Positions 1 to 64,000 of a DNA stretch of 64,000 bases are shown piece by piece. The position numbers and the translations under genes were made by a program. Positions within the stretch are counted from its first letter, which is position 1, and every line of letters starts with the position of its first letter. This DNA is from Cyanophora paradoxa CCMP329 (lineage: Eukaryota > Plantae > Glaucophyta), in assembly GCA_004431415.1 (NCBI GenBank), contig QPMI01000632.1, positions 1-64,000 of the forward strand. The letters are read 5' to 3'. The notes below the pieces were generated by a model. The model made no database searches and was not told where the DNA came from. It worked only from the letters and a program-made list of their open reading frames with translations.

Positions 1-2525
1 GGCCAGGATCTGCGGCACGTCCATCGGTGCAGCCTTGTGCACCCAGTCGATCTCCATTTTCCGTCGCTCTTGCTCTTTCCTCGCCGAGGGCTTGCCCTGA
101 TCTGCGGTCGTCCACAGGTTCTCAGAAGGACGGATGGAGAGCTGGCGGAGCCGGGCGGCAACGCTCAGGTGCCTGGAGGGCATGGAGGCGCGCCTGTCTC
201 CGTTGTGCTCGGCTTTCAGATCCAGGTACGTCTCCACTGCCGGCGCCTCGGTGGGGAGGCCGGGGCCGTTGGGGCCGCCGCCTGACTCGCGCCAGTGTCG
301 TGCAGCATCAGAGGCGCGAACGGGCGTCACGCTGCACCGCCGAACGGACAGCAGCAGGTGCTCGCCCCCCTTCACCCCTGTGCCTTCGCCCTGGCCCCGC
401 AGCCGCCTCACACGGAACAGCAGCTGTACGATGTCGTCGGCCTCCAGTAGGGGCATCTTGGCGTCGAAGATTCCGTAGATCTTGTCGAAGTGCGCATCCG
501 AGAAGTCCACGCCCGCCCCCAAGGCCGACGTCGCAATGACTGCGTCGCAGGTCTTGTAGCCGCCCTCCTCGGCCAGATCGAGCTTCTTCACGTGGACCCT
601 GCCGTCGTCACTGTAATCGAACTGTTTATCTCTAGCCTGCCCTATGACAATTCCAATTGTGAAGGGCCCGGGGGCGCAGGCTGGATCTCGCTCCAAGATC
701 TCGGCGGCCTGCTTCCTAAGTGCGCTTGCCAATGCCTGCGCCCGGCCTGCTGTCTCGACGATGATCATGGCGCGCAGGCCGCCGGGGCGGCACCTTGACA
801 TCAGGTCACGCTCGACGGCGGTGGGGCTGTCTGACAGGCGCATCCGCCAGTCGCAGGTCCGCCGATGGTTGAATAGGAGGGCGAGCCGAGCCCCCGTTGC
901 TGCCGCCGACTTGCCAAGGAAAGCGAGGTCCGTGGGCCTCACGTAGCCGTCCAGCGCGACGATTTCCTGTGCGCCCTCGATTCCCCGCCAGAGACGGGCG
1001 CAACGCAGGTTGCGGGGGAGGCTCCGCGCCCCCAGCCCACCGGCCACGGGCTCCAAGGTCGAGCTCAAGGTGAAGTGTCGCGTGAGGGAGGAGAGCTCGT
1101 CGAGCACGACCAGGAGGCGCCCGCCGCCGCCCTCGCCCAGGTCCTCGAGCCCCTGCCAGTCGTCCTGCACCTTGTGAGCCGAATCGATCGTGCAGATGAC
1201 GACCTGTATCCTCGGATCGCGGAAGCCCCACGTCCCGTGAGCGCTCTCGGGGTCCTTGGGGCGCCAGACGTCCGAGTAGAGCACGGCGACCGAGGGGAGG
1301 GAGGCTTCGTCGAGGCGGCGCTTGAGGTCGCGAGAGAAGGCCCGACGGCAGGTGAGCACGAGGATTTTGCGCTTCAACTCGAGCGCCGGGCGGACGTAGG
1401 CTTCAATCAGCGCCTTCGTCTTGCCGGTGTTGAGCCCGCTGCAGATCACGTCGATCCGGCGGGGCGCCCCGGATCGGGCTTCAGTTCGCCAAAGGTCGAT
1501 TCCAGCAGCTCGCGGCTCAGGTACCGCTCGTCCACCTCCCTCGCCGCAAATGGAGCATGGCCGACGGATCGCAGGGCGAGGAGGAGGGACGGGAGGGCGG
1601 TGTCAAGGGAGACGCCGCGCCGAAGGTCCGTTGCGTAGGATTTCGTCTTGGCGCCGCCGCCTCCATCTGAGAGCCTCGCCTGCAGGCTGAAGTTCCAGAT
1701 CTGGACCTCCAGGCGGGAGTTCGGACGCGCCTCCACCTCGAGCTCGAAGGCCAGCGACCCGTCGGGCTCCGTCCTCGCCTGCAGCACCCTCGACGACTCC
1801 AGGCGCAGGTGCACCCCGAGCGCGTCCCCCGCCCTCTCCAGCTCGCCCCGAACCGACATGCTGCCCCGCAGGAGAGCGAGGGCCCGCTTGAGGATCTCGC
1901 CCGCGGCTTGGTCTCCAGCGACCTGTACCCCAGCGGCCTGCTCTGTACCCCTCTCACCGGCGCCTTGTTCCTCTGTCCCTCCATCGGTCCCTCTCCGCTG
2001 GCCCGCCGCCTCCGTCCCTTCTTCGGGCAAGTCGTCAAAGAAGTCCGCGGGCAGATCTTCCAAGAAGTTTGCAGGCAAGCCTACAGCGGGAGCCCCTTTA
2101 GCTCGGCGCAGGCTTACCCCCCCGTCAGGCTCGATGCAGAGGCGGAGCTCCGACCCAGGCGCGAGGCCGCCGAAGAGCCAAGAGAAGATGGTGGAGGCCT
2201 CGGCGCCCTGCAGAACGAAGTGCGCGCTCTGTCCATCCTCCAGCTCGCGGGAGAAGCTGACGCCCCCCGTCCTGCCCACGACAGCCTTCGCGGCATCGCA
2301 AGCCGACTCGCCGGGCGCGACCTGGCAAGGATTCACGCCCGGGGCGAGGCTCAAAGCGTAGACCACCCCCATCGCAGGCGACCAGGCCTTGGAGACCGAG
2401 ACGAACGGGAAGCATGCAAAGAGATCCTCTTCCTCGGCATCTAGATCTGCCTCCTCGGCGAAGGGCAGCTCGTCTAGCAAGTTGACGTGCATAATGTTCG
2501 TTTTGATTTCGCAGTTGATATGCAT
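1..2525 (-). CDS. Intronless SF2 helicase of the herpes UL9 / NCLDV replication-origin-binding protein type; one frameshift near 1460-1500; runs off the left edge
   Basis: ORF 1446..2594 ends ...REVDERYLSRELLE. A second minus frame, open from about 1470 to position 1, reads IDVICSGLNTGKT (Walker A, 1440-1417), KILVLTCRR, VVICTIDS, LLVVLDELSSLTRHF (Walker B), EIVALDGY, IATSALGAGVDFSDAHFDKIYG and VQLLFRVRRL. This is the motif order of UL9-like origin-binding helicases. Confidence 0.75.
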
Positions 2526-2712
2526 GAGTGCTTCAGAAAAAGTCGAGTGCAGCACAACCGACGGCCTGGCGGGCAGGAGGGGTTGGGGGATCACAGCCCT
2601 GCTAGGGGGTACTCAATATCATGGCATCTAGAGGACCGGGGTACAGGCAAGAGCTCGAGCTCTGCAGACTTGCGGGATGTGACCACCTCTTGGAAACTTC
2701 TATTAGAACTTT

Positions 2713-3321
2713 TCATGAGGTGGACACAACATGTACAGCTGCAGCTGGGCGACTTACAGAGTGCACATCCTTTGCTTCAGCTATCTTGCGCGCCTTTGCT
2801 ATCGCATCATGAGCGGCAAGGCCGTACTCTATCACTGCCGGTTGGCCTGGGCGAAAAGAGACGCGCCAGTAGCGGCTTTCCTTTGATTCTGCAGACAGCT
2901 CGTCAATCATTGCTTGGACTTGGCTCTGTTCGTAGGCTCGCTTCCTCCTCTTTGTCAGACACTTGCCTTTGTTGCTTGGAAGCTTGTCGCCTGCCACAGG
3001 AACCGCCCCAAGCCGACCTCCGCAGTCCATGAGCCGTAGATTCTCCCTGCGCAGGTCCAGCTTGCACCCGCTGATGCTGTCGACGCGCCAGTCGTCGTTG
3101 GGCAGGCCGAGGGGGTACCCGAATAGAAAATGATGAGCGTAGGCCACCTTCCCGTCTGGCAATACTGTGTACGGCCAGCTCTGTCCATCCGCAGAGGCTA
3201 CTTGCCATTGGTACATCCAGAGCGCTGGTGCCCGTCGCTTGTCTACTGTAAAGCTCGTGTAGCCCCCGTTTGGGAGAAGGGCGAAGATAAAAGCTGCATT
3301 CCAATCAAATGATCCAGACAT
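2713..3321 (-). CDS. Intronless HNH-AP2-like protein with degenerate HNH active site
   Basis: FTVDKRRAPALWMYQW...AHHFLFGYPLG...WRVDSISGCKLDLRRENLR matches the phage/viral HNH_3 pattern (VDHINGxxLDNRxxNLR) with H>S and N>L. The C-terminal YWRVSF...EYGLAAHDAIAKARKIAE resembles an AP2-type DNA-binding domain. First ATG is at 3321. Confidence 0.6.
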   Translation of the reverse strand: MSGSFDWNAAFIFALLPNGGYTSFTVDKRRAPALWMYQWQVASADGQSWPYTVLPDGKVAYAHHFLFGYPLGLPNDDWRVDSISGCKLDLRRENLRLMDCGGRLGAVPVAGDKLPSNKGKCLTKRRKRAYEQSQVQAMIDELSAESKESRYWRVSFRPGQPAVIEYGLAAHDAIAKARKIAEAKDVHSVSRPAAAVHVVSTS

Positions 3322-5440
3322 ATTGCAAATGATGCCGCTGGCTACTACTGGGCTAGCGCTGCCGCACTTGACGTGCTGCTTCAAGCTAAGCTCACTTTGC
3401 CCTAGGCTCAGAAAATGTTGGGCCGAATCAGAAGCTGGCCCGAGAGGGGTACAGCACTTAGTTAGCACCCCAGTGGAGTTAGCCCCCGCGGGGCCCCAGA
3501 GGGGTAAGGCAGTCTGTCAGCAGCTGTGCTTGTTGGTGTCCGCGCGAGGGGTACGCTGACTGTTACTGCCCCGCGTGGGTTAGTGCTAGCCCCCCCTGTT
3601 AGTGTCGGGTGTACGAGATCGCAATATAACACTCAAATCTCCGTGATGCGTGACTCACGCAAACCTCCGAGGGTTAACAATGGATTCATAAAGCTCGAGA
3701 GCTGGCGGTTCGCGGATTCCAGGTCGACGCCCACATATATAAAGTCTTTCTTGGCCCGGCCGCGGCTGATCAGATCCGCCGCGCAGTTCCTGAGCCCGCT
3801 ATCATCCGCCCCACCAACACCGAAGCGCGTGCCCACGCCCGCGCTCGAGCTCGAGCTGAATGCGCCGCGCCCGCGGCCGGCACTTGAAAGTGGTTCGGCC
3901 AAAGCGCTAGCCATTGTTTCAAGTCTGCCACAGCTCTCCGCATCTTGCGCCGGCCGTGGTCGCACTCCGTCTGACACGCCAGGCTGCAGCGCCAGCTGCC
4001 TCGCCCGCGGCCGCGGCCGTTGCAATTGACCATGCATATGACTCTTCGCGCGTGCTGCAGGGATTCTCGCGATCGGCGCACTCGGCACTCCCTCGACTCA
4101 GGACTTGCCTTCTGGATCCGCTGCTGCAAACAGCATCGGTCGCCCCGAGCTCCGCACTCTGCGAGTCCCACGTGCGCCGCGGCGCGCGCCAGCTCTAGAT
4201 CTAGATCTGCCGGCCGCCTGGGCGCCGCGGCGCCCCGTGCTGGATGCTCATCCCCACGAAACTTCTGTGCAGCTATTTTGGTGTCTGCGACTGACGTTTC
4301 GAGCGTGGATCTCGTCGACAAAGCCTCATGCCGGCATCACGTCTTTGGTCCGTGCCCGGCCGCCCTTCCGAGGCGTTCTAGATGTGGGTCTCGGCCCGGC
4401 GCCGGCGAGCCTCTGCTGACGAAGACGCCCCCTCCTAGTCCCCAAGGCTTCCGCATCCCGGGCGGCGGCGCATACGCACGCGATGCACGCTCGGCCCGTC
4501 CGCACGGTGCGCCCCGTTGACGTCGAACTCATCCCCGCCCGCCTTCGGTTTAACTTCCAGAGGGCCGCAGCGCGCCGCAAGGCAGCACTAAGAGCTATCG
4601 CCGGACGTCGATGTGCACGTGGCGGGGCCGGCGCCCGGCCATGTACATTAGATCTAGATCTAGATCAGTAGACCTCAGTCTTTCTTTCCGTTAACGTTCC
4701 TCGTCGCATATTAATATAATGTAATCGATATCGAAGGAAACTACGTTAGATATCGATCTAGAACTTGCTAGCGCTGTTGTTCTTTCTTTCATGATTCAAC
4801 TTCGATTTCGATGTGATTTGAACTAAGCTGGATCATCGGATATCGACAGATGTACATCGATACTATGATAGAGTGAAAAAGTACATGATAGATACTAGTA
4901 CTACGATGCGTTTCGGTCGACCCTGTAAGACGAATCTTATAATTAGACGATGGAAAGCTTCGCGTGGGGCAACTTGCCCGGAAATTCAAACCGTGAACAG
5001 CTGCAGAAAGCTGCATATGCATGCGCAGGGCCTCGGCGCGGCCTCATGCATATATATAGCTGAAAAGGAAGCCATGAACCAAATCTGTACGTGGCTGCAA
5101 CTGCGTCTACTGCTCAAACACGAAGCGTGTGCAGGTTGTCAGTTGTACTACAGTATGAGCGGTGCTGAGCGTTGGCAATTAAATGAGACTTGACGACTGA
5201 AAAAAAATGGAAGCGCCGAGAGGCCGAGAAGGAACCACTACAACAGCTTGAATCTAACAATAATAAAAAGCTATCAAGACCTCTACAAAAGGCGGCACCG
5301 CAGGCGGCGGTGCCACTGTACATGTACTACCCGAAATAAAATACACTTGATAAAGCTGATATCGCATCGATATATCGCGAAGAAATTGCCGAGTTGGCAG
5401 CGCAAGTGCGCCCATGAATGCGGGCGGCCTCGACCTCGCC

Positions 5441-7414
5441 CTACGCGCCGGCCCCCGAGGCGCCGGCGCGGAAGTCGCGGAAGAGGACGACGAGGATGGT
5501 GCAGTTGTCCGTGCTCTTCCGCCCGTACGCCTGCGCGCGCAGTCAGCGGGGGCCGACGCGGCGGGGCCTCCGCAGAATCTGATTCGAACACGGGGGCGCC
5601 CACCTTGTCGCAGACGGCCTTGCCGGCGGCGGCGGGGTCGCCCGTCCTGACGAGGGCCTGCCGCGCGATGCTGACGGCCTCCTTCGACTCCAGCCGGTTC
5701 CATATGCCGTCCGTCGCCACGATCAGGAACTGATTCGAATTCGATCGTCAGATGGACTTTGGGGAACGGGCGCGGGCGCGGCGCCGGCAGCGCGCGGGGC
5801 GCACCTCGTCCTCCCCCGTCAGCTTCGCCTCCAGGATCTAATTCGAATTTGATCGTCAGATCGAGTTCGGGGATTGGGCGCGGCCGCGGGTCGAACCTCG
5901 GGCTCGCAGGTCACAACGTCCGGGCCCAGCTTCTCGGCGGGGAAGCACTGCGGGGCGACTGTGAGGCGCGATCGCGAGCACAACCCCCCGATCCGATACA
6001 ATCGCGTACCCCAGCTCGGAAGTCCTTGAGGCAGATCTCCCCCATCGCCCGGCTCATGGACAGGTACCCCAGGATCTGCGGGGGAGGGTAAAGAGTCAGG
6101 AACCGGCGGGGGTACCGCGAATCGCGAAGTGCGCGCCATGCCCTTGTCGTCGATCCAGGCGCCGTTGCGCTGCACGCGCTCGAGCTCGTCCCGCCGCGCC
6201 GACGGCCGGTGGTCGCAGCTCATGTCCACCGCCTTCCCGCCCCTGCACAGCACCGCGCGGCTGTCTCCGACGTTGCCCTGCGCGGGCGCGGCGAGCCCGG
6301 GTCAGACGCGCGGCCCGCCCGCGCGCTTTTCGTGAATTCCGGATGCACCACCGTGCAGACGCCGTCGAGGATGACGGCGAAGCAGGCCGTGGAGCCGCTC
6401 ACGTCGTTCGTCTCCTTGGCGCGCTGCAGGATGGCCCGGTCCACCTCCGCCACGCCCTGCCGGATCGCCGACTTTGTGTCCGCGCCCGTCTGCGCGATCT
6501 GCGCGACGACGGCGTCAGCGCTTGCAGCGGCCGTGCGCTCTCCTCGCTTGGCTCGCGGCGGCGCGCCTTCTCTATCGATCTCCGCAGCATTTCCGAGCAC
6601 GTTTGCGCCGTACTGTCGCCTGCGTGGCCATCGAACACTCCTGCAGGGGCGCGTCGATCAGGCCGCTGCGGCCGGCGGCCGGCCGCGGCGGGGCGAAGCG
6701 CACCGAAGAAGCTCCCGCTCTTTCCGCACGCCTCGAACGCCCCGATGGCGTAGCGATCCTCCTGGGACTGCCGACCGCGATACTCAGATAAGATAAGAAG
6801 GCGTGGCCTCGCGCGGGCCGCCGGGGTCTCACGTCGCGAGGGCCCTGGAAGCTCTGCAGGCCGTACGGGTGGAGCGCGCCGGTGCCGACCGAGACCGACG
6901 GCAGCGAGCGAATGATTGACTCGAGCTTGTTGTCGTCTCCGAACATGCTCGCGATTTTACTGAAGAAGCCGCGCTCCTCCTTGGGCTTGGCATCCACGTT
7001 CAAGTCCGCAACGATCACGGAAGGCTTAGAAGTCGGAGTGGATGAGCCCCACTGCCCCTTGCTGTCAAAGAGCTTTCCACCTCTCTGCGAGCCTCCGGGT
7101 GTCCCCGGGCCGGTGCCCCAGCCCGCCGACATCGCTCCGTGCATCGAGTTCTCGCGGCTGTACGAGCCGAACGAGCCGTGGCGAGAGCTGTCGCGGCTTC
7201 CGCTGCTCTTGCCGCCGTGCATCGAGACATCCGACTCAGAGCGATCTGCAGATCAGGAGGGGCGATCAGCCCTCCCCCGCGCGCACGCGCGCCCGTTCCG
7301 CGCGCGCGCGCGCGGCCGCATGCCGCGCGGCGGGACACGCGGCATGGCACCTTTGTCCTTTCCGTCTTTCCCCAGCGACTTGAAGAAGCTGAGAAGCGCC
7401 CCGTCCTTCGGCAT
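5441..7414 (-). CDS. Protein phosphatase 2C (PPM family), multi-exon
   Basis: Spliced motifs QGPRD|SQEDR, VFDGHAG, SGSTAC, GNVGDSRAVLCRGG, DHRP, LSMSRAMG, FLIVATDGIW and STDNCTILVV. ATG at 7414, TAG at 5441. Confidence 0.9.
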
Positions 7415-8413
7415 GATCGCTACAGGCGTCTGAACTCTGAACCTTGTCGAGCAGCCGAGCTCTCGATGATTTGCGCTGCTGTCCGAGAAAACAAGTTGCA
7501 GAGCTCACGATCGCGACTCACCACCCGCACGCTGCCGCAGCCAGCACGCGCTGAATCACGGTCTCTCAGTCAAGTTACGCGGGGAGCGCCTCTTCGAAGG
7601 CTTCCGCGGTGAGGGGGGTACACGCTGAACGACCTTTCCCGCGCCGCGGCCGCGGCACTGCAGCCCTGGCAGCTGCGGCCGCGCGCAGCCAGCCGCTGAG
7701 CGTCTGGATCCGGATTATACGCGCGCATGTATAGGAGCATGCCGCGGCGCGCGCGGATCACCCGGCGGCCGCGCCCTGCCGCATGCGCGATGCGCCGTAA
7801 TAGCTACCAGGCCTAGGCTAGATCTCTAGATCTGCAACTTAAGCGCAAGCTCAGCGGCTCCGAATTTAAAAGCGTCGATGCCTCTGTGCCGTACGTACTA
7901 GTATACGCGTGCATGTGATGGCAACGTATCATGATGGCATGCGCATGCCGGCGCCTAACGTATGCCTCGAGCTGGTCATCGTTACAGTTCAAATTTCATC
8001 ACGATACGAAACGCACGCCTCAAAAAACGGGAAACTGAACTGACTCTCGCAACGCTCTACCGAGTCACAGGAGTTGGGGGCTGAGGGATGGCGGGCCCGG
8101 CGGGGTCTGCACAAGGGCCTCATACGCAAGCGCGCGGATGCATCGGTCCGGATCCTAGCACTAACGATCAAAAAGAAAGAAGCTAGCGCAAAGCTACACA
8201 CAAGAACAACGGGCTACTGCATACTACTTTCACAGCCTGCTTTGCACGATTAAAGGAGGTCCACAGCCTGCTTGCACGGGAACTAAACAAGAAGAGTAAC
8301 AACATGAAAGAGAGCGTCCGACCCGGCCCCGGAGAAGCATGGGGCCGAGCGGCGAAAGACCCCTCCTCATCGGAAAAGGAAGGCCGAGGGGGCGGCAAGC
8401 AGGGCCGGCCCGT

Positions 8414-11220
8414 TCAGCGGGGCCCGGCGCTCGCGGCCCGGTCCAGCACTCGCGGGAGGACGTCCCGGATCTGCGCACCGCCCGCCGTCAGCCCGGCCGG
8501 CCCCGCGCTTCCGGTATCCCCCTTTTAGGGGAAGGGGGGTACAGCGCGCCTGCTTGATGGCGTCGAGCGGGTGGGCGGTGGCGTAATCCCGCAGGAGGGC
8601 GTCAAGCTCGCCCTGCTCCTGCCCCCGCTCCGTCTGCCGCGCACGCCCGTCAGCGGCCGCCCCGACCCCGGGCGCGCGCGCCCCGGCCGCGCCCCGGCCG
8701 GCGCGGACCTGGCTGGAGGGGTAGAGGCAGTCCTCGGCGCGGCGCCAGGCGTCCTGGGCCTTGAGGACGAGGCCGAAGCCCTCGAGGAACTCCTGCTGCT
8801 GCTGGCCCGAGGCGGCCGCGCCGGCGGCCGCGGCAGCCCCCGCCCCCGCCTTCTGCGCCGCCGGATCCGCGGGCGCGGGGGAGACGCGCAGGGTCGGGGC
8901 GTGCAGGGCCGGCTGCGGGTGCTGCTGCTGCTGCCGCCCCTCGGGCGCCGGGGCGGCCTGGCCGCTGGGGCTGGGGCCGGCGCTGGGCGGCGAGAGGCCG
9001 CTGCCGGGGGAGGTGTTGGCGGCGGCGGAGGCGGCGCCGGGCTGCCCGCCAAAGATGGCCGGCGCGTTGCGCAGGTGCCGCTCCAGCTGCGGCTTGCGCA
9101 GGAGGAAGGCCCGCATGTAGGCGAGCGCCTGCGCCTTGTAGCAGAGCGCGGCGATGCGGCGCGCCCGCGGCTGCTGGCTCATCGCGTGCCGCGCCGGCGT
9201 GTCGAAGAGGTCGGCGGTGGTGGCGTAGCAGGCGGCGGTGGCGCCGGCGCCGCGCGAGTGGTGCTGGTGCCGCCCGGAGCCGCCCTCGCGGTCGCGGTCC
9301 GCGGCCTCCTGGCACTCCTGCCAGTACGCGTACTCGAGGAACTTGAGGCCCGACTGGAGGTACATGTCCACAGCGTCCAGCTTGCTGAAGTCCGGTTGCT
9401 GCCCCCGCCACCCCCGGGGTCAGCAGGGAGAGGGGGGGAGGGCGAGGGGAGGGGTGGGGGCCCTCGGCCCACCTTCATGAACTTGTCGGCGGTGCGCTTG
9501 AGCCCGACGGCCTCCTTGTTCAGCGCCTGCGCGCTCTCCCGCGCCAGCGGCCGGTCGTACGCGAACTGCGGCCGGGGGCCCGACCCCGCCGCCCGCGCCG
9601 CCCCGGCCCCCGCCGGCGAGCGCAATGAGCCGCCGCTCTGCGAGCCGGCTGCGCCGGCCTGCGCGGGGCGCGGCGGCGCGGAGTACGACCGGGTTCCCTC
9701 TGCGGCAGCCGCCAACGGCGCAAGCGACGACGGGGCCGAGCCGCCTGCCGCCGAGTCGGCCCGAGGCTCCCGCTCCCCGTCGCGCGGGGCCAGGGCGCCG
9801 GACGCCGCGCCGGCCTCGGCATCCGCCGCCCGGGCCCGCTTCGCGCGCGGGCTCGAAGGCCGGGCGGGGGCCGCCTCCTCCGACTCCCGGCCGCGCTTCT
9901 GCCCGCCCCGCTCCGAGGACACCTCCGCGGCGCCGGTCGGGGTGCGCGCCTCGCCCGCGCCGCCGGAGCGGTCGCTGCCGGGCCCCTCGGCCGAGGGCGA
10001 GGGCGAGCGCCGCGCCGGCGAGGCGGGCCCCGAGCCGGCCGACGAGGGCGTGAAGGGCTGATCCTGCGGCCCCTCGTCCGCGCTGCCGCCGCCGTTGGGC
10101 GCGCCCCGGCCCCGCGAGCCGCCCCGCTCCTCGCTCCTCCGCCCGCTCCGCCCCCGGCTCCGGCTGCGGCTCCGGCTGCGGCTCCTGCTGCGGCTGCGGC
10201 TCCTGCTGCGGCTTGAGGACCGGCTGCTGCTGCCCGGCGGCCGGAGCGCCGTCGGCTGCTGCGCTCGCGCCCGCTCCGCCGGTCGCGATCGCGGTCCCTG
10301 TCCCGCCTGTCCCGGTCGCGGACCCGCTTGCGGCTGCGGCTGCGGCTGCGGCTGCGGCTGCGGCTGCGACGCCGGCGCGGCGAGCGGTTTCCGCGACGCT
10401 GCGAGGCCGGGGAGGAGTCCTCGGAGCTCGTCGAGCGACTCGCGCGCCTCCGGCCTGACCGCCGCGACCCGCCGCCGCCGCCGCCGCCACCGCCGCCTCG
10501 TTCGCCGCCGCCGCCCCGCCTCGACGGCGAGCGGGATCCGTCCCGCCCGCCGCGGCCGCGCCCCGAGCTCTCCTCGCTCCCGCGGCGGCGCTCCTCGGTG
10601 CCCCGCCCCTCCGCGAGTCGCCGCCCTCCACGCCGCTGCCCGCCCGCCCTCCGACCGCTGCGGCGGCGGCGCGGAGCTCGACGGGCCCTCGTCGGCGCGC
10701 GCCACGGGCGGCCCGGACTCGCCGCCCTTGCGCTTGCGGGGAATGCTCGGCAGGTCCGAGAGCGTGTAGTGGCCCGAGCGCAGCGCCTCCCCTGTGAGGG
10801 ACGGCCGGCGCGCCCCTGCGGGCGGCCCCGCCGGTCTCTCCCGATCGGGCGACTCTGCCCGGCGCGCCTTCTCACGCTGCCGGGGCCGCGCCGACTCGCG
10901 ATCCGCCGCCCGCTCCTGAGAGCGCTCCCGCTCCCGCTCGAGCTCCCGTTCGCGCTCGGACTCCCGCCTGCGCTCGGCCTTCTCGGCGGAGAGCTCGCCC
11001 CAGCCGACCGCCGAGGGCGAGGCCGGCGGGAGGGGCGTGACGTCCCCCTCCGTCGGCTCGGCCGTGGGCGGCGCCAGCGAGCCGCGCCCCCCGTCGCCGG
11101 GCGAGGCGGCGAGGCCGGCGCCGGCGCGCCGAATGGATCGTCCAGCTCCATCGGGGCCGCCGGCGCCGGCGAGCGGCCCCGCCCCTGCTTCGGCCTCCGC
11201 TGCGGCTCCGGCTCGGGCTC

Positions 11221-11256
<36 letters not shown>

Positions 11257-14200
11257 CTCCTGCTTCAGCTCGGGCTGCGCCTTCTGCTTCGCAGGCTGCG
11301 CGCTGCGCTTCGGCGGCGGGGGCGCCTCGTCCTCCGCCTTGACGGGCGGCTGCGGCGGGGCCTGCGGCTTGTGCGGGGGCTCGCGGACGTCCTCGAGGGG
11401 GTACAGCTTGTTGTCGCTGGACGAGAGGTTCTCGCCCCGCTCGGCGATGCGGCGCTTGTTCGCCTCGCGCTTCGCCTCGAGGGGGACCTCGAAGGGCCGG
11501 CAGCGCGCCGCCAGCACGGGGCCCTCCTCGTGCTCCTCATCCCCGATCACCACAGGCGCCGCAGCCTTCGCGGCCGCCTTCGCCGCCGGCTTGGCCGCCG
11601 GCTTCGCCGGCTCCGCCGGCTCCGCCGCTGCTGCTGGCTCCGCCGGGGCTGAAGGCGGCGGCGGCGGCGGCGGCGGCGGCGCGGCCTCCTCGTCGTCGCT
11701 GGTGTCGCGGATGCGGCCGGCGCGCCGGAGGCCGCGGCGCCTCCGCCTGATCCCGCCGGAGCCCCCGGGCCGCTCTGCCCGTCCTCGCTCTCGTCGTCGG
11801 CGTCGCTGGCGGCCGGCGGCGGCGCCGGCGGCGGGACGACGGGCGGGGCGGGCGGCGGCGGCGGCGCCGGAGGCTCCATGGGGGCGTGCTGGACCGGTTG
11901 TTCGAGGAGGAGCCGAGGAGGGTCCCCGGGGGCGAGGTCTCCTCGGGGGCGGCGGCCGGCTTGCCGCGGGCGGGGCTCACGACGGGCCGAAAGGAACTGC
12001 CTGCCGCCTCCTCCTCCCCGTCCGACGAGACGATGCGGCGGGGCTTCTTGCGCCTGGCGGGGGCGGGCGGGGAGGCCGGGGGCGGCGGGGCGGCGAGCGG
12101 GGGCGGGGGCGGGGCGGCGAGGTCGGCGTGGGCGTCGAGGAGGCTGTTGGCGCGGGAGAGGGCCGCAAGCAGCGCCGCCTTCTTGCTCTTCTTCTTCGAG
12201 CCGCCCACGCTCGACGGCACCGCCGAGGCGTCCGAGCCGGCCACCGAGGGCGGGCGCGGGGGCGGCCCCCCCGCCTCGCTCCCGCTCGCGCTCTCCCCGC
12301 CGCTCGCCCGCACCTTCACTTTGAGCTTCGGCTGCCCCGCCTCCTCCGGCTCGTGCTTCACGGCCGGCGGCGGCGTCGACGGGGCCCCCTTGCCCTTCCG
12401 CTTCTTCCCGGCGGCGGCCGGCTCGCCCTCCCCCTTGGCGGGCTTGATTGGGGGGAAGGCGGGGCCCTTGATCGGGGAGGCGGCCTGGAGTTGGACCGGG
12501 GACAGGGGCCGCAGCGGCGAGAGCTTCCGGGGCCGCTTGAAGCCGAACTGCGCGCGGGGCGTGAGCGGGGCTGCGGCGCGGGCCGGGGCGCGCGCGCACG
12601 TCGATGAGCTCCTGGATCTCGGATTCGTCGAAGAGCGACTCGGGCTCGTTGTTGGCGGGGGGCCGCGCCGGTTGCGCGCGGGCGACGATCACGGCGGGAG
12701 CCCGGGGGCCGGCGGCGGCCGCCGCGGCAGGGCGGGAGGGGGATGGGCCGGCGGGGGAGGCCCCGGGGAGGGTGGAGCCCTCCAGAAAGTCGGACAGCGC
12801 GTCCTTCTGGGGCTGAGCGGGGGGCACGTCGGCCGGGCGCGGCAAGAGATGGAAAAGGGGGCAGCGCATGAAGGCCGCGGCACCTTGGCGGCGGGCTTGC
12901 CGGCCTGGGGCCCCTTCTTGTCGGGCCCCGGGCGCTTGCTCTTGTCGGGGACGTTGAGCTTGGCGAGCTTGTCGATGCGCTTGGGCGCCTCGGCCTCCGG
13001 GACGGCCTTCTTCTCCTTCTCCTTCTCCTTCTCCTTCGGGGGGGCCGGGGAGGGGGACGGCCGCGCCCCGGGGGCCCCCACGCTCGCGGCGGATGCTGCG
13101 GAAGGAGAGCCGGTCTCTGCCCGCGGGCTCGAGTGCCGCTCGGGCTCCCTCGGCACGGGCTGCGGCGACGGCGCGTGGGCGGCCGCGCGCGTCGGAGGGA
13201 CGGATCGGGCGGGGGCAGCCTCGCACCTTCAGGAACGTTCCGTAGGCGCTCTTCGAGGGCCCGAGGCCGACCCACTGGCGCACGAACTCGATGTTGAAGC
13301 CCATCCTGCTCTTGGCGCTCTCGACGCGCATGTCCAGCATCTGCTCGTTGTCTGCCGCGCGCCAATCAGCGGCTGGCGGCGGGCACGCTCGCCCCGACCT
13401 CGGACCCGGCGCACCGATGCTGCTGCTGCTCGAGCCGAAGGGTGGGGACTCCAGCGTCGCACCACGCGCGGAGTTCGGAGGGTCGAGTGGCGTAGCGGAC
13501 GGAGAGTCGGACGACGGCGCCCACTCCGATCGGCAGATGTAGGAGGTCTCGGCGTTGGCGCCCGTGCTGCCGTTGCTGCTTACGCCCTCCAGAACCTTGA
13601 GGAGCGCAAGCGCGTCTGGCCGGCCAGGCTGATCTCTCGGCGGTTCCTGTATGAACGCGTCAGCAAGAGACGAGAAACACCGAAAGAAGACCGTGCGCAC
13701 CTCCCTGCGCTCAAACGGATCAAATTCGTCGTAGACGACCACTTGGCGCTCCTGGGGTCGCTCTACGGGACGGCTGTCACGGCTACCGTATCCATGCGCC
13801 TCAAAGTGGTCGTTGTGCCTGTGCGCAGACTCGCGGATCGCTCTTGGTTCGGGGATTTGACGAGAGGGCTCCTGCGCTCAGCGGGCGGGCGGGAGGCGAG
13901 AAACCACGCGTTAGTCGGCTGGAACGAAGATGTATTACTCGACTATGCGCAGGGCAGAGACGCCGGGGCCGCACCGGCCGCTTGCTAAAGAGTGGTAAAT
14001 GAGAGTCCGGTGAGTACTCGTCTGGTTGCGCTTCAGCTGAAACAGGGCGAGGTTCGCGATGACGTTCGTCTATGTCCCACATAACCTGATCGCTCCTCTC
14101 CGAGGCTGAACGCCGTATCGGAGAGGCGCGCAGGTCCGACCGACCCCGGTCGTCCGCGGGCGCGGTCTTGTGTAGGTCGTTCGTCGATGAGTACGCATGT

Positions 14201-14289
14201 GGAGGGTCTCGAGAATACTCTGCCGTGTCGGAGATCTCGCCCGCATCAATCTCACCCTCCTCTGCGCTGTCCTCCTCCGCGCGCGACAT
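8414..14289 (-). CDS. AF4/FMR2 (AFF)/plant CWZF-like large low-complexity nuclear protein, multi-exon
   Basis: N-terminal EEGEI, then VGLGPSKSAYGTFLK, long Ser/Arg/Pro/Lys-rich regions, and a C-terminal helical domain (EAVGLKRTADKF...MYLQSGLKFLEYA...CYATTADLF...IAALCYKAQALAYMRAF) matching the AFF C-terminal homology domain pattern. Confidence 0.6.
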
Positions 14290-15652
14290 CCCTGCTGATT
14301 TGCTGCGCGGGGCTCTCCAACGTGCTAAAACGACGTAGAACGTTAGTTACAGCTGAGTGCCACGCTCCACACGCACGCACATGCAAGTCTCTCAACCTCC
14401 TTGTCGATTTGAGTTGTGATCCCCTTCAAGAGTCAGCTGCGGGCGCGCGACGTCAGCGTAAATCGGCGACTTCAGCCGATCCAGCACCGAGGGATCAAAC
14501 GTGCGCGGGGGGAAGGGGGCCTATGATCTCTAAGGAGTGAACAAAGCTCGGCAAATCGTGTCACGGGGGCACCTGCGAAGCCGGTCGAGCGCTTCAAACG
14601 GGTGCTGATTCTCCACGGGAGCGATGCCCGGCCGCTCGCCGGCGCGCCGCAGCCCTCGAATCCAACGCGGTCGGGCAGTCAAGAGTGAGGAGGGGGAACA
14701 AACGGCCGTCGCACATCTACCCCCCCTGCGCGGCGAAGCATCAAATTCGAACTACCGTGAAGCTTTCAATCTGCGCAAGCAGCGCGGCAGTTGACGCCGA
14801 CAGAGGCACCGGCGTGCGCCGCGACATACTGCACGATCGTCGCACGTAACGCGGTTCACGGAGGCATGCGCATGCGCAAGCTCGCTGTACCATCGATATC
14901 GCGGAGTCGACGTCCGCGGCCGGATATCACAGCGAGAAAGAGCTCGGGGGGCATGCGCAAGCTCGCGCGATCGATAGCGCTGCATGCGCACGTGTACATC
15001 GACATCCGCGGCCGGATCCACGCGTACGCCGATGGCCTAGCGCGCAGCCACCGTGGCATGCGCACCCTCAAGGCTTCTCTCGCGAGCCGGACCACTGCCA
15101 GGCTGGGCCTGGCCACGTGCACAAGATTATAATTAAATATTAATATTGATATCGATATTCTTAAGTGAGGTGCGTGTACGTAATTATAAACGACCCAAGC
15201 CATACCACATGTACATTGTATGCTAGCGCTCTCATTGCTACTCTGACGTCGACAGCAATCTCTGAGGTTCCATCGGTATCTCGTAAATCTCTACCTGAGC
15301 TATCGATCCAGCTATATCGATATCCGGGTGGCGGATGTCTAAATCTTCGATCTGTACCTTGAAAGGAATGTCGTCTATCTGAAATGACACACACGTTTCA
15401 CTCATGACCAAAATTACCAGATCTGCCTGCAACTGAGAAGTGCCTCGGAGTCCGAGATAAACTTGCGCTCGAAAGTAGCGTAGCTGTCTGTGCGAAACGT
15501 GAAATGTTGGAGCAATTATAAAATGAAAAAGAAGAGAATTCAAAAGTCTTAGACAGTTCCCTACAACACCATCCGTTAACAAAGAACATTATTCTTAAAC
15601 TTTAGTAAAGCCGAGTATTAAGTGTCAATCAAATGCTCGCGTGGATAAACCA

Positions 15653-18600
15653 TCACCGGGCGGGAGCCTCGGGCTCGGGGGGCGGGGGCGGGGCCCGGCG
15701 GCTGTGGCGGGCGACGGCCTCCATGAGGACCTGCCGCCGGATCTGCCCGCCCCGCCGCCCCCCGCACCGTCAGCCGGCCCCGCCCCGCCCCGCCCGCCCC
15801 GCGCCCGGGCACGGGCGCACGGGCTTGCAGAGGAAGGCGTCGCCGCCGAGGCGCAGCGCCTCCTCCTGGTCCTCCGGCATCGCGTTCGCCGAGAGGTACC
15901 TGCCGGCCCCTCGGCCCCGGCCGGCCGGGCGGGCGGGGCGGGGCCGTACACGATGGGGACGCGCCCGGCGACCGCCCCGGAGGCCTCCAGCGCGCGGATC
16001 TGCGAGCAGGCGCGCCGCCCGTCGCACACCGGCTGCGGCCCCCGCGTTACCCCGCGGAACGGAGCGGAGACCGAGCGAAACGCGGCGGACCATCTCCACG
16101 TCTGCGCGCGGGGGGCGGCGCTCAGGGACGGCGAGCGGCGGGGCGGGCCCAAGGGGCGCGGCGGGCGCACCGAGGAGGATGAGGTCGACGCGCGCCGGGT
16201 CGGCCCTGTACGCCTCTGCGCCGCCCGCCTCGGGCTCGGCGGGGGCGGGCCGGGGTCGGGGCCGGGGGCGGCGGACCGATGCACTGGAGGCCGTCCTCGC
16301 GGTGGCGACCTCGCAGCCGCCGAGCTCGAGCATCTTCTTGGCGAGCACCAGGTTCGTCCGCACGTCGTCCACCAGCAGCACCCGCACCCGCCCGCAGGAG
16401 CCCCGCCGCCGCCCGTGCCGGCGGAAGCAGCCGCGGCGGCCTCCGAGGGCTCGGCGCCGCCGCGGTGCTGGGCGGCAGAGCGGCCGGCGCTGAGGCCGGC
16501 GGCCCCGCGCCCGCGCCCGCGGGCGAGCCCGGCGGGCCGCCCTCCTCCGCGTCGTTCAGGCTGCGGGAGCATCAGCAGCGGAGCGGAGGGGCGAGCGGGG
16601 GCGCGGGGCGGACATGCGGAGGAGGGCGCGGGCGAGCTGCGAGGGGAGGACGGGGCTCCGATGCACTCGGCGGCGACGCGCGCGGCGGCCGCCTCCTCCG
16701 ACTGCGCGCGGCGTCGGGGGCGCGGGGCGGGCGGGGCGGGGGCGGGGGCGGGCCTTGGCGGAGAGGAGCGCGAGGGCGCGCCGCCGCGGGAGCGGCCCCG
16801 CGGCGAGCGCCGCCACGTCGCCGATCGCCACCGCCGCGCCGCCGACGTCGTTGGGCCGGCCCGCCGCGCCGGCCCCGCGCCGCGCCGTCCCGCCCACTGC
16901 CGCGCGCGTCGCATCGCGAGGGCGGACGCGAGGGGCGGCGGGGCGGGACCTGGGAGACGTAGAACTCGAGCAAGTCGGCGACGCCGGCGCTCGCCGCGAG
17001 GACGGCGCACACGGCGCCCCGCAGCCGCGGCCACTCCGGCTGCTCGCCCTGCGCGCGGCGGCGCGTGAGGCCGCCGCCGCAGAGGCGCGCGCGCCGCCGG
17101 GCACCTCCTGCAGCTGCAGGACGGCGGTGGCCCAGAAGCGGGAGCCGCGCCCGGGCTCCGACTCGACGCCGACCGCACCGCCCAGGCTCTCCGCCAGCCG
17201 CTTCGCGATCGCCTGCCGCCGCGTGAGGCGCGCCGGGCGGGGCCCGCGGGAGAGGCGCACGAGGCCGAGGCCGGTACCCCCGTACATCCGCGTGACGTCA
17301 TCGGCCGCAAGCTGCGCCGGCGGCGCTCGGGCGGGGGCGGCGGGGCGGGAGGGCCGGCGCGGGCCCCGGACCTGGCCGTAGGGGCGGAAGAGGAGGTGCT
17401 GGTGCTCTGCGGGGCGGGGCGGACTCAGCGGCGGCCGCGAGGGCCGCTCGGCGAGCATCGAGCGGGGCACCCTTCGCGATGCCGATGCTGCAGGCGGCGG
17501 GGTTAGGGCGCCGGGCAAAGGGCGGCCTTCGAAGGGCGCGCACCCGGTGTCGGTGACGGTGAAGCGGAGGGTGGCGGAGGCGCCGGGCCCGCGGGCCGCG
17601 AGGTCGACCCGCAGCTCCACCCGCCCGCCCCGCTCGCTGAACTTGATCGCGTTCGACGCGTAGCTGGCGAGCGGGCGGGGTCAGCCGGCCGGCGGAGGGC
17701 GGGGCGGGCTCGGGTAGAGGGCACTTCATGACGATGCGGCGGAGGCGGACGCTCTCGCCGACGACGAGGCGCGGCACGGCCGGCGGCACGAGGAGCAGCA
17801 GCTCGACGCCCTTGTTCCGCGCCCCGCCCGCCAGCAGCGCCGCCGTCTCTGCCGGCGGCGTCGGCGGGGCGGGGGACGGGCGGGGGCGGGGCGGGGGCGG
17901 GCCCTCCATGTGCTCGACGAGGTCGAAGGGGGCCGGCCGCGGCTCCGCCCCGCCGCCCTCCTCCAGCCGCGAGTACTCCAGGATCTGACCCCCGCCCCGC
18001 CCCGCGGCGTCAGGCAAGGAAGCGTGCCGGCCGCCGCCTCGTCCGGGAGGGAAGCGACGCACGTCGTTCATGAGGGAGACGAGCAGCTCGGTCGCGGCCC
18101 CGATGTGCTGCACGTACTCGCGCTGCTCAGGGGAGAGGGGCGTGTCGCGGATGAGCTCGTGCGAGGCCGCGATCCCGTTCAGCGGCGTCCGCAGGTCTGC
18201 GCGCCCCCGCTACCCCGTGAGCGGGGGCCGCCGCGATCGCGCGGGGCCCGCGCGAGGGAGCCGGACCGTGCTGCGGGGCGCAGACCCGATCAGGCCGGAG
18301 AGCGCATCGATGGAACGAGAGCGGGGCGCGGGCGGGCGCGGCGGACCGTGACCATGGCGAACCAGCGCCTGCGGACAGCCTGCAGCTGCTTCTCGGCGCG
18401 CACCCTCGCAGACACGTCGCGCTGCGGCGCCCCTCGCGATCGGACCGGGCGCCCCGCGCGGGCTGGCGGGCGGGCGGGCTGCGGCGGGGCGCACGATGAA
18501 TGCGGAGTAGCTCTTTCCCTCCGAACTCGCCTCTGCGAGGTCCTCTTCTTGCTCCCCCGCCGCCTCCTCCAGCGACGTGAAGCAGACCTCCACTTCGATC

Positions 18601-21600
18601 TTGCCGCTGGGGCACAGGGCGACACCGTTCCACACCTGAAGCCGGTTAAAGGCGGCGGCGAATATGACGGAGCGCCGCGCGCGCGCACCCGACCCAGGAA
18701 GAAACCGCGATCGTCCGTCGATATCGAGCCGCGCCTGCCCTTTGGGCTGCAGATGGCCTCCAGAGAGCTCGCAGGGCGCTTCGGAGGGGCCCTCAGCTCC
18801 TCCAGCGCAGTAACTTGCGGCCCCTCGATCTCCAGCAGCTCCGACAGCGCCTGCGCCCCGCTCGAGCCGAGCTCCGCGCGCTGGCCGAAGGAGAAGGGCG
18901 GGGGCGGCACCTTGCCGACGAGGGCGGAGCGGGGGGCGCGCCAGAGGCGCTCGCTGGCGGGGTTGGCGGCGACGACGCGCGCCGCCCCGTCAAGCGTCAC
19001 GATCGCGTCGTGCGCGCTCGCTGCGCCCCGCGGCCGCTCGGACGCGGCGCTGGGCGGGCGGGCGGGACGCGGGCGGGACGCGGCGCCCCGCACCGAGGAC
19101 GGCGGCGATCTCCGCGAAGCTCTTCCGGAGCCGCTCGTAGAGCCGCGCGTTGACGATCTGAGGCGAGCGACCCGCGCGGGAGCGTCGGAAAGGGGCCGCG
19201 CGCTCGAGAGCCGGCGCGCAGGGCGGGGCCGGCGCACGGAGACGGCCATCTGGGAGGAGAGGATGCGGAGCGTGTCGACGGCGGCGGCCGGGAAGGCGCC
19301 CCGCAGCAGCCGGTTCTCCAGGTACACCGCCCCTGCCCCGCCGTCAGCTGCAGCCCGGCGCGAGACGGGGCGGGGCGGGCGGGCGGGGCGGGGCGCGCCG
19401 ATGGCGCGGGCCTTGTGGGAGATCGGCAGCGCGAGGAGGCTGCGGACGCCCGCGCGCTGCACGTACCCGTCCCCCGCCACCGCCGCCGCCAGCGGCCCCT
19501 CGCCCTCCTGCGGGCCCTCAGCGCGGCGGCGGGCGGGGCGGGGCGGGTGGGGCGGACCGTCCTGGAGCAGTCCTGGACGATGGCGACCTGCTCGGTGGCG
19601 AGGGCCCACTCGACGGCGCGGACGCAGAGCTGCTCGCCGCACTCCGCGAGCGGCGCGCCGCGCAGGACCTCCGTGTGGATCGACGTCGTTCCGAACGCGG
19701 CCGAGGGACGGCGGCTCGTCGGCGTGTGGACCACCTCCCCGCTCGCCTCGACCTGCGCGCTTCAGCGTCGCCCGCGGCGCGCGCGGCGCGTCGGGCGCGG
19801 CTCGCACGTAGTATTGGGGCGGGCCCTGGGGCGGCGTCGGCGCGGCGCCCCCGTCCTCGTCCACGTCGTGCTCCAGGACCTGCGCGAGGACCGGAGTGAG
19901 CGGGGCGGGGGCGGGGATCTGGACGTTCCGCCTGCGAGGCCCCGCGCACCAGGAAGCCGCGCTCGCCGCCGGAGATCTCGAGGATGACGACCATGAGGCG
20001 CTCGAGCAGGCGCCCGAGCTCGATCTCCCGCGAGATGAACTGGCTCGCCGACGCAAGCGTCTCCCTGCCGGGCGGGACGGCATCGGCACCTCGCCACGCG
20101 CAGCTGCGCGCCGCGGGTTCGCAGCTCGCACCAGTTCAGTGCATCGCTCTCGGATGAATCTCGGATGCCGTCCGAAATCGATACCGAGCTCTTGGGGGCG
20201 GCGCGCGGCGGCGGCGAGTTTGGCCGCGAGCAGGGGCGCTGGAGAAGGCCCCTTGTTAAAATTGAGAGACTGGGAGACCGAGGGAAGTTTCGTACCGCAG
20301 GGGGCGATCGCGAGGCCTCGAATGAGGCGCTAGCAGCCGCGGCGATGGAGGAGTCCGCCCTGTCCGGCGCCACTAGAACCGCGTCGAAGCCGCCCGGCCC
20401 GACGGACCAGAAGCTGCCGCGGCGGGAGCCCGGCTTCCGCTTTTGGCTCTCGTTCGCGGTCACAGCGGGCTCCAGTACATCGCACTCCAGATCCGTGCTC
20501 TCCACGACGATCTCGGGTAGCGGCGGCGCCGCGGCGGCGACCCCCGCCTCGGAGACGAGGGCGCGGAGGGCGGCGGCGCGGGGGGCGGCGCCCCAGGCCT
20601 CGAGGGCGGCGGCGGCGACCCGGAGCGGCCCCGACGCCATGCGGCGCAGGCCGAGGTCCACCGCGAGCGACGCAAGCCGCTCGCCGGCGACGGCGCTGCG
20701 GGCGCGGGACGCGGGCGGGGTCAGGGGCGGCGGGGGCGGGGCGGGGCGGGGCGGGGGCGCGCGAGAAGAGGTGGAGGCGCTGCTCCTCGCCGGCGTCGCA
20801 TGCCGCCTCGTACAGCGCCATCGCCTCCGCCGCCGCCCCGCCCGCCCGCCCGCGCCGCCTCCGCCCGCATCACAAGGTGCCTGCCCGCCCCGCTCGCCCT
20901 CGCGGCCGGATGGGGCGGGCGGGCGGGGCGGCGGGGACCGGGGCGGTAGGCGAGGGGGAGGCGTCGGCGAAGGGCGCCATGCCGTCGCAGCAGCGGCGGA
21001 GGCGCTCCGCGAGGCCGGCGCGCTCAGCCGCTGAGAGCGGCGCCGCATCGAAGGACGGCTCCGCCCGCCCCGGCGAGAGCCGCTGCCGGAGGCGGCAGCG
21101 TGAGCGCCGCGGCGCGGGCCGAGCGCGCGGCGCGGGGCGGACCACTCCGATGGCGAGGGCGGTGGCGAAGAGGTAGTCCTGGTACGTCGTGTACCCAACC
21201 CTGAGGAGGACGACGTTCGGGTTTGCCGCGTCGAGCTCCTCGACAAATCGCCACGCCTGCGCGACGCGCGTACGCGTTGCCGGGGGGAACACGTCCGCTG
21301 CTGGGGCAACGCCCTCGGATGCGCACCGTGCCGAAATCGCCGAGGAGGACGCACAGCATGATGGAGAAGTTCGTGTACAGGGCTTTGGCCCTGAACGCTC
21401 GGTCACGAGCGACTTCACAAGGCGACGACGCCCGGCTGGTTCCGCACCAGCAGGGCAGGCCGGCGAAAATCTCGCGGAGGCGGCCCGCGTCGAGCGCCAG
21501 CCGGCCGCACGGATTCCCCTCCGCCGGCGCCAAGACAAGCTCCAGGGGCGGCGCCCTCGGGCCGCCCGCCGAGGCCCCGTCCTCGCCCTGCGACGGAATC

Positions 21601-24600
21601 GAGCTCGCCCCGGCCGGCGCGTCTCTCGCGGCGAGCCGGGCCGCGCACCTGCAGGAGCGCCGAGACGAAGGCGAGCAGGTTCGAGACGACGGCGTAGATC
21701 TCGTGCTTCCCCTCCACGAAGCGGTTCACGGACACGGCTGTGGGATCCAAGCTAAGCCGCGGGCCGCGGCGGACAAATGTGGAAATTGGAACGGGGCGCG
21801 CATCGCTCGTGGACGGAGTAGAGGGGCTCGCAGGACCAGAAGGCGGCGCCGCCCATGCAGGTGCCGGCGATGCAGGCCGAGACGACGTCCCCGGTGGAGA
21901 GGGCGAGCCTGTACGCGCTGTCCCCGATCTGCGCGCCGCCGACCTCAACCGAAGCCCGGCGAGAGCTATGTATGCGGATGAGGCTGCGCCCACCTCCAGC
22001 GATGTGGAGAACGGCTCGGCCAGGACCGAGGCGAGGGAGCACCAGAGGAGGGTCTGCGGGTGCGCCGGTCGCGATCAGCCGCGGGGCGCCGAGGGCCCGG
22101 GCCTATAGGAGTTTATCCCCTTACCTTGGCATCCACACTCGCATAATCATCTTCTGCCGAACGGGAGGCGAGCGCCAGGGCGACCTGCAGGGGCTTCAGC
22201 GCGCGAATGCGGCGGGGCACGAGGGTGCGGCTACCTTTGCGCAGGTCGCCGCGTGCCGAAGAGTCGCGTCGGTGGCAACGCACGCCTGCGCCAGGATCCC
22301 CGCCAGCAGCGCCGTCTCCGGGGCCCGCCCGTGCCGAAGGCTCAGCAGCAGGCACCTGGCGCGGACAGATCACAACAGCGGCCATATATATGAAAGCTCT
22401 CCGGCCGCGCGCGGCCGCACGCACCGCGCGGGGATGAGGCAGAAGAGAACGGGAAGCTGGCTCAAACGGACGGAGAGGGCCGTGTCGGCGCCGACCTGCA
22501 TCAGATCCAGAATGTCTGCACAAAAGCTCAGCGCCAATCACCACCCAAGTCGATCACGTCGGCCGCACCGCTGTCGCGGCACTCCGGCAGGGCGGAGAAG
22601 GCCGCGACCACCTTCTCTCCCCTCTTGTCCAGCTCCGCCGCGGTGCCAGAGAGCGCGCTCGCTATCTCGCTCATCTCCGCCTCGACGTCGTCGAACGTCG
22701 CCTCTGCCCGGCCGTCAGCGATCGCGAGCCTCCCCGCGCGCAGCGAGGGCCGCGGGGCCACCGAAGGAGAAGGAGATGCCCCACAGGGAGCGCAGGCAGT
22801 CCAGCCCGGCCTCCGCGCTCTCCCGGAAGCGTCCCGCCGTGCTCAGGAACGCGATGCGCAGGCGGTACGCTGCCGCCGGCGTCACGGGCGGAGGGCTGCG
22901 GACGGGGGGCGCGCGGCGGGGCGGCACCGCTCAGGCGCTCGGCGCGGGTCTCGGCAAGCTGCCACATCGACGCGATCTCCGCCTCGGCGGCCGCGTAGGC
23001 GCCCGAGAGGTACTTGCACTCGGCCAGCGCGAGCTGCGGGCGGGGGGACGCTCAGCGGGCTTCGGCGGGCTTCGGCGGGGCGGGGCGAGGGCGCGCCGAG
23101 AGGGAGAAGCGGAGGGGGCGCAGCTCGCCGTCGCGGCCGGAGAGGGCGAGGGCGCGCAGGCCGCAGGCGGCGTACTCGGCGCCGCGGGCGTACCCCGCGC
23201 AGCGCCGCGCCCGGCGGGCGGCGAGCAGGTCCAGCTCCGCGATCCCGGCGAGGGCGGCCGCGTCGGCCCCCGCCGGCGGCTCCTCCAGGCACGCGTTCAG
23301 CAGGTTCGCCACCTGCGCCCCGCTCGGCGCCGGCGCCGGCGCCGGCGGCCGGGGCGGGGCGGCGGCCCGGGGCGGACCTCGTAGAGGTTGGCAGCCTCGG
23401 CGGGCTCCCGCATGGCCCCGCGGAGGAGCGTCCCCGCGCGGAAGCAGAGGTCGCTCCGCTCGCGCGCCCCCACCATGTCGTGCGCCGCCTGCGCCCCCCC
23501 GCGTCAGCGGCGGCCCGGCGGGCGTCCCGAGGGGCGGCGGGGGCGCCTGCTGGATCTTGTCGTGCTGGAAGGAAAAGACGGCGTCGCCGGCGCCCTGGAC
23601 GAGGAGGCCCGCCGCGAGCGCCGGCTGCACCGCCCGCTGGCTCTCCTGCGCCCCCGCCCTCAGACGCGGAGAGAGCCGCTGCGGAGGGGCGGGCGGGCCT
23701 CCTCGGAGGCGCCGGTGATGGTCGCGAGCATCGCTGCGTCGAAGGCCGCCCCGCAGCAGCTCGCCACCTGCCGGCCCCGCTCAGCGGCGCGGCGCCGGCG
23801 GGGGCGGGGGCGGGGGGCGGGCCTTGAGGAGGGCCTGGGTGGCGGGGGGCAGGGCGAGGATGGAGAGGGCCGCCATCTCCGCCACGTCGTCCCCTCGTGC
23901 ACCGCGTCCACCTGCCCCGCCCCGCCCTCGGCCCCCGCCGCCGCCGCCGGCCGGGGCGGCGCGGCGGGGCGCACCTCGGCCTGGCTCCAGGTCCAGCGCC
24001 CCGAGGGGTAGTCGAAGTGCAGCGCGCGGCGCTCGACCAGCGCGCGCAGCAGCTGGATCTGCGGCCCCGCCGTCGGTCGCGGGCGCGGCGCAGCGGGGCG
24101 AAGGGGCGAGGCGGGCGGACGGTGTGGAAGGGGTTGCCGTGGGCCTTGCGCACGAGCGACGCGGCCAGCGCCTCCGACCGCTCGTCCTCCGGGGTTTTCA
24201 GCTGCCGCCCGCGCGTAAGAAGCGGCGCGGCGGGCGGGGCGGGGCGGGGCGGGGGGCGCGCCGTGGCGGCGAGGATGGCCTGGCAGTCGCCGCGGCGCAG
24301 GGGCGCCAGCGCCAGCTCGTGCACCGGCACGACCTCGCGGGGGGTGAGGCGGGCGGCGCCGCGCGCTCTGCGGGGGCGGCACCTTGGCGGCCCGGCGCAC
24401 GAACTGGGCGACGGCGTGCTCGTCGGAGACCTCGCAGCTCCTGCGCCGGCGCTCGCCGCCCGGTTGCGGGCTCCGGGGCGGGGCGGGGCGGGGCGGACCG
24501 GTAGGTGGCGCAGAGGGCGACGGGGAGGTCCGACGCGAGCACAAAGTCCGCGAGGGAGAGCGTCTCGGGGTCCGCCCACTGCGGCCGCCTCAGCGGCCGG

Positions 24601-26476
24601 CGACACGGGGCAGGGTGGGACGGGCGGGCGGGCGGGCCTGGAGATCGTCGAGGAGGACGAGGGTGGGCAGGCCGGGCGCCGAGACGGCCCGCAGCAGGTC
24701 CACCACCAGCGACCGCAGCCGCGCCTGCAGCTCGGCGGGGCGCGCCTCGGGCAGCGGGGGCGGGGCGGGCCCGAGCAGGAGCTTGGCGGCGGGGGCGACG
24801 TCGACGAGGAGGCGGGCGCGGGGCCCGAGGGCGCCGGCGACGGCCTCGCGGCGGCGCGCGACCTCCGCGGGGGCCCCGCCAGCAGCCCGCAGAAGAGGTC
24901 CTCCAGCGCCCGGAACCAGACCGCCAGCGGCGCCCGGTTGTACTGGTCCGCCTTCCCGTACAGGTGCCGCGCCGCCGCCCCTCCGCCGCCGCCCGCCGGC
25001 ACAGCTCCCGCGCCGCCATCGTCTTCCCCGCGCCCCTGCCGCCGCGTCGGCCGCCCGGCGGGCGAGGCGCGAGGGGCGCTGCAGACGCACGCGGGCCCGC
25101 TGACGACGATGAGCGCCGGCCGGGCGCTCTCCTGCGCGGCCGTGTCAAGAGGCAGCGTGAGCGGGGGGCGCGGGGCCGGCACCTTGGCGGCGCGGCAGGC
25201 GTCGAGGGCGCGGGCGATGTCCTGCGGCGCAGCGTGAGCGCCGCGCGGCTTTGGGGCGGTTTGCAACAGAGGAGTGGACCTGGGTGGGGCCGCCGCAGGG
25301 CGCGTCGGGCATGCTGAGCCGCGCGCTCACGTCCCGCTCCCCCAGGCCGAACGTCTCCTGCCCCCGGCCCGCGCGGTGCAGGTCCCGGCACCTGCGCGCC
25401 GGGCCCGGGGCGTCAGGGGTACGCCGGGGCCGGGCGGGGGCCGGGGTCGCCTCCTGAGGTCGTGGAGGAGGCCCCAGGCCGACTGGTAGCGGTCCGCCGG
25501 CGTCTTCGCCAGCAGCCGCTGCGTCCCGCTCGGGGGGTACCGCGCGGCCGGGGAGGAGCAGGGGTACCTCGACGATCGCCTCGAAGGCCGGGGGTACGAC
25601 GGGGTTCAGCTGCGTCACCCGAGGCGGCCTGCGGGGCGGTGGGCGGGGCGGGGTAGAAGGGGTGCGGGGAGGCCCCGGGGCACCGCTTCGCGAGGTGCCC
25701 GTGGAGGTACTCGAGCGCAGTGGACCCCTCGAACGGCCGGCGGCCCGTCGCGCACTTGAAGAGCACCAGCTGGGGGGGAGGGGTCAGGGGTACGGGAAGG
25801 GAAGGGTCGCGCGGGGCCGGCCCCGCACCCCGAGGAGGTACAGGTCGGACCGCTCGTCGGCCCCTGCGGCGTCGGCGTCAAGGCCCCAGCGGCGGGGCGG
25901 GAGGGGCGGGCGGACCCTCAGAGACGCCCATCCTGCCGGAGAGCTCGGGAGCCGTGTACGCGTACCCCTCCATCGCCTCCGCCGGCTCCGCGCCCGCGGC
26001 CTCCCCCCGCGGCTCCGCATTGCCGAAGCGCACGAGGACTGCTGCGCATGCGTCGCGCGTCAAGGCCCTGCGGTGAGAACGGGGTGCACGGACGTCCCCA
26101 GCGCACCGGTCCTCGCGTCCTCGCCGCCACCAGCTCCAGAGCGATCAACGCGGAAGAAGATGTTGCGCGGCTGTCAGGGGGATCGGGGCTCAGCCACTTC
26201 AGCGAGTGAAGGAAGAGATCAAATCTTCGCACCCGGAGCGCGGACAGTAGCAAGCCGCGCGAGGAATCCGAGCTCGAAGGTTCATGCGCGGCATAGAGCG
26301 CGTCGGCGAGCGCGACGCTGAGGTCCAGCAGGCGTGTGGCGTCGAAAGGTCCAGCTTGCGCGATAGTTCTGCTAGGAGAATGGTACGGGTCGGGGGGTCG
26401 AATGGGGTGGTCGAGGTTGGTTCACAGCGCGATTTGACCTGTTAAGTTCTTCCCATCCTTCGGTCGGGTCCATCAT
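15653..26476 (-). CDS. Multi-sensor hybrid histidine kinase, copy A (pseudokinase C-lobe, AAA/STAND ATPase, helical region, GAF, PAS, HisKA, HATPase_c, REC); dozens of introns
   Basis: Spliced motifs [27 protein letters not shown]|GAGKT, LLDDLQ|[38 protein letters not shown]|H|[20 protein letters not shown]|IGI, GGTGLGL, GRGSRF, LVDD, ILL|DVEM|P and FLCKP. ATG at 26476, TGA at 15653. Confidence 0.9.
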
Positions 26477-26836
26477 GCCGGCGCTTCCTAGCCGCGTCGT
26501 GCCCAGCTCCAGCTCCTTATCACCGAACCGCCTTAAGCTTGCGAAGGATCGTGTGAGGCAGGCGCGCGCACGACCGTTGAACAGCACTTTGCTAGATGCT
26601 ATGCGCGTACGGGGAGCAGGGTTATTCCATTCCGCGTGGAGCTCGCGGACTCCAAACCATGGAAGGTCGCGGACGGTGGACCGGCAAAGCGGCTGGGCTC
26701 GTGCTGCAGCGGTGCTGAGACAATACGAAGTCGACTTCTTTACGGACAAGCACGTGCACTGCAAGCTCACAGCTAACTAATGGGTGTTGTTCTTCGGGGG
26801 GAAGAGTTGAGTAGGGGGTACAGCTAGCACACAACG

Positions 26837-28364
26837 ATGAAGCCCGCAAGCCCCCGCCGGCGGCGAGACGAAGCGATGCGGGAGGCTTCTGCGGGGGCGG
26901 AGAAGTCCGATGACGAGTCACAGGACGATTCAGAGGACGACTCCAGCGAGGGCGGGTCCAGCAGCAGCAGCAGTAGCCAGGATGGGGGTTCAAGCTCCGA
27001 AAGCAGCAGCGACGAGGGCAGCACGGATTCCGCGACGCCCCCCTCCAAGCCTGCAGCTGCGGGGCTAGCGAAGGCCGACAGCAAGGCACCCGAGCCCAGA
27101 GAAACGACCAGCAAATCGAAATCGGGCTCATTTCTATCGAGCATAAGAAGTAAGAAGAAAAAAGCAGAAGCGCCGCGCACAAACACTCGAGAAGCCGAAC
27201 TCGAGACGGAGCGCACGAAGACCACAAGCGCCGGCCCCGCGCACAATGAGGAGCAACGCGAAGACACAAGGACGAGCAAGGACGAGAAGGCCGAGGCGCC
27301 GAAGACGGAGAAGCCGGCGCCGCCCTCGAAGCCGGAGAAGCCGGCGCCCGTGGAGGTCGTCTCGTGCTGCGGCTGCTTCCGGAGGCGTCGGAGGCTCCCG
27401 CCGCGCTCCTCCATGCCCAAGACGCCTCCTGCTCCCAAGCCCGGCGGACGGGGCCTCCTCTGCTGCCGCCGCCGGCCGGCGGTGGACGCGCCGCTGCCGC
27501 CCGCGCCGCCCGCCGAGGCGGAGCCGCCCAAGGAAGACGAGGAGGAGGAAGATGAGGAGGAGGAAGACGACGATCTTGACCTCGCCGCAGCGCGGGAGGC
27601 CGAATTCCTGGCGGTGCGCGCCCTCCGCCCCCAGTTCCTGCCTTGCCCGGCCCCGTGGTTTGCCTGATATCGATCCCGGCGCCCGTCCCGCAGGCGGTGC
27701 GGGAAGACAGCCCTGCCCTCGCCGACGCCTTTGCCGCCCTTCACGTGGGCTCGCGGTTCGTCCTCGAGCCGCCCTCTTCGCGTGGCTAGAGCTAGACCAG
27801 GCGGGGTCCGACGCGCCCGCGTCCCGCAGGTGGGAGGGGTACGTCGCCATGCGCGGCTTCCCCTCGCACCTCTCCGCCAGCGTCGCCCGCCGCGACGCCG
27901 ACCACCGACTCCACATCGTCCACACCGTGCGCGTACCCCCGTCCGAGTCCGTGGAACCTGTACCCCCTTGAGGCGCGGTAGGCCTTCGGGGTCACGTCGC
28001 GGGCGAGGGCCGTCCTCGAGGTGGAGGACGCGGAGGACGGGCCCGTGACCGTGCGCACCCCGGTACCCCCCCGCTCGCGCGCGCTGACGTTCCCCCCTTC
28101 CCAAATCAGATCCGCTACGAGGGCGAGAACCTGCTGGGGATGACGGGGGCCACGCTGCGAGTGCCGGGGGGCAGCGCTCCCTCCCTCCACGGCCGCACCA
28201 GCGTGGCCCCAGGCGCCGCCGCTGCCGCCGCCGGCAGCCCCACGGCCGCGCGGCCGGCCCCGCCGCCCCGCTCGGCCCTCGGGGGCGTCTCGCTGTACCC
28301 CGCGGGCGCCCAGGACACGGTTCGGATCTGCGAGGGAACCTTCTCCCTCACGAGGATCTATTGA
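26837..28364 (+). CDS. Hypothetical protein: Ser/acidic N-terminus, two CC motifs, small C-terminal globular domain; multi-exon
   Basis: ORF 26837 continues through GT-AG introns into AVREDSPALADAF, WEGYVAMRGFP, AFGVTSRARAVLEV and IRYEGENLLG...CEGTFSLTRIY*. Frames are consistent across the junctions. Confidence 0.6.
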
Positions 28365-28744
28365 CGTTAGCCGTTTAGCTCCAGTACCTGGTATGCGTTG
28401 CATTCTGTTCTTTGGAAGCCGGCGCCCCCTCTGGGGCGCCTGGCGCGGCAGCAGGGCGGCGCGCGAACGTTAACCCCGCGCGTCCGCCAGTTTAAAGATA
28501 GCTATAGTTATCGATATACATTGCCTTCGCACAAATTTTCCAGGTGCAGATTTGGGTGTAATTTCAATGTGAATTGTAGGCTAGGTTCGATTACGAGAGA
28601 ACCGTTTCGGGTTACAGGAAGGCGAAGACTCGGAGCGGGGGGTGGAGGCGTTTCCATGGATTCGGAGGGGCTAAAGGAAGCGGGGCGGCATGCGCAAGCG
28701 GGCGGGCGGGAGGTAGAGAGGCGGCGTGGGGCGGGGCGGGGGGG

Positions 28745-29116
28745 TCAGACGGTGGCGACGAGGGTGCCGGAGGGGACGAGGTCGGCGGTCTCGAGGGTGA
28801 GGTCCATGAGCTCCTCGCCGAAGGTCTGGCGGGGGAAGGGCGTCATGAGCTTGAGGCGCTCGCGCTGCTGCTGCTGCGAGCAGAGCGACGCCACGAAGCT
28901 CCGCACGGTCCGCAGCGTGTCCGTCGAGCTGAACTTCTGCGTCACCGTCTTCCCGTCCAGCAGCCGGATCTGGATCGTCGCCGCCCGCGCCTCCCCCGGC
29001 CCCGCCCCCGCCGCTCCCGCCGCCGCCTGCGCCTGCGCCTGCTGGCTCTGGGAGGCCTTGAAGGCCGAGAAGGGGCTCTGGCCCGCCGCGGCCGCCTGCC
29101 GCGCGGGGGCCTGCTG

Positions 29117-29150
<34 letters not shown>

Positions 29151-30110
29151 CAGTTGGACCAGAAGCGGTTGTGCGGCGCCTGCTTGGGCCCGCCGAACCC
29201 AAACTGCATTCCTGGCGCCGCCGTCGGTGCCGGCGCGGAGGAGGAGGAGGTGGTGGTGGAGGAGGAGGACGGCACGGAGGCGGCGGCGGCGGCGGGCGCG
29301 GGTTGCGCCGGCGGTCGCAGCGGCGCCTCGGGCCGCGGCGGGATGGCAAAGGTAGGAAGAGGGGCGGCGGGGGCGGGGGCGGGGCCCGACGCGGAGGCGG
29401 GGCGCGCGGGGTGCGCCTGCGGCTGCGGGAGAGGCGGAAGGGGCCGATGGAGGGGCCCGGGGAGGAGCTGGCGGCCGCCCCGCACTTGTGGTCCGGCTCG
29501 AGGCGGTGGCTCAGGCAGAAGAGCCGGCGGCAGCTCTTGCAGGCGGTCGGCGTGGAGAGCGGGCTCGCCCCCGTGAGCCGCGTCGTGCACCGCGGCGCGG
29601 CGCACGCCGGCGCCGACTGCCGGGCCGCGTCCGCCGCGCTGGCCTCGCGGGGGCAGCCCGCGTCGATGTGCGCCGAGAGCAGGTCGTCCTGCGCGCGCGG
29701 CGGCGGTTGGCGGCCGCGCAGCGAGGAGAAGCATTAAGAAGTGGTTGCTCACCGCGTTCTGCCCCCGGCAGTGCAGGATTTGCTGGCAGATTGGGCACGT
29801 TACGGCAAGGGCCGTGTCAAGCCGCGCCGCTGTGCACTTGTGAGCGTCCGCCTTCCAGTGGTCATTGCAGAAGACGACTCGGCAATGCTGGCACACGAAG
29901 GGCAGGAAATCTGCAAGGACAACGCCACCAAGATGTCAGAGAGATGCGAGAGAGCGCCAGGGCAGGCCGCGCGGCCGCGGCGCCCGCACGAGTCATGTGA
30001 GGATAGCTAGCAGTATTGTAGCGGGCGGCACGAGCGGCACGCGGAGACGGACCGAGCTGGTTGCAGTCCCGCAAGCCACAGTGCTTGGAACCCCGCACTT
30101 CAACCTCCAT
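28745..30110 (-). CDS. Double AN1-type zinc-finger protein (ZFAND2/Cuz1/SAP-like) with C-terminal UBX domain
   Basis: HCGLRDCNQL|DFLPFVCQHCRVVFCNDH..AHKC, VTCPIC, a second finger CKSCRRLFCLSHRLEPDHKC, and a UBX-like end IQIRLLDGKTVTQKF...MTPFPRQTF...DLVPSGTLV*. Confidence 0.85.
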
Positions 30111-30628
30111 GCGCGCTTTGACTGCACTGGCCTTCAACTGCGTGAAATTGCTAGCGCGGACTTCGGCAGTCGTATGACCTCTTGCGTCCTCTTACGTCGG
30201 TTTACGTCGAGAAGAACTCAGAAGGTCGGGGCACGGGTACGAGCGCACTCGTTGGCACGGGTATACCAATCTCTCCCGAATGCCCTCCATAGGAATCGAG
30301 CACGCAGCACGGAGACCGAACCGGCCGCCCGCGGCCGGCCCCTCGGCCCAGCTTTACGCCGTTTACGTATACGCGTGCAAGCGGGAGCTGCTCCAGCGAG
30401 TCGGCAGTGACTCGGCAGCAGTGGCGGCCATGGCATCCGTTCCGCGCTTGTGCAACAGCAGCCGCGAGTGACGCAACGCGACGGCTGGCGACGCGAGAAC
30501 GGGCGACTCGGATAGCATCTAGCAGCGGTTAGCGCTCGCGTACGGTGTCCTCGCGCCGCCCAGGACTACTGTATTGCAAGCGTTGCAATACCGCCGAGCT
30601 GGAGCAAGGGAGGTCACGAATTGGAGGC

Positions 30629-33600
30629 ATGGATAAAAGCGATGGCTTGGATGCGTGGGAAGCTCTAAACAGGTGAGCCGTGCGCAGTCGCGCCCGGGTT
30701 GTGTACCGTATATGTATATGACGCATGCATCCTGGGCAGGGTTGTTCAACGCGACGGTCGTTTCAATTCGGCACGCCTCCTGGACCTCAGCGTTGCCCTT
30801 GCCGAAGCGCTCTATGGCGCGCACGAAAGAAGCGGGCTGGGCGCGTCGCGCGGCTTGCTCCTGTCCGCGCTCCGAGTGCGAAGATTTGATCTCTTCCTTC
30901 ACTCGCTGATGTGTCTGAGACCCGATCCCCCCGGCAGCCGCGCAACATCTTCTTCCGTTTAGATCGCTCTGGAGCTGGTGGCGGCGAGGACGCGAGGACC
31001 GGTGCGCTGGGGACGTCCGTGCACCCCGTTCTCACCGCAGGGCCTTGACGCGCGACGCATGCGCAGCAGTCCTCGTGCGCTTCGGCAATGCGGAGCCGCG
31101 GGGGGAGGCCGCGGGCGCGGAGCCGGCGGAGGCGATGGAGGGGTACGCGTACACGGCTCCAGAGCTCTCTGGCAGGATGGGCGTCTCCGAGGGTCCGCCC
31201 GCCCCTCCCGCCCCGCCGCGGGGGCCTTGACGCCGACGCCGCAGGGGCCGACGAGCGGTCCGACCTGTACCTTCTTGGGGTGCGGGGCCGGCCCCGCGCG
31301 ACCCTTCCCTTCCCGTACCCCCTGACCCCTCCCCCAGCTGGTGCTCTTCAAGTGCGCGACGGGCCGCCGGCCGTTCGAGGGGTCCACTGCGCTCGAGTAC
31401 CTCCACGGGCACCTCGCGAAGCGGTGCCCCGGGGCCTCCCCGCACCCCTTCTACCCCGCCCCGCCCACCGCCCCGCAGGCCGCCTCGGGTGACGCAGCTG
31501 AACCCCGTCGTACCCCCGGCCCTCGAGGCGATCGTCGAGGTACCCCTGCTCCTCCCCGGCCGCGCGGTACCCCCCGAGCGGGACGCAGCGGCTGCTGGCG
31601 AAGACGCCGGCGGACCGCTACCAGTCGGCCTGGGGCCTCCTCCACGACCTCAGGAGGTGACCCCGGCCCCCGCCCGGCCCCGGCGTACCCCTGACGCCCC
31701 GGGCCCGGCGCGCAGGTGCCGGGACCTGCACGGCGCGGGCCGGGGGCAGGAGACGTTCGGCCTGGGGGAGCGGGACGTGAGCGCGCGGCTCAGCATGCCC
31801 GACGCGCCCTGCGGCGGCCCCACCCAGGTCCACTCCTCTGTTGCAAACCGCCCCAAAGCCGCGCGGCGCTCACGCCGCGCCGCAGGACATCGCCCGCGCC
31901 CTCGACGCCTGCCGCGCCGCCAAGGTGCCGGCCCCGCGCCCCCCGCTCACGCTGCCTCTTGACACGGCCGCGCAGGAGAGCGGCCGGCCGGCGCTCATCG
32001 TCGTCAGCGGGCCCGCGTGCGCCTGCGGCGCCCCTCGCGCCCCGCCCGCCGGGCGGCCGACGCGGCGGCAGGGGCGCGGGGAAGACGATGGCGGCGCGGG
32101 AGCTGTGCCGGCGGGCGGCGGCGGAGGGGCGGCGGCGCGGCACCTGTACGGGAAGGCGGACCAGTACAACCGGGCGCCGCTGGCGGTCTGGTTCCGGGCG
32201 CTGGAGGACCTCTTCTGCGGGCTGCTGGCGGGGCCCCCGCGGAGGTCGCGCGCCGCCGCGAGGCCGTCGCCGGCGCCCTCGGCCCCGCGCCCGCCTCCTC
32301 GTCGACGTCGCCCCGCCGCCAAGCTCCTGCTCGGGCCCGCCCCGCCCCGCTCCCCGAGGCGCGCCCCGCCGAGCTGCAGGCGCGGCTGCGTTCGCTGGTG
32401 GTGGACCTGCTGCGAGCCGTCTCGGCGCCCGGCCTCCCCACCCTCGTCCTCCTCGACGACCTCCAGGCCCGCCCGCCCGCCCGCCCGCCCCGCGCCGCCC
32501 GCCCCGCGCCGGCGGCCGCTTAGGCGGCCGCAGTGGGCGGACCCCGAGACGCTCTCTCTCGCGGACTTTGTGCTCGCGTCGGACCTCCCCGTCGCCCTCT
32601 GCGCCACCTACCGGTTCGCCCCGCCCCGCCCCGCCCAGGAGCCCGCAGCCGGGCGGCGAGCGCCGGCGCAGGAGCTGCGAGGTCTCCGACGAGCACGCCG
32701 TCGCCCAGTTCGTGCGCCGGGCCGCCAAGGTGCATCCCCCGCAGAGCGCGCGGCGCCGCCCGCCTCACCCCCGCGAGGTCGTGCCGGTGCACGAGGTGGC
32801 GCTGGCGCCTTTGCGCCGCGGCGACTGCCAGGCCATCCTCGCCGCCACGGCGCGCCCCCGCCCCGCCCCGCCCGCCCGCCGCGCCGCTTCTTACGCGCGG
32901 GCGCGCAGCTGAAAACCCCGGAGGACGAGCGGTCGGAGGCGCTGGCCGCGTCGCTCGTGCGCAAGGCCCACGGCAACCCCTTCCACACCGTCCGCCCGCC
33001 TCGCCCCTTCGCCCGCTGCGCCGCGCCCGCGACCGACGGCGGGGCCGCAGATCCAGCTGCTGCGCGCGCTGGTCGAGCGCCGCGCGCTGCACTTCGACTA
33101 CCCCTCGGGGCGCTGGACCTGGAGCCAGGCCGAGGTGCGCCCCGCCGCGCCGCCCCGGCCGGCGGCGGCGGCGGGGCCGAGGGCGGGCGGGGGCAGGTGG
33201 ACGCGGTGCACGAGGGGACGACGTGGCGGAGATGGCGGCCCTCTCCATCCTCGCCCTGCCCCCGCCACCCAGGCCCTCCTCAAGGCCCGCCCCCGCCCCG
33301 CCCCGCCGGCGCCGCGCCGCTGAGCGGGGCCGGCAGGTGGCGAGCTGCTGCGGGGCGGCCTTCGACGCGGCGATGCTCGCGACCATCACGGGCGCCTCCG
33401 AGGAGGCCCGCCCGCCCCTCCGCAGCGGTTCTCGCCGCGTCTGAGGGCGGGGGCGCAGGAGAGCCAGCGGGCGGTGCAGCCGGCGCTCGCGGCGGGCCTC
33501 CTCGTCCAGGGCGCCGGCGACGCCGTCTTCTCCTTCCAGCACGACAAGATCCAGCAGGCGCCCCCGCCGCCCCTCGGGACGTCCGTCGGGCCGCCGCTGA

Positions 33601-36600
33601 CGCGGGGGCGCAGGCGGCGCACGACATGGTGGGGGCGCGCGAGCGGAGCGACCTCTGCTTCCGCGCGGGGACGCTCCTCCGCGGGGCCATGCGGGAGCCC
33701 GCCGAGGCCGCCAACCTCTACGAGGTCCGCCCGAGCCCGCCCGCCCCGGCCGCCGGCGCCGGCGCCGGCGCCGAGTGCGGCGCAGGTGGCGAACCTGCTG
33801 AACGCGTGCCTGGAGGAGCCGCCGGCGGGGGCCGACGCGGCCGCCCTCGCCGGGATCGCGGAGCTGGACCTGCTCGCCGCGCGCCGCGCGCGGCGCTGCG
33901 CGGGGTACGCCCGCGGCGCCGAGTACGCCGCCTGCGGCCTGCGCGCCCTCGCCCTCTCCGGCCGCGACGGCGAGCTGCGCCCCCTCCGCTTCTCCCTCGC
34001 GGCGCGCCCTCGCCCCGCCCCGCCGAAGCCCCCTAGCCCTGACGGCCCCCCCACCCGCAGCTCGCGCTGGCCGAGTGCAAGTACCTCTCGGGCGCCTACG
34101 CGGCCGCCGAGGCGGAGATCGCGGCGATGTGGCAGCTCGCCGAGACCCGCGCCGAGCGCCTGAGCGGTGCCGCCCCGCCGCGCGCCCCCCGTCCGCAGCC
34201 CTCCGCCCGTGACGCCGGCGGCAGCGTACCGCCTGCGCATCGCGTTCCTGAGCACGGCGGGGCGCTTCCGGGAGAGCGCGGAGGCCGGGCTGGACTGCCT
34301 GCGCTCCCTGTGGGGCATCTCCTTCTCCTTCGGTGGCCCCGCGGCCCTCGCGATCGCTGCGCGCCGGGAGGCTCGCGATCGCTGACGGCCGGGCAGACGC
34401 GACGTTCGACGACGTCGAGGCGGAGATACGCGCCATAGCGACCGCGCTGCACAATCTCCGTCCTCGCCAGACGGTTCCGCCGCGTTCGAGTTCGACGCCG
34501 ATGAGGCAGTCGACGCCTTCTGCGCCCTGCCGGAGTGCCGCGACCGCGGTGCGGCCGTTTGCGTTTGCGTTTACGTTACGCTGAGCTCTGTGCAGACATT
34601 CTGGACCTGATGCAGATCGGCGCCGACTCTGCGCTCTCCGCCCGCTACGGCAAGTTTGTCGTTCTCTACTGCCTCATCCCCGCCCGGTGCGAGCTGCCGC
34701 GCGCGGCCGGAGAGCCTTTACAAGGCCGCTGTAGTGATCTGTCCGCGCCAGGTGCCTGCTGCTGAGCCTTCGGCACGGGCGGGCCCCGGAGACGGCGTTG
34801 CTGGCGGGGATCCTGGCGCAGGCGTGCGTCGCCACCGACGCGACTCTTCGGCACGCGCGGACCTGCGCGAAGGCAGCCCGACCGCACCCGCGCTCCCCGC
34901 CGAATTCGCGCGCTGATGCCCCTGCAGGTCGCCCTGGCACTCGGCCCCGGCGCGAAAAAAGAGAGCCATGGCCAGTCCGAAGGGGACGCGAAGGTGCTTG
35001 GCCGGAACCGAATGACCGCATGGCGGCATGTGGCTGCGGCCGAATCGAATCGCGCAGACTCTCGTCTGGTGCTCCCTTGCATCGATCATGGCAGAGTCTT
35101 ACCGTACTTCTCTGGAGGTGAGCGCGCCACTTCCGTGCAGAACACTTCTGGAAATGGGCTTTCGTTGAGCTCGATCGCGTGCAGATTGGAGACAGCGCGT
35201 ACAGGCTCGCCATCTCTGTCGGCGACATCGTCTCGGCTTACATCGCCGGCATCTGCATCATCGGAGACGCGTTCTGGTGCTGCGAGCCGCTCGCCGCCGT
35301 CCACGATCGGGGTGCGCCAATTGCAAGTGCAGCTGCTTCTCGCGTGCAATCCCGACAACTGAGCTTCCGACCCCCCCAGCCGTCTCTGTGAACCGCTTTG
35401 TGGAGGGGAAGCAAGCCACGTACGGAATCGTCTCCGGCCTGTACGCCTTCGTCTCGGCGGTGCTGCAGGTGCCCGGCCCGGCGGCCCGGCTCGCCGCGAG
35501 ATACGCGCCGGCCGGGGTGAGGTCGATTCCGCCGCAGGGCGAGGACGGGGCCTCGGCGGGCGGCCCGAGGGCCCCGCCCCTGGAGCTTGTCTCGGCACCG
35601 GCGGAGGGGAATCCGTGCGGCCGGCTGGCGCTCGACGCGGGCCTTCTCCGCGAGATCCTGGCCGGCTTTCCCTGCTGGTGCGGGAAGTCGAGTTTGCGCG
35701 TGCGCGCGGGTGACGGTGTTTGCAGGGCCAAGGGGGAGTTCTCTGCCATCTCCATCGTGCTTTGCATCCTCCTCGGCGATTTCGGCACCGTGCGGCCTGT
35801 TTTAGCTGTTGTTGATTAGCAGCGCTTGCCGAGAAACACTCATCGTGGCGCCTACCCGATTTGACGTGCTGCATTTCACAATCTCTTGCGCTGCGCAGGC
35901 GTGGCAACTGGTCGATGAGGTCGATCTCGCCAACCCTGACGTGGTTCTCATGAGGGAGGGGTACTCGTGCTACCAGGACTACCTCTTCGCCACCGCCCTC
36001 GCCATCGGAGTGGTCCGCCCCGCGCCCCGCCCTCGGCCCGCGCGGAGCTCACGCTGCCGCCTCCGGCAGCGGCTCTCGCCGGGGCGGGCGGAGGCGGCCT
36101 TCGATGCGGCGCCGCTCTCAGCGGCGGAGCGCGCCGGCCTCGCGGAGCGCCTCCGCCGCTGCTGCGACGGCATGGCGCCCTTCGCCGACGCCTCCCCCTC
36201 GCCTACCGCCCCGGTCCCGCCGCCCGCCCCGCCCCGCCCCGCCCGGCCGCGAGGGCGAGCGGGGCGTGCATGCGCAGGCACCTTGTGATGCGGGCGGAGG
36301 CGGCGCGGGCGGCGGGGCGGCGGCGGAGGCGATGGCGCTGTACGAGGCGGCCTGCGACGCCGGCGAGGAGCAGCGCCTCCACCTCTTCTCGCGCGCCCCC
36401 GCCCGCCCCGCCCGCCCCCGCCCCCGCCGCCCCTGACCCCGCCCGCGCCCCGCGCCTGCAGCGCCGTCGCCGGCGAGCGGCTGGCGTCGCTCGCGGTGGA
36501 CCTCGGCCTGCGCCGCATGGCGTCGGGGCCGCTCCGGGCCGCCGCCGCCGCCCTGGAGGCCTGGGGCGCCGCCCCCGCGCCGCCGCCCTCCGCGCCCTCG

Positions 36601-39600
36601 TGTCCGAGGCGGGCGTCGCCGCCGCGGCCGCCTCGCCGCCGCCCGCGATTTCCGTCGGGGGTGCGAACCCTCTCAGCGGTAAGGAAGAAAGCGATCAGTG
36701 GCAGCCAGCCGCGGCGGTGCGCTGGGGCAGCTTCCGGTCGTGCAGCCCGCCGAGCAGCTCGGTCAGTCTCGATCGCGAGACATCGTCGACCGCGCGAGCG
36801 CCCGGCAGGACGGATTCGTCCGGAGTCTCTCCCCCGCCGGCGCTGGGGGCCGCAGCGCCGGCCGCACGGCGCAGCGACCGGCCGCAGCGCAGGGGCTCGT
36901 TCTCGCTTTCGATCTCGGAGGAGAACGCGCACAACTGCAAGGACTCTTCGTCCGAAGGCGACGCCCTCAACTGGTGCGCGCCACAGCGCAACCCGCCGCC
37001 CGCGTCGAGATCGAGATCTCGAGCGCGGTCCGGCAGGGAGACGTTGGCGTCGGCGAGCCAGTTCATCTCGCGGGAGATCGAGCTCGGGCGGCTGCTCGAG
37101 CGCCTCATGGTCGTCATCCTCGAGATCTCCGGCGGCGAGCGCGGCTTCCTGGTGCGCGGGCCTCGCAGGCGGAACGTCCAGATCCCCACCCCCGCCCCGC
37201 TCACTCCGGGCCCCGCGCAGGTCCTGGAGCACGACGTGGACGAGGACGGGGGCGCCGCGCCGCCCCAGGGCCCGCCCCAGTACTACGTGCGAGCCGCGCC
37301 CGACGCGCCGCGCGCGCCGCCCGGGCGACGCCAAAGCGCGCAGGTCGAGGCGAGCGGGGAGGTGGTGCAGAGCTCGGCGAGCGCGGAGCACCGCCACAGG
37401 CTGTCCGGCCGCCGTCCCTCGGCCGCGTTTGGAATCTCGTCGATCCACACGGAGGTCCTGCGGGGCGCGCCGCTGGCGGAGTGCGGCGAGCAGCTCTGCG
37501 CCCGCGCCGTCGAGTGGGCCCTCGCCACCGAGCAGGTCGCCATCGTCCAGGACTGCTCCAAGACGGTCCGCCCCGCCCGCGCCCCGCCGGCCGCCGGCGC
37601 GCTGAGGGCCCGCAGGAGGGCGAGGGGCCGCTGGCGGCGGCGGTGGCGGGGGACGGGTACGTGCAGCGCGCCGGCGTCCGCAGCCTCCTCGCGCTGCCGA
37701 TCTCCCACAAGGCCCGCGCCATCGGCGCGCCCTGCCCCGCCCGCCCCGCCCCGCCCCGTCTCGCGCCGGGCTGCAGCTGACGGCGGGGCAGGGGCGGTGT
37801 ACCTGGAGAACCGGCTGCTGCGGGGCGCCTTCCCGGCCGCCGCCGTCGACACGCTCCGCATCCTCTCCTCCCAGATGGCCGTCTCCGTGCGCCGGCCCCA
37901 CCCGCGCGCCGGCTCTCGAGCGCGCGGCCCCTTTCCGACGCTCTCGCGCGGGTCGCTCGCCTCAGATCGTCAACGCGCGGCTCTACGAGCGGCTCCGGAA
38001 GAGCTTCGCGGAGATCGCCGCCGTCCTCGGTGCGGGGCGCCGCGTCGCGCCCGGCCCGCCCAGCGCCGCGTCCGAGCGGGCGCGGGGCGCAGCGAGCGCG
38101 CACGACGCGATCGTGACGCTGGACGGGGCGGCGCGCGTCGTCGCCGCCAACCCCGCCAGCGAGCGCCTCTGGCGCGCCCCCCGCTCCGCCCTCGTCGGCA
38201 AGGTGCCGCCCCCGCCCTTCTCGTTTGGCCAGCGCGCGGAGCTCGGCTTGAGCGGGGCGCAGGCGCTGTCGGACCTGCTTGAGATCGAGGGGCCGCAGCT
38301 CACGAGGCTGGAGGAGCTGAAGGCGCCCCCGAAGCGCCCGTCCAGCCCGATCGAGTCCATGCGCAGCCCGAAGTGCAGGCGTCGCTCGCTCTCGGCGGAC
38401 GATCTCGGTCGGGTGCGCGCGTCGCGCGGCGCGCCGCCCCACCACCCCCGCCGCTAACGCTGACGCCGCATCTCGCGTCCGTCAGGTGTGGAACGGTGTG
38501 GCGGTGTGCCCCGGCGGCAAGATCGAGGTCGAGGTCTGCTTCACGTCGCTGGAGGAGGCGGCCGGGGCGGAAGAGAAGCCCGCGGAGGCAAAGCGCTACT
38601 CCGCATTCATCGTGCGCCCCGCCGCAGCCCGCCCGCCCGCCAGCCCGCGCGGGGCGCCCGGTCCGATCGTATGGGCGCCGCAGCGCGACGTGTCGGCGAG
38701 GGTGCGCGCGGAGAAGCAGCTGCAGGCCGTCCGCAGGCGCTGGTTCGCCATGGTCACGGTCCGCCGCGCCCGCCCGCGCCCCGCTTTCGTTTCGTCGATG
38801 TGTTCCTCCGGCCTGATCGGGTCTGCGCCCCGCAGCACGGTCCGGCTCCCTCGCGCGGGCCCCGCGCGATCGCGGCGGCCCCACTCACGGGGGTGGCGGG
38901 AAAAAATGGTAAAGTGGGGCTACTGTCACCACATCGATTAATTCCCAATATATCAAACAATCCCAATCAAAATCCTCTCGATTCTCAGTCTTTACCAATC
39001 AGAATTCAACAAATTCTCAGTCTCTCAATCACAATTAATCGAAGTTATATCTTAAATTAATTAATCGAAGTTATATCTTAAATCTTATTTATCGAAGTTA
39101 TATCATAATCTCGATTAATTATATTTAATCGAAGTTATATCTGATTGTTATATCCTCATTGATTGTTTCATATAGGAGCGAATATCATAATCTTATTAAT
39201 CGAAGCTATATCAAAATCTCGATAAATTATATTTAATCGAATTTTACCCGATCCAAAAAATGACGACTGTTTTTAAATTTACCATATCGATCTGTAAATG
39301 ACAACGATAATACCCGAAGATGTTAAACAAATTCTTCAAGATTTACCGCTTATTCCAGATGAGCAACAATTAAGCGAATTGATTGAGAAAACCGCTAATA
39401 GTGCTGGTTTAGATGTTAACAAACTACCAAGCAAATATAAAACAAATCTTATGAAAGGCTTCTTATCTACCATGGAAACTATGAACACACACCAATATTT
39501 ACAAATATTAGAAAAAAGACATGATGTAAACCATACACGCTGTAAATTACGTAGGAAATTGATTTTGAAAAATGCAATGGAGTTTCAAACATTCCTTGTT

Positions 39601-42600
39601 ATCTAAACCGTTATTGTTGTGGGTTCATTACTAATTCTTATTGATTCTCTCTTTTTTATCGCTCGTCTCTTAACAAACTTCTTAAAGCCCTTCATATCAT
39701 CATCTGTTAATATTGCCCGGTCTGTGTATACTTTTATATCATACCCTTGCAATCCAGTTATGACTGTTTGGTAGTTATAACCCCACAGTCTATGCAATTC
39801 CTTGTAGGTCTTTTTATCAAGACCCCCATTATACTCATCATAAGCGCAATTGAACTCTTTTTCGTTCCCAAGAATATTGAAAAATACTACGAACTCAACA
39901 TTTCGACGAATTGTAGTAGAAATAGAGCATAAACGTTGAGTATTTATAATTACTGTAATCGAATAATGACGGGCTGTAGTGATCAATTTAGATAACACAG
40001 CCGAATTATGCATATCCAAAGAAGAACCGATCATATCATCAAGTATAATAACAAGATTGTTGCGTTTTGCATTATTTTCGATTCGTTTCTTTTGCATGCT
40101 AATGAGTTTCACTACTACATTATCGTCCCATTCCTCATAGATATTATCAGGATGCGTTATATCTCTGAATTGACCAGTAAACGCAGTAGAACTAAAGACT
40201 ACAATCTGATCGATCTTATCCCTCAGTTCATAAAGTAGATATTTGCAGTAAGTTGTCTTACCAGAATTGCTGCGCCCACATAATAAAAAACGCGTGCTTA
40301 ATTTAACTGTTCTTGCAGGCTCAAACTCCGGGATGTCATTCAAATCAATATCCATTCCTGTGTTATCCATTACAGTAATAAGATAAAAAACAAAATAAAC
40401 CCCTTACCTACTAATTTTGAGCTTTCTACTATAACGAAAGAAAAAGAACTTTAGAAGTTCGAGACTTTCAGGGTAGAGATGTTGTAGCCATTGAGGACCA
40501 TAACATTGTGTCGTAGGGCATAGATATCAACCTGAACAGGAGCAGCATCAGTGCATCCCGAAACAGTGAGATCCATGTAACTGGAACTGCTGTTGAAGAA
40601 ATCCTGGTAACCCATAACACTGTTCCGAAGCGAATCTTTTCCAGATTTGGAAAGAACGATTCCGTAAATATTTCCATTCTCGAATCCATAAGTAGTATTG
40701 CCAACAGTAACACCCTTGTAATGAGAAGGAATGTGATTGATAGCCGAGAGGAAACCAGAAATGGGTTTGTTGGAGATATCCAGGGAGCGATTGTTGTGGA
40801 AGATCTGGAACTGATCGATCTTAACATCCGAAACATGACCACAGAAATCAGAGTGAGTGTAGGTGTTAAGTTTGTTCACCTCTCGAACTGTCATGAGAAT
40901 CGAATGAACCAGACCAGAAACATTAGCGAGTGTCACCTCAACCGATTCACCAGCATCAGCGGTTTTGAGCGCTCGTGTCTTCTTGTGGATGACCTCTGTG
41001 ATCGGAATGCGAATGCCACCTTGTTCATTTGCCATTTTCAAAAGTGTCTCAGCCTCAGCCGAAGCGATGTTTACAAATTGACAGATCAGGGAGCAATCCG
41101 CAAATGTAACAGATCCACCAGCAGGAACTTTGACTATCCCAGCATCACGGAAATCAACCTCGATTGTTGGCATATCCGCCAGTGTGCATAGTGGGAAGTA
41201 AGCATCATCCCAGAAAGCAGCGGGAATTTTCACAATGTATTCCATAGCCTCATCTGTGCTTTCACGATCAAGTTCTTTGAAGTAACCAAGAGAAGCATAC
41301 ATGCTGCTCATGGTAGCATGATCATTATCAATCAGAGCGTTAACAGTTATCCAGTCACCAGGGATGATATACTTGAAACCACCATGAACAAAGCGGACCT
41401 CATTAATATAGGAAGAACCACCATTGGGGAGGGTGCAGGCTACACCACCACCAGTGGCAATCTTGAAATAGAGCGAAACACCAGCAAGGAGTTGCTTGCG
41501 AGGTAGATCAAAGTAAGCGGTATTCTTAAAGCCAAAAGTATTGCCTCGGGGACGAACTTGCTCGAGGAATGGTTTGTACTTGGGGTTGGTTCCGATTTGG
41601 AGACCAGGGATAGATAAATTTGATCGGAACCGGGAGTTACGAGGAGTTCCTTAAGGGTAGTTCCAGTGAGTGCCATCTCTTATGTTTAAAATACCAAAAG
41701 AAATTTTTAAAATGCTTTATTAAACAGAATGACGCGTCATTACCTTAATATTGATTCCAGGGACCGAGATGATGGAACCCCAACGAACTTCACTTATAAA
41801 ATTCCCCATGCAATCCAAAATGTGAGAGCCTGCAGAGTGACTAACTTTGAGATGTTCAATAACATTTACAATCTTAGCGAGAATGGAAGTTTGATTACAG
41901 GAACCTATGATGCTGGAGATGTAATTAAAACTAAGAATAACACTATTTCAAAAGGGACATATACTTCGGATAGTTTGGTGAATCTTCTAAATGCCAAACT
42001 AGCTTCACAAGTGTATGGTGCAGCAGGAACTACCTATACTCGCCATTTCTACGTTACATATGATCCTGTTACCATGTTTCTAAGGTTCATGTGCGATGCA
42101 ACATTTACCCTCACCTTTGGAAGTCGGATCTTAGCAAACTTCCTTGGGTTTCCAGAGCGCAGACCTGACAGTTCAGAAAATGGTTACGCTTCTGCCCTGC
42201 TGGATTCACCTGTAACAGTCGGAGCTAATACTTATAATTACTACATTGACAGTGTTATACCGCTCGATCTTCTGTTCAACTCTTACATCCTTCTCCACGT
42301 TGACCCACTCAAAGGCAACTATGTAAGCAAGAACACAAGCGATGATAAAGCCCTCGCAAAAATCGAGATTGATCAAACGGTAGGCAGTCTCTTAAAATAT
42401 GATTCATCGAATAATTCCATGATCCTGCATGAGCAAAACGGTTTGGTGGAAGTTGAAACGCTAAAAGTTCGTCTCACATACTGGAATGGTGCCGAAACGG
42501 ATATTACCACTGATTGGTCGATGACGCTTGAACTCATTACGGAAGATGATAAAGATCTGACAAAGAAAGCATTGAAGAATGTCATTAAAGAGTTGGAGGG

Positions 42601-45600
42601 ACTCTACTTGCCGTTCTCACGGTCATAGGAAATACTGTAGAATAAATTTGTCTCGATATTACAAATGGCAACTCGAAAGACCCAGCCAAAGAATTTCTTA
42701 GCCAAACCAGTTGAGCAAGCGGAACCAGAACGGAAACAGTTTAAGAAATCAAAAGGAACCGCTGCATATGGAACTGGTGATCTCGATAAAAATGTTCACC
42801 AGACCATGAATGCTCACACAATTGCGCTTACTTCAAATTATAATGATGATAATGCCCTGGTTGACCAAGTCCCACTGAACCGCATGCCTGGAGCCAAACG
42901 AGGAATCAAGAAAGGACAGTTCAAATCATCGACAAAGGACAAGGTTGCCTCATCATCAACACTGCTGAAACTGCTTGATGGTGGTGAGCGACTCTACTCA
43001 ACCTATTCCGAGAAAGACCATCGCAACCGCTACTTTATTCGTTCAACCACTGGTGGACTGAAATCTGTGACATACCAGTATGCTAGGAGTCTTGTTGATG
43101 GCATTGCAGCAGAGACCAAAAACGAAAACAGGATCAAGGAACAGCCAATCACAAAGGAAAAGGTGGAGAAGAAACCAGAAGTAACCCATGAAGTCATCCC
43201 TGAACCTGTTCATGTCGTGAAAGAATCACCAGCCGAATTGATTGCAAAGACCATCGATTATCAAGAGTCCAACAAAACGGATTTGCCGGTCCTCAATAAA
43301 TCAATCCTCCGGGTTGCCACTTCACAGGCTGATCCAGTCAACTCGATTCCAAATGCTGCCCCAATGGTCTCAGGGTTTGCCAAGCTCGGTATTAAACCTG
43401 GTTATCGCCGTTAAGGATCATTTCCGAATTAAAAAAATCTTGAACATTGTTAGCGCTACGTAACCAATCTTATCCCGTAGGCTCAAAACTTCTTCATTTT
43501 TATGGAGGCGTTGTAGAGCGAAGTGAATTATCCACAGATATCACTTTAATCACCCGTTCTACCGGGTTCAGTGGTAGAAACTTGCATCCGACAAGTGAAC
43601 CTTTTTGGGTATCGGTGGCTTTATCATTTTTCCAGCATCTTCTTTCGTACTGGATGCTCTGCAATCGGGACCAAAATTTGACAGGAGTTTAATCGCTATA
43701 TACAGACAGAAAAACTACTTAAAGATTTCTTAACATATATTAAGAGAGTAGAAAAGGACAAAATGCCAATCAGTGAGGCTCAGAAGCGTGCTACTTACCG
43801 TTATCGCAAAACTGAAAAAGGTCAGGAATATTTAAAAAAGTATAATGCGAAATTCGCAAAGCAAATGCGTGATTTATACCATACTGATGAGTGTTACAGA
43901 GCCATGAGAATCGTTGAGAGTTCCCAGCGTCTCTATGCTTCCAATGCAGTCTGCTTTGTGAAGTATCTCTATGGCGTCCCCTATTCTAACCGTGGTCGCA
44001 AATCGAAATATCTCTGTTAATTGTTTTTCTCAGCGCGATCTGCTCTGAGAAACCCGTGGGAACCGCGCTGGAACCACAAATAAAATCATTCTGTTATTTT
44101 TAGAGTTCGATGATCGAGCCAACCCTTTGTTATTTTTATGAATGCCCTCGACTGAATTAATTTTGTTGGAGACTTTTGGTTTTGCCGGTAAAATTTGACG
44201 CGAGTATAAAAGTATTTAAAGAAAACTTTTGTAGGTATATATTAATAGAGTGAACAAAGAAATGCCTCGACCAAGTAATCGAATTTCGAAGAATTTGCAG
44301 GATGAGATTCTTGGTTACTACATGCAAGCAAAAGTAGAAGACAAATTGACCCGAGAGCAGGATATCTATTTCTTGAGAGAATTTACTTTCAAAGCAATTA
44401 GAATTCCAAAGTTGATTGATATCAGAGATACACTGAGAGGTATCGTAGAGCCTCGTTTGTATCGCAAGCAGGAGAAGAAGGAGAAGAGGGCTGAGAGAGC
44501 CGCTAAGAATGTTGCAAAACGGCAAGCAAAGACCAAAGAAGTGCAGAAATACAAAAGAAATCAGCAGAAGAAGGCCAAGAAGCAAGAGAGGGTTCAAAAA
44601 TGGAAGTCAAAGCAGGAAGCCAACCAGGTTCAGGTAATGAATGCCATGAATCACCTAGTCGAAGAGATTACATGGAAAAACCCTAAGAAAAACCTAATTA
44701 ACACAATCCATCGGTTTATCACTGAGAAGATAGGATGGGATGATCTCCACAGAAGACTTCAAGAGGCTTTGGACAGACACAATGGAATTAAGTTCCAGTT
44801 CAAAGTGAAGGCCAATTACAAATACAAGGAGAAGCAAAATGGAAGGTGGACAGGAGAGTACCAATACGCAACCAGATATCCAAGCTCAATGCAGTTTTAC
44901 CTAGTTCTTCCAGCAAATGACCTAACGGATATCGTAAGGCAAGCTGTGGATGATCTGCATGAAATCATGACAGCCATTGAGTATGCAGAGGTTCACAATA
45001 TTCTCGAAGTAACCCTACAAATTCTATCTTACACACCTCTGACAGGAAGTTCTTACATTCCTCTTCCAGAAGAGATTGAAAAGAGAAAGGCTGTTATCAA
45101 TCCTAAGAATGAAGACCAAGAATGTTTCCGACATGCTGTTAAGATTGGCTTGCATCACAATGATGTCATTCGAAACCACAGATCTGAATTGAAACGATAC
45201 AGTAAGTGGGACAAGGAATTTGATTGGAGTCGCTTTGAGTTCCCAGTCAAGAATGATTCTAGAGTTTACGATCTAGCTTCAAAGATGATTGGTAGACCTA
45301 TCAATGTCTACTTCCTTGATAACAAGAAACGAGTCTTCCCTATCCATGTGAACAAGAACCCAGCAGAGCAGCACAAGACCATTGACCTTTTGATGTGGAG
45401 TGATGGGGAGAACACCCATTATGGCTTCATTTCAAGTCTATCGAGACTCATTCCAAGCTCACACAAGGAAACGAAGTATTTCTGTAAATGCTGCTTGAAG
45501 GGATTTACAGGTCAAAGGATCCTCGATAATCACATTAGACTAAGCAGATGCTATGAACGACCAACAGCAACTATTGATGTGATGCCTGAAGCAGGAAGCT

Positions 45601-48600
45601 GTATTATGTGGGATCCACAGAGAAATGCAGACAAAACAGTTTGGCATCCGATGTTTGCAGTTGCTGATTTCGAGTGTCTCCTGAAATCTGTTGAAAGTGT
45701 TGTGACTCGTGTTGATGAGAAAGGTGTTAAATACGATTCAAATAATAACGAGATCAACACCGAAATTTACCAAAAGCACATCCCTTGCGCTTACAAAATC
45801 ATGATCATGCATAAGGACAAGATCCTAAGAGAAGTCCTCTACCAGAAACAAGATCCAAACAACGATGATGAGGTAATCAATCATTTCATGACAACTCTCA
45901 AAAATATGGAGGCTGAGTTGCTTGAAAAGGTGAGAGAGGTCGAGCCAATAAAGATGGATCGATATGACAAAATGAATTTCAAAGAAGCCACATGCTGCTA
46001 CATTTGCGAGGATCAATTCGTTAAATATGGAGAAGAGGGTAAGGTTTTCATTACAAAGAAAGTCAGGGATCATGATCATACCACAGGTAAATATCTTGGG
46101 GCTGCCTGTGATAAATGCAACCTGAGAAGAAGGGTTAACCCTAAAATTCCTGTTATATTCCACAATCTGAAAGGGTATGATGGACACTACATTCTAAAAG
46201 CTCTCGGTGAGCATGCAGACCCAGGAAAAGAGATCCGCTGTATCGCTGAGAATTTCGAGAAGTTCAAGTGTTTCGACTTTAACAGCTACAAATTCGTTGA
46301 TTCCCTGAATTTCATGCAAGAAAGTCTTGACAAACTTGCTAGTAATCTCGGTCACAGAGACAACTATAAATACACCAATGAATGGTGTGACCAGCATACA
46401 ATTACGGAGACCCAAAGAGAACTCCTGATGAGGAAGGGATTCTTCCCTTATGATTACTTGGATTGCCTTGATAGACTCAGCGAAACTAAACTTCCCAGCA
46501 AAGAGGCTTTCTTCTCAAAGCTTAATGATCGTGAAATTAGCGACAGTGACTACAAGCATTGTCAGAAGGTGTGGGATGCATTTGATTGCAAGACACTTGG
46601 AGATTACATGAAGATCTACCTTGAAACTGATGTGTTCCTTCTCGCTGATGTGTTTGGTCACAATTTCCGACAGAGATGCTATAAAGATTATGGACTTGAT
46701 CCTATCCATTTCATTTCAGCTCCACACCTCAGTTGGAATGCTATGTTGAAACTTACGAAGGTTGTTCTCGAAAACATTGATGATGATGAAATGTATCGTA
46801 TGTTCGAGCTTGGAATTCGTGGTGGAATATCGATGATAGCTACGCGGAATGCTCAGGCTAACAATCCATACATGAAGAACTTTGATCCAACAAAGCCAAT
46901 AAAATACATCATCACATGGGATGCCAACAATTTGTATGGATTTGCTATGTGTCAAAAGTTACCTATTGGTGATTTTGAATGGATCGATAACGTTGAAGAC
47001 TTTGATTACATGAAATTTGATGCTGATGGTGAAACTGGGGCATTATTGGAGGTTAATTTGGAGTATCCAGATCATTTGCATGATGAGCATAGCGATTCCC
47101 CACTAGCACCTGAATCTATGGTAGTAACTGAGGACATGTTATCACCTTCCCAACTTGAAATGCTTGGTGAAGAAAAGCTTCCTGGAAACCGAAAGTTGGT
47201 ACCCAATCTGAACAACAAACACAACTACGTTCTTCACATCAAGAATCTGCAATACTATGTATCAAAGGGTATGATTGTGAAGAAGATCCATCGAGGGATT
47301 GAATTCAAACAATCGGCTTGGTTGAAACCTTACATTGATTTCAATACTGAGAAAGGAAGCAGGCACAAAATGATTTCGATAAGGATTTCTACAAGCTCAT
47401 GAATAATTCGGTGTATGGAAAAACCATGGAGAATGTCCGGAATCGTAGCAACATCAAACTCTGCCACAACCCAGAGAAGCAGGCGAAACTGAATGCAAAC
47501 CCTCTACTGAAAAAGGTTAAGATCATCACCGAGAACCTGACAGCAGTTGAAATGTATCGTGGAACTATTCTTCTCGATAAACCAATCTATGTTGGTCAGG
47601 CGATCCTTGATTTATCAAAACTTGTCATGTATCAGTTCCACTACGATTACATTCGCAAGAAGTATGGATCGAAAGCCAAACTCCTCATGACTGACACAGA
47701 TTCGCTGTATTACATTATTGAGACCGAGGATCTATACAAGGATATGAACTCTGACTCTCATTTGTTCGATCAATCGGAATACAGTCCTTCTCACATTTGC
47801 TACAATCCTCAAAATAAAAAGGTTCCTGGTTTATTCAAGGATGATGCCGGTGATTTGGTTGTAACTGACTTTGCAGGATACAAACCAAAGGCCTACTCTT
47901 ATTTGAAGGATTTGAATGTCAAGGCTCTTGGTTCGGAAGAAGATGTGAAAAAGGTGATTGCTAAAAGGTTGAAGGATAGTGGGAAAAGTTCAGAAGAAGA
48001 TGTAAAGAAAGATACTGTAAAGAGGTTGAAGGGAATCCAGAGATGTGTAGTTAAAAACAAATTAGAGTATAAGCATTTCTATGATACTGTCATGGGCAAG
48101 AGCAGGATCCTGTTACAGTTAGAGGAATTCGTTCAAAGAACCACGAGGTATCAACACTTGAAATGAAAAAGAGGGCATTCAATGCGCTTGATACCAAGAG
48201 GTATCTTTGCGAGGATAAGGTGAATACTCTTGCAATTGGGCATTACAGAACTCGCTAAGGTTAGGTTAAAGAAATTGATTGCTTATTGTAATGGAGCAGG
48301 TATTGAGCTATACAAAATATAGACAAAAGCTAATCAATGAGGGTGTAAAGTTTGATGAGGATGAATTGAAAAAGAGATTTAAAAACAGTGAATTGAATCA
48401 GATTTTCAAGAAGCCTACCAAGCCGAAATCGTTTCTTAGAATCGTAGCCCCACCCAATTCTTTTCAGGTTGATATTATATATTTCAAGGATTATAAGACA
48501 GCAAACTATGGTGTGGATCGCATGCTAGTATTCGTAGATATTTTGAGTAGGAAGGGTTTTATATTTCCTTTCAAAATGGTCACTGGGAAGGAGAAGAACG

Positions 48601-51600
48601 ATGAGAAGAAGATTGAGATTCTAAACAAATTTAAAAGCCAAGCTGGAACAGTCCAAGCTCTTTCCGGAGATAAGGAGTTTTCAGGGAATATTTACAAGAA
48701 ATGGTGTGAGGATAATGGTGTGGTTTTATACACAGACATTGCCAAAGATGACCACATTACAGTTGGGGATAAACTCGGAATAGTTGATAGGTTCACAAGA
48801 ACAATCAAGCAGTATTTAAGGAAGGCTATAAAGTCAACTGGGAACTCGAAGTGGACTGAATTTTATGAAGATGTGCTGGCGACTTACAATAACAGTCCAC
48901 ACAGTTCACTGAAGAATGATTCTCCAAATGCTGTGTATGGAAATAAAGAAAAGGAAACGTATGTTTACTTTCGTGATTCACTGCATAATAAGCATGTGAG
49001 AGAGGGATTACCAAAAGTGCAAGAAGGAGATTATGTGAGGGCTGTGAATCCAAAGGGAGTTTTCGAGAAAGAGGGTGCAAGGTTCAATGAGAAAGTGTTT
49101 AAGGTGGCTGGTAAAGTTCAGAATAAATACAAACTTTTGGAGGATAATGAAGGTGAAACAGTTCGTGAAGTTCGAAGAAAATTCAAAATAAATGAGTTGC
49201 AAAAAGTAGATAAAGAGGCTGTCGTAAAGATACCAACCCAAAAGAGAGTTGAGAGGGTAAAGAAAACCACAAATGTGAATCGAGTGGTTTCCCAAAAAGA
49301 AGGAATAAAACCAAATCGTAAGAAAGTAGTTAGAAAGAGATATAATTTGAGAAGTGGATTAACTAAACGTTAAGCTCTAATATCAGATCCATCATCTGAT
49401 TCAATAAATCTTGTAACTGGTTTGAATCTTTGAAATACATCTTTGTGGTGAATTCCTTTTACATACCACCCTTTGTTTACAGGATCCCATCTGAGTCCCA
49501 TACACTTTGCATCGAAATTATCTTTAAATTGAACTTTGCAGTAGATCTTTTCATTTCTGTATTTAATTTCTTTTTCATTGATCGTTTGGAATTCTTTCAG
49601 TAAATCACTATTTGCATCTTCTGTATACCAAAGTTTCATTTCATAATCCCATTTTGCTCCTTTCTCTTTTGCGATTTTTCGATCATTGTAATCACAATCA
49701 AAGTAAAACTTCTTAATTGTATTTGTCTCCATTTTATTCAGATTATCATATTATTTTTATATGAAACAATCAATGAGGATATAACAATCAGATATAACTT
49801 CGATTAAATATAATTAATCGAGATTATGATATAACTTCGATAAATAAGATTTAAGATATAACTTCGATTAATTAATTTAAGATATAACTTCGATTAATTG
49901 TGATTGAGAGACTGAGAATTTGTTGAATTCTGATTGGTAAAGACTGAGAATCGAGAGGATTTTGATTGGGATTGTTTGATATATTGGGAATTAATCGATG
50001 TGGTGACAGTAGCCCCACTTTACCATTTTTGGCGGGGGCGCGCAGACCTGCGGACGCCGCTGAACGGGATCGCGGCCTCGCACGAGCTCATCCGCGACAC
50101 GCCCCTCTCCCCTGAGCAGCGCGAGTACGTGCAGCACATCGGGGCCGCGACCGAGCTGCTCGTCTCCCTCATGAACGACGTGCGCCGCTTCCCTCCCGGA
50201 CGAGGCGGCGGCCGGCACGCTTCCTTGCCTGACGCCGCGGGGCGGGGCGGGGGTCAGATCCTGGAGTACTCGCGGCTGGAGGAGGGCGGCGGGGCGGAGC
50301 CGCGGCCGGCCCCCTTCGACCTCGTCGAGCACATGGAGGGCCCGCCCCCGCCCCGCCCCCGCCCGTCCCCCGCCCCGCCGACGCCGCCGGCAGAGACGGC
50401 GGCGCTGCTTGCGGGCGGGGCGCGGAGCAAGGGCGTCGAGCTGCTGCTCCTCGTGCCGCCGGCCGTGCCGCGCCTCGTCGTCGGCGAGAGCGTCCGCCTC
50501 CGCCGCATCGTCATGAAATGCCCTTTACCCGAGCCCGCCCCGCCCTCCCGCCGGCCGGCTAACCCCGCCCGCCAGCTACGCGTCGAACGCGATCGAGTTC
50601 AGCGAGCGCGGCGGGCGGGTGGAGCTGCGGGTCGACCTCGCGGCCCGCGGGCCCGGCGCCTCCGCCACCCTCCGCTTCACCGTCACCGACACCGGGTGCG
50701 CGCCCCTCTGAAGCCCGCCGGTCTGCGGCGCCCTAACTCCGCCACCTGCAGCATCGGCATCGCGAAGGGTGACCCGCTCGATGCTCTCCGAGCGGCCCTC
50801 GCGGCCGCCGCTAAGACCGCCCCGCCCCGCAGAGCACCAGCACCTCCTCTTCCGCCCCTACGGCCAGGTCCGGGGCCCCGCGCCGGCCCTCCCGCCCCGC
50901 CGCGCCCGCCCGAGCGCCGCGGGTGCAGCTGGCGGCGGATGACGTCACGCGGATGTACGGGGGTACCGGCCTCGGCCTCGTGCGCCTCCCCCGCGGGCCC
51001 CGCCCGGCGCGCCTCACGCGGCGGCAGGCGATCGCGAAGCGGCTGGCGGAGAGCCTGGGCGGGGCGGTCGGCGTCGAGTCGGAGCCCGGGCGCGGCTCCC
51101 GCTTCTGGGCCACTGCCGTCCTGCAGCTGCAGGAGGTGCACGGGGAGCCTGCGCGCCTCTGCGGCGGCGGCCTCACGCGCCGCCGCGCGCAGTGCGAGCA
51201 GCCGGAGTGGCCGCGGCTGCGGGGCGCCGTGTGCACCGTCCTCGCGGCGAGCGCCGGCGTCGCCGACCTGCTCGATTTCTACGTCTCCCAGGTCCCGCCC
51301 CGCCGCCCCTCGCGTCCGCCCTCGCGATGCGACGCGCGCGGCAGTGGGGCGGGACGGCGCGGCGAGGAGCCAGCGCGGCGGGCCAGCCCAACGACGCCGG
51401 CGGCGCGGCGGTGGCGATCGGCGACGCGGCGGCGCTCGCCGCGGGGCCGCTCCCGCGGCGGCGCGCCCTCGCGCTCCTCTCCGCCAAGGTCCGCCCCCGC
51501 CCCGCCCCGCCCCGCCCGCGCCCCCGACGCCGCGCGCAGTCGGAGGAGGCCGCCGCGGCGCGCGTCGCCGCCGAGTGCATCGGGAGCCCCGTCCTCCCCT

Positions 51601-52584
51601 CGCAGCTCGCCCGCGCCCTCCTCCGCATGTCCGCCCCGCGCCCCCGCTCGCCCCTCCGCTCCGCCGCTGATGCTCCGCAGCCTGAACGACGCGGAGGAGG
51701 GCGACCCGCCGGGCTCGCCCGCGGGCGCGGGCGCGGGGCCGCCGGCCTCAGCGCCGGCCGCTCCGCCGCCCAGCACCGCGGCGGCGCCGAGCCCCGCGGA
51801 GGCCGCTGCAGCTGCTTCCGCCGGCACGGGCGGCGGGGCTCCTGCGGGGCGGGTGCGGGTGCTGCTGGTGGACGACGTGCGGACGAACCTGGTGCTCGCC
51901 AAGAAGATGCTCGAGCTCGGCGGCTGCGAGGTCGCCACCGCCGAGGACGGCCTCCAGTGCATCGGTCCGCCGCCCCCGGCCCCGCCCCGGCCCGCCGAGC
52001 CCGAGGCGGGCGGCGCAGAGGCGTACAGGGCCGACCCGGCGCGCGTCGACCTCATCCTCCTCGGTGCGCCCGCCGCGCCCCGGGGCCCGCCCCGCCGCTC
52101 GCCGTCCCTGAGCGCCGCCGCCCGCGCGCAGACGTGGAGATGGTCCGCCGCGTTTCTCTCAATCTCCGCCCCGTTCCGCGGGGTGACGCGGGGGCCGCAG
52201 CCGGTGTGCGACGGGCGGCGCGCCTGCTCGCAGATCCGCGCGCTGGAGGCCTCCGGGGCGGTCGCCGGGCGCGTCCCCATCGTGTACGGCCCCGCCCCGC
52301 CCGCCCGGCCGGCCGGGGCCGAGGGGGCCCGGGCCGGCAGGTACCTCTCGGCGAACGCGATGCCGGAGGACCAGGAGGAGGCGCTGCGCCTCGGCGGCGA
52401 CGCCTTCCTCTGCAAGCCCGTGCGCCCGCGCCCGGGCGGGGCCGGGCGGTGCGGCAGGGCCGGCTGACGGTGCGGGGGGCGGCGGGGCGGGCAGATCCGG
52501 CGGCAGGTCCTCATGGAGGCCGTCGCCCGCCACAGCCGCCGGGCCCCGCCCCCGCCGCCCGAGCCCGAGGCCCCTGCCCGGTGA
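30629..52584 (+). CDS. Multi-sensor hybrid histidine kinase, copy B (inverted paralogue of 15653-26476), interrupted by the Polinton-like element; possibly becoming a pseudogene
   Basis: Same exon series as copy A on the opposite strand. ATG at 30629 ([15 protein letters not shown]), TGA at 52582-52584. It has an 11.1-kb insertion in the intron after the His micro-exon, a splice donor reading AT at 50518, and NAIKF changed to NAIEF at 50595. Confidence 0.85.
38902..39174 (+). repeat. Left terminal inverted repeat (273 bp)
   Basis: AAAAATGGTAAAGTGGGGCTACTG...GATTGTTTCATATA is the reverse complement of 49758-50030, with no mismatch seen by eye. There is one extra A at 38901. Confidence 0.95.
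39298..39606 (+). CDS. PLV hypothetical protein (102 aa)
   Basis: ATG-initiated ORF in AT-rich DNA directly inside the TIR. Its end overlaps the end of the convergent ATPase gene by 4 nt. Confidence 0.55.
   Translation: MTTIIPEDVKQILQDLPLIPDEQQLSELIEKTANSAGLDVNKLPSKYKTNLMKGFLSTMETMNTHQYLQILEKRHDVNHTRCKLRRKLILKNAMEFQTFLVI
39603..40370 (-). CDS. A32-like (FtsK/HerA) genome-packaging ATPase
   Basis: Walker A GRSNSGKT, Walker B VIILDD, and [15 protein letters not shown] (conserved RH...Q motif). Confidence 0.92.
   Translation of the reverse strand: MDNTGMDIDLNDIPEFEPARTVKLSTRFLLCGRSNSGKTTYCKYLLYELRDKIDQIVVFSSTAFTGQFRDITHPDNIYEEWDDNVVVKLISMQKKRIENNAKRNNLVIILDDMIGSSLDMHNSAVLSKLITTARHYSITVIINTQRLCSISTTIRRNVEFVVFFNILGNEKEFNCAYDEYNGGLDKKTYKELHRLWGYNYQTVITGLQGYDIKVYTDRAILTDDDMKGFKKFVKRRAIKKRESIRISNEPTTITV
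40451..41676 (-). CDS. Double-jelly-roll major capsid protein (about 408 aa); one 1-nt frameshift near 41616
   Basis: The ORF at 41676 ([20 protein letters not shown]) joins the frame of 40451..41311, which is open upstream of its annotated Met: [24 protein letters not shown]...[19 protein letters not shown]...[25 protein letters not shown]. This is a DJR capsid pattern, and the gene lies between the ATPase and the penton. Confidence 0.8.
41729..42628 (+). CDS. Minor capsid (penton) protein
   Basis: N-terminal YLNIDSRDR...PTNFTYKI...IQNV...FNNIYN and C-terminal YILLHVD...LAKI...LKVRLT..NG...DWSMTLEL, typical of PLV/NCLDV pentons. Divergent from the MCP gene. Confidence 0.8.
   Translation: MTRHYLNIDSRDRDDGTPTNFTYKIPHAIQNVRACRVTNFEMFNNIYNLSENGSLITGTYDAGDVIKTKNNTISKGTYTSDSLVNLLNAKLASQVYGAAGTTYTRHFYVTYDPVTMFLRFMCDATFTLTFGSRILANFLGFPERRPDSSENGYASALLDSPVTVGANTYNYYIDSVIPLDLLFNSYILLHVDPLKGNYVSKNTSDDKALAKIEIDQTVGSLLKYDSSNNSMILHEQNGLVEVETLKVRLTYWNGAETDITTDWSMTLELITEDDKDLTKKALKNVIKELEGLYLPFSRS
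42665..43414 (+). CDS. PLV hypothetical Lys-rich protein (249 aa)
   Basis: Clean ATG-initiated ORF following the penton gene; no family recognised. Confidence 0.7.
   Translation: MATRKTQPKNFLAKPVEQAEPERKQFKKSKGTAAYGTGDLDKNVHQTMNAHTIALTSNYNDDNALVDQVPLNRMPGAKRGIKKGQFKSSTKDKVASSSTLLKLLDGGERLYSTYSEKDHRNRYFIRSTTGGLKSVTYQYARSLVDGIAAETKNENRIKEQPITKEKVEKKPEVTHEVIPEPVHVVKESPAELIAKTIDYQESNKTDLPVLNKSILRVATSQADPVNSIPNAAPMVSGFAKLGIKPGYRR
43763..44020 (+). CDS. Small basic helical protein (85 aa), putative DNA-binding
   Basis: [28 protein letters not shown]. Shares an upstream motif with the pPolB gene. Confidence 0.65.
   Translation: MPISEAQKRATYRYRKTEKGQEYLKKYNAKFAKQMRDLYHTDECYRAMRIVESSQRLYASNAVCFVKYLYGVPYSNRGRKSKYLC
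44262..48258 (+). CDS. Protein-primed family B DNA polymerase (pPolB); two 1-nt frameshifts (near 47352 and 48098)
   Basis: Exonuclease motifs [24 protein letters not shown] and YLETDV. Polymerase motifs [18 protein letters not shown] and MTDTDS. Repaired junctions read [23 protein letters not shown] and [17 protein letters not shown]...ALDTKRY...[10 protein letters not shown] (TAA at 48256-48258). Confidence 0.95.
48291..49373 (+). CDS. Retroviral-like (rve) integrase
   Basis: [44 protein letters not shown] and an SH3-like GDYVR tail; consistent with the 6-bp TSD. Confidence 0.92.
   Translation: MEQVLSYTKYRQKLINEGVKFDEDELKKRFKNSELNQIFKKPTKPKSFLRIVAPPNSFQVDIIYFKDYKTANYGVDRMLVFVDILSRKGFIFPFKMVTGKEKNDEKKIEILNKFKSQAGTVQALSGDKEFSGNIYKKWCEDNGVVLYTDIAKDDHITVGDKLGIVDRFTRTIKQYLRKAIKSTGNSKWTEFYEDVLATYNNSPHSSLKNDSPNAVYGNKEKETYVYFRDSLHNKHVREGLPKVQEGDYVRAVNPKGVFEKEGARFNEKVFKVAGKVQNKYKLLEDNEGETVREVRRKFKINELQKVDKEAVVKIPTQKRVERVKKTTNVNRVVSQKEGIKPNRKKVVRKRYNLRSGLTKR
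49370..49732 (-). CDS. Tandem DUF5710-like protein (120 aa)
   Basis: Two repeats: [22 protein letters not shown] and [22 protein letters not shown]. Confidence 0.8.
   Translation of the reverse strand: METNTIKKFYFDCDYNDRKIAKEKGAKWDYEMKLWYTEDANSDLLKEFQTINEKEIKYRNEKIYCKVQFKDNFDAKCMGLRWDPVNKGWYVKGIHHKDVFQRFKPVTRFIESDDGSDIRA
49758..50030 (-). repeat. Right terminal inverted repeat (273 bp)
   Basis: Reverse complement of 38902-39174; followed by the TSD GGCGGG. Confidence 0.95.
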
Positions 52585-53378
52585 TCGGCCGCTGCTCATC
52601 GGGTTTCCCTGTTTTTTACCGAAATCCACGTTCCGGCCGATCGGTCGCGTTTAGTTTGATGTCTGTCGACGTCGCTGTAGATATCCATTTATGCTTTCTA
52701 TATCGTGTACGAAATCTTTCTCGCATAGGAACGTTGACTGCCTTCTTTCGCGTCGCATGTTGCGACATTTCGATCGTACATGTACAGCTCTTTTCAATCA
52801 TGCGTCATGATGATCATGAGTGCATCTTGTCAATGCCCATTCGAATTCGGGCATATAACTTAGTAATATACGATTTATGAGTGGTACAGTATATATTCTG
52901 TGCATCACCAATCGCAAGTCGTAGAAGCAGAAGCACACGCATCAGACCGGCTAGCCTGCAGCTGGCAGCCTGTAACATAGCCTGGTAGAGAAGATCATGG
53001 TCAAGACAAGAGTTAGGAAGAAGTAAGAAAGCTAAGAAGTAGGAAAGCTATCTATAGGGAACTACATTAAAAGTGGTAGGGTAGCTAGCGAAGCAGGCAG
53101 AGAAACCATATCAAATAAATAAGACTACCGGGTGCTGGTGCCGAACGTTGATCATGACGCCGACGGACTATTGCGGTGGAGGCGCGGCGGGACCAGATAC
53201 CGATGGCCATGGGGCCCGTTGTGCGGCGCCGGAGGGCCGGGGGAAAGGCCGGCCACTGCCGCCATGCATATGCCCCGAGGGGCCCGGCCCAGCCCCGGGC
53301 CCGGGGGGCCCTCCCGGACCCACGCTCGTAACCAAGCCCCAGGGCGAGCTCGAGGGCGCCCGCAGCCGGGCGGGGCGG

Positions 53379-54544
53379 CTAGTAGATGACGGGGGCGACG
53401 AAGGCGCCGAGCCGGGAGACGAGCTCCTCGACGCGGAGCTCGACCTTCACATACGGGTCCCCGCCCCCGAGCCAGATCGCACCCCCCTCCACCCCCGCCG
53501 CCGCCTCCGACAGGATGATCGGCACCTGCCGCCCCGCCGCCGCTCAGGTGAGCGGCCGGGGGGGGGGGGTAGAGGGAGGCCACCTTCGTGCGCATGCCGA
53601 CGGGGCAGACGCCGTTAAACGCGAAGCCCGTCAGCTCGAACGCGACCTGTACCCCGACCTCGATCCCGTGAGGGGCGGCGGGGGGTGCGGCGGCGGGGCG
53701 GGGCCGGCGCTGGCCTCGGGCGGTGCGAACTGGAAGTTGTAGTACTGCCTGGCGACCTTGCCCTCCTTCAGCGCCCGCACGGCCTTCATCAGCCGCTCCG
53801 GATGCATCCGAGTCGAGTACTGGCCGGGCGCGCGACTCAGCGGCGGCCCGAGAGGGGCGCGCGCACACGCGCGGGACGCGCGCGCGGACTTGGATGATTA
53901 CTGCGTAGAAGCGCGAGTTGCGCGGGTCGCTGCAGTCGTTGTTCGTGCACCGCGTGTTCTCCATGACGAGCGTCTGATCACGAGGGCCCTCTGAGCGGAG
54001 GGGCGCGCGGATGGCTCGTGGAGGGCAGAGGCCGCGCGGACCTTGCAGAGATGATGCGGGGAACGGGCCCGCAAGAAGCCGGCGCGCACTGCCGAACGGG
54101 TCTTCTTAAAGATTGCGCACGCGGCTGGGCGCGCAGTTGCAAGCGTCAGCGCGCACCGTCGAGCGGCCAGCTGTAGTAGTCCTCCGGTGTGGTGGCCCAG
54201 CGCGCCCTGTCCGTATCCGCGAGGGGGAGCGTGGGGTCAGCGGGAACGCCTGTACATTTGTCGAATGCGCGCCCCCGTCCGCACCGCATGCCGAGCGCCC
54301 GGCACGCCTCGCCGACGGATGCAGCGGATGCGGGGGCTTCGTCGCTTGCCTCGACGCCGCCATCGCGCTCTGCCGCGCTGCAGCCCGTCTCGGGCGCCAG
54401 GCCGGCCTCGAGCCGCGCGACCCTCGCCCGGAGCGCCGCGATGCCCGCGAGGAGCTCGGCGAGCGCATGGTCCGCCGGCGCCGCCGTCGACTCGCTGGGC
54501 TCTATCAGCTCAGGCGCCGGCTCGGCCACCTCATCATCAGCCAT
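53379..54544 (-). CDS. YbaK/aminoacyl-tRNA-deacylase-like protein (plant/algal type), multi-exon
   Basis: PEDYYSWPLD, SPHHLCK|ALVMENT, DCSDPRNSRFYAVIIQ|Y, YNFQFA, LTGFAFNGVCPVGMRTK|VPIILSEA and IWLGGG. Confidence 0.85.
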
Positions 54545-54863
54545 GTTTGCGGCTCCGGCAGGCGAAAAGCTGCGAATTCAGCCGCTGAGGCAGGTGGAAA
54601 GCGAGACGACCACGCAAGGGGGTACAGTTGGTACACTTCGCGCTCGCTGTACCTTCGTCGCTCGGCCGGAGCTGCCGTCGCTGGTGTGTCGCGTGTAGGA
54701 TCCCAGCAAACAGGGTGCGTTGTTTGTGCACGTTGGACGATCATGGGCAGAACGCGGCGGACCTTTCGCCGCTGCGATGCGTCCTTTAGGCCACGAGCTC
54801 TTTTCCTCGACTAGAAGACAAAAATCTGACGCCCTGCGCCTCGCGGCCAGTCGGCACGCAGAC

Positions 54864-57196
54864 ATGTCGACGGCGCGCGGGGGGTGTGGCTGGGTCAACG
54901 AATGCGCGAAGGTACTTTCCAAACCACGATTCCCACCGTTCGACGGCTCACGGAATCGCCGCTAGTACAAACTCGAGCACGAGGCTAGTGGCTCAGAGCC
55001 GCCCTTTCCGCCGTTCCTGCTCGGCTGCTTCCCCGGTGCGGTCCTGCCCCGCATCTTCCCCATCCTGAACTGGATCTGACGGCCTCGCACCTCGCAGCGT
55101 GCCTTATCAGCGAGAAGATCCGCGATGACATGGGTCCGCCGCGCCCGCCGCGGCGACGCGGGCTGCTTCTGAACTCGCCGCCCCGCAGCCAAGGCGCGCA
55201 CGGGCGGCATCGGGAACACGGACCGCCTGGACAAGAAGCGAGGCAGCTTCGGCGGCGATTCCTCCCTGGATGTGCGCCTTCGCCCAGCGTGGAGCCCGGC
55301 GCCGGCCGCCGGCCGCCTCTCTCACGCTGCTGCGCCCGCAGCTGAGGCCGCTGAACAAGTCTCCCGGGTTCCAGCCGCTGCCGGATAGCCAGCCGTCGTC
55401 GGCGCGGTCCGAGAGCGGCGCGCTCGCGGGACCCTCCCTGACCTCCTCCGGCCGCTCGGCGACCCCGCCCTCCCACTCGGTCCCGCCCCCGCCCGGCTTC
55501 CCCGGCGCGCACGCCCCGGCGCAGCAGACGGCGCCCGTGGGCCCCGTGCCGCCGATGTTCTCGACGCCGGAGCCGACGCCGCGGGACCCGAAGAGCATGG
55601 CGCCGGCCGTGCGCGAGTGCGTGGCCGCCATCTCCGCCATGAACCAGGCCGAGGTCGTCTTCAACATCCACCGCATGACCGGTGCCGCGCCCCGCCGCGC
55701 CCCGCGGCGCCCCGCGCTGAGGGCGCGGCGCGGCAGACGTGCGCGGGGACGTGGACTCGGCGGCCAACACGCTGCTGCACCTCTGCGCGGCGCGCGGCAT
55801 GACCGACGCGGCGAAGCTGCTCGTGACCAAGGGCGAGAACCCGAACGTGCGGAACAACAGCGGGCAGACGCCGCTGCACCTGGCGGCGCGCGCGGGGCAC
55901 GAGGCGACGGTGGCGGCGCTGCTCGAGCTGCGCGGCGACCCCAACGCGGCGACGACGAAGCTCGCGACGCCGCTGCACTTCGCGGCGGTCTGCGGGCACG
56001 AGCGGGTGGCCCAGGTCCTCCTGCGCGCCGGAGCCAACGCCAACGCCCGCGGGCCCGCCGGCTTCACCCCGCTCCACACCGTGCGCCCGCACGCCCGCTC
56101 GAGGTCCCACCGATCCCGCCCCGCCGCCGGCCGACCCCGCGCCCCGTCCCCCTTCGCAGGCCGCGCAGGAGGGGAAGACGGCGGTGGCGGTCGTGCTGCT
56201 GGACGCGGGGGCGAACCGGAACGCGCGGACGGACGAGCAGTGCACGCCGCTCTTCATCGCCGCCGCGCGCGGGCACGACGCGGCCGTCCGCGTGCTGCTC
56301 CAGGCCAAGGCCGACAAGGAGGCGAAGACGGCGGACGGGACGACGCCGCTGCTCATCGCGTGCGCCAACGGGCACGCCGCCGTCGTCGCCACGCTCCTCG
56401 GCGCCGGCTGCGACCGCGCCAAGATGCGCAAGGACCACCACTCCCGTAACCTCCCCCGCCCCTCCTCCGCCCCGCCCCGCCCGCTCACGCCCGCGCAGCG
56501 CTGACGATCGCGGCGAACCGGGGCCACCTGGACGTCGTGCGCACGCTCATGACCGTCGGCTCCATGGAGTCCAAGTGGAAGCGCAACGAGGCGCGCCCTC
56601 CCGCCCGCCCGCCCGCCCTCCTCTTTCCCTCCGCTCCGCTGCTGCGCCCTCTTGACGCCGCCCCCCCGCCCCGCTTCGCGCAGGGCGGCGCGGCGGCGAT
56701 CTCGGCGGCCGACTCGAATCAGGGGAACGCCATCCGGCTGCTCTCGCAGCTCGGCGCCGACCTCTCCGCCGTCGACCAGGTGCCCCGCCCCCCGCCCCCT
56801 CCTCCTCCTCTTCCCCTAGGAGAAACGGGCTACTACCCTCTCTCTAGGCGCCCCAGAGATCCGCGCGCGCCCGCCCCCGCCCCCGGCTCACCGTCGGCTC
56901 AGCACGGGATGACGGCGCTGCACCTGGCGGCGGAGCACGGGCACCTGGAGGCGGCGCAGGCCCTCGTCGACTGCGGAGCCTCCCGCGTCGCCGTCGACAA
57001 GCTCCGCCGCACGTGCGCCCGTTTGCGGGGTACAGGCAGAGATAGGAATTCGATCTGCCGTCCGGCGCCCCTCTCTCTCTCTCTCTCTGCTGCTGACTTT
57101 CCTTCCCTCTCCGCGCGCAGGCCCCTCATGGTGGCCCAGCAGCACAACAAGGAGCACCTCGTACCCTTCCTCTCCTCCAACTCCGCCGTCCTGTAG
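54864..57196 (+). CDS. Ankyrin-repeat protein, multi-exon
   Basis: Repeated NTLLHLCA, GQTPLHLAA, ATPLHFAA, GFTPLH, CTPLFIAA, GTTPLLIAC and GMTALHLAA. The 5' exons from ATG 54864 splice in frame; the start is less certain. Confidence 0.88.
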
Positions 57197-57579
57197 GCCG
57201 CGCGTACCCTGTACCCCTCCTCTCGCATCCCCGTATCCCGCTCTGCCGCACGCGCCCCGGACCCCGCGCGCCCTCACGTTTGCCTCGAGCTCTGTATTGT
57301 GCGGGGCTCCGCTGCCCAGCGACGGCAGTCGGTCCCCGAGCTTATTGTTTTTTCCCGCCGGCCGGCGGCGTTTTAGATCAGGCGCGGGCCATGCCACTCG
57401 CAGCAGCCGCGCGATGTACCTTGCAGTCGTGTCTTCCAATAAACCGCTCGCTATCATGATCACCGCCTGAATTTCGGGCCCGGCAAGGTCCTCTCGAGCT
57501 TGCTTTTGGTTCGAAGCACACGGGCCGCGGGTAATGTTGAGGCTACCTGTCCTAGGCTGGCTATCTATCCTATCCTAGG

Positions 57580-58685
57580 CTAGCTGAGGTGCATGGCGTC
57601 GGGGCCCTCGCTGGGCCACGGGGGCGAGACGAGCGATGGGGAGGCGGGGACGGAGGCGAGGCCCGGCCCGCAGCGCCCGGAGCCGCGCTTCGCGGGGGCC
57701 AGGGGCGAGTCCGGGTGCCGCTTGCCCCGCGGCTCGGGCGGGGCGAGGAATGGGGAGGGGGAGGGCGGGGCGGGGGCGGGAGAGGCGGAGCAGGCCCCCC
57801 GGGGCGCGTCTCCGCTGAGGCGCGGCCGGCGCGCGCTAGGGCCCGGGCTTCGGTCGCCCCCTTCCGAGGCGCCGCCCTTGCGCTTACGGGGGGACTCGGG
57901 GACGGGAGGGGCGAAGGGGGCCCGGAGGGGAAGGGGAGGGGCGTACAGGGAGAGGAGGGAGATGAGGCTCTCGGGAACGGTGTACCCCAGGGAGGACAGG
58001 CCGGAGAGGATGGTGCGGAGGGCCGGAATGGGCACGTGCCACGCCGCTGCCACCGGGTCCTGAAAGGATCGTCAGGGGGGGTACACGCGCGATCGGAGGG
58101 GAGAGCGCACCCAGCGCCGGTTCGACTCCGGGAGGGCCTCGATAACTTTGGACGTCTCCGGGTGGAACGAATCGAAGGAAACGATGCACGAGTCCGCGCG
58201 GAATGTGATGCACGCGTCAGGGAACGCGCACGGCGTCTCTGCCTCCGGGATCTGCAGGGGGGCGGATGGTGAGGGGCGGGGCGGGGCGCTGCGAGCTGGA
58301 GCGCACGAGGGATGCCTCGCGCATCAGCTCCGAGGCCCCCGGCACGTCCCGAAAGATGTGGAAGACAAGCGGGATCGACGAGCGGGGGAGCACCTGCAGG
58401 GAGGGTCGGCGGGGGCGCGGGAGGTAGCGGCGGCGGACGAACCCAGGACTCCCAGCCGAAGCGGCGCGCTCCCGCGATGCGCGTCTCGACGAGGCGAACG
58501 AGCGCTGGCTCCGGGGGGCTGAGGTTGAGGACGAGGTGGGAGACGTAGCCCAGATGAGAGCGGTGCGTATCTCGAACGACGCGGAGCTCTATCCTCTGAT
58601 CGTGGATGGCCGCCTGCAGCGCGGCGATCTCGGACGGCTGCAGCCGCCTCACCGCGGCGCGGCCCTCCAGGACGAAAGCCCTCAT
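57580..58685 (-). CDS. Hypothetical protein with two HARP-like domains, multi-exon
   Basis: Spliced VSFDSFHPETSKVIEALPESNRRW|DPVAAAWHVPIPALRTILSGL and LSPPEPALVRLVETRIAGARRFGWESW|VLP resemble HARP repeats. The ends are uncertain. Confidence 0.45.
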
Positions 58686-58980
58686 CGGGTTATTCTCTAT
58701 CTGTCTCCGTGCGACCCGTGCGGCGCTGCTGCCGCCGCTCGCGCCCAGCACGCTCCCGCCGAAACGACTTTGAACTCGGCGTGCCTCTGGAGGCGGCTGA
58801 TGTGCACAAAGCGCGTGTTTAGGCCGCTCGCGTGCCGGCCGAGTCGCAGCGAGGCCGGATTCGGCGCGGTCGCTCCCAAGTCCTGGGTACGCAAACGAAA
58901 GTCTTCAAAGCCCGAACCCGGGCATTGGCGCGAAACGAGACTAGCCAAGGGGCGGGCCTGCCGCAGCGGCGCACGCACCT

Positions 58981-61725
58981 ATGAGCGACGACGAGCGCAC
59001 GGGTGCGTTCCCTCGCCTGGTTCGCAAGTTGACCGCGACGAGCTTCGACGAACGCTGCGGCACAGGAAACTCGGGCGATGAGAACTACAACGATGGCGAG
59101 GGCGAGATGAGGATGGAGACCGCCTCCAGCAGCGAGAAGGACAATGGCGGCGACGCGGAGGCGAGCGGGGCGGCCACCGATGCCGAGGGCGACTCGATGA
59201 TGGACGACAGGGCAGAGTCGTCGGCCATGGCTGATGTCCGCAGGCTTCCCGCGCTGCTCTGGTCGAGCGCTCCTAAGGCGGCCGCGCAGGTGGACGGCGA
59301 TGGAGGCAATGTGAGCGGGAATGAGAACGCTCGCAGCGCGAGCGCCAGCCCCAGCGAGGGCGTCGGGGCCGACCAGACTGCGGTGGTCGACATGGAGGAC
59401 ACAGACGGAGCTAGCAGCGCGCCGGAGCATCCGTCGAAGCGGCGCACGGACGGGCCGCAGGAGATGCCGGCCGAGCTCAAGCGCATGCGCACTCTTCGCG
59501 AGGGCGGCGACAGCGATGGCGAGGCCGACGAGCCGGCGGCCGGTAGCAGCAGCGGCGGCGTGGAGAGCGGCGGCGGCGCGGGCCCCTCGGCGGTCCCGGG
59601 CCCCTCGACCGGCGCGGGCCCCTCATCCGGGGCGGGACCGTCAGCTGGGCCTAGCTCGTCGCATCCGGCGCCTGCAGAGCCTGCAGAAGAGCAAGAGGTC
59701 CGTCCCGCGTCGGGGGGCGGCGGGCGCGGCGCCCCTGCGCGCGCTGACCGACGGGGCGCGCGCAGCCGCAGCTGAGCCACGTGAGCCGGGACGAGATTGT
59801 GCGGGGAATGGAGGAGCGCGGCGCGGTGACCTTCGAGTGCATAACGAACGACGACACGGACGACAACCTGATCAAGCTCACGGGTGCGCCCCCGGCCGGC
59901 GCCCCGGCCCGAGCGAGCGAGGCTGAGGCTGACCGGCACGTACGCACGAGCAGACCTGAAGAACATCTTCTCGAAGCAGCTGCCGAAGATGCCGCGGGAC
60001 TACATCCTGAGGCTCGTCTTCGACCGCAAGCACTGGTCCATGCTCATCAAGAAGCAGGCGCGCCCACTCACGCCCCGTCCCGCCCGGCCGTGGCTGCCGC
60101 TCACAGGCAAAGCGGGCGCAGGAGCGGGTGATCGGGGGCATCACGTTCCGCCCGACGCGCTCGCACGACGGCGTGACGCACTTCGCCGAGATCGCCTTCT
60201 GCGCCATCACCTCCTCCGAGCAAGTCCGGGTGCGCCCGGGCCCCAGGCTCGGACTACAACGCCGAGGACCGTCTCCTCCGCCGCTCGGCTGACGCTCTGC
60301 CCCCGCAGGGCTTCGGCACGCGCCTCATGAACCACTTCAAGGACTACGCGCGGCGGGTGCGCGCCTCTCGCCGGCCCCAACTCCTTCCCGCCCCGCCCGG
60401 CCGCTCACACGGGGAGCAGGCGGGCATCACGCACGCGCTGACGTACGCCGACAACGACGCCATCGGCTACTTCGAGAAGCAGGCGAGCGTAGCGTACCCC
60501 CGTGCTCCCCTCGCCGCTCCCGGGCTGAGCGGCCCCCGCAGGGCTTCACCAAGACGATCACGCTGGAGAAGGACAAGTGGTTCGGGTACATCAAGGACTA
60601 CGACGGGTGCGCGCGCCTCGTCCCTTCTCCTCCTCCGCTCGCCCCTCTTGTCCCCTCCGGCGCGCGCCTCACTTCTTTCACCTCCCCGCTTCTCTCCAGG
60701 GGTACGCTGATGGAGTGCGTGATCTACAAGTGCATAGACTACCTCGACATCGCGGGCATGGTCCGGAAGCAGAGGGCGGTCCGCCTGCGTACCCCTCCCC
60801 CGCACCCCGCACCCGTACCCCCGCGCCGCCCCTCACGCGCCGCGCCGCGCCCCAACGGCAGGCCCTCTTCGAGAAGCTGCGGCGGATGAACCGGGCGCCG
60901 ACGGTCTACAGCGGGCGCGCCCTCTTCGCCGACGGCGCCACCTCCGTCCCCGTCGACAAGATCGAGGGCCTCCGTGCGCGCGCCGGCTCGATCCCGCGCC
61001 GTTCCCGTTTCCGCTTCCCGACCGCCCCGCCCCGCTCGCAGCGCCCGGCTACGTCCCGAAGTCCCAGCGGGCCCCCGCCAAGTGCGCGTACCCCCTAGGC
61101 CTCCTCGCTCTCTTCGGCTTCGCCCGCCCCGTGCCGACGCCCACCGCAGCGAGCAGGCGTCGGGCGACATGCGCGACGACCTCAAGAAGCTCCTCTACTC
61201 CCTCCAGGTACCCCCCTCCCCCTTTCTCCCCCTCTTCCTTTCCTCCCCCCTTCTCAGCGCCTGGCCTTCGCAGCACCACTCGGCGGCGTGGCCCTTCCTG
61301 GCGCCCGTGAACCCCGACGAGGTCGAGGACTACTACAAGGTCATCAAGGACCCCATCGGTGAGCTCTGCTCCTGCGATGCGAGCGGCGCCCGGGCCGGCC
61401 CTCGCTTAAGCTTGGCGCGCGGCAGACCTTTCGGCGATCGAGCGCAAGGTGAACAGCACGGGGCCGGACCAGTACCGGAGCCGGGAGGCCTTCGCCCTCG
61501 ACGTGCAGCGCATGCTCCGCAACTGCCGCATCTACAACGACCGGCGCGCCGCCCCTGCCTGATCTGCTCAGATCTGATCTGATCTGATCTGACTTCGTGC
61601 GCAGGGAGACGCGGTACTACAAGTGCGCGGACGACCTGGAGCGCTTCTTCAACGCCAAGTACCGGGCCTTCTTCAAGGCCCTACCCCCCGGCGTCTCCCC
61701 GGCCCCCCGCTCTAGCGCCGCCTAG
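58981..61725 (+). CDS. GCN5: Histone acetyltransferase GCN5 (GNAT plus bromodomain), multi-exon
   Basis: [51 protein letters not shown]|[23 protein letters not shown]|[10 protein letters not shown]|GTLMEC; bromodomain [18 protein letters not shown]|DLS..NCRIYN. Confidence 0.97.
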
Positions 61726-62527
61726 CCGCAGCAGCCGCACCCAATTCGACAAAATCAAAGAACGATGTCCATGTCTGGTTTGGTGCTCGGGGCTCGCTCT
61801 CGCTCTCTTAGGCTAGCTTAGGTGCTCGGGGTTTTTTTCTCTCTTAGGCTAGCTCGCTCTCTTAGGCTCTAGAGGAGCAACCGTGCACGGGACATCCTGG
61901 CTCAACGAGCAGAAGTCGGAATGCGAATTCGAAGCAGGCTGGATTTAGCGTATCCTCCGTCCTTGAGCTCCTCCCCCTCCCGTCCCCGACTCCCCGTGGC
62001 TTGGCTCGTGGCTGGAGGCGGCCTCCCCCCCCCCTCGATCTCCCGAACTCGGCTATAATGGACGGCGCGCGCGCGTGCGCGTCGTACGCGTCCACCGTCA
62101 AGCTCCTGGCTTTTTGATAATGAAGAATTCGAATGGATTCAATGATTGATAATTAATCGACAGAGTGAGAGCTGCGTATATATACATACGCCGACATCGC
62201 GGTCGAGCACAGCAGGCCAGGCGGGATATTTACACGATGCCTGCATTTGGCAGGCGTGCGCGAGGCGCCGGCGGACTTGCGATCGGGGATCCGGAAGAGC
62301 TCTCTTGCGTGGTCGTCGCTTAGACGCACTGGTTGCCAGGCGCGTTGAGGCAGCCGCCTGGTGAGACGCGGGCGTTAGCTTCGATCGCAATTCAGTTCTA
62401 GGGCGTGGCGTGAGTGCGGACCCTCGCCGTTCGGCTTCTTGCAGCAGAATTGCGTCTCCTGCAAGTTAACCCGTCGAAGAACGGACGGGCATCAGTGGAG
62501 GACACGTTCGAGAGAGACAATGCATAT

Positions 62528-64000
62528 TTAAGAAGAAAGAAAGAATTCGAAACGCGCCTTGCAGCAGCCGGACTGCTCGAAGCCCGGCGGGCCAAGGCCG
62601 GTCCCCGAGCCCGGCTCGCAGCAGACCCAGTTCTGGTTGTCTGCGGCGCCCCCGCCGGGGCTCGTCCGGGTCAGCATTATTGATTCATATATATTGCAAC
62701 GAGCCTCGGAGGTGCACGCACGCGGGCACTCCTGGTTCAGCGCGGTGCACTGCACATTCGGCTCCTTGCACCTGTACACATCCGTGCGTTAGGTCGATAT
62801 CGATGTCGATTAAATATATATTGGTTAAATATTCAATGGCCATAGACAAATGCGAGGCTTCGAAATCAACGAGGGTGCGCACACGCCGTTGTCGCAGGTC
62901 TGGGAGGAGGAGCAGCACGTGGAGCCGCAGCACTTGCCGGTGGGGCAGCACGACGCGGAGGTCCCCGAGCCGCAGCACTCCGTGCCCGAGCCGCAAATCT
63001 GACCGTTGCACAGCGGCTTGCACCTGCGCGCGCAGTGAATCCCTCGCGGCTTGCACAGCGAAACAAATTAAATGTGGATTTGACAGGTAGCGCGCGCGCG
63101 CGCGCGCTAATCAAGACGTCGACATTCGACGATGATATATTATAATTAATATAACGGCGAAATTCGCGCACACGCCGTTGTCGCAGTACTCGGTGTCGCT
63201 GCAGCACGAAGTGCCGCAGCACTTGGTCTTGAGGCAGACGCCGGTGCCGCAGCACGTGTAGTCGCTGGGGTTCGCTCCGGAGGGGACGTCGCGGCAGTCG
63301 TTTCCGCCGCAGCAGAGGCTTGTGGCCTTGTTGCAGCAGCCGTCCGTCCCACAGCAGTCCTCGCCCTCGGTGCAGCAACGAGCCGGATCCTCGCCCTGCG
63401 CGCATTCGATCAACGATCGCGATACCGATGTCATGCTGAGCTTGTCTCGATGTAGATCGGAATATATTATTATAATATCTTATGGTTATAACTAGAAACC
63501 GGGACGCACCGGGCAGCACTTGCCGGGGGTACAGCAGAGGTTCGTCCCGGCGCAGCACTCCTGGCTCGATTCGCAGCAGTTGTCCTGCGCACATATATAT
63601 CAAATATTCAAGAAGAAGAACATCGATACCTTAATTTCATGGTTGATCAGAACCGCACCTTGCAGCAAGTCTTGCCTGCAATCACGAGCACACAATTCGT
63701 TAGGCGCCGGCCGCAAATACAGAATATTATAATTAATTCGAGCTCGAGTGCGCAATTGCCACACCTGTCTCGCAGCACGTCTCCGGGCAGCATTGCGGCT
63801 TTGCTGAGTGAATGAATTTGAAGTTCGTGATCAGTAAGAGTTCACGTTGGCACGGGAAACCAAATTAAAGTCGAGCACCGCTCGGGCAGCAGCCCTTCTG
63901 GCCCGCGACTCCCTCGGTGCTGAGGCAGCACTCCTCCGTCGCCTGGCAGCAGCCGAGCACGCCTTCGTTTTGCTGGCAGCACTTCGCAGCTGCGCATTGC
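62528..64000 (-). CDS. Cys-rich (CC-repeat) probable extracellular protein; 5' part lies beyond the window
   Basis: Successive exons CCQQNEGVLGCCQATEECC, CCESSQECCAGTNLCC, CCTEGEDCCGTDGCC...YCDNGVC and ECCGSGTSASCCPTGKCCGSTCC...CDNGVC, separated by AT-rich introns. The 3' end is approximate. Confidence 0.7.

What the first reader, a model, noticed from the sequence alone, without database searches (positions are those of the whole stretch)
1..2525. Hidden intronless UL9/origin-binding-type helicase, missing from the ORF track
Seen: a minus-strand frame open from about 1470 to the window edge carries a full SF2 motif set (SGLNTGKT, LDELSS, ALDG, TSALGAGVDF..HFD, QLLFRVR). It joins ORF 1446..2594 through one frameshift and has no intron over 2.5 kb, whereas neighbouring host genes are interrupted roughly every 100-200 nt. 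Knowledge: this helicase family belongs to herpesviruses, NCLDVs and some plasmids, not to the core eukaryotic gene set. Inference: a gene of viral or mobile-element origin, already close to host GC content.
Basis: partly seen in the sequence, partly recalled or inferred. Interest (0 to 1): 0.7.

Follow-up and report, generated by a model that had tools for sequence, protein, structure and literature searches.

The report
Viral helicase under spliced antisense RNA
An alga carries many copies of an intact, intron-free gene for a DNA helicase of the kind herpes- and giant viruses use, likely one end of an integrated virus-derived element, and the spliced RNA seen over it runs in the opposite direction, which would likely help keep the gene quiet.

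Summary
The helicase is real. All five motifs sit in one minus-strand frame, and Pfam, PDB and Foldseek put it with UL9/origin-binding helicases. The frameshift is an assembly error: 4 of 4 DNA runs carry one extra base at 1470. The gene is therefore intact (about 1,074 aa, cut by the window edge), and 22 of 31 copy differences are synonymous. EukProt labels the matching model Cyanophora paradoxa; relatives lie on 26 named contigs in four subfamilies. No primase domain is detectable. Upstream sits an HNH-like gene resembling giant-virus proteins, and shared sequence ends near 3735-3741. Unexpected: RNA contigs from four studies are spliced across the gene at 12 plus-strand introns, i.e. antisense, with no ORF beyond chance. 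Best reading: the end of a long-resident, multi-copy virus-derived element whose replication helicase is overlaid by a spliced antisense RNA. Whether the element is a whole virus or capsid-less cannot be seen here.

The parts
1..1470 (-). SF2 helicase core (two RecA-like domains) and start of the C-terminal helical region of a UL9/R8/pF1055L-type helicase; about 243 further residues lie beyond the window edge (seen in sibling P0013)
1470..1472 (.). One-base assembly error that creates the apparent frameshift
   Evidence: one extra base in 4 of 4 DNA runs and in RNA run X18; P0004 and P0013 continuous
1471..2525 (-). N-terminal region (about 340 aa) of the same protein, ATG at 2492 or 2525; no detectable AEP primase; its last ~140 residues are conserved with a second subfamily (39%)
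1..2547 (+). Spliced antisense RNA with 12 introns of 54-93 nt: 27-117, 226-295, 490-550, 720-777, 928-1008, 1141-1195, 1352-1444, 1521-1574, 1626-1685, 1809-1871, 2075-2128 (GC-AG), 2220-2284.
   Evidence: none of these joints in the DNA runs
2713..3321 (-). 202-aa HNH_3-like gene, possibly with a C-terminal AP2-like part; same orientation as the helicase and upstream of it; nuclease motif looks degenerate (recalled consensus)
   Evidence: synonymous excess weak, 7 of 12 vs 4.0
3569..3690 (.). Sub-terminal non-coding segment shared with the high-copy subfamily (depth about 40-60x flank, similar to that subfamily's helicase piece); candidate origin or terminal signal
   Evidence: tables 2, 3, 7
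3735..3741 (.). Likely end of the element: single-copy contigs begin at 3705 in 3 of 4 DNA runs (a branch about 30 bases on) and at 3734 in the fourth; another copy's RNA contig diverges behind 3741, at a short TA run

Best explanation
This is an intact, intronless UL9-type helicase gene present in many copies in the genome of Cyanophora paradoxa, likely the replication gene at one end of an integrated element derived from a Nucleocytoviricota-type virus, and the spliced RNA seen over it is antisense and likely dampens it. Shown: continuous frame, intact motifs, purifying selection, many copies, an upstream HNH-like gene, an end of shared sequence near 3735-3741, and 12 plus-strand introns. 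Inferred from the family: the protein binds an origin in the element, probably near its end, and unwinds it with ATP. Having lost its primase, it would rely on host primase and polymerase to copy the element. Inferred: a promoter downstream of the helicase drives an antisense RNA polymerase II transcript, which the host spliceosome cuts at its usual short GT-AG spacing because nothing constrains that strand. The RNA would then reduce helicase output by transcriptional interference or by double-stranded-RNA and methylation silencing.
For: Family: PF02399 E 2.5e-5 above cut-off; CyRepA1 E 1e-15; all 4 PDB sequence hits are UL9; AF2 model pLDDT 71.7 matches UL9 and giant-virus origin-binding proteins first. 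Intact; Walker A/B and motif VI match distant relatives. Selection: 22 of 31 listed copy differences synonymous, neutral mean 7.7, 0 of 2000 simulations as high. Multi-copy: 26 named contigs, four subfamilies at 41-73% identity, identical fragments under 4 accessions each (P0021, P0027). Viral companion: best Atlas hits of the upstream gene are HNH_3 and unnamed clusters, the first and third 100% viral and mostly Nucleocytoviricota, scores 0.93-0.94. Antisense RNA: 6 joints shared by two studies, 1 by three, 2 by all four, all resolving to plus-strand GT-AG or GC-AG, absent from DNA runs. Non-coding: longest ORFs 318 and 260 codons, reached by 1048 and 200 of 3000 frame-randomised controls. 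Sense strand is short of donor motifs: GT[ACG]CG 3 vs 11.0, 0 of 500 shuffles as low. Context: giant-virus insertions and methylated, silent viral genes are reported in this species (PMC12344493), and mriyavirus-related regions in a glaucophyte assembly (10.1101/2025.04.19.649669).
Against: No capsid, packaging ATPase, integrase or second terminus is visible, because the window starts inside the gene and no genome is held. The tree does not place the lineage: stem 2.27 changes per site, in an open fork; the best outside hit is only E 3e-8. Viral SF2 helicases of this type keep an AEP domain; none is detectable here. Host-like GC and codon bias (GC3 0.83) argue for long residence, not a recent virus. 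No sense mRNA is shown; the unspliced RNA contigs are low-depth and unstranded. Donor depletion weakens with the host-defined motif GTNCG (8 vs 14.2; 14 of 1000; fourth lowest of 193 patterns), and the acceptor motif is enriched on both strands of host sequence too. A silencing role is untested. The best-spliced contig (X19) carries the letters of a sibling copy.
Confidence: 0.68

Rival explanations
1. The gene belongs to a complete endogenous mriyavirus (Yaraviridae-like, 35-45 kb) with capsid genes lying beyond the window edge. This is a narrower version of the best explanation.
For: Some Yaraviridae carry an R8/pF1055L/UL9-type SF2 helicase; mriyavirus-related regions are reported in a glaucophyte assembly; the gene model ends at the window edge, as if the assembly broke in a long repeat (inference).
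Against: Mriyavirus SF2 helicases keep an intact AEP and this one shows none. No mriyavirus core gene lies between the helicase and the element end. No relative found in IMG/VR.
Confidence: 0.3
2. A capsid-less transposon- or plasmid-like element that copies itself with the UL9-type helicase and an origin near its end, outside the known transposon superfamilies.
For: Four diverged subfamilies in one genome, host-like composition, loss of the primase, a sub-terminal segment at about the same depth as the high-copy helicase, and an end at a TA run.
Against: No transposase, recombinase, terminal repeat pair or target-site duplication can be seen with only one end in view; the terminal segment folds no better than shuffles (z 0.82).
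Confidence: 0.3
3. A virus-derived helicase domesticated as a host gene family, for example subtelomeric in the way yeast Y' or fungal telomere-linked helicases are (recalled).
For: Purifying selection; host-like GC; the gene points towards what looks like a contig end (inference).
Against: No sense-strand introns in a genome with about 9 introns per gene (PMC6704402); a linked virus-like HNH gene; the other glaucophyte or eukaryote orthologues expected of a domesticated gene were not among 69 profile hits as far as names were looked up (17 of the 64 distant hits).
Confidence: 0.12
4. The plus strand is a real protein-coding gene with 12 introns, fully overlapping the helicase.
For: Two long ORFs tile the spliced RNA (1-1196, open at the edge, with a 246-codon Met-started part; and 1086-2482). 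7 of 11 differences are synonymous in the first. Overlapping ORFs are reported as common in this species.
Against: ORF lengths lie within the null. Half of the first ORF has its third positions on the helicase's third positions, which explains its synonymous share. The second ORF has only 3 of 14 synonymous differences and no Met in its printed translation. A stop falls at the 1140/1196 junction.
Confidence: 0.06
5. The antisense RNA is read-through noise, spliced at chance sites and without function.
For: Another plus-strand spliced RNA with only short ORFs lies just outside the element (3785-5529; longest Met ORF 102 codons). Antisense donor counts equal the shuffled expectation (11 vs 11.2).
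Against: The same junctions recur in independent studies. Antisense YGCAG acceptors are twice the expectation (20 vs 9.8; 0 of 500), above the host control (O/E 2.08 vs 1.26). The X19 contig spans almost exactly the helicase gene, though contigs cannot show RNA ends.
Confidence: 0.4

Closest known systems
Mimivirus R8 / ASFV pF1055L / Yaraviridae SF2_hel primase-helicases (PF02399)
   Same: SF2 core with the same motif VI form (QxLFRVR in P0056, P0042, P0067), length about 1,000-1,100 aa with the helicase after a 350-450 aa N-terminal part; top Foldseek hits.
   Different: No detectable AEP or PriCT domain; 11-19% identity; chromosomal, multi-copy, host-like GC; overlaid by spliced antisense RNA.
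HSV-1 UL9 origin-binding protein
   Same: Best solved-structure match over the whole length (E 1.8e-17); Pfam hit above cut-off; also lacks a primase.
   Different: 14% identity, TM-score 0.37; extra 340-aa N-terminal region; origin binding untested; host is an alga.
CyRepA1 cyanobacterial plasmid replication proteins (NF042913)
   Same: E 1e-15 over the core; the only 3 plasmid hits are cyanobacterial Rep proteins.
   Different: 57.6 bits against a cut-off of 200; no DUF3854; does not group with the cut-off-passing rows in the tree.
Endogenous giant-virus and mriyavirus regions of glaucophytes
   Same: Same host group; intronless virus-type genes.
   Different: Neither text read names this helicase family, its copy number or antisense splicing; the preprint's figure and supplements could not be seen.
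Polinton-like viruses with helicase fused to an unknown domain (PMC10120064)
   Same: Integrated, multi-copy, helicase with an unrecognised fused domain, HNH genes.
   Different: No PLV hallmark gene or terminal repeat is visible; the Polinton-like element in this window (38902-50030) is AT-rich and shares no sequence with 1-5000.

Membership tests
UL9/origin-binding-type SF2 helicases (PF02399) | Pfam score above the gathering cut-off | tested here: met
   23.1 bits vs 20; 21.7 for P0013; only the Walker A region matches
UL9/origin-binding-type SF2 helicases (PF02399) | Intact SF2 motifs I, II, III, V, VI | tested here: met
   D263 and E264 invariant, G155, K156, Q488, R492, R494 nearly invariant over 45 rows
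UL9/origin-binding-type SF2 helicases (PF02399) | Fold closer to UL9 than to cellular SF2 helicases | tested here: met
   the model was built on an alignment of family members, so this is not fully independent
UL9/origin-binding-type SF2 helicases (PF02399) | Sequence-specific origin binding and ATP-dependent unwinding | not testable with these tools
   needs protein assays
R8/pF1055L/SF2_hel primase-helicases | N-terminal AEP primase with catalytic motifs | tested here: not met
   no Pfam, NCBIfam or PHROG primase hit; no match to the N-termini of 27 relatives; one DxD only, in an acidic run; fold model unusable, pLDDT 34, so a decayed AEP is not excluded
CyRepA1 plasmid Rep (NF042913) | Score of at least 200 bits | tested here: not met
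   57.6 bits
Mriyaviricetes | MCP, packaging ATPase, VLTF2/3, RuvC, HUH endonuclease in a 35-45 kb genome | not testable with these tools
   the rest of the element lies outside the window; no genome held
Polinton-like viruses | Terminal inverted repeats, integrase or recombinase, capsid genes | tested here: inconclusive
   none in 1-3741; the other end is not in view
Integrated mobile element | Many copies with shared ends and differing flanks | tested here: met
   26 contigs; sequence turns single-copy after about 3735; one other copy diverges behind 3741; one end only
Integrated mobile element | Target-site duplication or empty site | not testable with these tools
   second end not in the window
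HNH_3 / HNH-AP2 endonucleases (upstream gene) | Pfam cut-off and catalytic His/Asn | tested here: inconclusive
   14.2 bits vs 24.8; PHROG 99 E 0.005; Atlas 0.93-0.94, AP2 in 16% of one cluster; catalytic positions look substituted by recalled consensus

The most novel reading that the evidence does not exclude
A capsid-less eukaryotic DNA element of a new kind that spreads with a herpes-type origin-binding helicase, without primase or polymerase, has diversified into four subfamilies inside one algal genome, and is regulated by a built-in, 12-intron antisense RNA written on the opposite strand of its intronless replication gene.
Probability: 0.2. Interest if true: 0.85.

Novelty: new variant of a known kind. 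Interest (0 to 1): 0.55.

Why it matters
UL9-type helicases are known from herpesviruses, giant viruses, mriyaviruses and cyanobacterial plasmids. Here a very divergent, primase-less lineage is intact, under selection and amplified in a glaucophyte nucleus. That points to an element family still spreading, hidden among this genome's unclassified repeats (11.5% of it). The strand asymmetry makes two open questions testable in a cultured alga: how an intronless viral gene survives in a nucleus that splices every 100-200 bases, and whether spliced antisense RNA is the trigger for silencing integrated viral DNA. It is also a warning for annotation: RNA-guided gene finders see introns here that belong to the other strand.

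Tried and rejected
Frameshift as biology (programmed or decay): rejected, extra base in 4 of 4 DNA runs. GGGGTAC as an element-specific origin repeat: rejected, 49 matches all over the window. Terminal hairpin: not supported (z 0.82). Structured RNA in 1-5600: 0 Rfam matches at E up to 1. N-terminal region: no outside relative in the 670-2000 aa search (2 hits, both of this family), no usable Atlas hit, no match to relatives' N-termini, fold model too poor to search; one search is circular because both alignments hold family members. Upstream HNH-like gene: no relative at E 1e-3 among 363 candidates, only weak phage hits (E 0.03 or worse), no useful PDB hit. Related loci: none in viral contigs (could not run) or metagenomes; the 18-base terminal pattern gave 2 loci that share only those 18 bases. 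Tree: the careful search did not finish; the quick tree leaves the lineage unplaced. No listed sequencing run is on record as RNA; the four used are guesses, taken as RNA because they show spliced joints that the DNA runs lack. Low or missing RNA cover over parts of the gene is not used as evidence. Earlier findings: nothing in three look-ups. Literature searches gave no listing that describes this helicase family in Cyanophora or spliced antisense RNA over an endogenous viral gene; subscription journals and bioRxiv supplements were not searchable.

Full report
Observation. The upstream ORF 1446..2594 is there. Pfam gives Herpes_ori_bp at E 2.5e-5, above cut-off; NCBIfam gives CyRepA1 at E 1e-15, far below cut-off; all 4 PDB sequence hits are HSV-1 UL9. 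No whole genome was held, so everything left of position 1 is known only from sibling proteins.

The frameshift is an assembly error. Contigs of 4 of 4 DNA runs carry one extra base behind 1470, at the full depth of that place, in both the exact and the 21-difference copy type. Sibling models P0004 and P0013 read through the junction. The frame is therefore continuous from ATG 2492 (or 2525): 831 codons in the window and about 1,074 in all. The EukProt model of this locus, P0003, bridges the error with a predicted intron and stops at the window edge; I infer that the contig ends there.

Family. A profile of six family members found 69 proteins at E up to 0.001 among 1.84 billion: 5 from this family and 64 distant ones, best E 3e-8. 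Of 36 distant hits scanned, 33 carry PF02399, 3 an AEP_C962R, 1 a RepB primase, 3 a PriCT_2 and 1 a DUF3854 domain; 35 hit CyRepA1 and 5 pass its cut-off. An AlphaFold2 model of P0013 on 45 rows (pLDDT 71.7) matches HSV-1 UL9 first in the PDB and giant-virus origin-binding proteins first in BFVD. A quick tree of 50 cores (4 of this family, 46 of the 64 distant hits; the other 18 lacked a recognisable core) makes the family one clade on a stem of 2.27 changes per site and leaves it unplaced. So it is a UL9-type helicase whose donor cannot be named. The N-terminal 340 residues stand where viral relatives have an AEP primase, but show none.

Host and copies. EukProt labels P0003 and its relatives Cyanophora paradoxa. 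Family models lie on 26 distinct named contigs and fall into four subfamilies at 41-73% identity. Contig depth over 1-3400 is roughly 4-6 times the single-copy flank, and pieces matching a diverged subfamily (near 1078 and 3605) are roughly 40-60 times; the tool warns that depth is no copy number, so this is a hint only. Of 31 listed differences between near-identical copies, 22 are synonymous in the helicase frame, against 7.7 expected (0 of 2000). The lists are cut to the best-supported rows, and I left out position 1078, which belongs to the diverged subfamily.

Anatomy of the element end. Upstream of the helicase, on the same strand, lies a 202-aa ORF (2713-3321) with weak HNH hits. Its nearest Atlas clusters score 0.93-0.94: HNH_3 and unnamed clusters, two of them entirely viral and mostly Nucleocytoviricota, one with AP2 in 16% of members. 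Its synonymous excess is weak (7 of 12 vs 4.0; 125 of 2000). Between copies it takes only a 6-base deletion, while frame-breaking indels lie upstream of it. A segment at 3569-3690 is shared with the high-copy subfamily, and the sequence turns single-copy after about 3735; another copy's RNA contig diverges behind 3741, at a short TA run.

The antisense RNA. Four runs guessed to be RNA, from four studies, show joints across the gene that the DNA runs lack. They resolve to 12 introns of 54-93 nt, 11 GT-AG and one GC-AG, all on the plus strand, with donors and acceptors like those of host introns. The strand is read from splice polarity, not from a stranded library. One 2,385-base contig of X19, with the letters of a sibling copy, runs from 642 bases beyond the window edge to 2547, just past the helicase start. 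Contigs cannot show RNA ends, so that fit is a hint. The spliced RNA has stops in all frames; its two long ORFs are within chance. Unspliced RNA contigs exist at low depth and cannot be assigned to a strand. The helicase's own strand is short of donor motifs (3 vs 11.0; 0 of 500), less so with a motif defined from host introns alone (8 vs 14.2; 14 of 1000; fourth lowest of 193 patterns). Antisense acceptors are twice the expectation, but host sequence also shows an excess on both strands, in a control that includes real intron edges.

Mechanism. Shown: an intact, selected, multi-copy, intronless helicase gene next to a virus-like HNH gene and an element end, overlaid by spliced antisense RNA. 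From family knowledge: such proteins bind an origin and unwind it. Inferred: it is the element's replication initiator, working with host primase and polymerase; the sense strand has been purged of splice donors so that its mRNA survives; the antisense RNA, free of that constraint, is spliced like any host transcript and likely dampens the gene. I give the virus-derived element about 0.8 and a silencing role for the RNA about 0.45. The rivals listed are not mutually exclusive: the first two split the question of what the whole element is, the last concerns the RNA only.

Literature, and what I saw of it. 10.1101/2024.02.29.582850 (passages; section 6 part 1 of 2): some Yaraviridae have an R8/pF1055L/UL9-type helicase with an intact AEP. 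PMC12344493 (passages; section 9): giant-virus insertions in C. paradoxa; viral genes methylated, methylated genes mostly silent. 10.1101/2025.04.19.649669 (passages; section 10): mriyavirus-related regions in a glaucophyte assembly; figure and supplements not seen and may bear on novelty. PMC6704402 (passages; section 15): 67.6% GC, 9.2 introns per gene, 11.5% unknown repeats, overlapping transcripts, siRNAs cited. PMC10120064 (passages): no mention of Cyanophora in the main text. PMC13483431: search listing only. Y' and telomere-linked helicases, and the HNH catalytic consensus, are recalled and come from no call.

Verdict. The helicase family and viral insertions in this alga are known, so this is a new variant of a known kind. 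Its interest lies in the divergent primase-less lineage, its expansion, and the 12-intron antisense RNA over an intronless viral gene.

Noticed in passing
window 38902-50030: Polinton/PLV-like element at 39% GC: 273-nt perfect terminal inverted repeats, flanked by a 6-base direct repeat (GGCGGG), A32-type packaging ATPase (E 2e-14), protein-primed PolB split into two ORFs at about 47400 (E 2e-10) with an endonuclease VII-like insert, DUF5710; 48291-49373 looks like an rve integrase and 40451-41311 like a capsid fragment by recall only.
   Followed up: partly
window about 15650-26260 and 30850-52590: Large inverted duplication (arms 90-99% alike) of a hybrid histidine kinase gene region; the Polinton-like element sits in one arm only, so the other arm should hold the empty site.
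   Followed up: no
window 3785-5529: A second plus-strand spliced RNA (introns 4172-4272, 4348-4438; longest Met ORF 102 codons) starts just outside the element end and overlaps the 3' part of a convergent PP2C-like gene; the PP2C label is recalled from the translation.
   Followed up: partly
whole window: The heptamer GGGGTAC occurs 49 times against 4.1 expected from shuffles, on both strands and in clusters.
   Followed up: no
window 1063-1350: The diverged, high-copy helicase subfamily also appears in all four RNA-type runs at higher contig depth than this copy's pieces; strand and splicing unknown.
   Followed up: no
proteins P0062 and P0107: Another EukProt eukaryote, not named by the tool, has two UL9-type helicase models; they do not group with the Cyanophora family in the quick tree.
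   Followed up: no
window 4190-4210, 4649-4666, 5740-5860: Short GATCTA/GATC-rich repeats with many different flanks in DNA contigs; possibly a small dispersed repeat.
   Followed up: no

Follow-up and report, generated by a model that had tools for sequence, protein, structure and literature searches.

What kind of element places a helicase gene beside an HNH-like gene at the left edge of the window, the whole 64,000-nucleotide stretch of Cyanophora paradoxa DNA analysed here? The best explanation, to which we give a probability of roughly 60%, is that positions 1 to about 3735 form the right-hand terminal part of one member of a repeated family encoding a UL9/CyRepA1-type SF2 helicase, and that the family likely consists of DNA elements that replicate themselves and integrate.

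The sequence-only reading had described two co-oriented, intronless, virus-type genes about 190 bp apart, and this description was borne out. Both genes lie on the minus strand, with the helicase ATG at 2525 and the HNH stop at 2713 leaving a gap of 187 bp. In the window, the helicase gene is split into two ORFs (2594-1446 and 1449-1). Three out of three DNA runs carried one additional base at 1470 (depth 267.1/267.1, 154.1/154.1 and 84.7/84.7), and in P0001 and P0003, the models of two further copies, the reading frame continues across the break site. Hence, a single ORF without introns encodes the helicase, and the break most likely arose during assembly. The gene has a host-like GC content of 67%.

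The encoded protein has an N-terminal region of approximately 330 residues without fold assignment, followed by helicase motifs I-VI. Using motif patterns that we wrote from the alignment, we found all seven motifs (I, Ia and II-VI) intact in P0001 and P0003, motifs V-VI in the four subfamilies described below and motifs II-IV in three of them, the remaining gene models being partial. Regarding family assignment, the NCBIfam model CyRepA1 (NF042913) matched over the helicase core with an E-value of 6e-15 (55.1 bits against a cut-off of 200), while Pfam Herpes_ori_bp (PF02399) gave marginal matches of 20.0 and 21.7 bits (cut-off 20) that cover the N-terminal motifs only. A sequence search of the PDB returned the herpes origin-binding protein in four of the top six matches (E 0.07-0.08). 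Judged by these sequence matches, we class the protein as a UL9/CyRepA1-type SF2 helicase. Structure modelling gave two models of poor quality (pLDDT 40 and 33). The N-terminal region, modelled with a pLDDT of 33, showed no match to an AEP primase in Pfam, PHROG or NCBIfam, nothing at E up to 0.001 in a fold search with this poor model, and no usable match in the ESM Atlas. A B3-like or decayed-primase identity of this region was considered by eye and found no support. Among close copies, 10 of the 13 listed helicase variants are synonymous, compared to an expectation of 26-30% (p 0.0002-0.0007; 40 of 132 variant rows).

The neighbouring gene had been proposed to form an HNH-AP2 module. Its HNH part stands, as a real though weakly matching gene without the usual His, while AP2 was not detected by Pfam. 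The evidence for HNH consists of Pfam HNH_3 (E 0.048), phrog_99 (E 0.003) and 40% identity to a phage HNH-AP2 protein over residues 35-96. The motif reads VDS..DLRR, compared to VDH..DNRR in the phage protein, and so the usual catalytic His is absent. Since both the His and the Asn of the motif are replaced, the product is predicted to be nuclease-dead, and the gene to be a passenger that has lost nuclease activity. For the C-terminal 92 residues, Pfam gave no match even at an E-value limit of 10; in the same search, the AP2 of the comparator phage protein itself reached only E 0.039. Homology searches with the ORF came back empty at an E-value limit of 0.001, and four guessed starts matched no gene model exactly.

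We then located the end of the element by sequencing depth. Contig depth in four DNA runs, from at most three samples, gave about 3.5 to 5 copies for positions 1 to about 3735 and one copy for the DNA to the right, values that are a rough guide to copy number only. Across 3732-3741, unitig depth dropped from 303.7 to 63.7 in run X1 and from 458.8 to 99.3 in run X13. The copies vary at 3733-3735, match again over TATATA (3736-3741) and then enter different flanks, with at least four distinct continuations beyond the common TATATA. The right end of the element is therefore at about 3733-3741, and not at 3640 as first proposed. The view of this region as the right end of a larger element is supported by the multi-copy genes and by a sharp common boundary with different flanks; depth thus speaks against the outcome named as its refutation, that both genes are single-copy. 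TATATA occurs nine times in 49 kb of host DNA, and it could be part of the element end instead of the target. The pattern inferred for one unexplained flank matched nowhere in the window. We detected no recombinase, capsid or packaging gene within the 3.7 kb of the element inside the window; any capsid or integrase genes would be located past the window's left edge. Besides, the right end of the element did not resemble either end of the Polinton-like element of the same window, which has roughly 40% GC compared to 55-67% here.

Table 1. Features at the left edge of the window (positions are those of the window).
Feature	Position	Strand	Remarks
UL9/CyRepA1-type SF2 helicase gene (class by sequence)	1..2525	-	~1,085 aa in full; ~243 C-terminal residues beyond the window's left edge
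202-aa HNH-like ORF, phage HNH-AP2 scaffold type	2713..3321	-	His and Asn of HNH motif replaced; AP2 not detected
Sub-terminal motif tract	3421..3620	.	GAGGGGTA three times, alternating with GTTAG..CCCC words
Sub-terminal segment common to high-copy sister family	3569..3686	.	Unitig depth 36-50x single copy; run X1 also has a variant at 11x
Right terminus of this subfamily	3687..3741	.	Common sequence to 3732; X15 at 3741
Spliced antisense RNA from another copy	1745..3741	+	Three joints inside helicase gene; one putative RNA run only
Host DNA outside element	3742..5529	+	Single-copy, spliced plus-strand RNA, contig from 3931

Beyond the terminus, the 1.8 kb without recognisable gene that had been noted after the motif tract turned out to be mostly single-copy host DNA with spliced plus-strand RNA. 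In one putative RNA run, this RNA shows three joints of the GT-AG type, and it converges on a minus-strand host gene that is PP2C-like; no ATG-led long ORF was seen in it between 3742 and 5529. The antisense RNA over the element has two GT-AG joints and one readable as GC-AG, and its adjoining contigs span the HNH gene and continue into a different flank. Cover of the 3' part of the helicase gene by putative RNA runs is sparse, which we do not take as silence.

Between the HNH gene and the terminus, the motif-repeat tract of the sequence-only reading was confirmed: GAGGGGTA occurs at 3444, 3499 and 3546, and repeated k-mers in 3421-3620, a region picked after inspection, exceed dinucleotide shuffles for k = 5-8 (p 0.003-0.016). 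The enrichment of the tract is just modestly over chance. The same motif is also borne by the loose end of the sister family. We infer that the tract may hold a candidate origin or protein-binding boxes. Folding of the sub-terminal DNA was no better than that of shuffles (z -0.46 and -0.60), with no terminal hairpin above chance. Origins of the oriS type are palindromic, whereas the sub-terminal DNA at the right end of the element is not palindromic above shuffles. Rfam gave one chance-level match, and a bacterial promoter scan, a tool not applicable here, came out empty.

To place this copy in its genome, we grouped the related proteins of C. paradoxa. The 26 proteins (P0022 was excluded as unrelated) form four subfamilies, with mostly 83-100% identity within and 34-88% between them. 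They are spread over 21 named contigs and are near-identical within each subfamily. One sister subfamily is present at about 40 copies, and the common sub-terminal DNA has a similar copy number: in runs X1, X2 and X5, sister helicase depth was 43x, 39x and 38.5x, and sister sub-terminal depth 50x, 37x and 36x. According to these matching depths, both probably travel together. Two contigs each carry two helicase models two gene numbers apart (g8480/g8482 and g5896/g5898). The element is apparently mobile and appears to have spread recently.

Outside C. paradoxa, word-indexed searches (about 8,000 candidates each) gave no relative at E up to 0.001, and phmmer against 1.84 billion representatives returned five matches, namely four family members and the unrelated repeat protein P0022. 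Scans of viral contigs gave no confirmed locus, and neither did a first metagenome scan give any. A second one, seeded with CyRepA1, gave 51 loci resembling cyanobacterial CyRepA1, which we discounted as a sign of cyanobacterial origin because the seed biases the result. We found no published description of the helicase family in the full-text literature (Repbase and subscription journals lie outside this scope), and the supplements of PMC12344493 hold none of the contig or gene names looked for.

One could argue that these copies are those of a DDE cut-and-paste transposon with a TA-rich target, in which the helicase is an accessory gene and the transposase lies in the left part. Families with TA targets include Tc1/mariner-, Harbinger- and Academ-like elements, and sub-terminal motifs are typical transposase boxes. 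The sharp end adjoining TATATA, the dispersed near-identical copies and the sub-terminal repeats common to subfamilies would all agree with such an element. Nevertheless, we consider it unlikely, since the class to which the helicase belongs is one of replication initiators from viruses and plasmids, and since the three bases just inside TATATA differ among copies, while transposon ends are usually invariant. Less probable still is an origin from fragments of giant-virus (Nucleocytoviricota) insertions that were passively amplified afterwards. Giant viruses commonly carry HNH-AP2 genes, and origin-binding proteins of giant viruses are among the top matches of the low-confidence helicase model. 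Moreover, the part of PMC12344493 on such insertions (section 9) reports them in C. paradoxa. However, one sister subfamily counts about 40 near-identical copies, different flanks start from one and the same end point, and no intact primase domain was detected ahead of the helicase, all of which argues against passive fragments. The giant-virus remnant envisaged by the sequence-only reading is further disfavoured by the four subfamilies, each with near-identical copies dispersed on several contigs, and by the excess of synonymous changes among helicase variants.

A similarly slim chance goes to a rolling-circle element, Helitron- or mriyavirus-like, with an HUH nuclease elsewhere in the unit acting together with the SF2 helicase. 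Helitrons end in CTRR, which is not the end found here; besides, the part seen contains no HUH motif or family match, and no terminal hairpin above chance. On the other hand, the paired helicase models on two contigs are compatible with tandem copies, and PMC11253617, as far as its account of mriyaviruses goes, describes some with both an HUH nuclease and a UL9-like SF2 helicase. Finally, we regard as scarcely credible a family of domesticated host genes that segmental duplication has spread and that has no mobility of its own. It would fit the host-like GC of the helicase gene, the purifying selection and the spliced RNA over the locus, but the genes have no introns in a genome that is rich in them, the spliced RNA runs antisense, one precise common end adjoins unrelated flanks, and distant subfamilies have non-coding terminal DNA in common.

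For the self-replicating, integrating element that we prefer, the following cycle can be proposed. The element would be excised as a circle, for which an extra junction present only in run X1 is the first candidate, and the helicase would bind the sub-terminal repeat tract and unwind it as an origin, as described for UL9 and CyRepA and as its family membership suggests. Copying would fall to host polymerases, because neither a primase nor a polymerase domain could be detected in the part of the element within the window. A recombinase, most likely of the tyrosine type and encoded either further to the left or by a sister element, would then insert the copies at TATATA-containing sites.

Within this reading, we lean slightly towards a capsid-encoding Polinton-like virus, and see a capsid-less small element as having a little below even odds. 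Rather doubtful, at present, is the more far-reaching proposal that a plasmid-like replicon, small and without a capsid, is now expanding in the glaucophyte nucleus and represents a new class of eukaryotic mobile element. Its core gene would be a UL9/CyRepA-type origin-binding helicase, and it would replicate off the chromosome from a conserved sub-terminal origin and insert at TATA-like sites. This proposal is hinted at by the paired helicase models on two contigs, the host-like GC, and the catalogued glaucophyte viral elements in Table S6 of PMC12220804, of which 0/156 have PF02399. For the preferred self-replicating element, by contrast, this PF02399 count weighs on the negative side, together with a tyrosine recombinase in 0/156 of these elements and rve in 85, the GC difference from the Polinton-like element of the window, the lack of recombinase, capsid and packaging genes in the 3.7 kb, the folding no better than shuffles and the modest enrichment of the motif tract. 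The same table bears in two ways on the claim of an unclassified element: the UL9-type domain is absent from all 156 glaucophyte entries, but it is already tabulated in some Polinton-like viruses. If complete copies proved to be free of capsid genes, the element would represent a new transposition strategy for eukaryotes. An expanding multi-subfamily helicase element in a culturable alga would make it possible to test how integrated DNA elements without a polymerase replicate, which the relevant part of PMC10120064 leaves unanswered.

Among known systems, Helitrons differ from the element: in them, an HUH Rep is joined to a Pif1-type SF1 helicase, whereas the helicase here is of SF2 and its N-terminal part has no HUH match. 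Phage HNH-AP2 homing endonucleases align with the HNH ORF over the N-terminal scaffold and the HNH region, but differ by the His to Ser and Asn to Leu replacements in the motif and by the AP2 domain, not detected here. The best-scoring family for the helicase, of similar length, is that of the CyRepA1 cyanobacterial plasmid proteins (NF042913), as far as described in PMC10079941. In hhalign, 244 columns of the two aligned at 25% identity, with a probability of 94.8. A profile of 52 CyRepA1-like proteins aligns only to helicase positions 318-634 of 1,085, and since it matches the core only, the N-terminal DUF3854 (Toprim-like) region of CyRepA1 was not detected, by this profile or by Pfam. CyRepA1 is plasmid-borne in cyanobacteria, whereas the helicase here is nuclear, integrated and eukaryotic, and scores 55 bits against a cut-off of 200.

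Polinton-like viruses with a PF02399 helicase and a tyrosine recombinase, mainly streptophyte elements, also come close. Like the element described here, they are endogenous and multi-copy in algal genomes and, in the published account, have a UL9-type helicase replacing the protein-primed polymerase; HNH genes occur in them too. Among the streptophyte Polinton-like viruses of PMC12220804 Table S6, PF02399 is found in 15 of 34 and a tyrosine recombinase in 22 of 34, counts that imply, rather than list per element, the presence of both in one element. Those with a tyrosine recombinase are described as rarely showing target duplications and are thought to circularise. The dispersed multi-copy insertions with defined ends that mark such viruses are seen here at the right end only, and the likeness as a whole concerns the 3.7 kb right-end part. 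The AEP-SF2 helicases of giant viruses and mriyaviruses, such as mimivirus R8 and ASFV F1055L in the relevant part of PMC11253617, offer a further comparison. The helicase model matched 9hgi with a Z of 10.7 and an rmsd of 3.8 over 168 residues, tied with other SF2 helicases and at low model pLDDT. In contrast to the UL9/AEP-SF2 proteins, the helicase here has no detectable intact primase domain, and no palindromic origin was seen at the right end. Yet UL9 and the R8/F1055L-type helicases, as described, have the same motif set, about 1,050-1,100 residues and a long N-terminal region, as does the helicase of C. paradoxa. Origin-binding helicases of this class occur in herpesviruses, in giant viruses, on cyanobacterial plasmids and in a minority of Polinton-like viruses.

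Mobile DNA of which several copies exist, carrying a helicase gene of the origin-binding type, forms a real and apparently young family in C. paradoxa. Public contigs were aligned to window positions 1-7000, X2 and X5 being contig sets from one sample. Long-unitig depth was 241-272 inside the element and 63.7 outside it in set X1, 118-149 and 32.4 in X2, and 61-63 and 17.4 in X5. Over 3600-3800 the common unitig stops at 3732, with a depth of 4.8x (X1) and 4.6x (set X13) the single-copy level; contig depth is not copy number, and these single-unitig ratios are rough estimates only. Judging from unitig start points and mismatch counts, the copies diverge at 3733-3735, reconverge over TATATA to 3741 and then enter different AT-rich flanks, including that of X15. 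TATATA occurs nine times in the 49 kb of host DNA in the window, so either it is preferred as a target or it belongs to the element end. The DNA to the right of 3741 belongs to the host, because it is single-copy and has its own spliced plus-strand RNA, which meets a PP2C-like gene. A 68-nt junction with a depth of 43.9, a single contig, was present in X1 (8 of 9 contigs listed) and absent from X13 (5 of 5 contigs); it may mark a new insertion, or else the join of a circle or of tandem units.

The window is GC-rich and eukaryotic in composition, and close homologues of the helicase are labelled as gene models of C. paradoxa itself. One of them, P0002, ends at base 4 of the window, which it matches at 99-100%. 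Hence, the window start most likely coincides with the end of the contig, which would truncate the element there.

Regarding the helicase gene, one additional base at 1470 was found in all three DNA runs that were aligned, accounting for all the depth at the site, and the gene models of two other element copies read in frame across the break between the two window ORFs. The helicase is therefore encoded by a single ORF without introns, which starts at about 2525, runs some 730 bp past the left edge and specifies about 1,085 residues. Its Pfam Herpes_ori_bp score lies at the cut-off, and its top-scoring NCBIfam family is CyRepA1 (E 6e-15, 55 bits against a cut-off of 200). Herpes_ori_bp and CyRepA1 clusters also ranked first in the ESM Atlas search, the herpesvirus origin-binding protein gave the top four of six matches in the PDB sequence search (E 0.07-0.08), and the protein has all seven helicase motifs. 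A weak predicted structure (pLDDT 40) resembles giant-virus origin-binding proteins, among other SF2 helicases. The N-terminal 330 residues gave no match in family, profile or structure searches, Pfam and ESM Atlas included; a sister subfamily conserves part of this region (39% identity over 141 residues). In the neighboring gene product, residues 35-96 align with a phage HNH-AP2 protein, which has the usual His and Asn where the protein of the element has Ser and Leu; no AP2 domain was detected in the protein of the element.

Features of the window and their coordinates
Feature	Position	Strand	Description
Helicase gene, window ORFs	2594-1446 and 1449-1	minus	ORF calling
HNH-like gene, 202 aa	3321-2713	minus	first gene of the cluster, 187 bp before the helicase ATG
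Polinton-like element	38901-50030		~40% GC; 298-bp inverted repeats (97% identical); 6-bp GGCGGG target duplication
Genes of Polinton-like element	38901-50030		pPolB, A32 ATPase, weak rve match
Host inverted duplication	15652-26336 vs 30772-38900 and 50032-52585		~10 kb, 89-96% identity

The 26 related helicase proteins fall into four groups on 21 named contigs: the window's own (P0001, P0002, P0003, P0008), B1 (P0005, P0007, P0011-P0020, P0023, P0024), B2 (P0004, P0006, P0009, P0010) and C (P0021, P0025-P0027). Within each of B1, B2 and C, the identity between well-modelled members is 95-100%, with lower values accompanying gene-model gaps; the window's group shares 34-59% identity with the other three. 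Contigs over 1063-1350 (depth 39-43x) have loose ends that translate, compared by eye, to B1 peptides, and those over 3569-3686 have a depth of 36-50x, plus an 11x variant in X1. The similar numbers of the ~48%-identical helicase and of the sub-terminal DNA suggest, from depth counts and with putative linkage, one sister element of about 40 copies carrying both. Among close copies, 10 of 13 listed variants in the helicase gene were synonymous (26-30% expected, p 0.0002-0.0007), and the HNH gene had 4 synonymous variants out of 7 (p 0.06-0.10), counted in the 40 of 132 rows listed. These counts exclude position 1078, which belongs to the sister family, positions 2588, 2635 and 3372, which lie outside the ATG-led frames, and rows to the right of 3372. 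Such a pattern is more in keeping with inheritance through functional copies than with decay. On each of two contigs, a pair of helicase models stands two gene numbers apart, a hint of a small or tandem unit; a longer unit is hinted at by the contig end, which lies 3.7 kb inside the element. The B1 model P0005, from a contig that has two helicase copies, includes an unrelated fused segment (residues 1-101); this had no Pfam or viral-contig match and could stem from a host exon or from a further gene of the element.

The sub-terminal tract contains GAGGGGTA three times in 3421-3620, its repeat content exceeding that of shuffles (p 0.003-0.016), and the same sequence occurs in a loose end of the sister family. 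Folding of the sub-terminal DNA was not above chance. GGGGTA, a word of this tract, recurs at 2606, 2638 and 3112, positions that lie in the HNH gene or in the stretch separating it from the helicase gene; the low-complexity linker of the helicase (1909-1990) has the word in reverse orientation. One run is labelled RNA by guess; three splice-like plus-strand joints within the helicase gene occur in one of its contigs, and the adjoining contig extends through the HNH gene and the terminus into a different flank; this outward antisense transcript originates from a different element copy. At 3931-5729, plus-strand GT-AG introns (4171-4570) and minus-strand introns of the PP2C-like gene occur together in one putative RNA contig, a sign that convergent transcripts may overlap there; no long ATG-led ORF was seen on the plus strand. 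Tandem TAGATC words at 4191-4210 and 4649-4666 coincide with many loose contig ends, so they are a genome-wide simple repeat that does not belong to the element.

Elsewhere in the window, the Polinton-like element interrupts one arm of the host duplication, so that its empty site can be seen in the other arm, near 18206-18210. Its pPolB frame is split near 47,350-47,400, and its capsid ORF is, by eye, nearly identical to a C. paradoxa capsid protein in the supplement of PMC10120064, in line with the species label of the helicase homologues. For this species, earlier reports give 366 capsid matches (PMC10120064), insertions of giant viruses (PMC12344493, section 9) and a share of 11.5% for unclassified repeats (PMC6704402). 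The full-text literature searched held no description of the present family for C. paradoxa; that it represents a new capsid-less class has about one chance in four.

It is established that the family has a defined right end, several copies and four subfamilies, that its initiator-type helicase is intact and that sub-terminal DNA is shared. By analogy with the activities of related proteins and with streptophyte Polinton-like viruses, the helicase would act on an excised circle, opening the sub-terminal tract as its origin; enzymes of the host would copy the circle, and a recombinase absent from the part seen would insert copies at TATATA-type sites. CyRepA supports autonomous plasmid replication (PMC10079941), mriyaviruses have UL9-like helicases (PMC11253617), and, among 34 streptophyte Polinton-like viruses, this Pfam domain is present in 15 and a tyrosine recombinase in 22 (PMC12220804, Table S6 and section 10). 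Against this mechanism, none of the 156 glaucophyte elements in that table has the domain or a tyrosine recombinase, although the domain could be missed in them given its marginal Pfam score here, and the right end, the sole known end, has no palindrome. In its mode of working the element most resembles a Polinton-like virus that lacks a polymerase, or else a plasmid replicon, with membership in either family tentative.

Follow-up and report, generated by a model that had tools for sequence, protein, structure and literature searches.

A four-nucleotide, most likely constitutive micro-exon carries the phospho-acceptor histidine codon of a hybrid histidine kinase in Cyanophora paradoxa

In the acid invertases of plants, according to the accessible text of two reports, a 9-nt mini-exon encodes the DPN of the NDPNG motif (PMC4579127; PMC8831610); it preserves the reading frame, is conserved across land plants and is often absent from annotation. 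Exons that are not a multiple of three in length and that are required for the frame have also been described, in the accessible parts of the respective sources, as a 1-nt exon in Arabidopsis APC11, said to be constitutive (PMC4674806), a 1-nt exon within a conserved motif of Fusarium CYP621A (PMC12940212) and a 4-nt exon in rice LOC_Os02g54020 (PMC8831610). The exon studied here, the four letters CACG in a hybrid histidine kinase gene of the glaucophyte C. paradoxa, is like the invertase mini-exon in being a tiny internal exon that contributes to a motif on which catalysis depends, but it is 4 nt long and frame-shifting, is present in the public gene model and is known from one recent duplicate pair. 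With APC11, CYP621A and LOC_Os02g54020 it shares a length that is not a multiple of three and the requirement for the frame, although those exons belong to other genes and lineages and two of them are smaller. We found no account of a micro-exon holding the phospho-acceptor His of a kinase, or of any micro-exon in a glaucophyte, in a literature search that covered little of the subscription journals and of the supplements of genome papers. Tiny exons in essential motifs are already known, and the His-bearing CACG exon is a further case.

The window, that is, the whole stretch of 64,000 nucleotides analysed, is GC-rich and intron-dense. The kinase gene (copy 1) occupies positions 15653..26476 of its minus strand in 64 exons and corresponds to the public model tig00021462_g21570.t1. 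CACG is found at 18270-18267 on the minus strand, where it provides the codon of His1761 and the first base of that of Asp1762, and again at 38836-38839 on the plus strand, in a second copy of the gene; in both places it is framed as CAG-CACG-GT. In copy 1, the upstream neighbour is a 75-nt exon (18347..18421, minus) encoding the linker into the DHp helix and the downstream neighbour is a 134-nt exon (18063..18196, minus) encoding the remainder of the H-box and DHp (DLRTPLNG...LMND). The upstream intron (18271..18346, minus; 76 nt, GTCCGC..CTGAT..CGCAG) and the downstream intron (18197..18266, minus; 70 nt, GTCCGG..CTCAC..CGCAG) are both of the GT-AG type, so that CACG is a micro-exon in the usual sense of an internal exon no longer than 15 nt with canonical introns on both sides. 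Scored with matrices trained on 57 of the 63 model introns (the two introns of the micro-exon included, six doubtful ones omitted), its four splice sites are average to strong: the donor and acceptor of the upstream intron rank 5 and 25 of 57, and those of the downstream intron 16 and 2. Eight of these 57 well-supported introns start with GC (GCCCGC, GCGCGC), a high proportion for the GC-AG type. When CACG is included, the product reads M-V-T-H-D-L-R-T-P, with His at its position in the H-box; when it is skipped, the computed translation is MVT-TCGRR-stop, a frame shift with a stop five codons on, and retention of either flanking intron of copy 1, or of both, also leads to a premature stop. 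The sequence AG-CACG-GT occurs once in the 150 nt between the flanking exons, and when all 119 in-frame solutions with one or two GT/GC-AG introns were enumerated, His stood at the H-box in seven, each of them through the CACG exon.

Public sequencing runs bear directly on these predictions. Nine runs match part of the gene, all as contigs, and four were aligned (X1, X4, X5 and X8); the run records carry no RNA label, and splicing was read from joints at GT-AG ends. In X1 and X4 (study P1) and in X5 (study P2), one contig each connects 18197 with 18347 through three intervening letters, GTG on the plus strand; as the fourth base is common with the G of the acceptor, this is the included form. 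CACG is thus included in all three spliced runs, from two studies, in contigs that all have copy-1 alleles and no other difference, so that inclusion is demonstrated for copy 1. The anchor on the shorter side of the junction is 75 letters in X1 and X5 and 30 in X4, one letter below the bridging threshold. X8 is unspliced across the micro-exon region and has copy-2 alleles there. A direct skip joint, or retention of a flanking intron, is not listed among the contigs of any of the three spliced runs, although contigs drop rare forms: they prove presence rather than absence and yield no inclusion rate. The contigs of X4 break at the 30 letters adjoining the junction, which points to a second, unlisted path; this path may be the allele of copy 2, a retained intron or the skipped form. 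In the wide contig alignment, GC-rich false joints dominate, and only its tables of alleles, indels and pieces were used. An mRNA without CACG, or with other splice sites, is not what the spliced contigs represent: they hold CACG and use the same sites. The placement of the H-box His on a 4-nt exon, the core of the original prediction, is borne out by these contigs and by the public model, and the loss of His with a shift of frame upon skipping, also foreseen there, by the computed translation.

The same prediction held that gene predictors would miss the exon and call the kinase dead, and on this point it was mistaken. For copy 1, the public model tig00021462_g21570.t1 (EukProt EP00741; 2298 aa) contains WFAMVTHDLRTP and already has the His; hence, no hidden kinase is revealed. 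The protein maps onto the window over all of its 2298 residues in 64 exons, the CACG exon among them, the chain of exons being the mapping with the fewest introns that we made from the public protein. If the CACG acceptor is forbidden, the mapping ends at about residue 1761. A 44-residue exon behind the micro-exon matches a C. paradoxa protein in EukProt at 100%. According to the accessible text of the C. paradoxa genome paper, the public models were built by BRAKER1/Augustus from RNA-seq, and the genome has 9.2 introns per gene with a mean intron of 86 bp (PMC6704402). In the models at all seven retrieved Cyanophora loci of the kinase family, T-H follows R-W-F-x-M-x; besides the two copies in the window, these loci are g5140, g8175, g2530, g3593 and g23214/g23215. 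A search of representative proteins gave generic kinases and a further Cyanophora-type model, P0246. As P0246 starts just past the H-box, it was considered as a case of a missed His, but the model is split: P0246 is its second half, and the His lies in the first, P0125. We also considered that the upstream exon is read in another frame, in which case skipping of CACG would give H-G-H-D-L-R-T-P. This reading was rejected because the contigs show inclusion, because three differences between the copies are silent, by inspection, in the R-D-V-S frame of this exon, and because that frame agrees with all members of the family. The g23214/g23215 pair is split right after the LNG of the H-box, which may reflect an intron at a different place or a fault in the assembly.

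Pfam matches describe copy 1 as a large protein with a weak kinase-like N-terminus, AAA_16, GAF, PAS, HisKA, HATPase_c and a receiver. HisKA (PF00512, E 1.5e-17, residues 1752-1816) contains the H-box His; HATPase_c (PF02518, E 3.9e-25) has the N, G1, F and G2 boxes; the receiver (PF00072, E 3.4e-15) has the acceptor Asp and the Lys; and GAF (PF01590, E 4.7e-8, residues 1397-1577) lies N-terminal to the kinase core. Among 179 homologous stretches, 98% have the same residue at the position of His1761, which aligns with the H-box His in the structures of the kinases 7z8n and 6qrj. N1875, N1879, D1913, G1915, G1917, F1927, G1944, G1946 and G1948 reach 98-99% identity among the 179 hits, and the Asp and Lys-Pro of the receiver, measured on the model of copy 2, reach 99-100% among 153 hits. 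The closest described layout is that of the hybrid kinases of fungal group X, which, in the accessible text of a 2018 survey, have a kinase-related N-terminal region and a GAF before HisKA, HATPase_c and the receiver and form a polyphyletic group (PMC6324907). Copy 1 is likewise large and has the same order of domains, although its kinase-like region (PF00069, E 0.0013, 18.7 bits) is below the Pfam cut-off of 31.7, and the likeness is one of domain layout. Bases present in spliced contigs are absent from both copies in the window at 24868, 23890 and 20953, those at 24868 and 20953 on contigs with copy-1 alleles; we read these single-base differences as assembly errors, so that copy 1 is likely intact. 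Three further bases, at 16657, 16390 and 16298, are missing from copy 1 but present in public contigs and in copy 2. The single bases missing from copy 1 account for the frame-shifted stretches of the public model and for two of its tiny exons, of 9 nt (23911-23903) and 12 nt (23834-23823), which were set aside as likely by-products of the base missing near 23890.

A 4-nt exon is not unexpected in such a gene. Copy 1 has 63 introns on 6894 coding nucleotides, one per about 110 nt, and when 63 introns were placed uniformly on this length in 20,000 trials, a mean of 2.2 exons measured 4 nt or less, with a probability of at least one of 0.90; at this intron density, the CACG exon calls for no special explanation. 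Exons of up to 20 nt are rarer than expected, with five in the model, three of them credible, versus 10.4. Besides CACG, the credible ones are a 17-nt exon encoding the G-I-G-I of the G1 box (17471..17487, minus), which is part of the model and whose inclusion fits the length arithmetic of one contig, and an 11-nt exon of the public model that holds two bases of the codon of the phospho-acceptor Asp of the receiver, followed by VEM (16091..16101, minus). The same exons are found in copy 2 at 50752-50768 and 52132-52142, respectively, on the plus strand. A de novo scan of the window proposed six candidate exons no longer than 20 nt, whereas 20 shuffles yielded 1.2 on average; the scan recovered the 4- and 17-nt exons and missed the 11-nt one. 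Two scans of metagenome contigs for the exact pattern of an H-box split by introns in this way gave no match. The three smallest credible exons thus carry the His, the G1 box and the receiver Asp. The chance, within domains, that all three touch a residue of at least 95% identity is 0.15 x 0.35 x 0.37, or about 0.02, a figure calculated post hoc and biased in that tiny exons in linkers are harder to detect. Survivorship can explain tiny exons on catalytic residues without regulation, although regulation would explain them too.

Regulation has been proposed for this locus, the original prediction having suggested that the exon could act as a splicing on/off switch. In its fullest form, stress would cause the micro-exon to be skipped or a flanking intron to be held, and the transcript would be degraded or would yield a sensor-only protein without the kinase core. 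It is in keeping with such a role that every failed form, whether by skipping or by retention, ends in a premature stop, that the three smallest credible exons all bear catalytic elements and that the contig break in X4 is unexplained; as precedents, the accessible texts point to the NDPN mini-exon of invertases (PMC4579127; PMC8831610) and to cold-induced exon skipping in potato invertase (PMC8483784). However, a skip joint occurs in none of the three spliced runs, within the limits of contigs that drop rare forms, nor is a contig with a retained intron listed there; the splice sites are average to strong, the flanking introns are without extra conservation, the length of the exon is not a multiple of three and an exon of 4 nt is unsurprising at this intron density. 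In potato invertase the exon skipped in the cold is reportedly the 9-nt one. Taken together, a regulated off-switch seems unlikely to us. We hold a wider scheme to be equally doubtful, in which slow or stress-dependent splicing of the 4-, 17- and 11-nt exons would halt the phosphorelay, and in which the virus in copy 2 (see below) would form a giant intron of ~11 kb or drive a His-less kinase-receiver; with its element, that intron measures ~11.2 kb versus introns of about 60-90 nt genome-wide.

Skipping could also leave the frame intact, if the weak TAG at 18212-18210 (minus), inside the 70-nt downstream intron, served as acceptor; the product would then be a full-length, His-less receptor, in frame and open. 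This pseudokinase isoform is very improbable, because the TAG site scores 0.1 and comes last among 58, TAG closes none of the 57 introns, the site reads TGG in copy 2 and the form is seen in no contig. Finally, the additional CACG might be no exon, but reflect slippage at the tandem CACG-CACG of the mRNA, a misassembly of the genome or a further copy of the gene, and it is true that the upstream exon itself ends in CACG and that there are single-base assembly errors elsewhere in the gene. Against such an artefact, AG-CACG-GT is unique in the 150 nt, the same letters are present with copy-1 alleles in three runs and the unspliced X8 spans the micro-exon region with copy-2 alleles; we regard it as very improbable, too.

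Copy 2 is an inverted, recent duplicate (30629..52584, plus), arranged head to head with copy 1 and 89-96% identical to it over the aligned blocks. Its micro-exon (38836..38839, plus) is predicted from sequence. The original prediction took the presence of CACG in both paralogues as conservation; the presence stands, but it is uninformative, since the duplication is young and the identity of the flanking introns in the two copies, 0.93 and 0.96, is no higher overall than the median of 0.94 for 57 introns, a comparison of low power between copies of this age. Copy 2 is split in the public annotation. g21573 (1686 aa) is its 5′ half, which uses the micro-exon acceptor and then reads into the intron, and g21574 (534 aa) is its 3′ half, which is without the His and begins at a spurious M-N. 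The split results from an 11.1-kb element that interrupts the copy, an insertion in the downstream intron that the original prediction, while correct as to CACG at 38836-38839, had not reported. Downstream of the element (50046-52584), spliced contigs of X4 and X5 bear copy-2 alleles at all eight exon variants listed between 16432 and 17177, indicating that the 3′ half of copy 2 is transcribed and spliced; either the element is spliced out or transcription restarts within it. Variants at 18095 and 18105 in an X5 contig fit neither copy and point to a third related gene or to an error.

The element (38901..50030; 11,130 bp, 39% GC) is Polinton-like and lies in the intron just 3′ of the copy 2 micro-exon, beginning 61 bases past it, between the branch motif of the intron and its 3′ AG. 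It is bounded by inverted repeats of 273 nt that are 100% identical and is flanked on both sides by a 6-bp target duplication, GGCGGG; the perfection of the inverted ends suggests that the insertion is recent. Its right junction is also present in run X8. A weak, branch-like TTTAC lies 24 nt upstream of the AG, within the inverted repeat, and 26-nt repeats with the core TTAATCGAAGTTATATC occur in four to five copies in the ends of the element (39027-39244 and 49790-49905). Ten ORFs of the element were scanned against Pfam. They include a protein-primed PolB (PF03175, E 2.3e-10), spread over two overlapping ORFs (44262-47402 and 47399-48166), which is either real or an assembly error, and an A32 packaging ATPase (PF04665, E 1.9e-14). 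The putative integrase has no Pfam hit, an ORF of 286 aa matches no capsid family, and none of the ten matches the family of the adenovirus-type cysteine protease, the criterion for a Maverick in the strict sense. Atlas look-alikes, to be taken as leads only, are rve clusters (0.95-0.98) and capsid-bearing clusters (0.97, with low recognition), and a scan of viral contigs with the ATPase gave no relative. Polinton-like viruses or Mavericks have been reported in C. paradoxa, and the element is like them, as far as the accessible text of these reports describes them, in its terminal inverted repeats, 6-bp target duplication, protein-primed PolB and A32 ATPase and, as leads only, in an rve-like integrase and a capsid-like ORF; it is unlike them in its small size (11.1 kb), in that a protease was not found and in that PolB lies in two ORFs (PMC12220804; PMC8502044). 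Its setting also differs, as it occupies a 70-nt intron that follows a micro-exon, with host exons downstream that are still spliced.

We therefore favour, with good though not complete confidence, the view that the CACG of 18270-18267 is a genuine exon of 4 nt, present in spliced RNA, that supplies the H-box His of a hybrid histidine kinase and is most likely constitutive. Splicing would proceed by intron definition, with the two short flanking introns recognised and excised in succession, since the 57 well-supported introns of copy 1 are 48-80 nt long and skipping would need an intron of 150 nt. In plants, according to the accessible text of one study, about half of the exons of 1-15 nt are not multiples of three, the coding ones are mostly usually included, the introns on either side of them are excised consecutively and retention occurs more often than skipping (PMC8831610), and a cross-kingdom survey, in its accessible part, ties retained introns to intron definition (PMC2397502). 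The exon probably arose when two introns landed 4 nt apart in an intron-packed gene and persisted by survivorship, as the loss of such an exon is tolerable in a linker but not where it encodes the phospho-acceptor. An occasional skipped or intron-retaining transcript would probably be degraded, because of the premature stop with many introns downstream, and would thus be noise rather than a switch. The kinase presumably autophosphorylates on His1761 and then transfers the phosphate to Asp2212 in its own receiver domain, as would the kinases of fungal group X.

For surveys of signalling, the C. paradoxa models contain at least seven loci for group X-like hybrid kinases (P0003, P0011, P0019, P0021, P0123/P0001, P0124 and P0125/P0246), versus the one histidine kinase counted for the species, on an older assembly, in the accessible text of the 2018 survey (PMC6324907). 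The finding would gain weight were skipping seen to be regulated in junction counts, or were the virus of copy 2 removed by splicing. The CACG exon offers a clean, RNA-supported case of a 4-nt exon bearing the phospho-acceptor of a kinase, in a glaucophyte, and shows that the spliceosome of C. paradoxa copes with an exon of four nucleotides between introns of 70 nt.

Follow-up and report, generated by a model that had tools for sequence, protein, structure and literature searches.

The termini of Polintons typically read AG...CT. The endogenous mavirus-like virophages (EMALEs) of Cafeteria reportedly are GC-poor, TIR-bound elements with pPolB and rve integrase genes in a GC-rich protist genome. 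Closer to the locus described here, alpha-adintovirus-like variants have been noted in Cyanophora paradoxa contigs (PMC8502044), and this alga is reported to carry endogenous regions from giant viruses and to methylate viral genes (PMC12344493). As for Polinton-like viruses (PLVs), Table S4 of PMC10120064 lists 366 C. paradoxa MCPs in two unnamed clusters (272 and 94 members, the cluster columns being counted by hand), treated there as 'new' and as distinct from PgVV and every other named group, and its Table S2 includes a C. paradoxa MCP of 312 aa on QPMI01000512.1. Table S6 of PMC12220804 counts 156 glaucophyte PLVs, with an A32 ATPase in 139, an rve integrase in 85, a pPolB in 49 and a protease in none. 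The accessible portions of these two surveys quote PLV size ranges of 14-40 kb and 15-30 kb; for this family, they hold neither a genome map nor a description of the termini, integrase motif or insertion site. What is known of the viruses of glaucophytes, one of the three lineages with primary plastids, amounts to survey counts. Our literature search, for which subscription journals and bioRxiv supplements were outside reach, found no paper describing glaucophyte PLVs or these clusters, and it found no isolated glaucophyte DNA virus.

The window analysed, a stretch of 64,000 nucleotides, contains an 11,130-bp element at 38901-50030 with a GC content of 38.7%, versus 73.6% in 20 kb of flank. 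An extra A at 38901 precedes a 273-bp TIR (38902-39174, forward strand) that is identical to the right TIR on the reverse strand (49758-50030). A ATCGAAGYTATATC repeat is present five times at 39038-39199, its last copy just inside of the left TIR end. The termini read AAAAATGG...CCATTTTT, with six A at the left end and five T at the right end, and the sixth A is also present in two short-read runs (X15 and X17). The hexamer GGCGGG, which occurs at 0.42% of host positions within the window, flanks the element on both sides (38895-38900 and 50031-50036, forward strand) as a 6-bp target site duplication (TSD). Nine genes, none of which needs introns, cover 87% of the length with inter-gene gaps of -4 to 348 nt; they encode the MCP, a likely penton protein, an A32 ATPase, pPolB, an rve integrase and four small ORFs. 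The sequence-only reading of this DNA had proposed the same length, matching TIRs, a perfect TSD and a GC content far below that of the host, all of which hold. Its nine tightly packed intronless genes are recovered in number and packing, provided that frameshifts are read through. It also gave termini other than AG..CT; they are indeed A-runs, but of unequal length. By calling the element complete, it went too far if open genes are meant, as in this assembly the MCP gene has one frameshift and the pPolB gene two.

The element lies in a gene for a hybrid histidine kinase, on the forward strand. A 4-nt micro-exon, CACG (38836-38839), encodes the phospho-accepting His of the kinase H-box and is followed by the GT-AG intron that holds the element (38840-50045; 70 nt without it), by an exon encoding the HisKA domain (50046-50179; Pfam HisKA, E 2.3e-9) and, near 51860, by a receiver domain (Response_reg, E 2.2e-4). 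Within the intron, the element stands between a branch-point-like CTCAC (38884) and the 3' splice site, which are now 11.1 kb apart. The host region is duplicated and inverted within the window, the paralog being 32 kb away and the arms 91-93% identical. A repeat search within the window located the empty target site in this paralog (18206-18211, reverse strand), with a single AGCGGG at the place corresponding to the TSD. Neither the intron insertion nor the inverted empty paralog had figured in the sequence-only reading. A spliced contig with the micro-exon was found in run X17 and is compatible with both paralogs, runs X15-X24 being only guessed to be RNA. A 1,965-nt contig of X15 crosses the left junction and would end near 40728 if colinear; it may stem from read-through or outward transcription. 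The same run has no cover over 46901-48660, which counts neither for nor against.

The MCP gene (40451-41676, reverse strand) encodes a double jelly-roll protein according to fold and cluster matches. As the single-sequence model had a pLDDT of 30 only, an alignment of six sequences was used as input instead, giving a pLDDT of 67 and a pTM of 0.74. In Foldseek, the model is nearer to PBCV-1 capsid proteins (E 4e-18, TM 0.72) than to those of mavirus (E 6e-11) and Sputnik (E 8e-11), and the protein matches capsid clusters in the Atlas at 0.98. A full HMMER search of 1.84 billion representatives gave six matches, five of them capsid-like with 24-28% identity; none of these five is named as a Polinton sequence, and one relative, at 24% identity, carries the name Cyanophora paradoxa. 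Word-index searching retrieved no MCP relative among 3,925 candidates, and a scan of metagenome contigs, which detects close relatives only, yielded none for the MCP or the integrase. The sixth HMMER match, P0004, was dropped as spurious because of its jacalin repeats. The MCP profile matches the MCP-like gene of an IMG/VR locus, L005, with E 3e-10 in a small database. Next to the MCP gene, a 299-aa protein (41729-42628, forward strand) is likely the penton or minor capsid protein, judging from its clusters and position. It scores 0.97-0.98 to viral clusters in the Atlas, with DUF5901 on 17% of the members in one set, and its N-terminus weakly matches the gene after the L005 MCP (pairwise E 0.002); a profile comparison for penton stayed below significance. 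The A32-type genome packaging ATPase (255 aa; 39603-40370, reverse strand) is recognized by Pfam Pox_A32 (E 1.9e-14). No close relative of the ATPase or the 299-aa protein was detected in viral contigs by a scan sensitive to close relatives only. The virion module proposed initially thus stands for the MCP and the A32 ATPase, the penton being likely, with a weak match.

In agreement with the initial gene list, pPolB and the integrase are both recognizable. The pPolB gene (44262-48258, forward strand; Pfam DNA_pol_B_2 and Endonuclease_7) encodes vOTU Cys/His, exonuclease and palm domains and an endonuclease VII-like insertion, following the domain scheme of 10.1101/2024.03.18.585575. With the 120 relatives listed, among which those with names come from molluscs and cnidarians, the protein shares 37-42% identity; 119-120 of the 120 keep the catalytic residues, and none matches the terminal-protein domain. 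Pieces of pPolB align in order along single genes of IMG/VR loci, and in a tree it groups on a long branch with four short-contig sequences (support 0.95). The rve-type integrase (360 aa; 48291-49373, forward strand) matches retroviral integrases (profile E 2e-9) and has a predicted D61-D127-D166 catalytic triad, the third site being D in 27 and E in 4 of 31 relatives. Pfam gave no chromodomain match. Our literature search, with the reach given above, found no described Asp-Asp-Asp integrase in Polintons. Among the small ORFs, a 120-aa protein (49370-49732, reverse strand) has two copies of DUF5710 (Pfam E 3.4e-15). Those of 102 aa (39298-39606), 249 aa (lysine-rich; 42665-43414) and 85 aa (basic; 43763-44020), all on the forward strand, have no significant match in Pfam, PHROG or NCBIfam, and PHROG, NCBIfam and sigma-70 scans brought no further assignment. 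Genes for an RNA polymerase, a fibre, a lipase or a protease did not emerge from Pfam and PHROG/NCBIfam searches of the ORFs, and none of the nine ORFs is a capsid maturation protease.

The lineage is not undiscovered. By eye, 11 of 299 MCP residues differ from the entry on QPMI01000512.1, an identity of about 96%, and the element is likely a recent copy of a family counted in hundreds. The earlier suggestion of a possibly undescribed PLV lineage is weakened accordingly, although the clusters have neither a name nor, as far as our search went, a describing paper. Between this copy and contigs of the family, there are 4 substitutions over 3,058 nt and 1-2 over 1.2-1.8 kb; together with the identical TIRs, this agrees with the proposed youth of the element, whose insertion is likely recent. 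Integrase pieces in X15 and X17 come from other copies, since 10 of 733 nt differ. Contig depth is a poor measure of copy number; for pPolB it is 4.6-10 times the host value in X1, X4 and X12 and 16-35-fold in X9. The summed depth of the capsid arm exceeds that of pPolB 7.5-9.6 times in all four runs, and other sequences branch off at 44514. The family is apparently mosaic, its capsid arm being common to many more copies than this pPolB-integrase arm.

We hold with good confidence that the locus is an 11.1-kb PLV genome inserted with a 6-bp TSD into one of two inverted histidine kinase copies, within a short intron, that the host is likely Cyanophora paradoxa, that the insertion is likely recent and that the frameshifts are likely assembly errors. 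The host is identified through the viral MCP, no host gene having been matched to a named record. The ends, the scar, the empty paralog, the gene set and the catalytic residues can be read directly, and the protein families suggest how replication and packaging might proceed. The linear genome would be copied from its ends by pPolB, with the N-terminal terminal-protein part of this enzyme as primer; cleavage by the vOTU domain would release that part, and initiation by sliding back would be in keeping with the A-run termini. Insertion of the ends with a 6-bp stagger would fall to the Asp-Asp-Asp rve integrase, and packaging without a maturation protease to the MCP, penton and A32 ATPase. Lacking an RNA polymerase, the element would therefore have to borrow host or giant-virus transcription. 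By parting the branch-point-like motif from the splice acceptor, it would impair splicing of the occupied paralog only, and this copy likely persisted because a duplicated gene was hit.

Because the inverted paralog in the window shows an empty site, the insertion is genuine, and the element is a Polinton-like endogenous virus. It is hardly credible that a free viral or contaminant contig was joined to host DNA. The abrupt GC step would suit such an error, as would the right junction not being among the short-read contig matches listed, but the 6-bp duplication is exact relative to the single site of the paralog, and removal of the element in silico gives back the 70-nt GT-AG intron and the kinase frame. 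Junction contigs, proposed earlier as a check on misassembly, were looked for, and the left junction is present in X15 and X17, two runs from different studies. Misassembly is already largely refuted. As for a polymorphic insertion, absent in some cultures or lost by gene conversion from the empty paralog, we find it quite improbable. A 956-nt contig of X9 does switch from the letters of this arm to the empty site of the paralog and then back to a letter of this arm; however, an assembler can fuse paralogs over identical stretches (X9 depth 9.5), and the empty sequence in X1, X4, X9 and X12 matches the in-window paralog letter for letter. The empty site in these four runs was considered as an allele and rejected, the repeat search having led to the paralog.

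Genuine insertion leaves the state of the copy to be weighed. It might be dead, the frameshifts and a 29-nt loss being real and intact siblings existing only elsewhere, which we deem unlikely. The three breaks (MCP near 41607, pPolB near 47352 and 48094) do stand in the window's sequence, as does the absence of 29 nt directly upstream of the integrase that are present in the family's contigs. Yet all three are one-base losses in homopolymer runs, the replicase arm having only about six substitutions over 5 kb, and the family's majority sequence is open at each. An extra base is present at the MCP break in contigs of all four short-read runs, and at both pPolB breaks in the two DNA runs. Since short-read family contigs carry the missing base at all three, the frameshifts are likely homopolymer errors of sequencing or assembly; these contigs merge several near-identical copies, so that the corrected bases are no proof for this one. 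Section 7 of PMC10120064 reports such artefacts in endogenous viruses. A host exon of the paralog is put out of frame by a similar one-base loss, which an X4 contig (426/427 nt, one gap) seems not to have, and the presence of only five T at the right terminus is probably due to the same kind of loss. The 29-nt gap may be a real lesion rather than a homopolymer error. Alternatively, the element might spread only as a self-synthesizing transposon, its capsid genes being passengers or used only at giant-virus infection, as in virophage-like defence. This is a quite possible reading, which is compatible with our main explanation and differs only on the trigger. The lack of RNA polymerase, fibre, lipase and protease genes favours it, as do the giant-virus regions and viral-gene methylation of C. 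paradoxa (PMC12344493) and two loci of the same integrase clade, L001 and L002, which lie in a giant-virus bin and do not match the MCP profile. Against it, sharing within the family is widest for the capsid arm, which suggests that this arm is kept in use. A bolder version of the main explanation, that of a still-active, near-minimal glaucophyte virus (11 kb, nine genes) with a capsid outside all named PLV groups, which goes on inserting in culture via its Asp-Asp-Asp integrase, exchanges replicase arms while the capsid arm stays common, forms particles upon induction and has switched off one kinase paralog by splitting the intron next to a 4-nt catalytic exon, appears doubtful to us.

If this bolder version were true, a cultured glaucophyte would gain its own tractable DNA virus. 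For studying induction, helper dependence, particle formation and recombination of capsid and replicase arms within one genome, it is of practical use that the family is young, compact and apparently intact and that its host is a model alga in axenic culture; the empty paralog, at a distance of 32 kb, offers an internal control for the effect of insertion on the host gene. Specialists should be only modestly surprised, as young TSD-flanked PLVs are common in protist genomes and this capsid family can already be found in a published table.

Regarding the operational PLV definition, as far as given in the accessible text of PMC10120064 and PMC12220804, the element has a double jelly-roll MCP and an A32 ATPase, along with TIRs, a GC shift, a replicase, an integrase and a TSD. 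With Polintons and alpha-adintovirus-like elements (Polintoviricetes), it shares a pPolB with vOTU, exonuclease, palm and endonuclease VII-like parts, an rve integrase and a 6-bp TSD. Unlike Polintons, it has no adenain-type protease gene, its MCP is not of the Mavpol type and finds no Polinton MCP by sequence, its integrase has D rather than E as the third residue and no chromodomain match, and A-runs replace the AG...CT termini. A low GC content, TIRs, pPolB and an rve integrase are features that it reportedly has in common with EMALEs, from which it differs by an MCP fold nearer to the PBCV-1 type and by the absence of protease and helicase; virophage-type MCP and protease (Maveriviricetes/Virophaviricetes) are both absent. 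A reduced three-gene morphogenetic module without protease, typical of Aquintoviricetes according to the accessible part of PMC12220804, is shared with that class (TsV, PgVV/Gezel-14T and Dino groups). The MCP profile match to L005 is a weak one from a small database, and the tables of PMC10120064 set the C. paradoxa MCPs apart from the named groups. The tallied glaucophyte PLVs share with the element the lack of protease and, in part of them, the A32 ATPase, rve integrase and pPolB; at 11.1 kb, the element is smaller than the PLV ranges quoted in the surveys. What it adds to that catalogue is its small size, an Asp-Asp-Asp integrase, A-run termini and a capsid arm more widely shared than the replicase arm.

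The PLV element at 38901-50030 is a genuine, young and compact insertion. Its 11,130 bp have a GC content of 38.7%, against 73.6% in the flanking host DNA, and end in identical TIRs of 273 nt each (38902-39174 and 49758-50030). GGCGGG is present at both flanks as a 6-bp TSD; within the window, 0.42% of host positions carry this hexamer. The length, low GC, matching TIRs and TSD proposed by the sequence-only reading are thus borne out. The element opens with a run of six A and closes with one of five T; Polinton termini are typically AG...CT. Nine genes occupy 87% of the element. The inner TIR end (39027-39244) harbours AT-rich repeats that fold more favourably than all 100 shuffled sequences (z -3.1) and differ between members of the family, that is, the element's near relatives in the same species; they are possibly origin or promoter elements.

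The host gene that holds the element codes for HisKA and receiver domains. In silico removal of the element and one TSD copy restores a GT-AG intron of 70 nt, preceded by an exon of 4 nt; the reading frame across that intron gives the kinase H-box, with the micro-exon (38836-38839) coding for the catalytic histidine. This exon order is seen in a spliced contig of run X17, assignable to neither paralog specifically. The gene lies in an inverted duplication (arms 15652-26336 and 30772-52585, 91-93% identical), so that the hybrid histidine kinase gene is present twice, head to head. Without the element, the arms are about 11 kb each, and they are separated by a 4.4-kb spacer containing a zf-AN1/UBX gene. 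Their identity is patchy, from 90 to 99%, which may reflect gene conversion.

An element-free version of the site was found in contigs of all four DNA runs (X1, X4, X9 and X12). Its reading as an allele, which would make the insertion polymorphic, was rejected, as the sequence matches the in-window paralog letter for letter, with a single AGCGGG in place of the two GGCGGG copies of the occupied arm. A paralogous rather than allelic empty site fits the probable haploidy and abundant duplicated DNA reported for C. paradoxa (PMC6704402). The pre-insertion state is therefore known, the host duplication predates the insertion, and misassembly of the insertion is very unlikely. Contigs of X15 and X17 also span the left junction, joining the occupied arm's flank to six A; the right junction is absent among the matches listed. 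Together with the empty site and the restored intron, these contigs uphold the integration as genuine. The X15 contig (1,965 nt) retains intron sequence and may represent read-through or outward transcription.

The insertion separates a CTCAC motif (38884) from the acceptor (50045); over its final 85 nt, the enlarged intron has no CT[ACG]A[CG] motif. Splicing of the occupied kinase paralog is therefore likely impaired, as judged from these motifs, and the intact paralog would compensate for the loss.

The sequence-only reading called the element complete, which holds for its ends, TSD and nine genes but not for MCP and pPolB, both frameshifted as assembled. MCP has one frameshift near 41607, its span being one base short of a multiple of three; pPolB has two, near 47352 and 48094, its span being two bases short. 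Decay of this copy and assembly error would both produce such breaks. All three fall in homopolymer runs, the MCP break is filled by one additional base in contigs of four runs (X1, X9, X4 and X12), and each pPolB break by one in X1 and X9 contigs; these contigs merge sibling copies of the family. Single genes of IMG/VR loci align colinearly with all three pieces of pPolB. At least half of the words of 38001-48000 are present in 14 of the 24 runs listed. In the kinase paralog, a G run at about 16895 (-) is one base short, which frameshifts an exon; one X4 contig apparently lacks this defect, suggesting that host DNA is affected by assembly error as well. Such artefacts have been described for endogenous viruses (PMC10120064), and we consider assembly error the probable cause of all three frameshifts. 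Family contigs carry 29 nt just before the integrase (window 48290) that are absent here; this gap cannot be put down to a homopolymer error and may be a true lesion. In the family contigs, the 29 additional bases end in GCGAAGC, a known very stable mini-hairpin, directly before the integrase start. Apart from assembly errors and this small gap, the copy is probably intact.

For the MCP structure model (pLDDT 67, pTM 0.74), capsid proteins of PBCV-1 are a closer match (E 4e-18, TM 0.72) than those of mavirus (E 6e-11) or Sputnik (E 8e-11). Among 1.84 billion representatives, six proteins scored against MCP, five of them capsid-like, at 24-28% identity; one is named from C. paradoxa. The element encodes an A32-type ATPase. 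The 299-aa product is likely the penton, as suggested by an Atlas lead and gene position, while direct penton comparisons gave weak matches. None of the nine genes codes for a maturation protease, a fibre protein, a lipase or an RNA polymerase.

As for the replicase arm, of the 4,088 relatives of pPolB that passed, 120 were listed, at 37-42% identity. The putative vOTU residues Cys288 and His386 of pPolB, along with motif A and three exonuclease motifs, are shared by 119-120 of these 120; motifs B and C sit in the second piece. A domain scheme and a proposed terminal protein cleavage have been described for pPolB (10.1101/2024.03.18.585575). In a FastTree phylogeny, a check proposed with the sequence-only reading, pPolB groups on a long branch with four short-contig sequences (support 0.95), apart from the named animal ones. 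A profile of the integrase hits retroviral integrases at E 2e-9, and their third catalytic Glu aligns with Asp166. As 27 of 31 relatives have Asp there, Asp166 is a clade trait rather than a sign of decay. We found no published description of a DDD integrase in Polintons in our literature search. Among 12 IMG/VR loci compared with the element, a pattern caught nine integrases with the motif, the third site being D in five and E in four, and the D-type enzymes accompany different replicases. Two of these loci (L001 2273-7097 and L002 1621-7657), in the giant-virus bin GVMAG-M-3300023179-2, encode integrases of the element's DDD clade preceded by a large HNH and superfamily 1 helicase gene, on contigs of 16% GC. 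Neither matches the MCP profile, and by gene content these modules appear transpoviron- or Tlr1-like.

The recent integration proposed earlier is supported by the identical TIRs and by the main pPolB contig of the family, which shows four substitutions and a single gap relative to this copy over 3,058 nt; integrase contigs differ by one or two substitutions. Relative to host contigs, the depth of the main pPolB contig is 4.6-10-fold in X1, X4 and X12 but 16-35-fold in low-depth X9. Depth is a rough measure of copy number, and we read these values as a few near-identical sibling copies. When depth is summed, the capsid arm has 7.5-9.6 times that of pPolB in all four runs, and alternative sequences diverge from the element at 44514. 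The capsid arm is therefore common to many more elements than this replicase arm, in agreement with the module swapping described in a study that cites a contig of the C. paradoxa assembly (10.64898/2026.10.13.758929) and with the presence of pPolB in only 49 of 156 glaucophyte PLVs (PMC12220804, Table S6).

It is tempting to speculate on the life cycle. The linear genome would be replicated by protein priming from the TIR ends, where the A-run termini might allow sliding-back initiation, by analogy with phage phi29 (PMC3480470). The rve enzyme would integrate it with a 6-bp stagger, MCP, penton and A32 would package it, and the host or a helper virus would have to supply transcription. Repeats and viral genes are reported to be CpG-methylated in C. 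paradoxa, whose genome also contains endogenous giant-virus regions (PMC12344493), so that silencing and a giant-virus helper are both plausible for this element. That it is an inducible minimal glaucophyte virus, still inserting, is a tentative and rather doubtful reading. Elsewhere in the window, intronless ORFs at 1-3516 (-), the first truncated by the window edge, match Herpes_ori_bp at E 2.5e-5 and, at E 1.4e-15 but far below the cut-off, CyRepA1, a replication protein of plasmids. They may mark the border of a further mobile or virus-derived element.

The idea of an undescribed PLV lineage stands in part. Our literature search found no dedicated paper on this lineage, but a near-identical C. 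paradoxa MCP is printed in Table S2 of PMC10120064, continuous across the MCP break site and differing by eye at 11 of 299 residues. Table S4 of that source has 366 C. paradoxa MCPs, in clusters of 272 and 94 marked 'new', both nameless by column count, and alpha-adintovirus-like variants have been reported in this species (PMC8502044). These records make C. paradoxa or a close relative the likely host, and the lineage is thus already catalogued, though without description. The element resembles Polintons in its pPolB, rve integrase and TSD, and departs from them in protease, capsid and terminus features; it falls within the operational definition of PLVs.

Follow-up and report, generated by a model that had tools for sequence, protein, structure and literature searches.

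Protist genomes contain thousands of Polinton-like viruses, whose cost to the host has mostly been inferred from their positions, and transposon insertions into introns (gene-trap alleles) lead to retained introns and premature 3′ ends. Two surveys of protist Polinton-like viruses give size ranges of 14-40 kb and 15-30 kb (PMC10120064, PMC12220804); the supplement of PMC12220804 records one or more of them in Cyanophora paradoxa, and its text describes a reduced module without a protease as typical of Aquintoviricetes. The accessible text of these two papers describes no effects of protist Polinton-like viruses on host transcripts. The EMALEs of Cafeteria burkhardae occupy 15 sites in predicted genes, of which 13 are exonic and 2 intronic (PMC8547959), and tirant elements inserted antisense in host genes of Drosophila trigger piRNA silencing (bioRxiv 10.1101/2025.07.28.667215). 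Integrated viruses within host genes are already known; their outcome at the transcript level was not found in the literature searched. The single locus studied here, within a 64,000-nt stretch of DNA (the window), gives a direct view of that outcome, with a virus-free paralogue as a built-in control. It raises two questions: can an 11-kb insert be removed by splicing in a genome whose introns are ~60 nt long, and does host transcription that enters an integrated DNA virus supply RNA silencing, as happens with the fly retrovirus?

The intron that follows the His micro-exon of a hybrid histidine kinase gene (copy B) contains a Polinton-like virus, positioned downstream of the likely branch point and upstream of the acceptor, and an inverted paralogue (copy A) keeps the empty site (Table 1). 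This arrangement, first proposed by a sequence-only reading of the window, is confirmed by the target duplication, by terminal inverted repeats identical at 273 of 273 positions, and by the 70-nt intron of copy A. In particular, self-BLAST places the target copies, GGCGGG, at 38895-38900 and 50031-50036 (+), a 6-bp duplication around the element. Removing the element and one target copy from copy B leaves an intron of 70 nt; the 70-nt intron of copy A, on the minus strand, carries a single AGCGGG at 18206-18211, the empty target site. The chance of a given 6-mer recurring, calculated from local composition, is about 0.002, and GGCGGG accounts for 2 of 395 local hexamers, both being the target copies. 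The element is AT-rich (a GC content of 0.39 vs 0.76-0.80 in the kinase gene on both sides), and its left end has one A in excess of the right end's T run. CTCAC lies to its left at 38884-38888 (+) and the acceptor CAG to its right at 50043-50045 (+); the sequence-only reading had the structure of the site right but the count of G after CTCAC wrong, which is five, not four. The left host-virus junction is crossed without mismatch by contigs from three of four putative RNA runs, from three studies, and the right junction by none among the RNA- and DNA-run contig matches listed.

Table 1. Positions of the virus, its genes, the kinase copies and the transcript features in the window.
Feature	Position	Strand	Basis or remark
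Polinton-like virus	38901..50030	.	11,130 bp
Left terminal inverted repeat	38902..39174	+	internal repeats of 26-37 nt
Right terminal inverted repeat	49758..50030	-	
Viral ORF, 102 aa	39298..39606	+	read-through strand; no Pfam family
A32-type packaging ATPase	39603..40370	-	PF04665, E 1.9e-14
Double jelly-roll major capsid protein	40451..41676	-	one window frameshift near 41610
Viral ORF, 299 aa, candidate minor capsid protein	41729..42628	+	viral look-alikes only
Viral ORF, 249 aa, no cysteine	42665..43414	+	Pfam scan: no family named
Basic viral ORF, 85 aa	43763..44020	+	
Protein-primed DNA polymerase B	44262..48258	+	PF03175, E 2.3e-10; window frameshifts near 47350 and 48090
rve-type integrase, open frame	48291..49373	+	homologue search, alignment
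ORF, 120 aa, two DUF5710 stretches	49370..49732	-	PF18974, E 3.4e-15
Copy B, hybrid histidine kinase gene interrupted by the virus	30772..52585	+	self-BLAST, exon model, Pfam
Copy A, inverted paralogue without the virus	15652..26336	-	89-96% identity in four BLAST blocks
Micro-exon, 4 nt, coding the likely phospho-acceptor His	38836..38839	+	exon model; HisKA match
Interrupted intron, 5′ part with GT donor	38840..38900	+	kept in X15 record 1, X16 record 10, X17 record 15
Apparent AT replacing copy A's GT donor	50518..50519	+	three introns downstream of the virus, in the window sequence
Host-virus read-through transcript	38687..40728	+	X16 record 10; strand from GT-AG joint
Premature stop of the retained-intron frame	39058..39060	+	within the terminal repeat, 73 codons past the His
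TGTAA, weak candidate poly(A) signal	40717..40721	+	7-15 nt upstream of contig ends in three runs

The insertion had also been placed after the gene duplication, which agrees with the divergence data. In particular, the A and B introns differ at 4-6.5% of sites, the terminal repeats at none of 273, and virus-family DNA contigs are near-identical to the window copy (3 of 2786 and 1 of 1819 letters differ). We rejected the idea that copy A once carried the virus and lost it precisely, because copy A's site (AGCGGG) is unlike copy B's target (GGCGGG); moreover, we know of no excision route for rve elements, a second ground against such a loss. The sole empty-site joint among the DNA contig matches listed carries copy-A letters, and the matches listed in 2 of the 14 DNA runs contain no B-type empty site; this is no evidence of fixation, because assembly could have discarded a B-type empty site as one side of a bubble with copy A.

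The element has the features of a Polinton-like virus in the broad sense: long terminal inverted repeats, a 6-bp duplication together with an rve integrase, a double jelly-roll capsid and an A32-type ATPase. Of the strict Maverick/Polinton set, the protein-primed polymerase and the rve integrase are present and no cysteine maturation protease was found; nor were the capsid and protease of a virophage (mavirus/Sputnik type). The Pfam scan found no protease family in 10 viral ORFs, and the unassigned 249-aa ORF lacks cysteine. The major capsid model (pLDDT 67, pTM 0.75) matches iridovirus and PBCV-1 capsids in Foldseek at an E of 1e-17, and the Sputnik and mavirus capsids appear at ranks 48 and 50 (E 1e-12), after giant-virus-type capsids; Capsid_N look-alikes occur at 0.98. 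The 399-aa capsid frame has six homologues, and in a word-indexed search with the 286-aa capsid fragment 0 of 547 candidates were homologous. The neighbouring 299-aa ORF is possibly a minor capsid protein, to judge from its look-alikes; DUF5901 occurs in 17% of one look-alike cluster, and a single-sequence fold has a pLDDT of 31. Polymerase B contains exonuclease and polymerase motifs, located in the window sequence, and an internal endonuclease-VII-like stretch (PF02945, E 6.8e-5); it has no match among solved-structure sequences. The integrase has 31 homologues, and PF00665 is matched by 12 of 19 aligned members, the window protein itself falling short of E 0.01; its acidic triad is D-D-D, with Asp third as in most close relatives. 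No integrase relative was found among 33 candidates in viral contigs, metagenome contigs gave 0 matches to the terminal-repeat pattern, and no Rfam family was found in the element. One tRNA prediction, in a GC-rich host exon, was taken as false.

DNA depth is 247-342 over the polymerase-integrase half vs 48-71 on the single-copy flanks, which suggests several near-identical virus copies in the genome, a copy depth being no proof of particles or mobility. The three frameshifts in viral genes are not read as decay, because majority contigs have one additional base at each place; in copy A, too, single bases present in A-type contigs are missing from the window (1-bp deletion errors).

The copy-B exon model (37037-52585) extends over 909 codons without a stop or frameshift. 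Its N-terminal kinase/ATPase/GAF/PAS-like parts were assigned by eye, and HisKA (PF00512, E 2.3e-9) matches the exon after the micro-exon from profile position 13 in both copies, the position of the His being taken from the exon model. HATPase_c (PF02518, E 3e-4 and 0.027) and the receiver (PF00072, E 0.011) match single short exons, under the curated cut-offs, and their motifs are visible in the exon model. Together with the AT donor, a Lys-to-Glu change at 50595 in copy B's N-box-like motif may mark early decay of copy B. Downstream of copy B lies a convergent gene with its stop near 53380.

The modelled acceptors are CAG in 27 of 27 introns, and the 26 introns other than the interrupted one are all 48-79 nt long. 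A branch-like motif occurs 10-28 nt upstream of the acceptor in 16 of these 26 and reads exactly CTCAC in 3; by comparison with these intron motifs, the CTCAC beside the virus is likely the branch point. After the insertion, it is 11.1 kb from the original acceptor and 101 nt from the nearest CAG. TTTAC at 50019-50023 (+), within the right repeat, is a possible substitute branch point, as its A would lie 23 nt before the acceptor end, compared with 22 nt in the empty B site; TTTAC occupies the branch position in 0 of the 26 other modelled introns. Among the joints listed, neither AAG at 38912-38914 nor any CAG within the terminal repeat is used as an acceptor.

All transcript data are assembled contigs, which have no strand and no ends, report levels poorly and drop the rarer allele of a bubble; for example, the B letter at 37672, 5′ of the virus, is absent in X15 and X19. 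The RNA status of the four runs (X15, X16, X17 and X19) was guessed by a tool, none being recorded as RNA. Record 10 of X16 is one 1,965-nt contig that joins 38687-38757 to 38835-40728 with 0 other letters and 0 gaps, and it carries B letters at 38695, 38710 and 38728; X15 record 1 has the same 38757-38835 joint, and X17 record 15 spans 38840-39717. In two of the four runs, the 77-nt upstream intron (GT-AG) is removed and the virus-interrupted intron retained, and the read-through reaches 1.8 kb into the virus. The depth of the B-only upstream exon in X15 (6.66 at 38527) is similar to that of the read-through start (7.45). X19 has no piece over the left junction among the matches listed, and the virus at 41700-44300 has no cover in any of the four putative RNA runs, which is not evidence of silence. 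Scattered putative-RNA contigs lie over 49055-49780 of the virus; the right-end contigs differ from the window copy at 3 of 263 and 10 of 733 letters and resemble other copies.

Copy B had been expected to be truncated at its catalytic His. Intron-retaining B-type contigs do enter the virus, but the retained-intron frame stops 73 codons beyond the His, so that the His itself is kept and the remainder of the kinase core is lost. Beneath the read-through, the opposite strand contains the whole ATPase gene and the last ~280 nt of the capsid gene. RNA antisense to both genes is likely produced; the contigs, being strandless, may join overlapping RNAs, and the contig ties spliced plus-strand host exons to 40728. 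The contigs end at 40728 (X16), 40732 (X17) and 40736 (X19), while DNA contigs continue. TGTAA has five further upstream occurrences within the virus on the same strand, and the host's poly(A) signal was not found in the literature searched.

Overall, we assign a probability of roughly three in four to the explanation that copy-B transcripts retain the virus-interrupted intron and extend ~1.8 kb into viral sequence, truncating the kinase past the His and being likely antisense to the ATPase and capsid genes. The virus would have inserted recently, after the gene duplication, and likely through its own rve integrase; the target duplication and the identical repeats are observed, and the action of the enzyme is presumed. 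The host splices short CAG-ending introns, and the interrupted intron likely cannot be defined, because the nearest CAG and the true acceptor lie at the distances given above. Intron retention and read-through are observed in the contigs, and their ends hint weakly that the transcript probably stops near 40730. The product would retain the sensor half and lose the HisKA, ATPase and receiver domains, and the virus-free copy is the likely source of intact kinase; in the X15 and X19 cultures, that copy may have acquired B's 3′ end by recombination of the two inverted copies.

Two of the four putative RNA runs (X15 and X19) contain spliced B-type 3′ exons, whose upstream partner is not visible in the contigs. 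These exons, which the sequence-only reading did not foresee, count against a plain knock-out of copy B. In particular, X15 record 23 joins 51698-51963 to 52495-53085 with 0 other letters (depth 13.3), and X19 record 30 covers 51681-51963 (depth 11.4). The sole correctly spliced micro-exon joint among the joints listed (X15, depth 14.4) has copy-A letters at 50410, 50427, 50609 and 51063, which would fit the proposal of the sequence-only reading that an intact copy A makes the insertion tolerable. X15 has one A-to-B letter switch, with A at 50410-51063 and B from 51235 on, and in X19 the A letters continue as far as 50609 and the B letters begin at 51063 or 51681, at depths of 6.1-6.4, 9.7 and 11.4. 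A recombined gene with an A-type 5′ and a B-type 3′ part fits these depths best. As an addition to the main explanation, we give somewhat less than even odds that the inverted copies recombined (a ~34-kb inversion with a crossover at 50609-51235), or that the assembly switched, producing a virus-free 5′ half with B 3′ exons and UTR in some cultures. The single change in X15 and the smooth rise in depth across the A-then-B letters in X19 are consistent with such an event, as is X15 record 23, which runs unbroken through 52527, where contigs of both DNA runs break at an A/B fork. However, copy A's own 3′ UTR has a depth of 104 in X17, so the swap is not fixed; further, bubble popping yields mosaics in DNA contigs too, and the convergent gene may raise the B-UTR depth and tip the fork.

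The same 3′ exons would also appear if the allele were leaky and some B pre-mRNA spliced out the whole 11.2-kb intron via TTTAC, yielding full-length B mRNA; the spacing of TTTAC is nearly that of the empty site, and B's reading frame is open from 37038 through to the stop. We regard this as quite unlikely, as TTTAC is found there in none of the other introns, all below 80 nt, and the AT donor would impede another splice. Moreover, X19 has no B letters at 38570-38728 among the matches listed, which suggests too little transcript of B's 5′ half to account for a 3′ contig of depth 11.4. This lack of a matching B-type 5′ half, along with the scattered contigs near the viral right end, could point to a promoter in or just past the right terminal repeat, whose product would be N-terminally cut, with ATPase and receiver and without the His. 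Such a promoter is unlikely: at 50410-50609, closest to the virus, both runs have A-type letters, opposite to its prediction, the right-end virus contigs look like other copies, and the right junction is uncrossed among the matches listed. That same unseen junction, the 1-bp deletion errors and the guessed RNA status leave some room for a misassembled insertion, or for genomic DNA in the libraries as the source of the read-through contigs; we consider either very improbable, as the target duplication is exact and the left junction is crossed with 0 mismatches in three runs of three studies. Both readings are already largely refuted by the putative-RNA contigs, in which two runs lack an upstream intron that DNA should contain and the stretch at 41700-44300 is uncovered in all four.

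The read-through could further act as a natural trap, a speculative proposal that we think improbable. A 1.8-kb RNA driven by the kinase promoter would be antisense to the genes for the packaging ATPase and the capsid in a virus family that is spreading recently, and the alga's RNAi would make small RNAs that silence the family in trans. The accessible text of PMC3700990 describes homologues of Dicer and Argonaute, and four of RdRP, in the glaucophyte Cyanophora paradoxa, which is the likely host. If the trap were real, a protist would acquire antiviral memory at its gene duplicates, which would serve as landing sites, because the spare kinase copy renders the trap affordable. If neither splice-out nor silencing holds, the locus is simply a redundant gene that carries an ordinary insertion mutation.

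As in gene-trap alleles, splicing fails, transcription reads through and a premature stop follows; unlike them, this locus carries a capsid-coding virus of 11 kb, in a genome with ~60-nt introns. The element resembles the protist Polinton-like viruses described in PMC10120064 and PMC12220804 in its terminal inverted repeats, 6-bp duplication, rve integrase, protein-primed polymerase, ATPase, double jelly-roll capsid and drop in GC; it differs from them by its smaller size (11.1 kb), by having no protease found and by a capsid 22-25% identical, over the alignment, to its nearest relatives. Similar to tirant, a host-promoter transcript enters a mobile element and is antisense to the element's genes; in contrast, tirant is a retrovirus inserted in a 3′ UTR and silenced through the piRNA pathway, as established by experiment, whereas here a DNA virus and a retained intron are seen, in contigs of a likely alga (bioRxiv 10.1101/2025.07.28.667215). 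Like the EMALEs, the element is an rve-integrating DNA virus within a host gene; the EMALEs described in PMC8547959 carry a protease and a virophage capsid, and their gene disruption is predicted from position, whereas here the spliced host-virus transcript is visible and an intact paralogue serves as the control.

The element inserted in copy B of the kinase gene is real. The sequence-only reading placed it between the likely branch point and the acceptor of one intron, with an empty counterpart in copy A, and its coordinates are correct. In particular, the element is 11,130 bp long, is bordered at each end by GGCGGG, carries a perfect 273 bp terminal inverted repeat, and has a GC content of 0.39 versus 0.76-0.80 in the flanks. 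The interrupted intron lies directly 3' of a 4-nt exon that supplies the His immediately before the HisKA match, which begins at profile position 13. Copy A has the same 4-nt exon, followed by a 70-nt intron with a single target-like hexamer; subtracting the element leaves a 70-nt intron in copy B as well. At 38901, the element's left end has six A versus five T at the right end, where the extra A is either a homopolymer error or an untemplated base; RNA contigs cross this junction without a gap.

Positions of the features discussed
Feature	Positions	Strand	Remark
Kinase copy A	15652-26336	minus	inverted paralogue
AN1 zinc finger + UBX gene	28745-29935	minus	between both kinase copies
4-nt exon, copy B	38836-38839	plus	
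Likely branch point, CTCAC	38884-38888	plus	
Inserted element	38901-50030		
Motif pair before 85-aa ORF	43673-43758		
Motif pair before polymerase	44190-44260		
True acceptor, CAG	50043-50045	plus	original acceptor
Tiny exon, copy B	50752-50768	plus	17 nt
Tiny exon, copy B	52132-52142	plus	11 nt
Convergent gene	about 53150-54600	minus	end near 53380

The exon model of copy B, placed by eye from 37037 to the stop, contains 28 exons with an open frame of 909 codons, and several of its joints also occur in RNA contigs, including those of both tiny exons. All 27 modelled introns end in CAG, two have GC donors, and the 26 uninterrupted ones are 48-79 nt long; excerpts of PMC6704402 describe the Cyanophora paradoxa genome as high in GC with short introns (mean 86 bp). 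With the element in place, the AG that comes first after the likely branch point belongs to an AAG; one must go 101 nt to reach a CAG and 11.1 kb to reach the true acceptor. Upstream of 37037, alignment to copy A shows 1-bp gaps within G/C runs of copy B. A tRNA-Gly called by ARAGORN at 51684-51779, the position of a GC-rich coding exon, is probably false.

Transcripts were examined as assembled contigs from four putative RNA runs (X15, X16, X17 and X19), belonging to four studies and taken from 24 runs listed; a second comparison used contigs from two of these and from 2 of 14 DNA runs. The left host-virus border is crossed in three of the four putative RNA runs, and two of them combine the upstream splice with retention of the interrupted intron. 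For example, a single 1,965-nt contig in X16 joins 38687-38757 to 38835-40728 with zero mismatches and copy B letters upstream, and X15 has the identical joint (38757-38835). Two pieces cover 38840-40732 in X17, while X19 has intra-virus pieces only, among the matches listed. The retained-intron frame reaches a stop at 39058, 73 codons past the His. Overall, with a probability of about three in four, the insertion acts like a gene trap, through intron retention. Contigs end at 40728, 40732 and 40736 in three runs and at 40635 in X15, with TGTAA shortly upstream of the ends near 40730, a weak hint of a transcript 3' end there. The read-through spans a 102-aa ORF in sense and, in antisense, the entire ATPase gene and the capsid gene's last 280 nt; this antisense coverage holds if the read-through is entirely plus-strand RNA, of which the contigs give no proof.

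The further proposal that the insertion probably truncates copy B at its catalytic His, tolerated because copy A is intact, stands in part. The one correctly spliced micro-exon joint among the matches listed (X15) is linked to A letters at 50410-51063, as expected with copy A intact, but further 3', X15 and X19 contigs are spliced and carry B letters, evidence against a simple knock-out. The X15 contig enters copy B's own UTR, unbroken at 52527, where DNA contigs break; X17 contains copy A's UTR at a depth of 104. The convergent gene, whose 3' region appears to be shared with copy B, may be the source of the X17 piece at 52820-53085. X15 record 23 spans both the copy B 3' end and the convergent gene. 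The B-type 3' exons may reflect recombination of the inverted copies in some cultures, the reading that agrees best with the smooth depths in X19. Two less probable readings are that the whole virus is spliced out using a substitute branch point supplied by the right repeat, and that B-type 3' transcripts start near that repeat; dropped assembly bubbles obscure all three.

The claim that the insertion post-dates the duplication is borne out. The A and B introns differ at 42/643, 25/417 and 21/517 sites in three segments, whereas the terminal repeats differ at 0/273 and family contigs differ from the window's copy at only 3/2786 and 1/1819 letters; the insertion is therefore the younger event. 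Divergence between the copies is uneven, at 1-4% across most of the gene and 13-37% in several blocks (34400-37000, 38260-38620), as expected from gene conversion between inverted copies or from fast-changing sensor linkers. The intervening AN1-UBX gene is 100% identical to one EukProt protein over 39% of the unspliced query; that protein is named in the manner of Cyanophora paradoxa gene models, and with the high GC and short introns this makes the glaucophyte the likely host.

A Pfam profile scan of the element's ten ORFs matched A32 ATPase, protein-primed PolB and DUF5710, and no protease was found among them. The 360-aa ORF has 31 homologues; of the 19 members aligned, 12 match rve. Six distant relatives were found for the 399-aa capsid frame, and its predicted fold (pLDDT 67) matches double jelly-roll capsids (E 1e-17); the minor capsid gene is an unproven candidate. 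A 20-nt motif (85% alike) and a 24-nt motif (79% alike) occur in the same order ahead of both the 85-aa ORF and the polymerase, and together are likely a viral promoter. The viral genes in the window contain three frameshifts, which are likely sequencing errors, since DNA contigs from two runs have one extra base at each site and the window's copy A also lacks single bases present in A-type contigs.

Compared with single-copy flanks, DNA contigs are about five to seven times as deep over the polymerase-integrase half and deeper by far over the capsid half, which roughly indicates that the family has multiple copies. At 48290, between polymerase and integrase, the window's copy has 29 bases fewer than family DNA contigs. 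Loose DNA-contig ends at 39059, 39087, 40358 and 40442 come from related elements with other terminal-repeat and ATPase-flank sequence, showing more than one virus subfamily in the genome; an X16 loose end at 40162 resembles a variant virus copy. Within the ATPase gene, single 31-nt contigs match 39852-39882 and 40170-40200 with 1-2 mismatches, at depths of 2600 and 1800 in X17 and in bins of 500-600 in X16; they may stem from a related copy of the virus that is strongly transcribed, from short RNAs, or from an artefact.

In flies, host-driven antisense transcripts silence a retrovirus, according to bioRxiv 10.1101/2025.07.28.667215, and excerpts of PMC3700990 describe both RNAi genes and small RNAs from exons in the likely host here. 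It is improbable that the putative antisense read-through, via small RNAs, silences the virus family in trans.

The element belongs to a known group, the Polinton-like viruses, in which it is small and divergent and has a reduced module. Its length is below the 14-40 kb and 15-30 kb stated in the available portions of PMC12220804 and PMC10120064, and the supplement of the former includes at least one such virus from Cyanophora paradoxa. Virophages inside host genes are already known; the available text of PMC8547959 gives 15 sites of this kind, 2 of them in introns. In the literature covered, which includes few subscription papers, no protist was found for which a spliced transcript running from a host gene into a Polinton-like virus has been described. 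What is new here, beside these known insertions, is the transcript outcome, with a virus-free paralogue as control.
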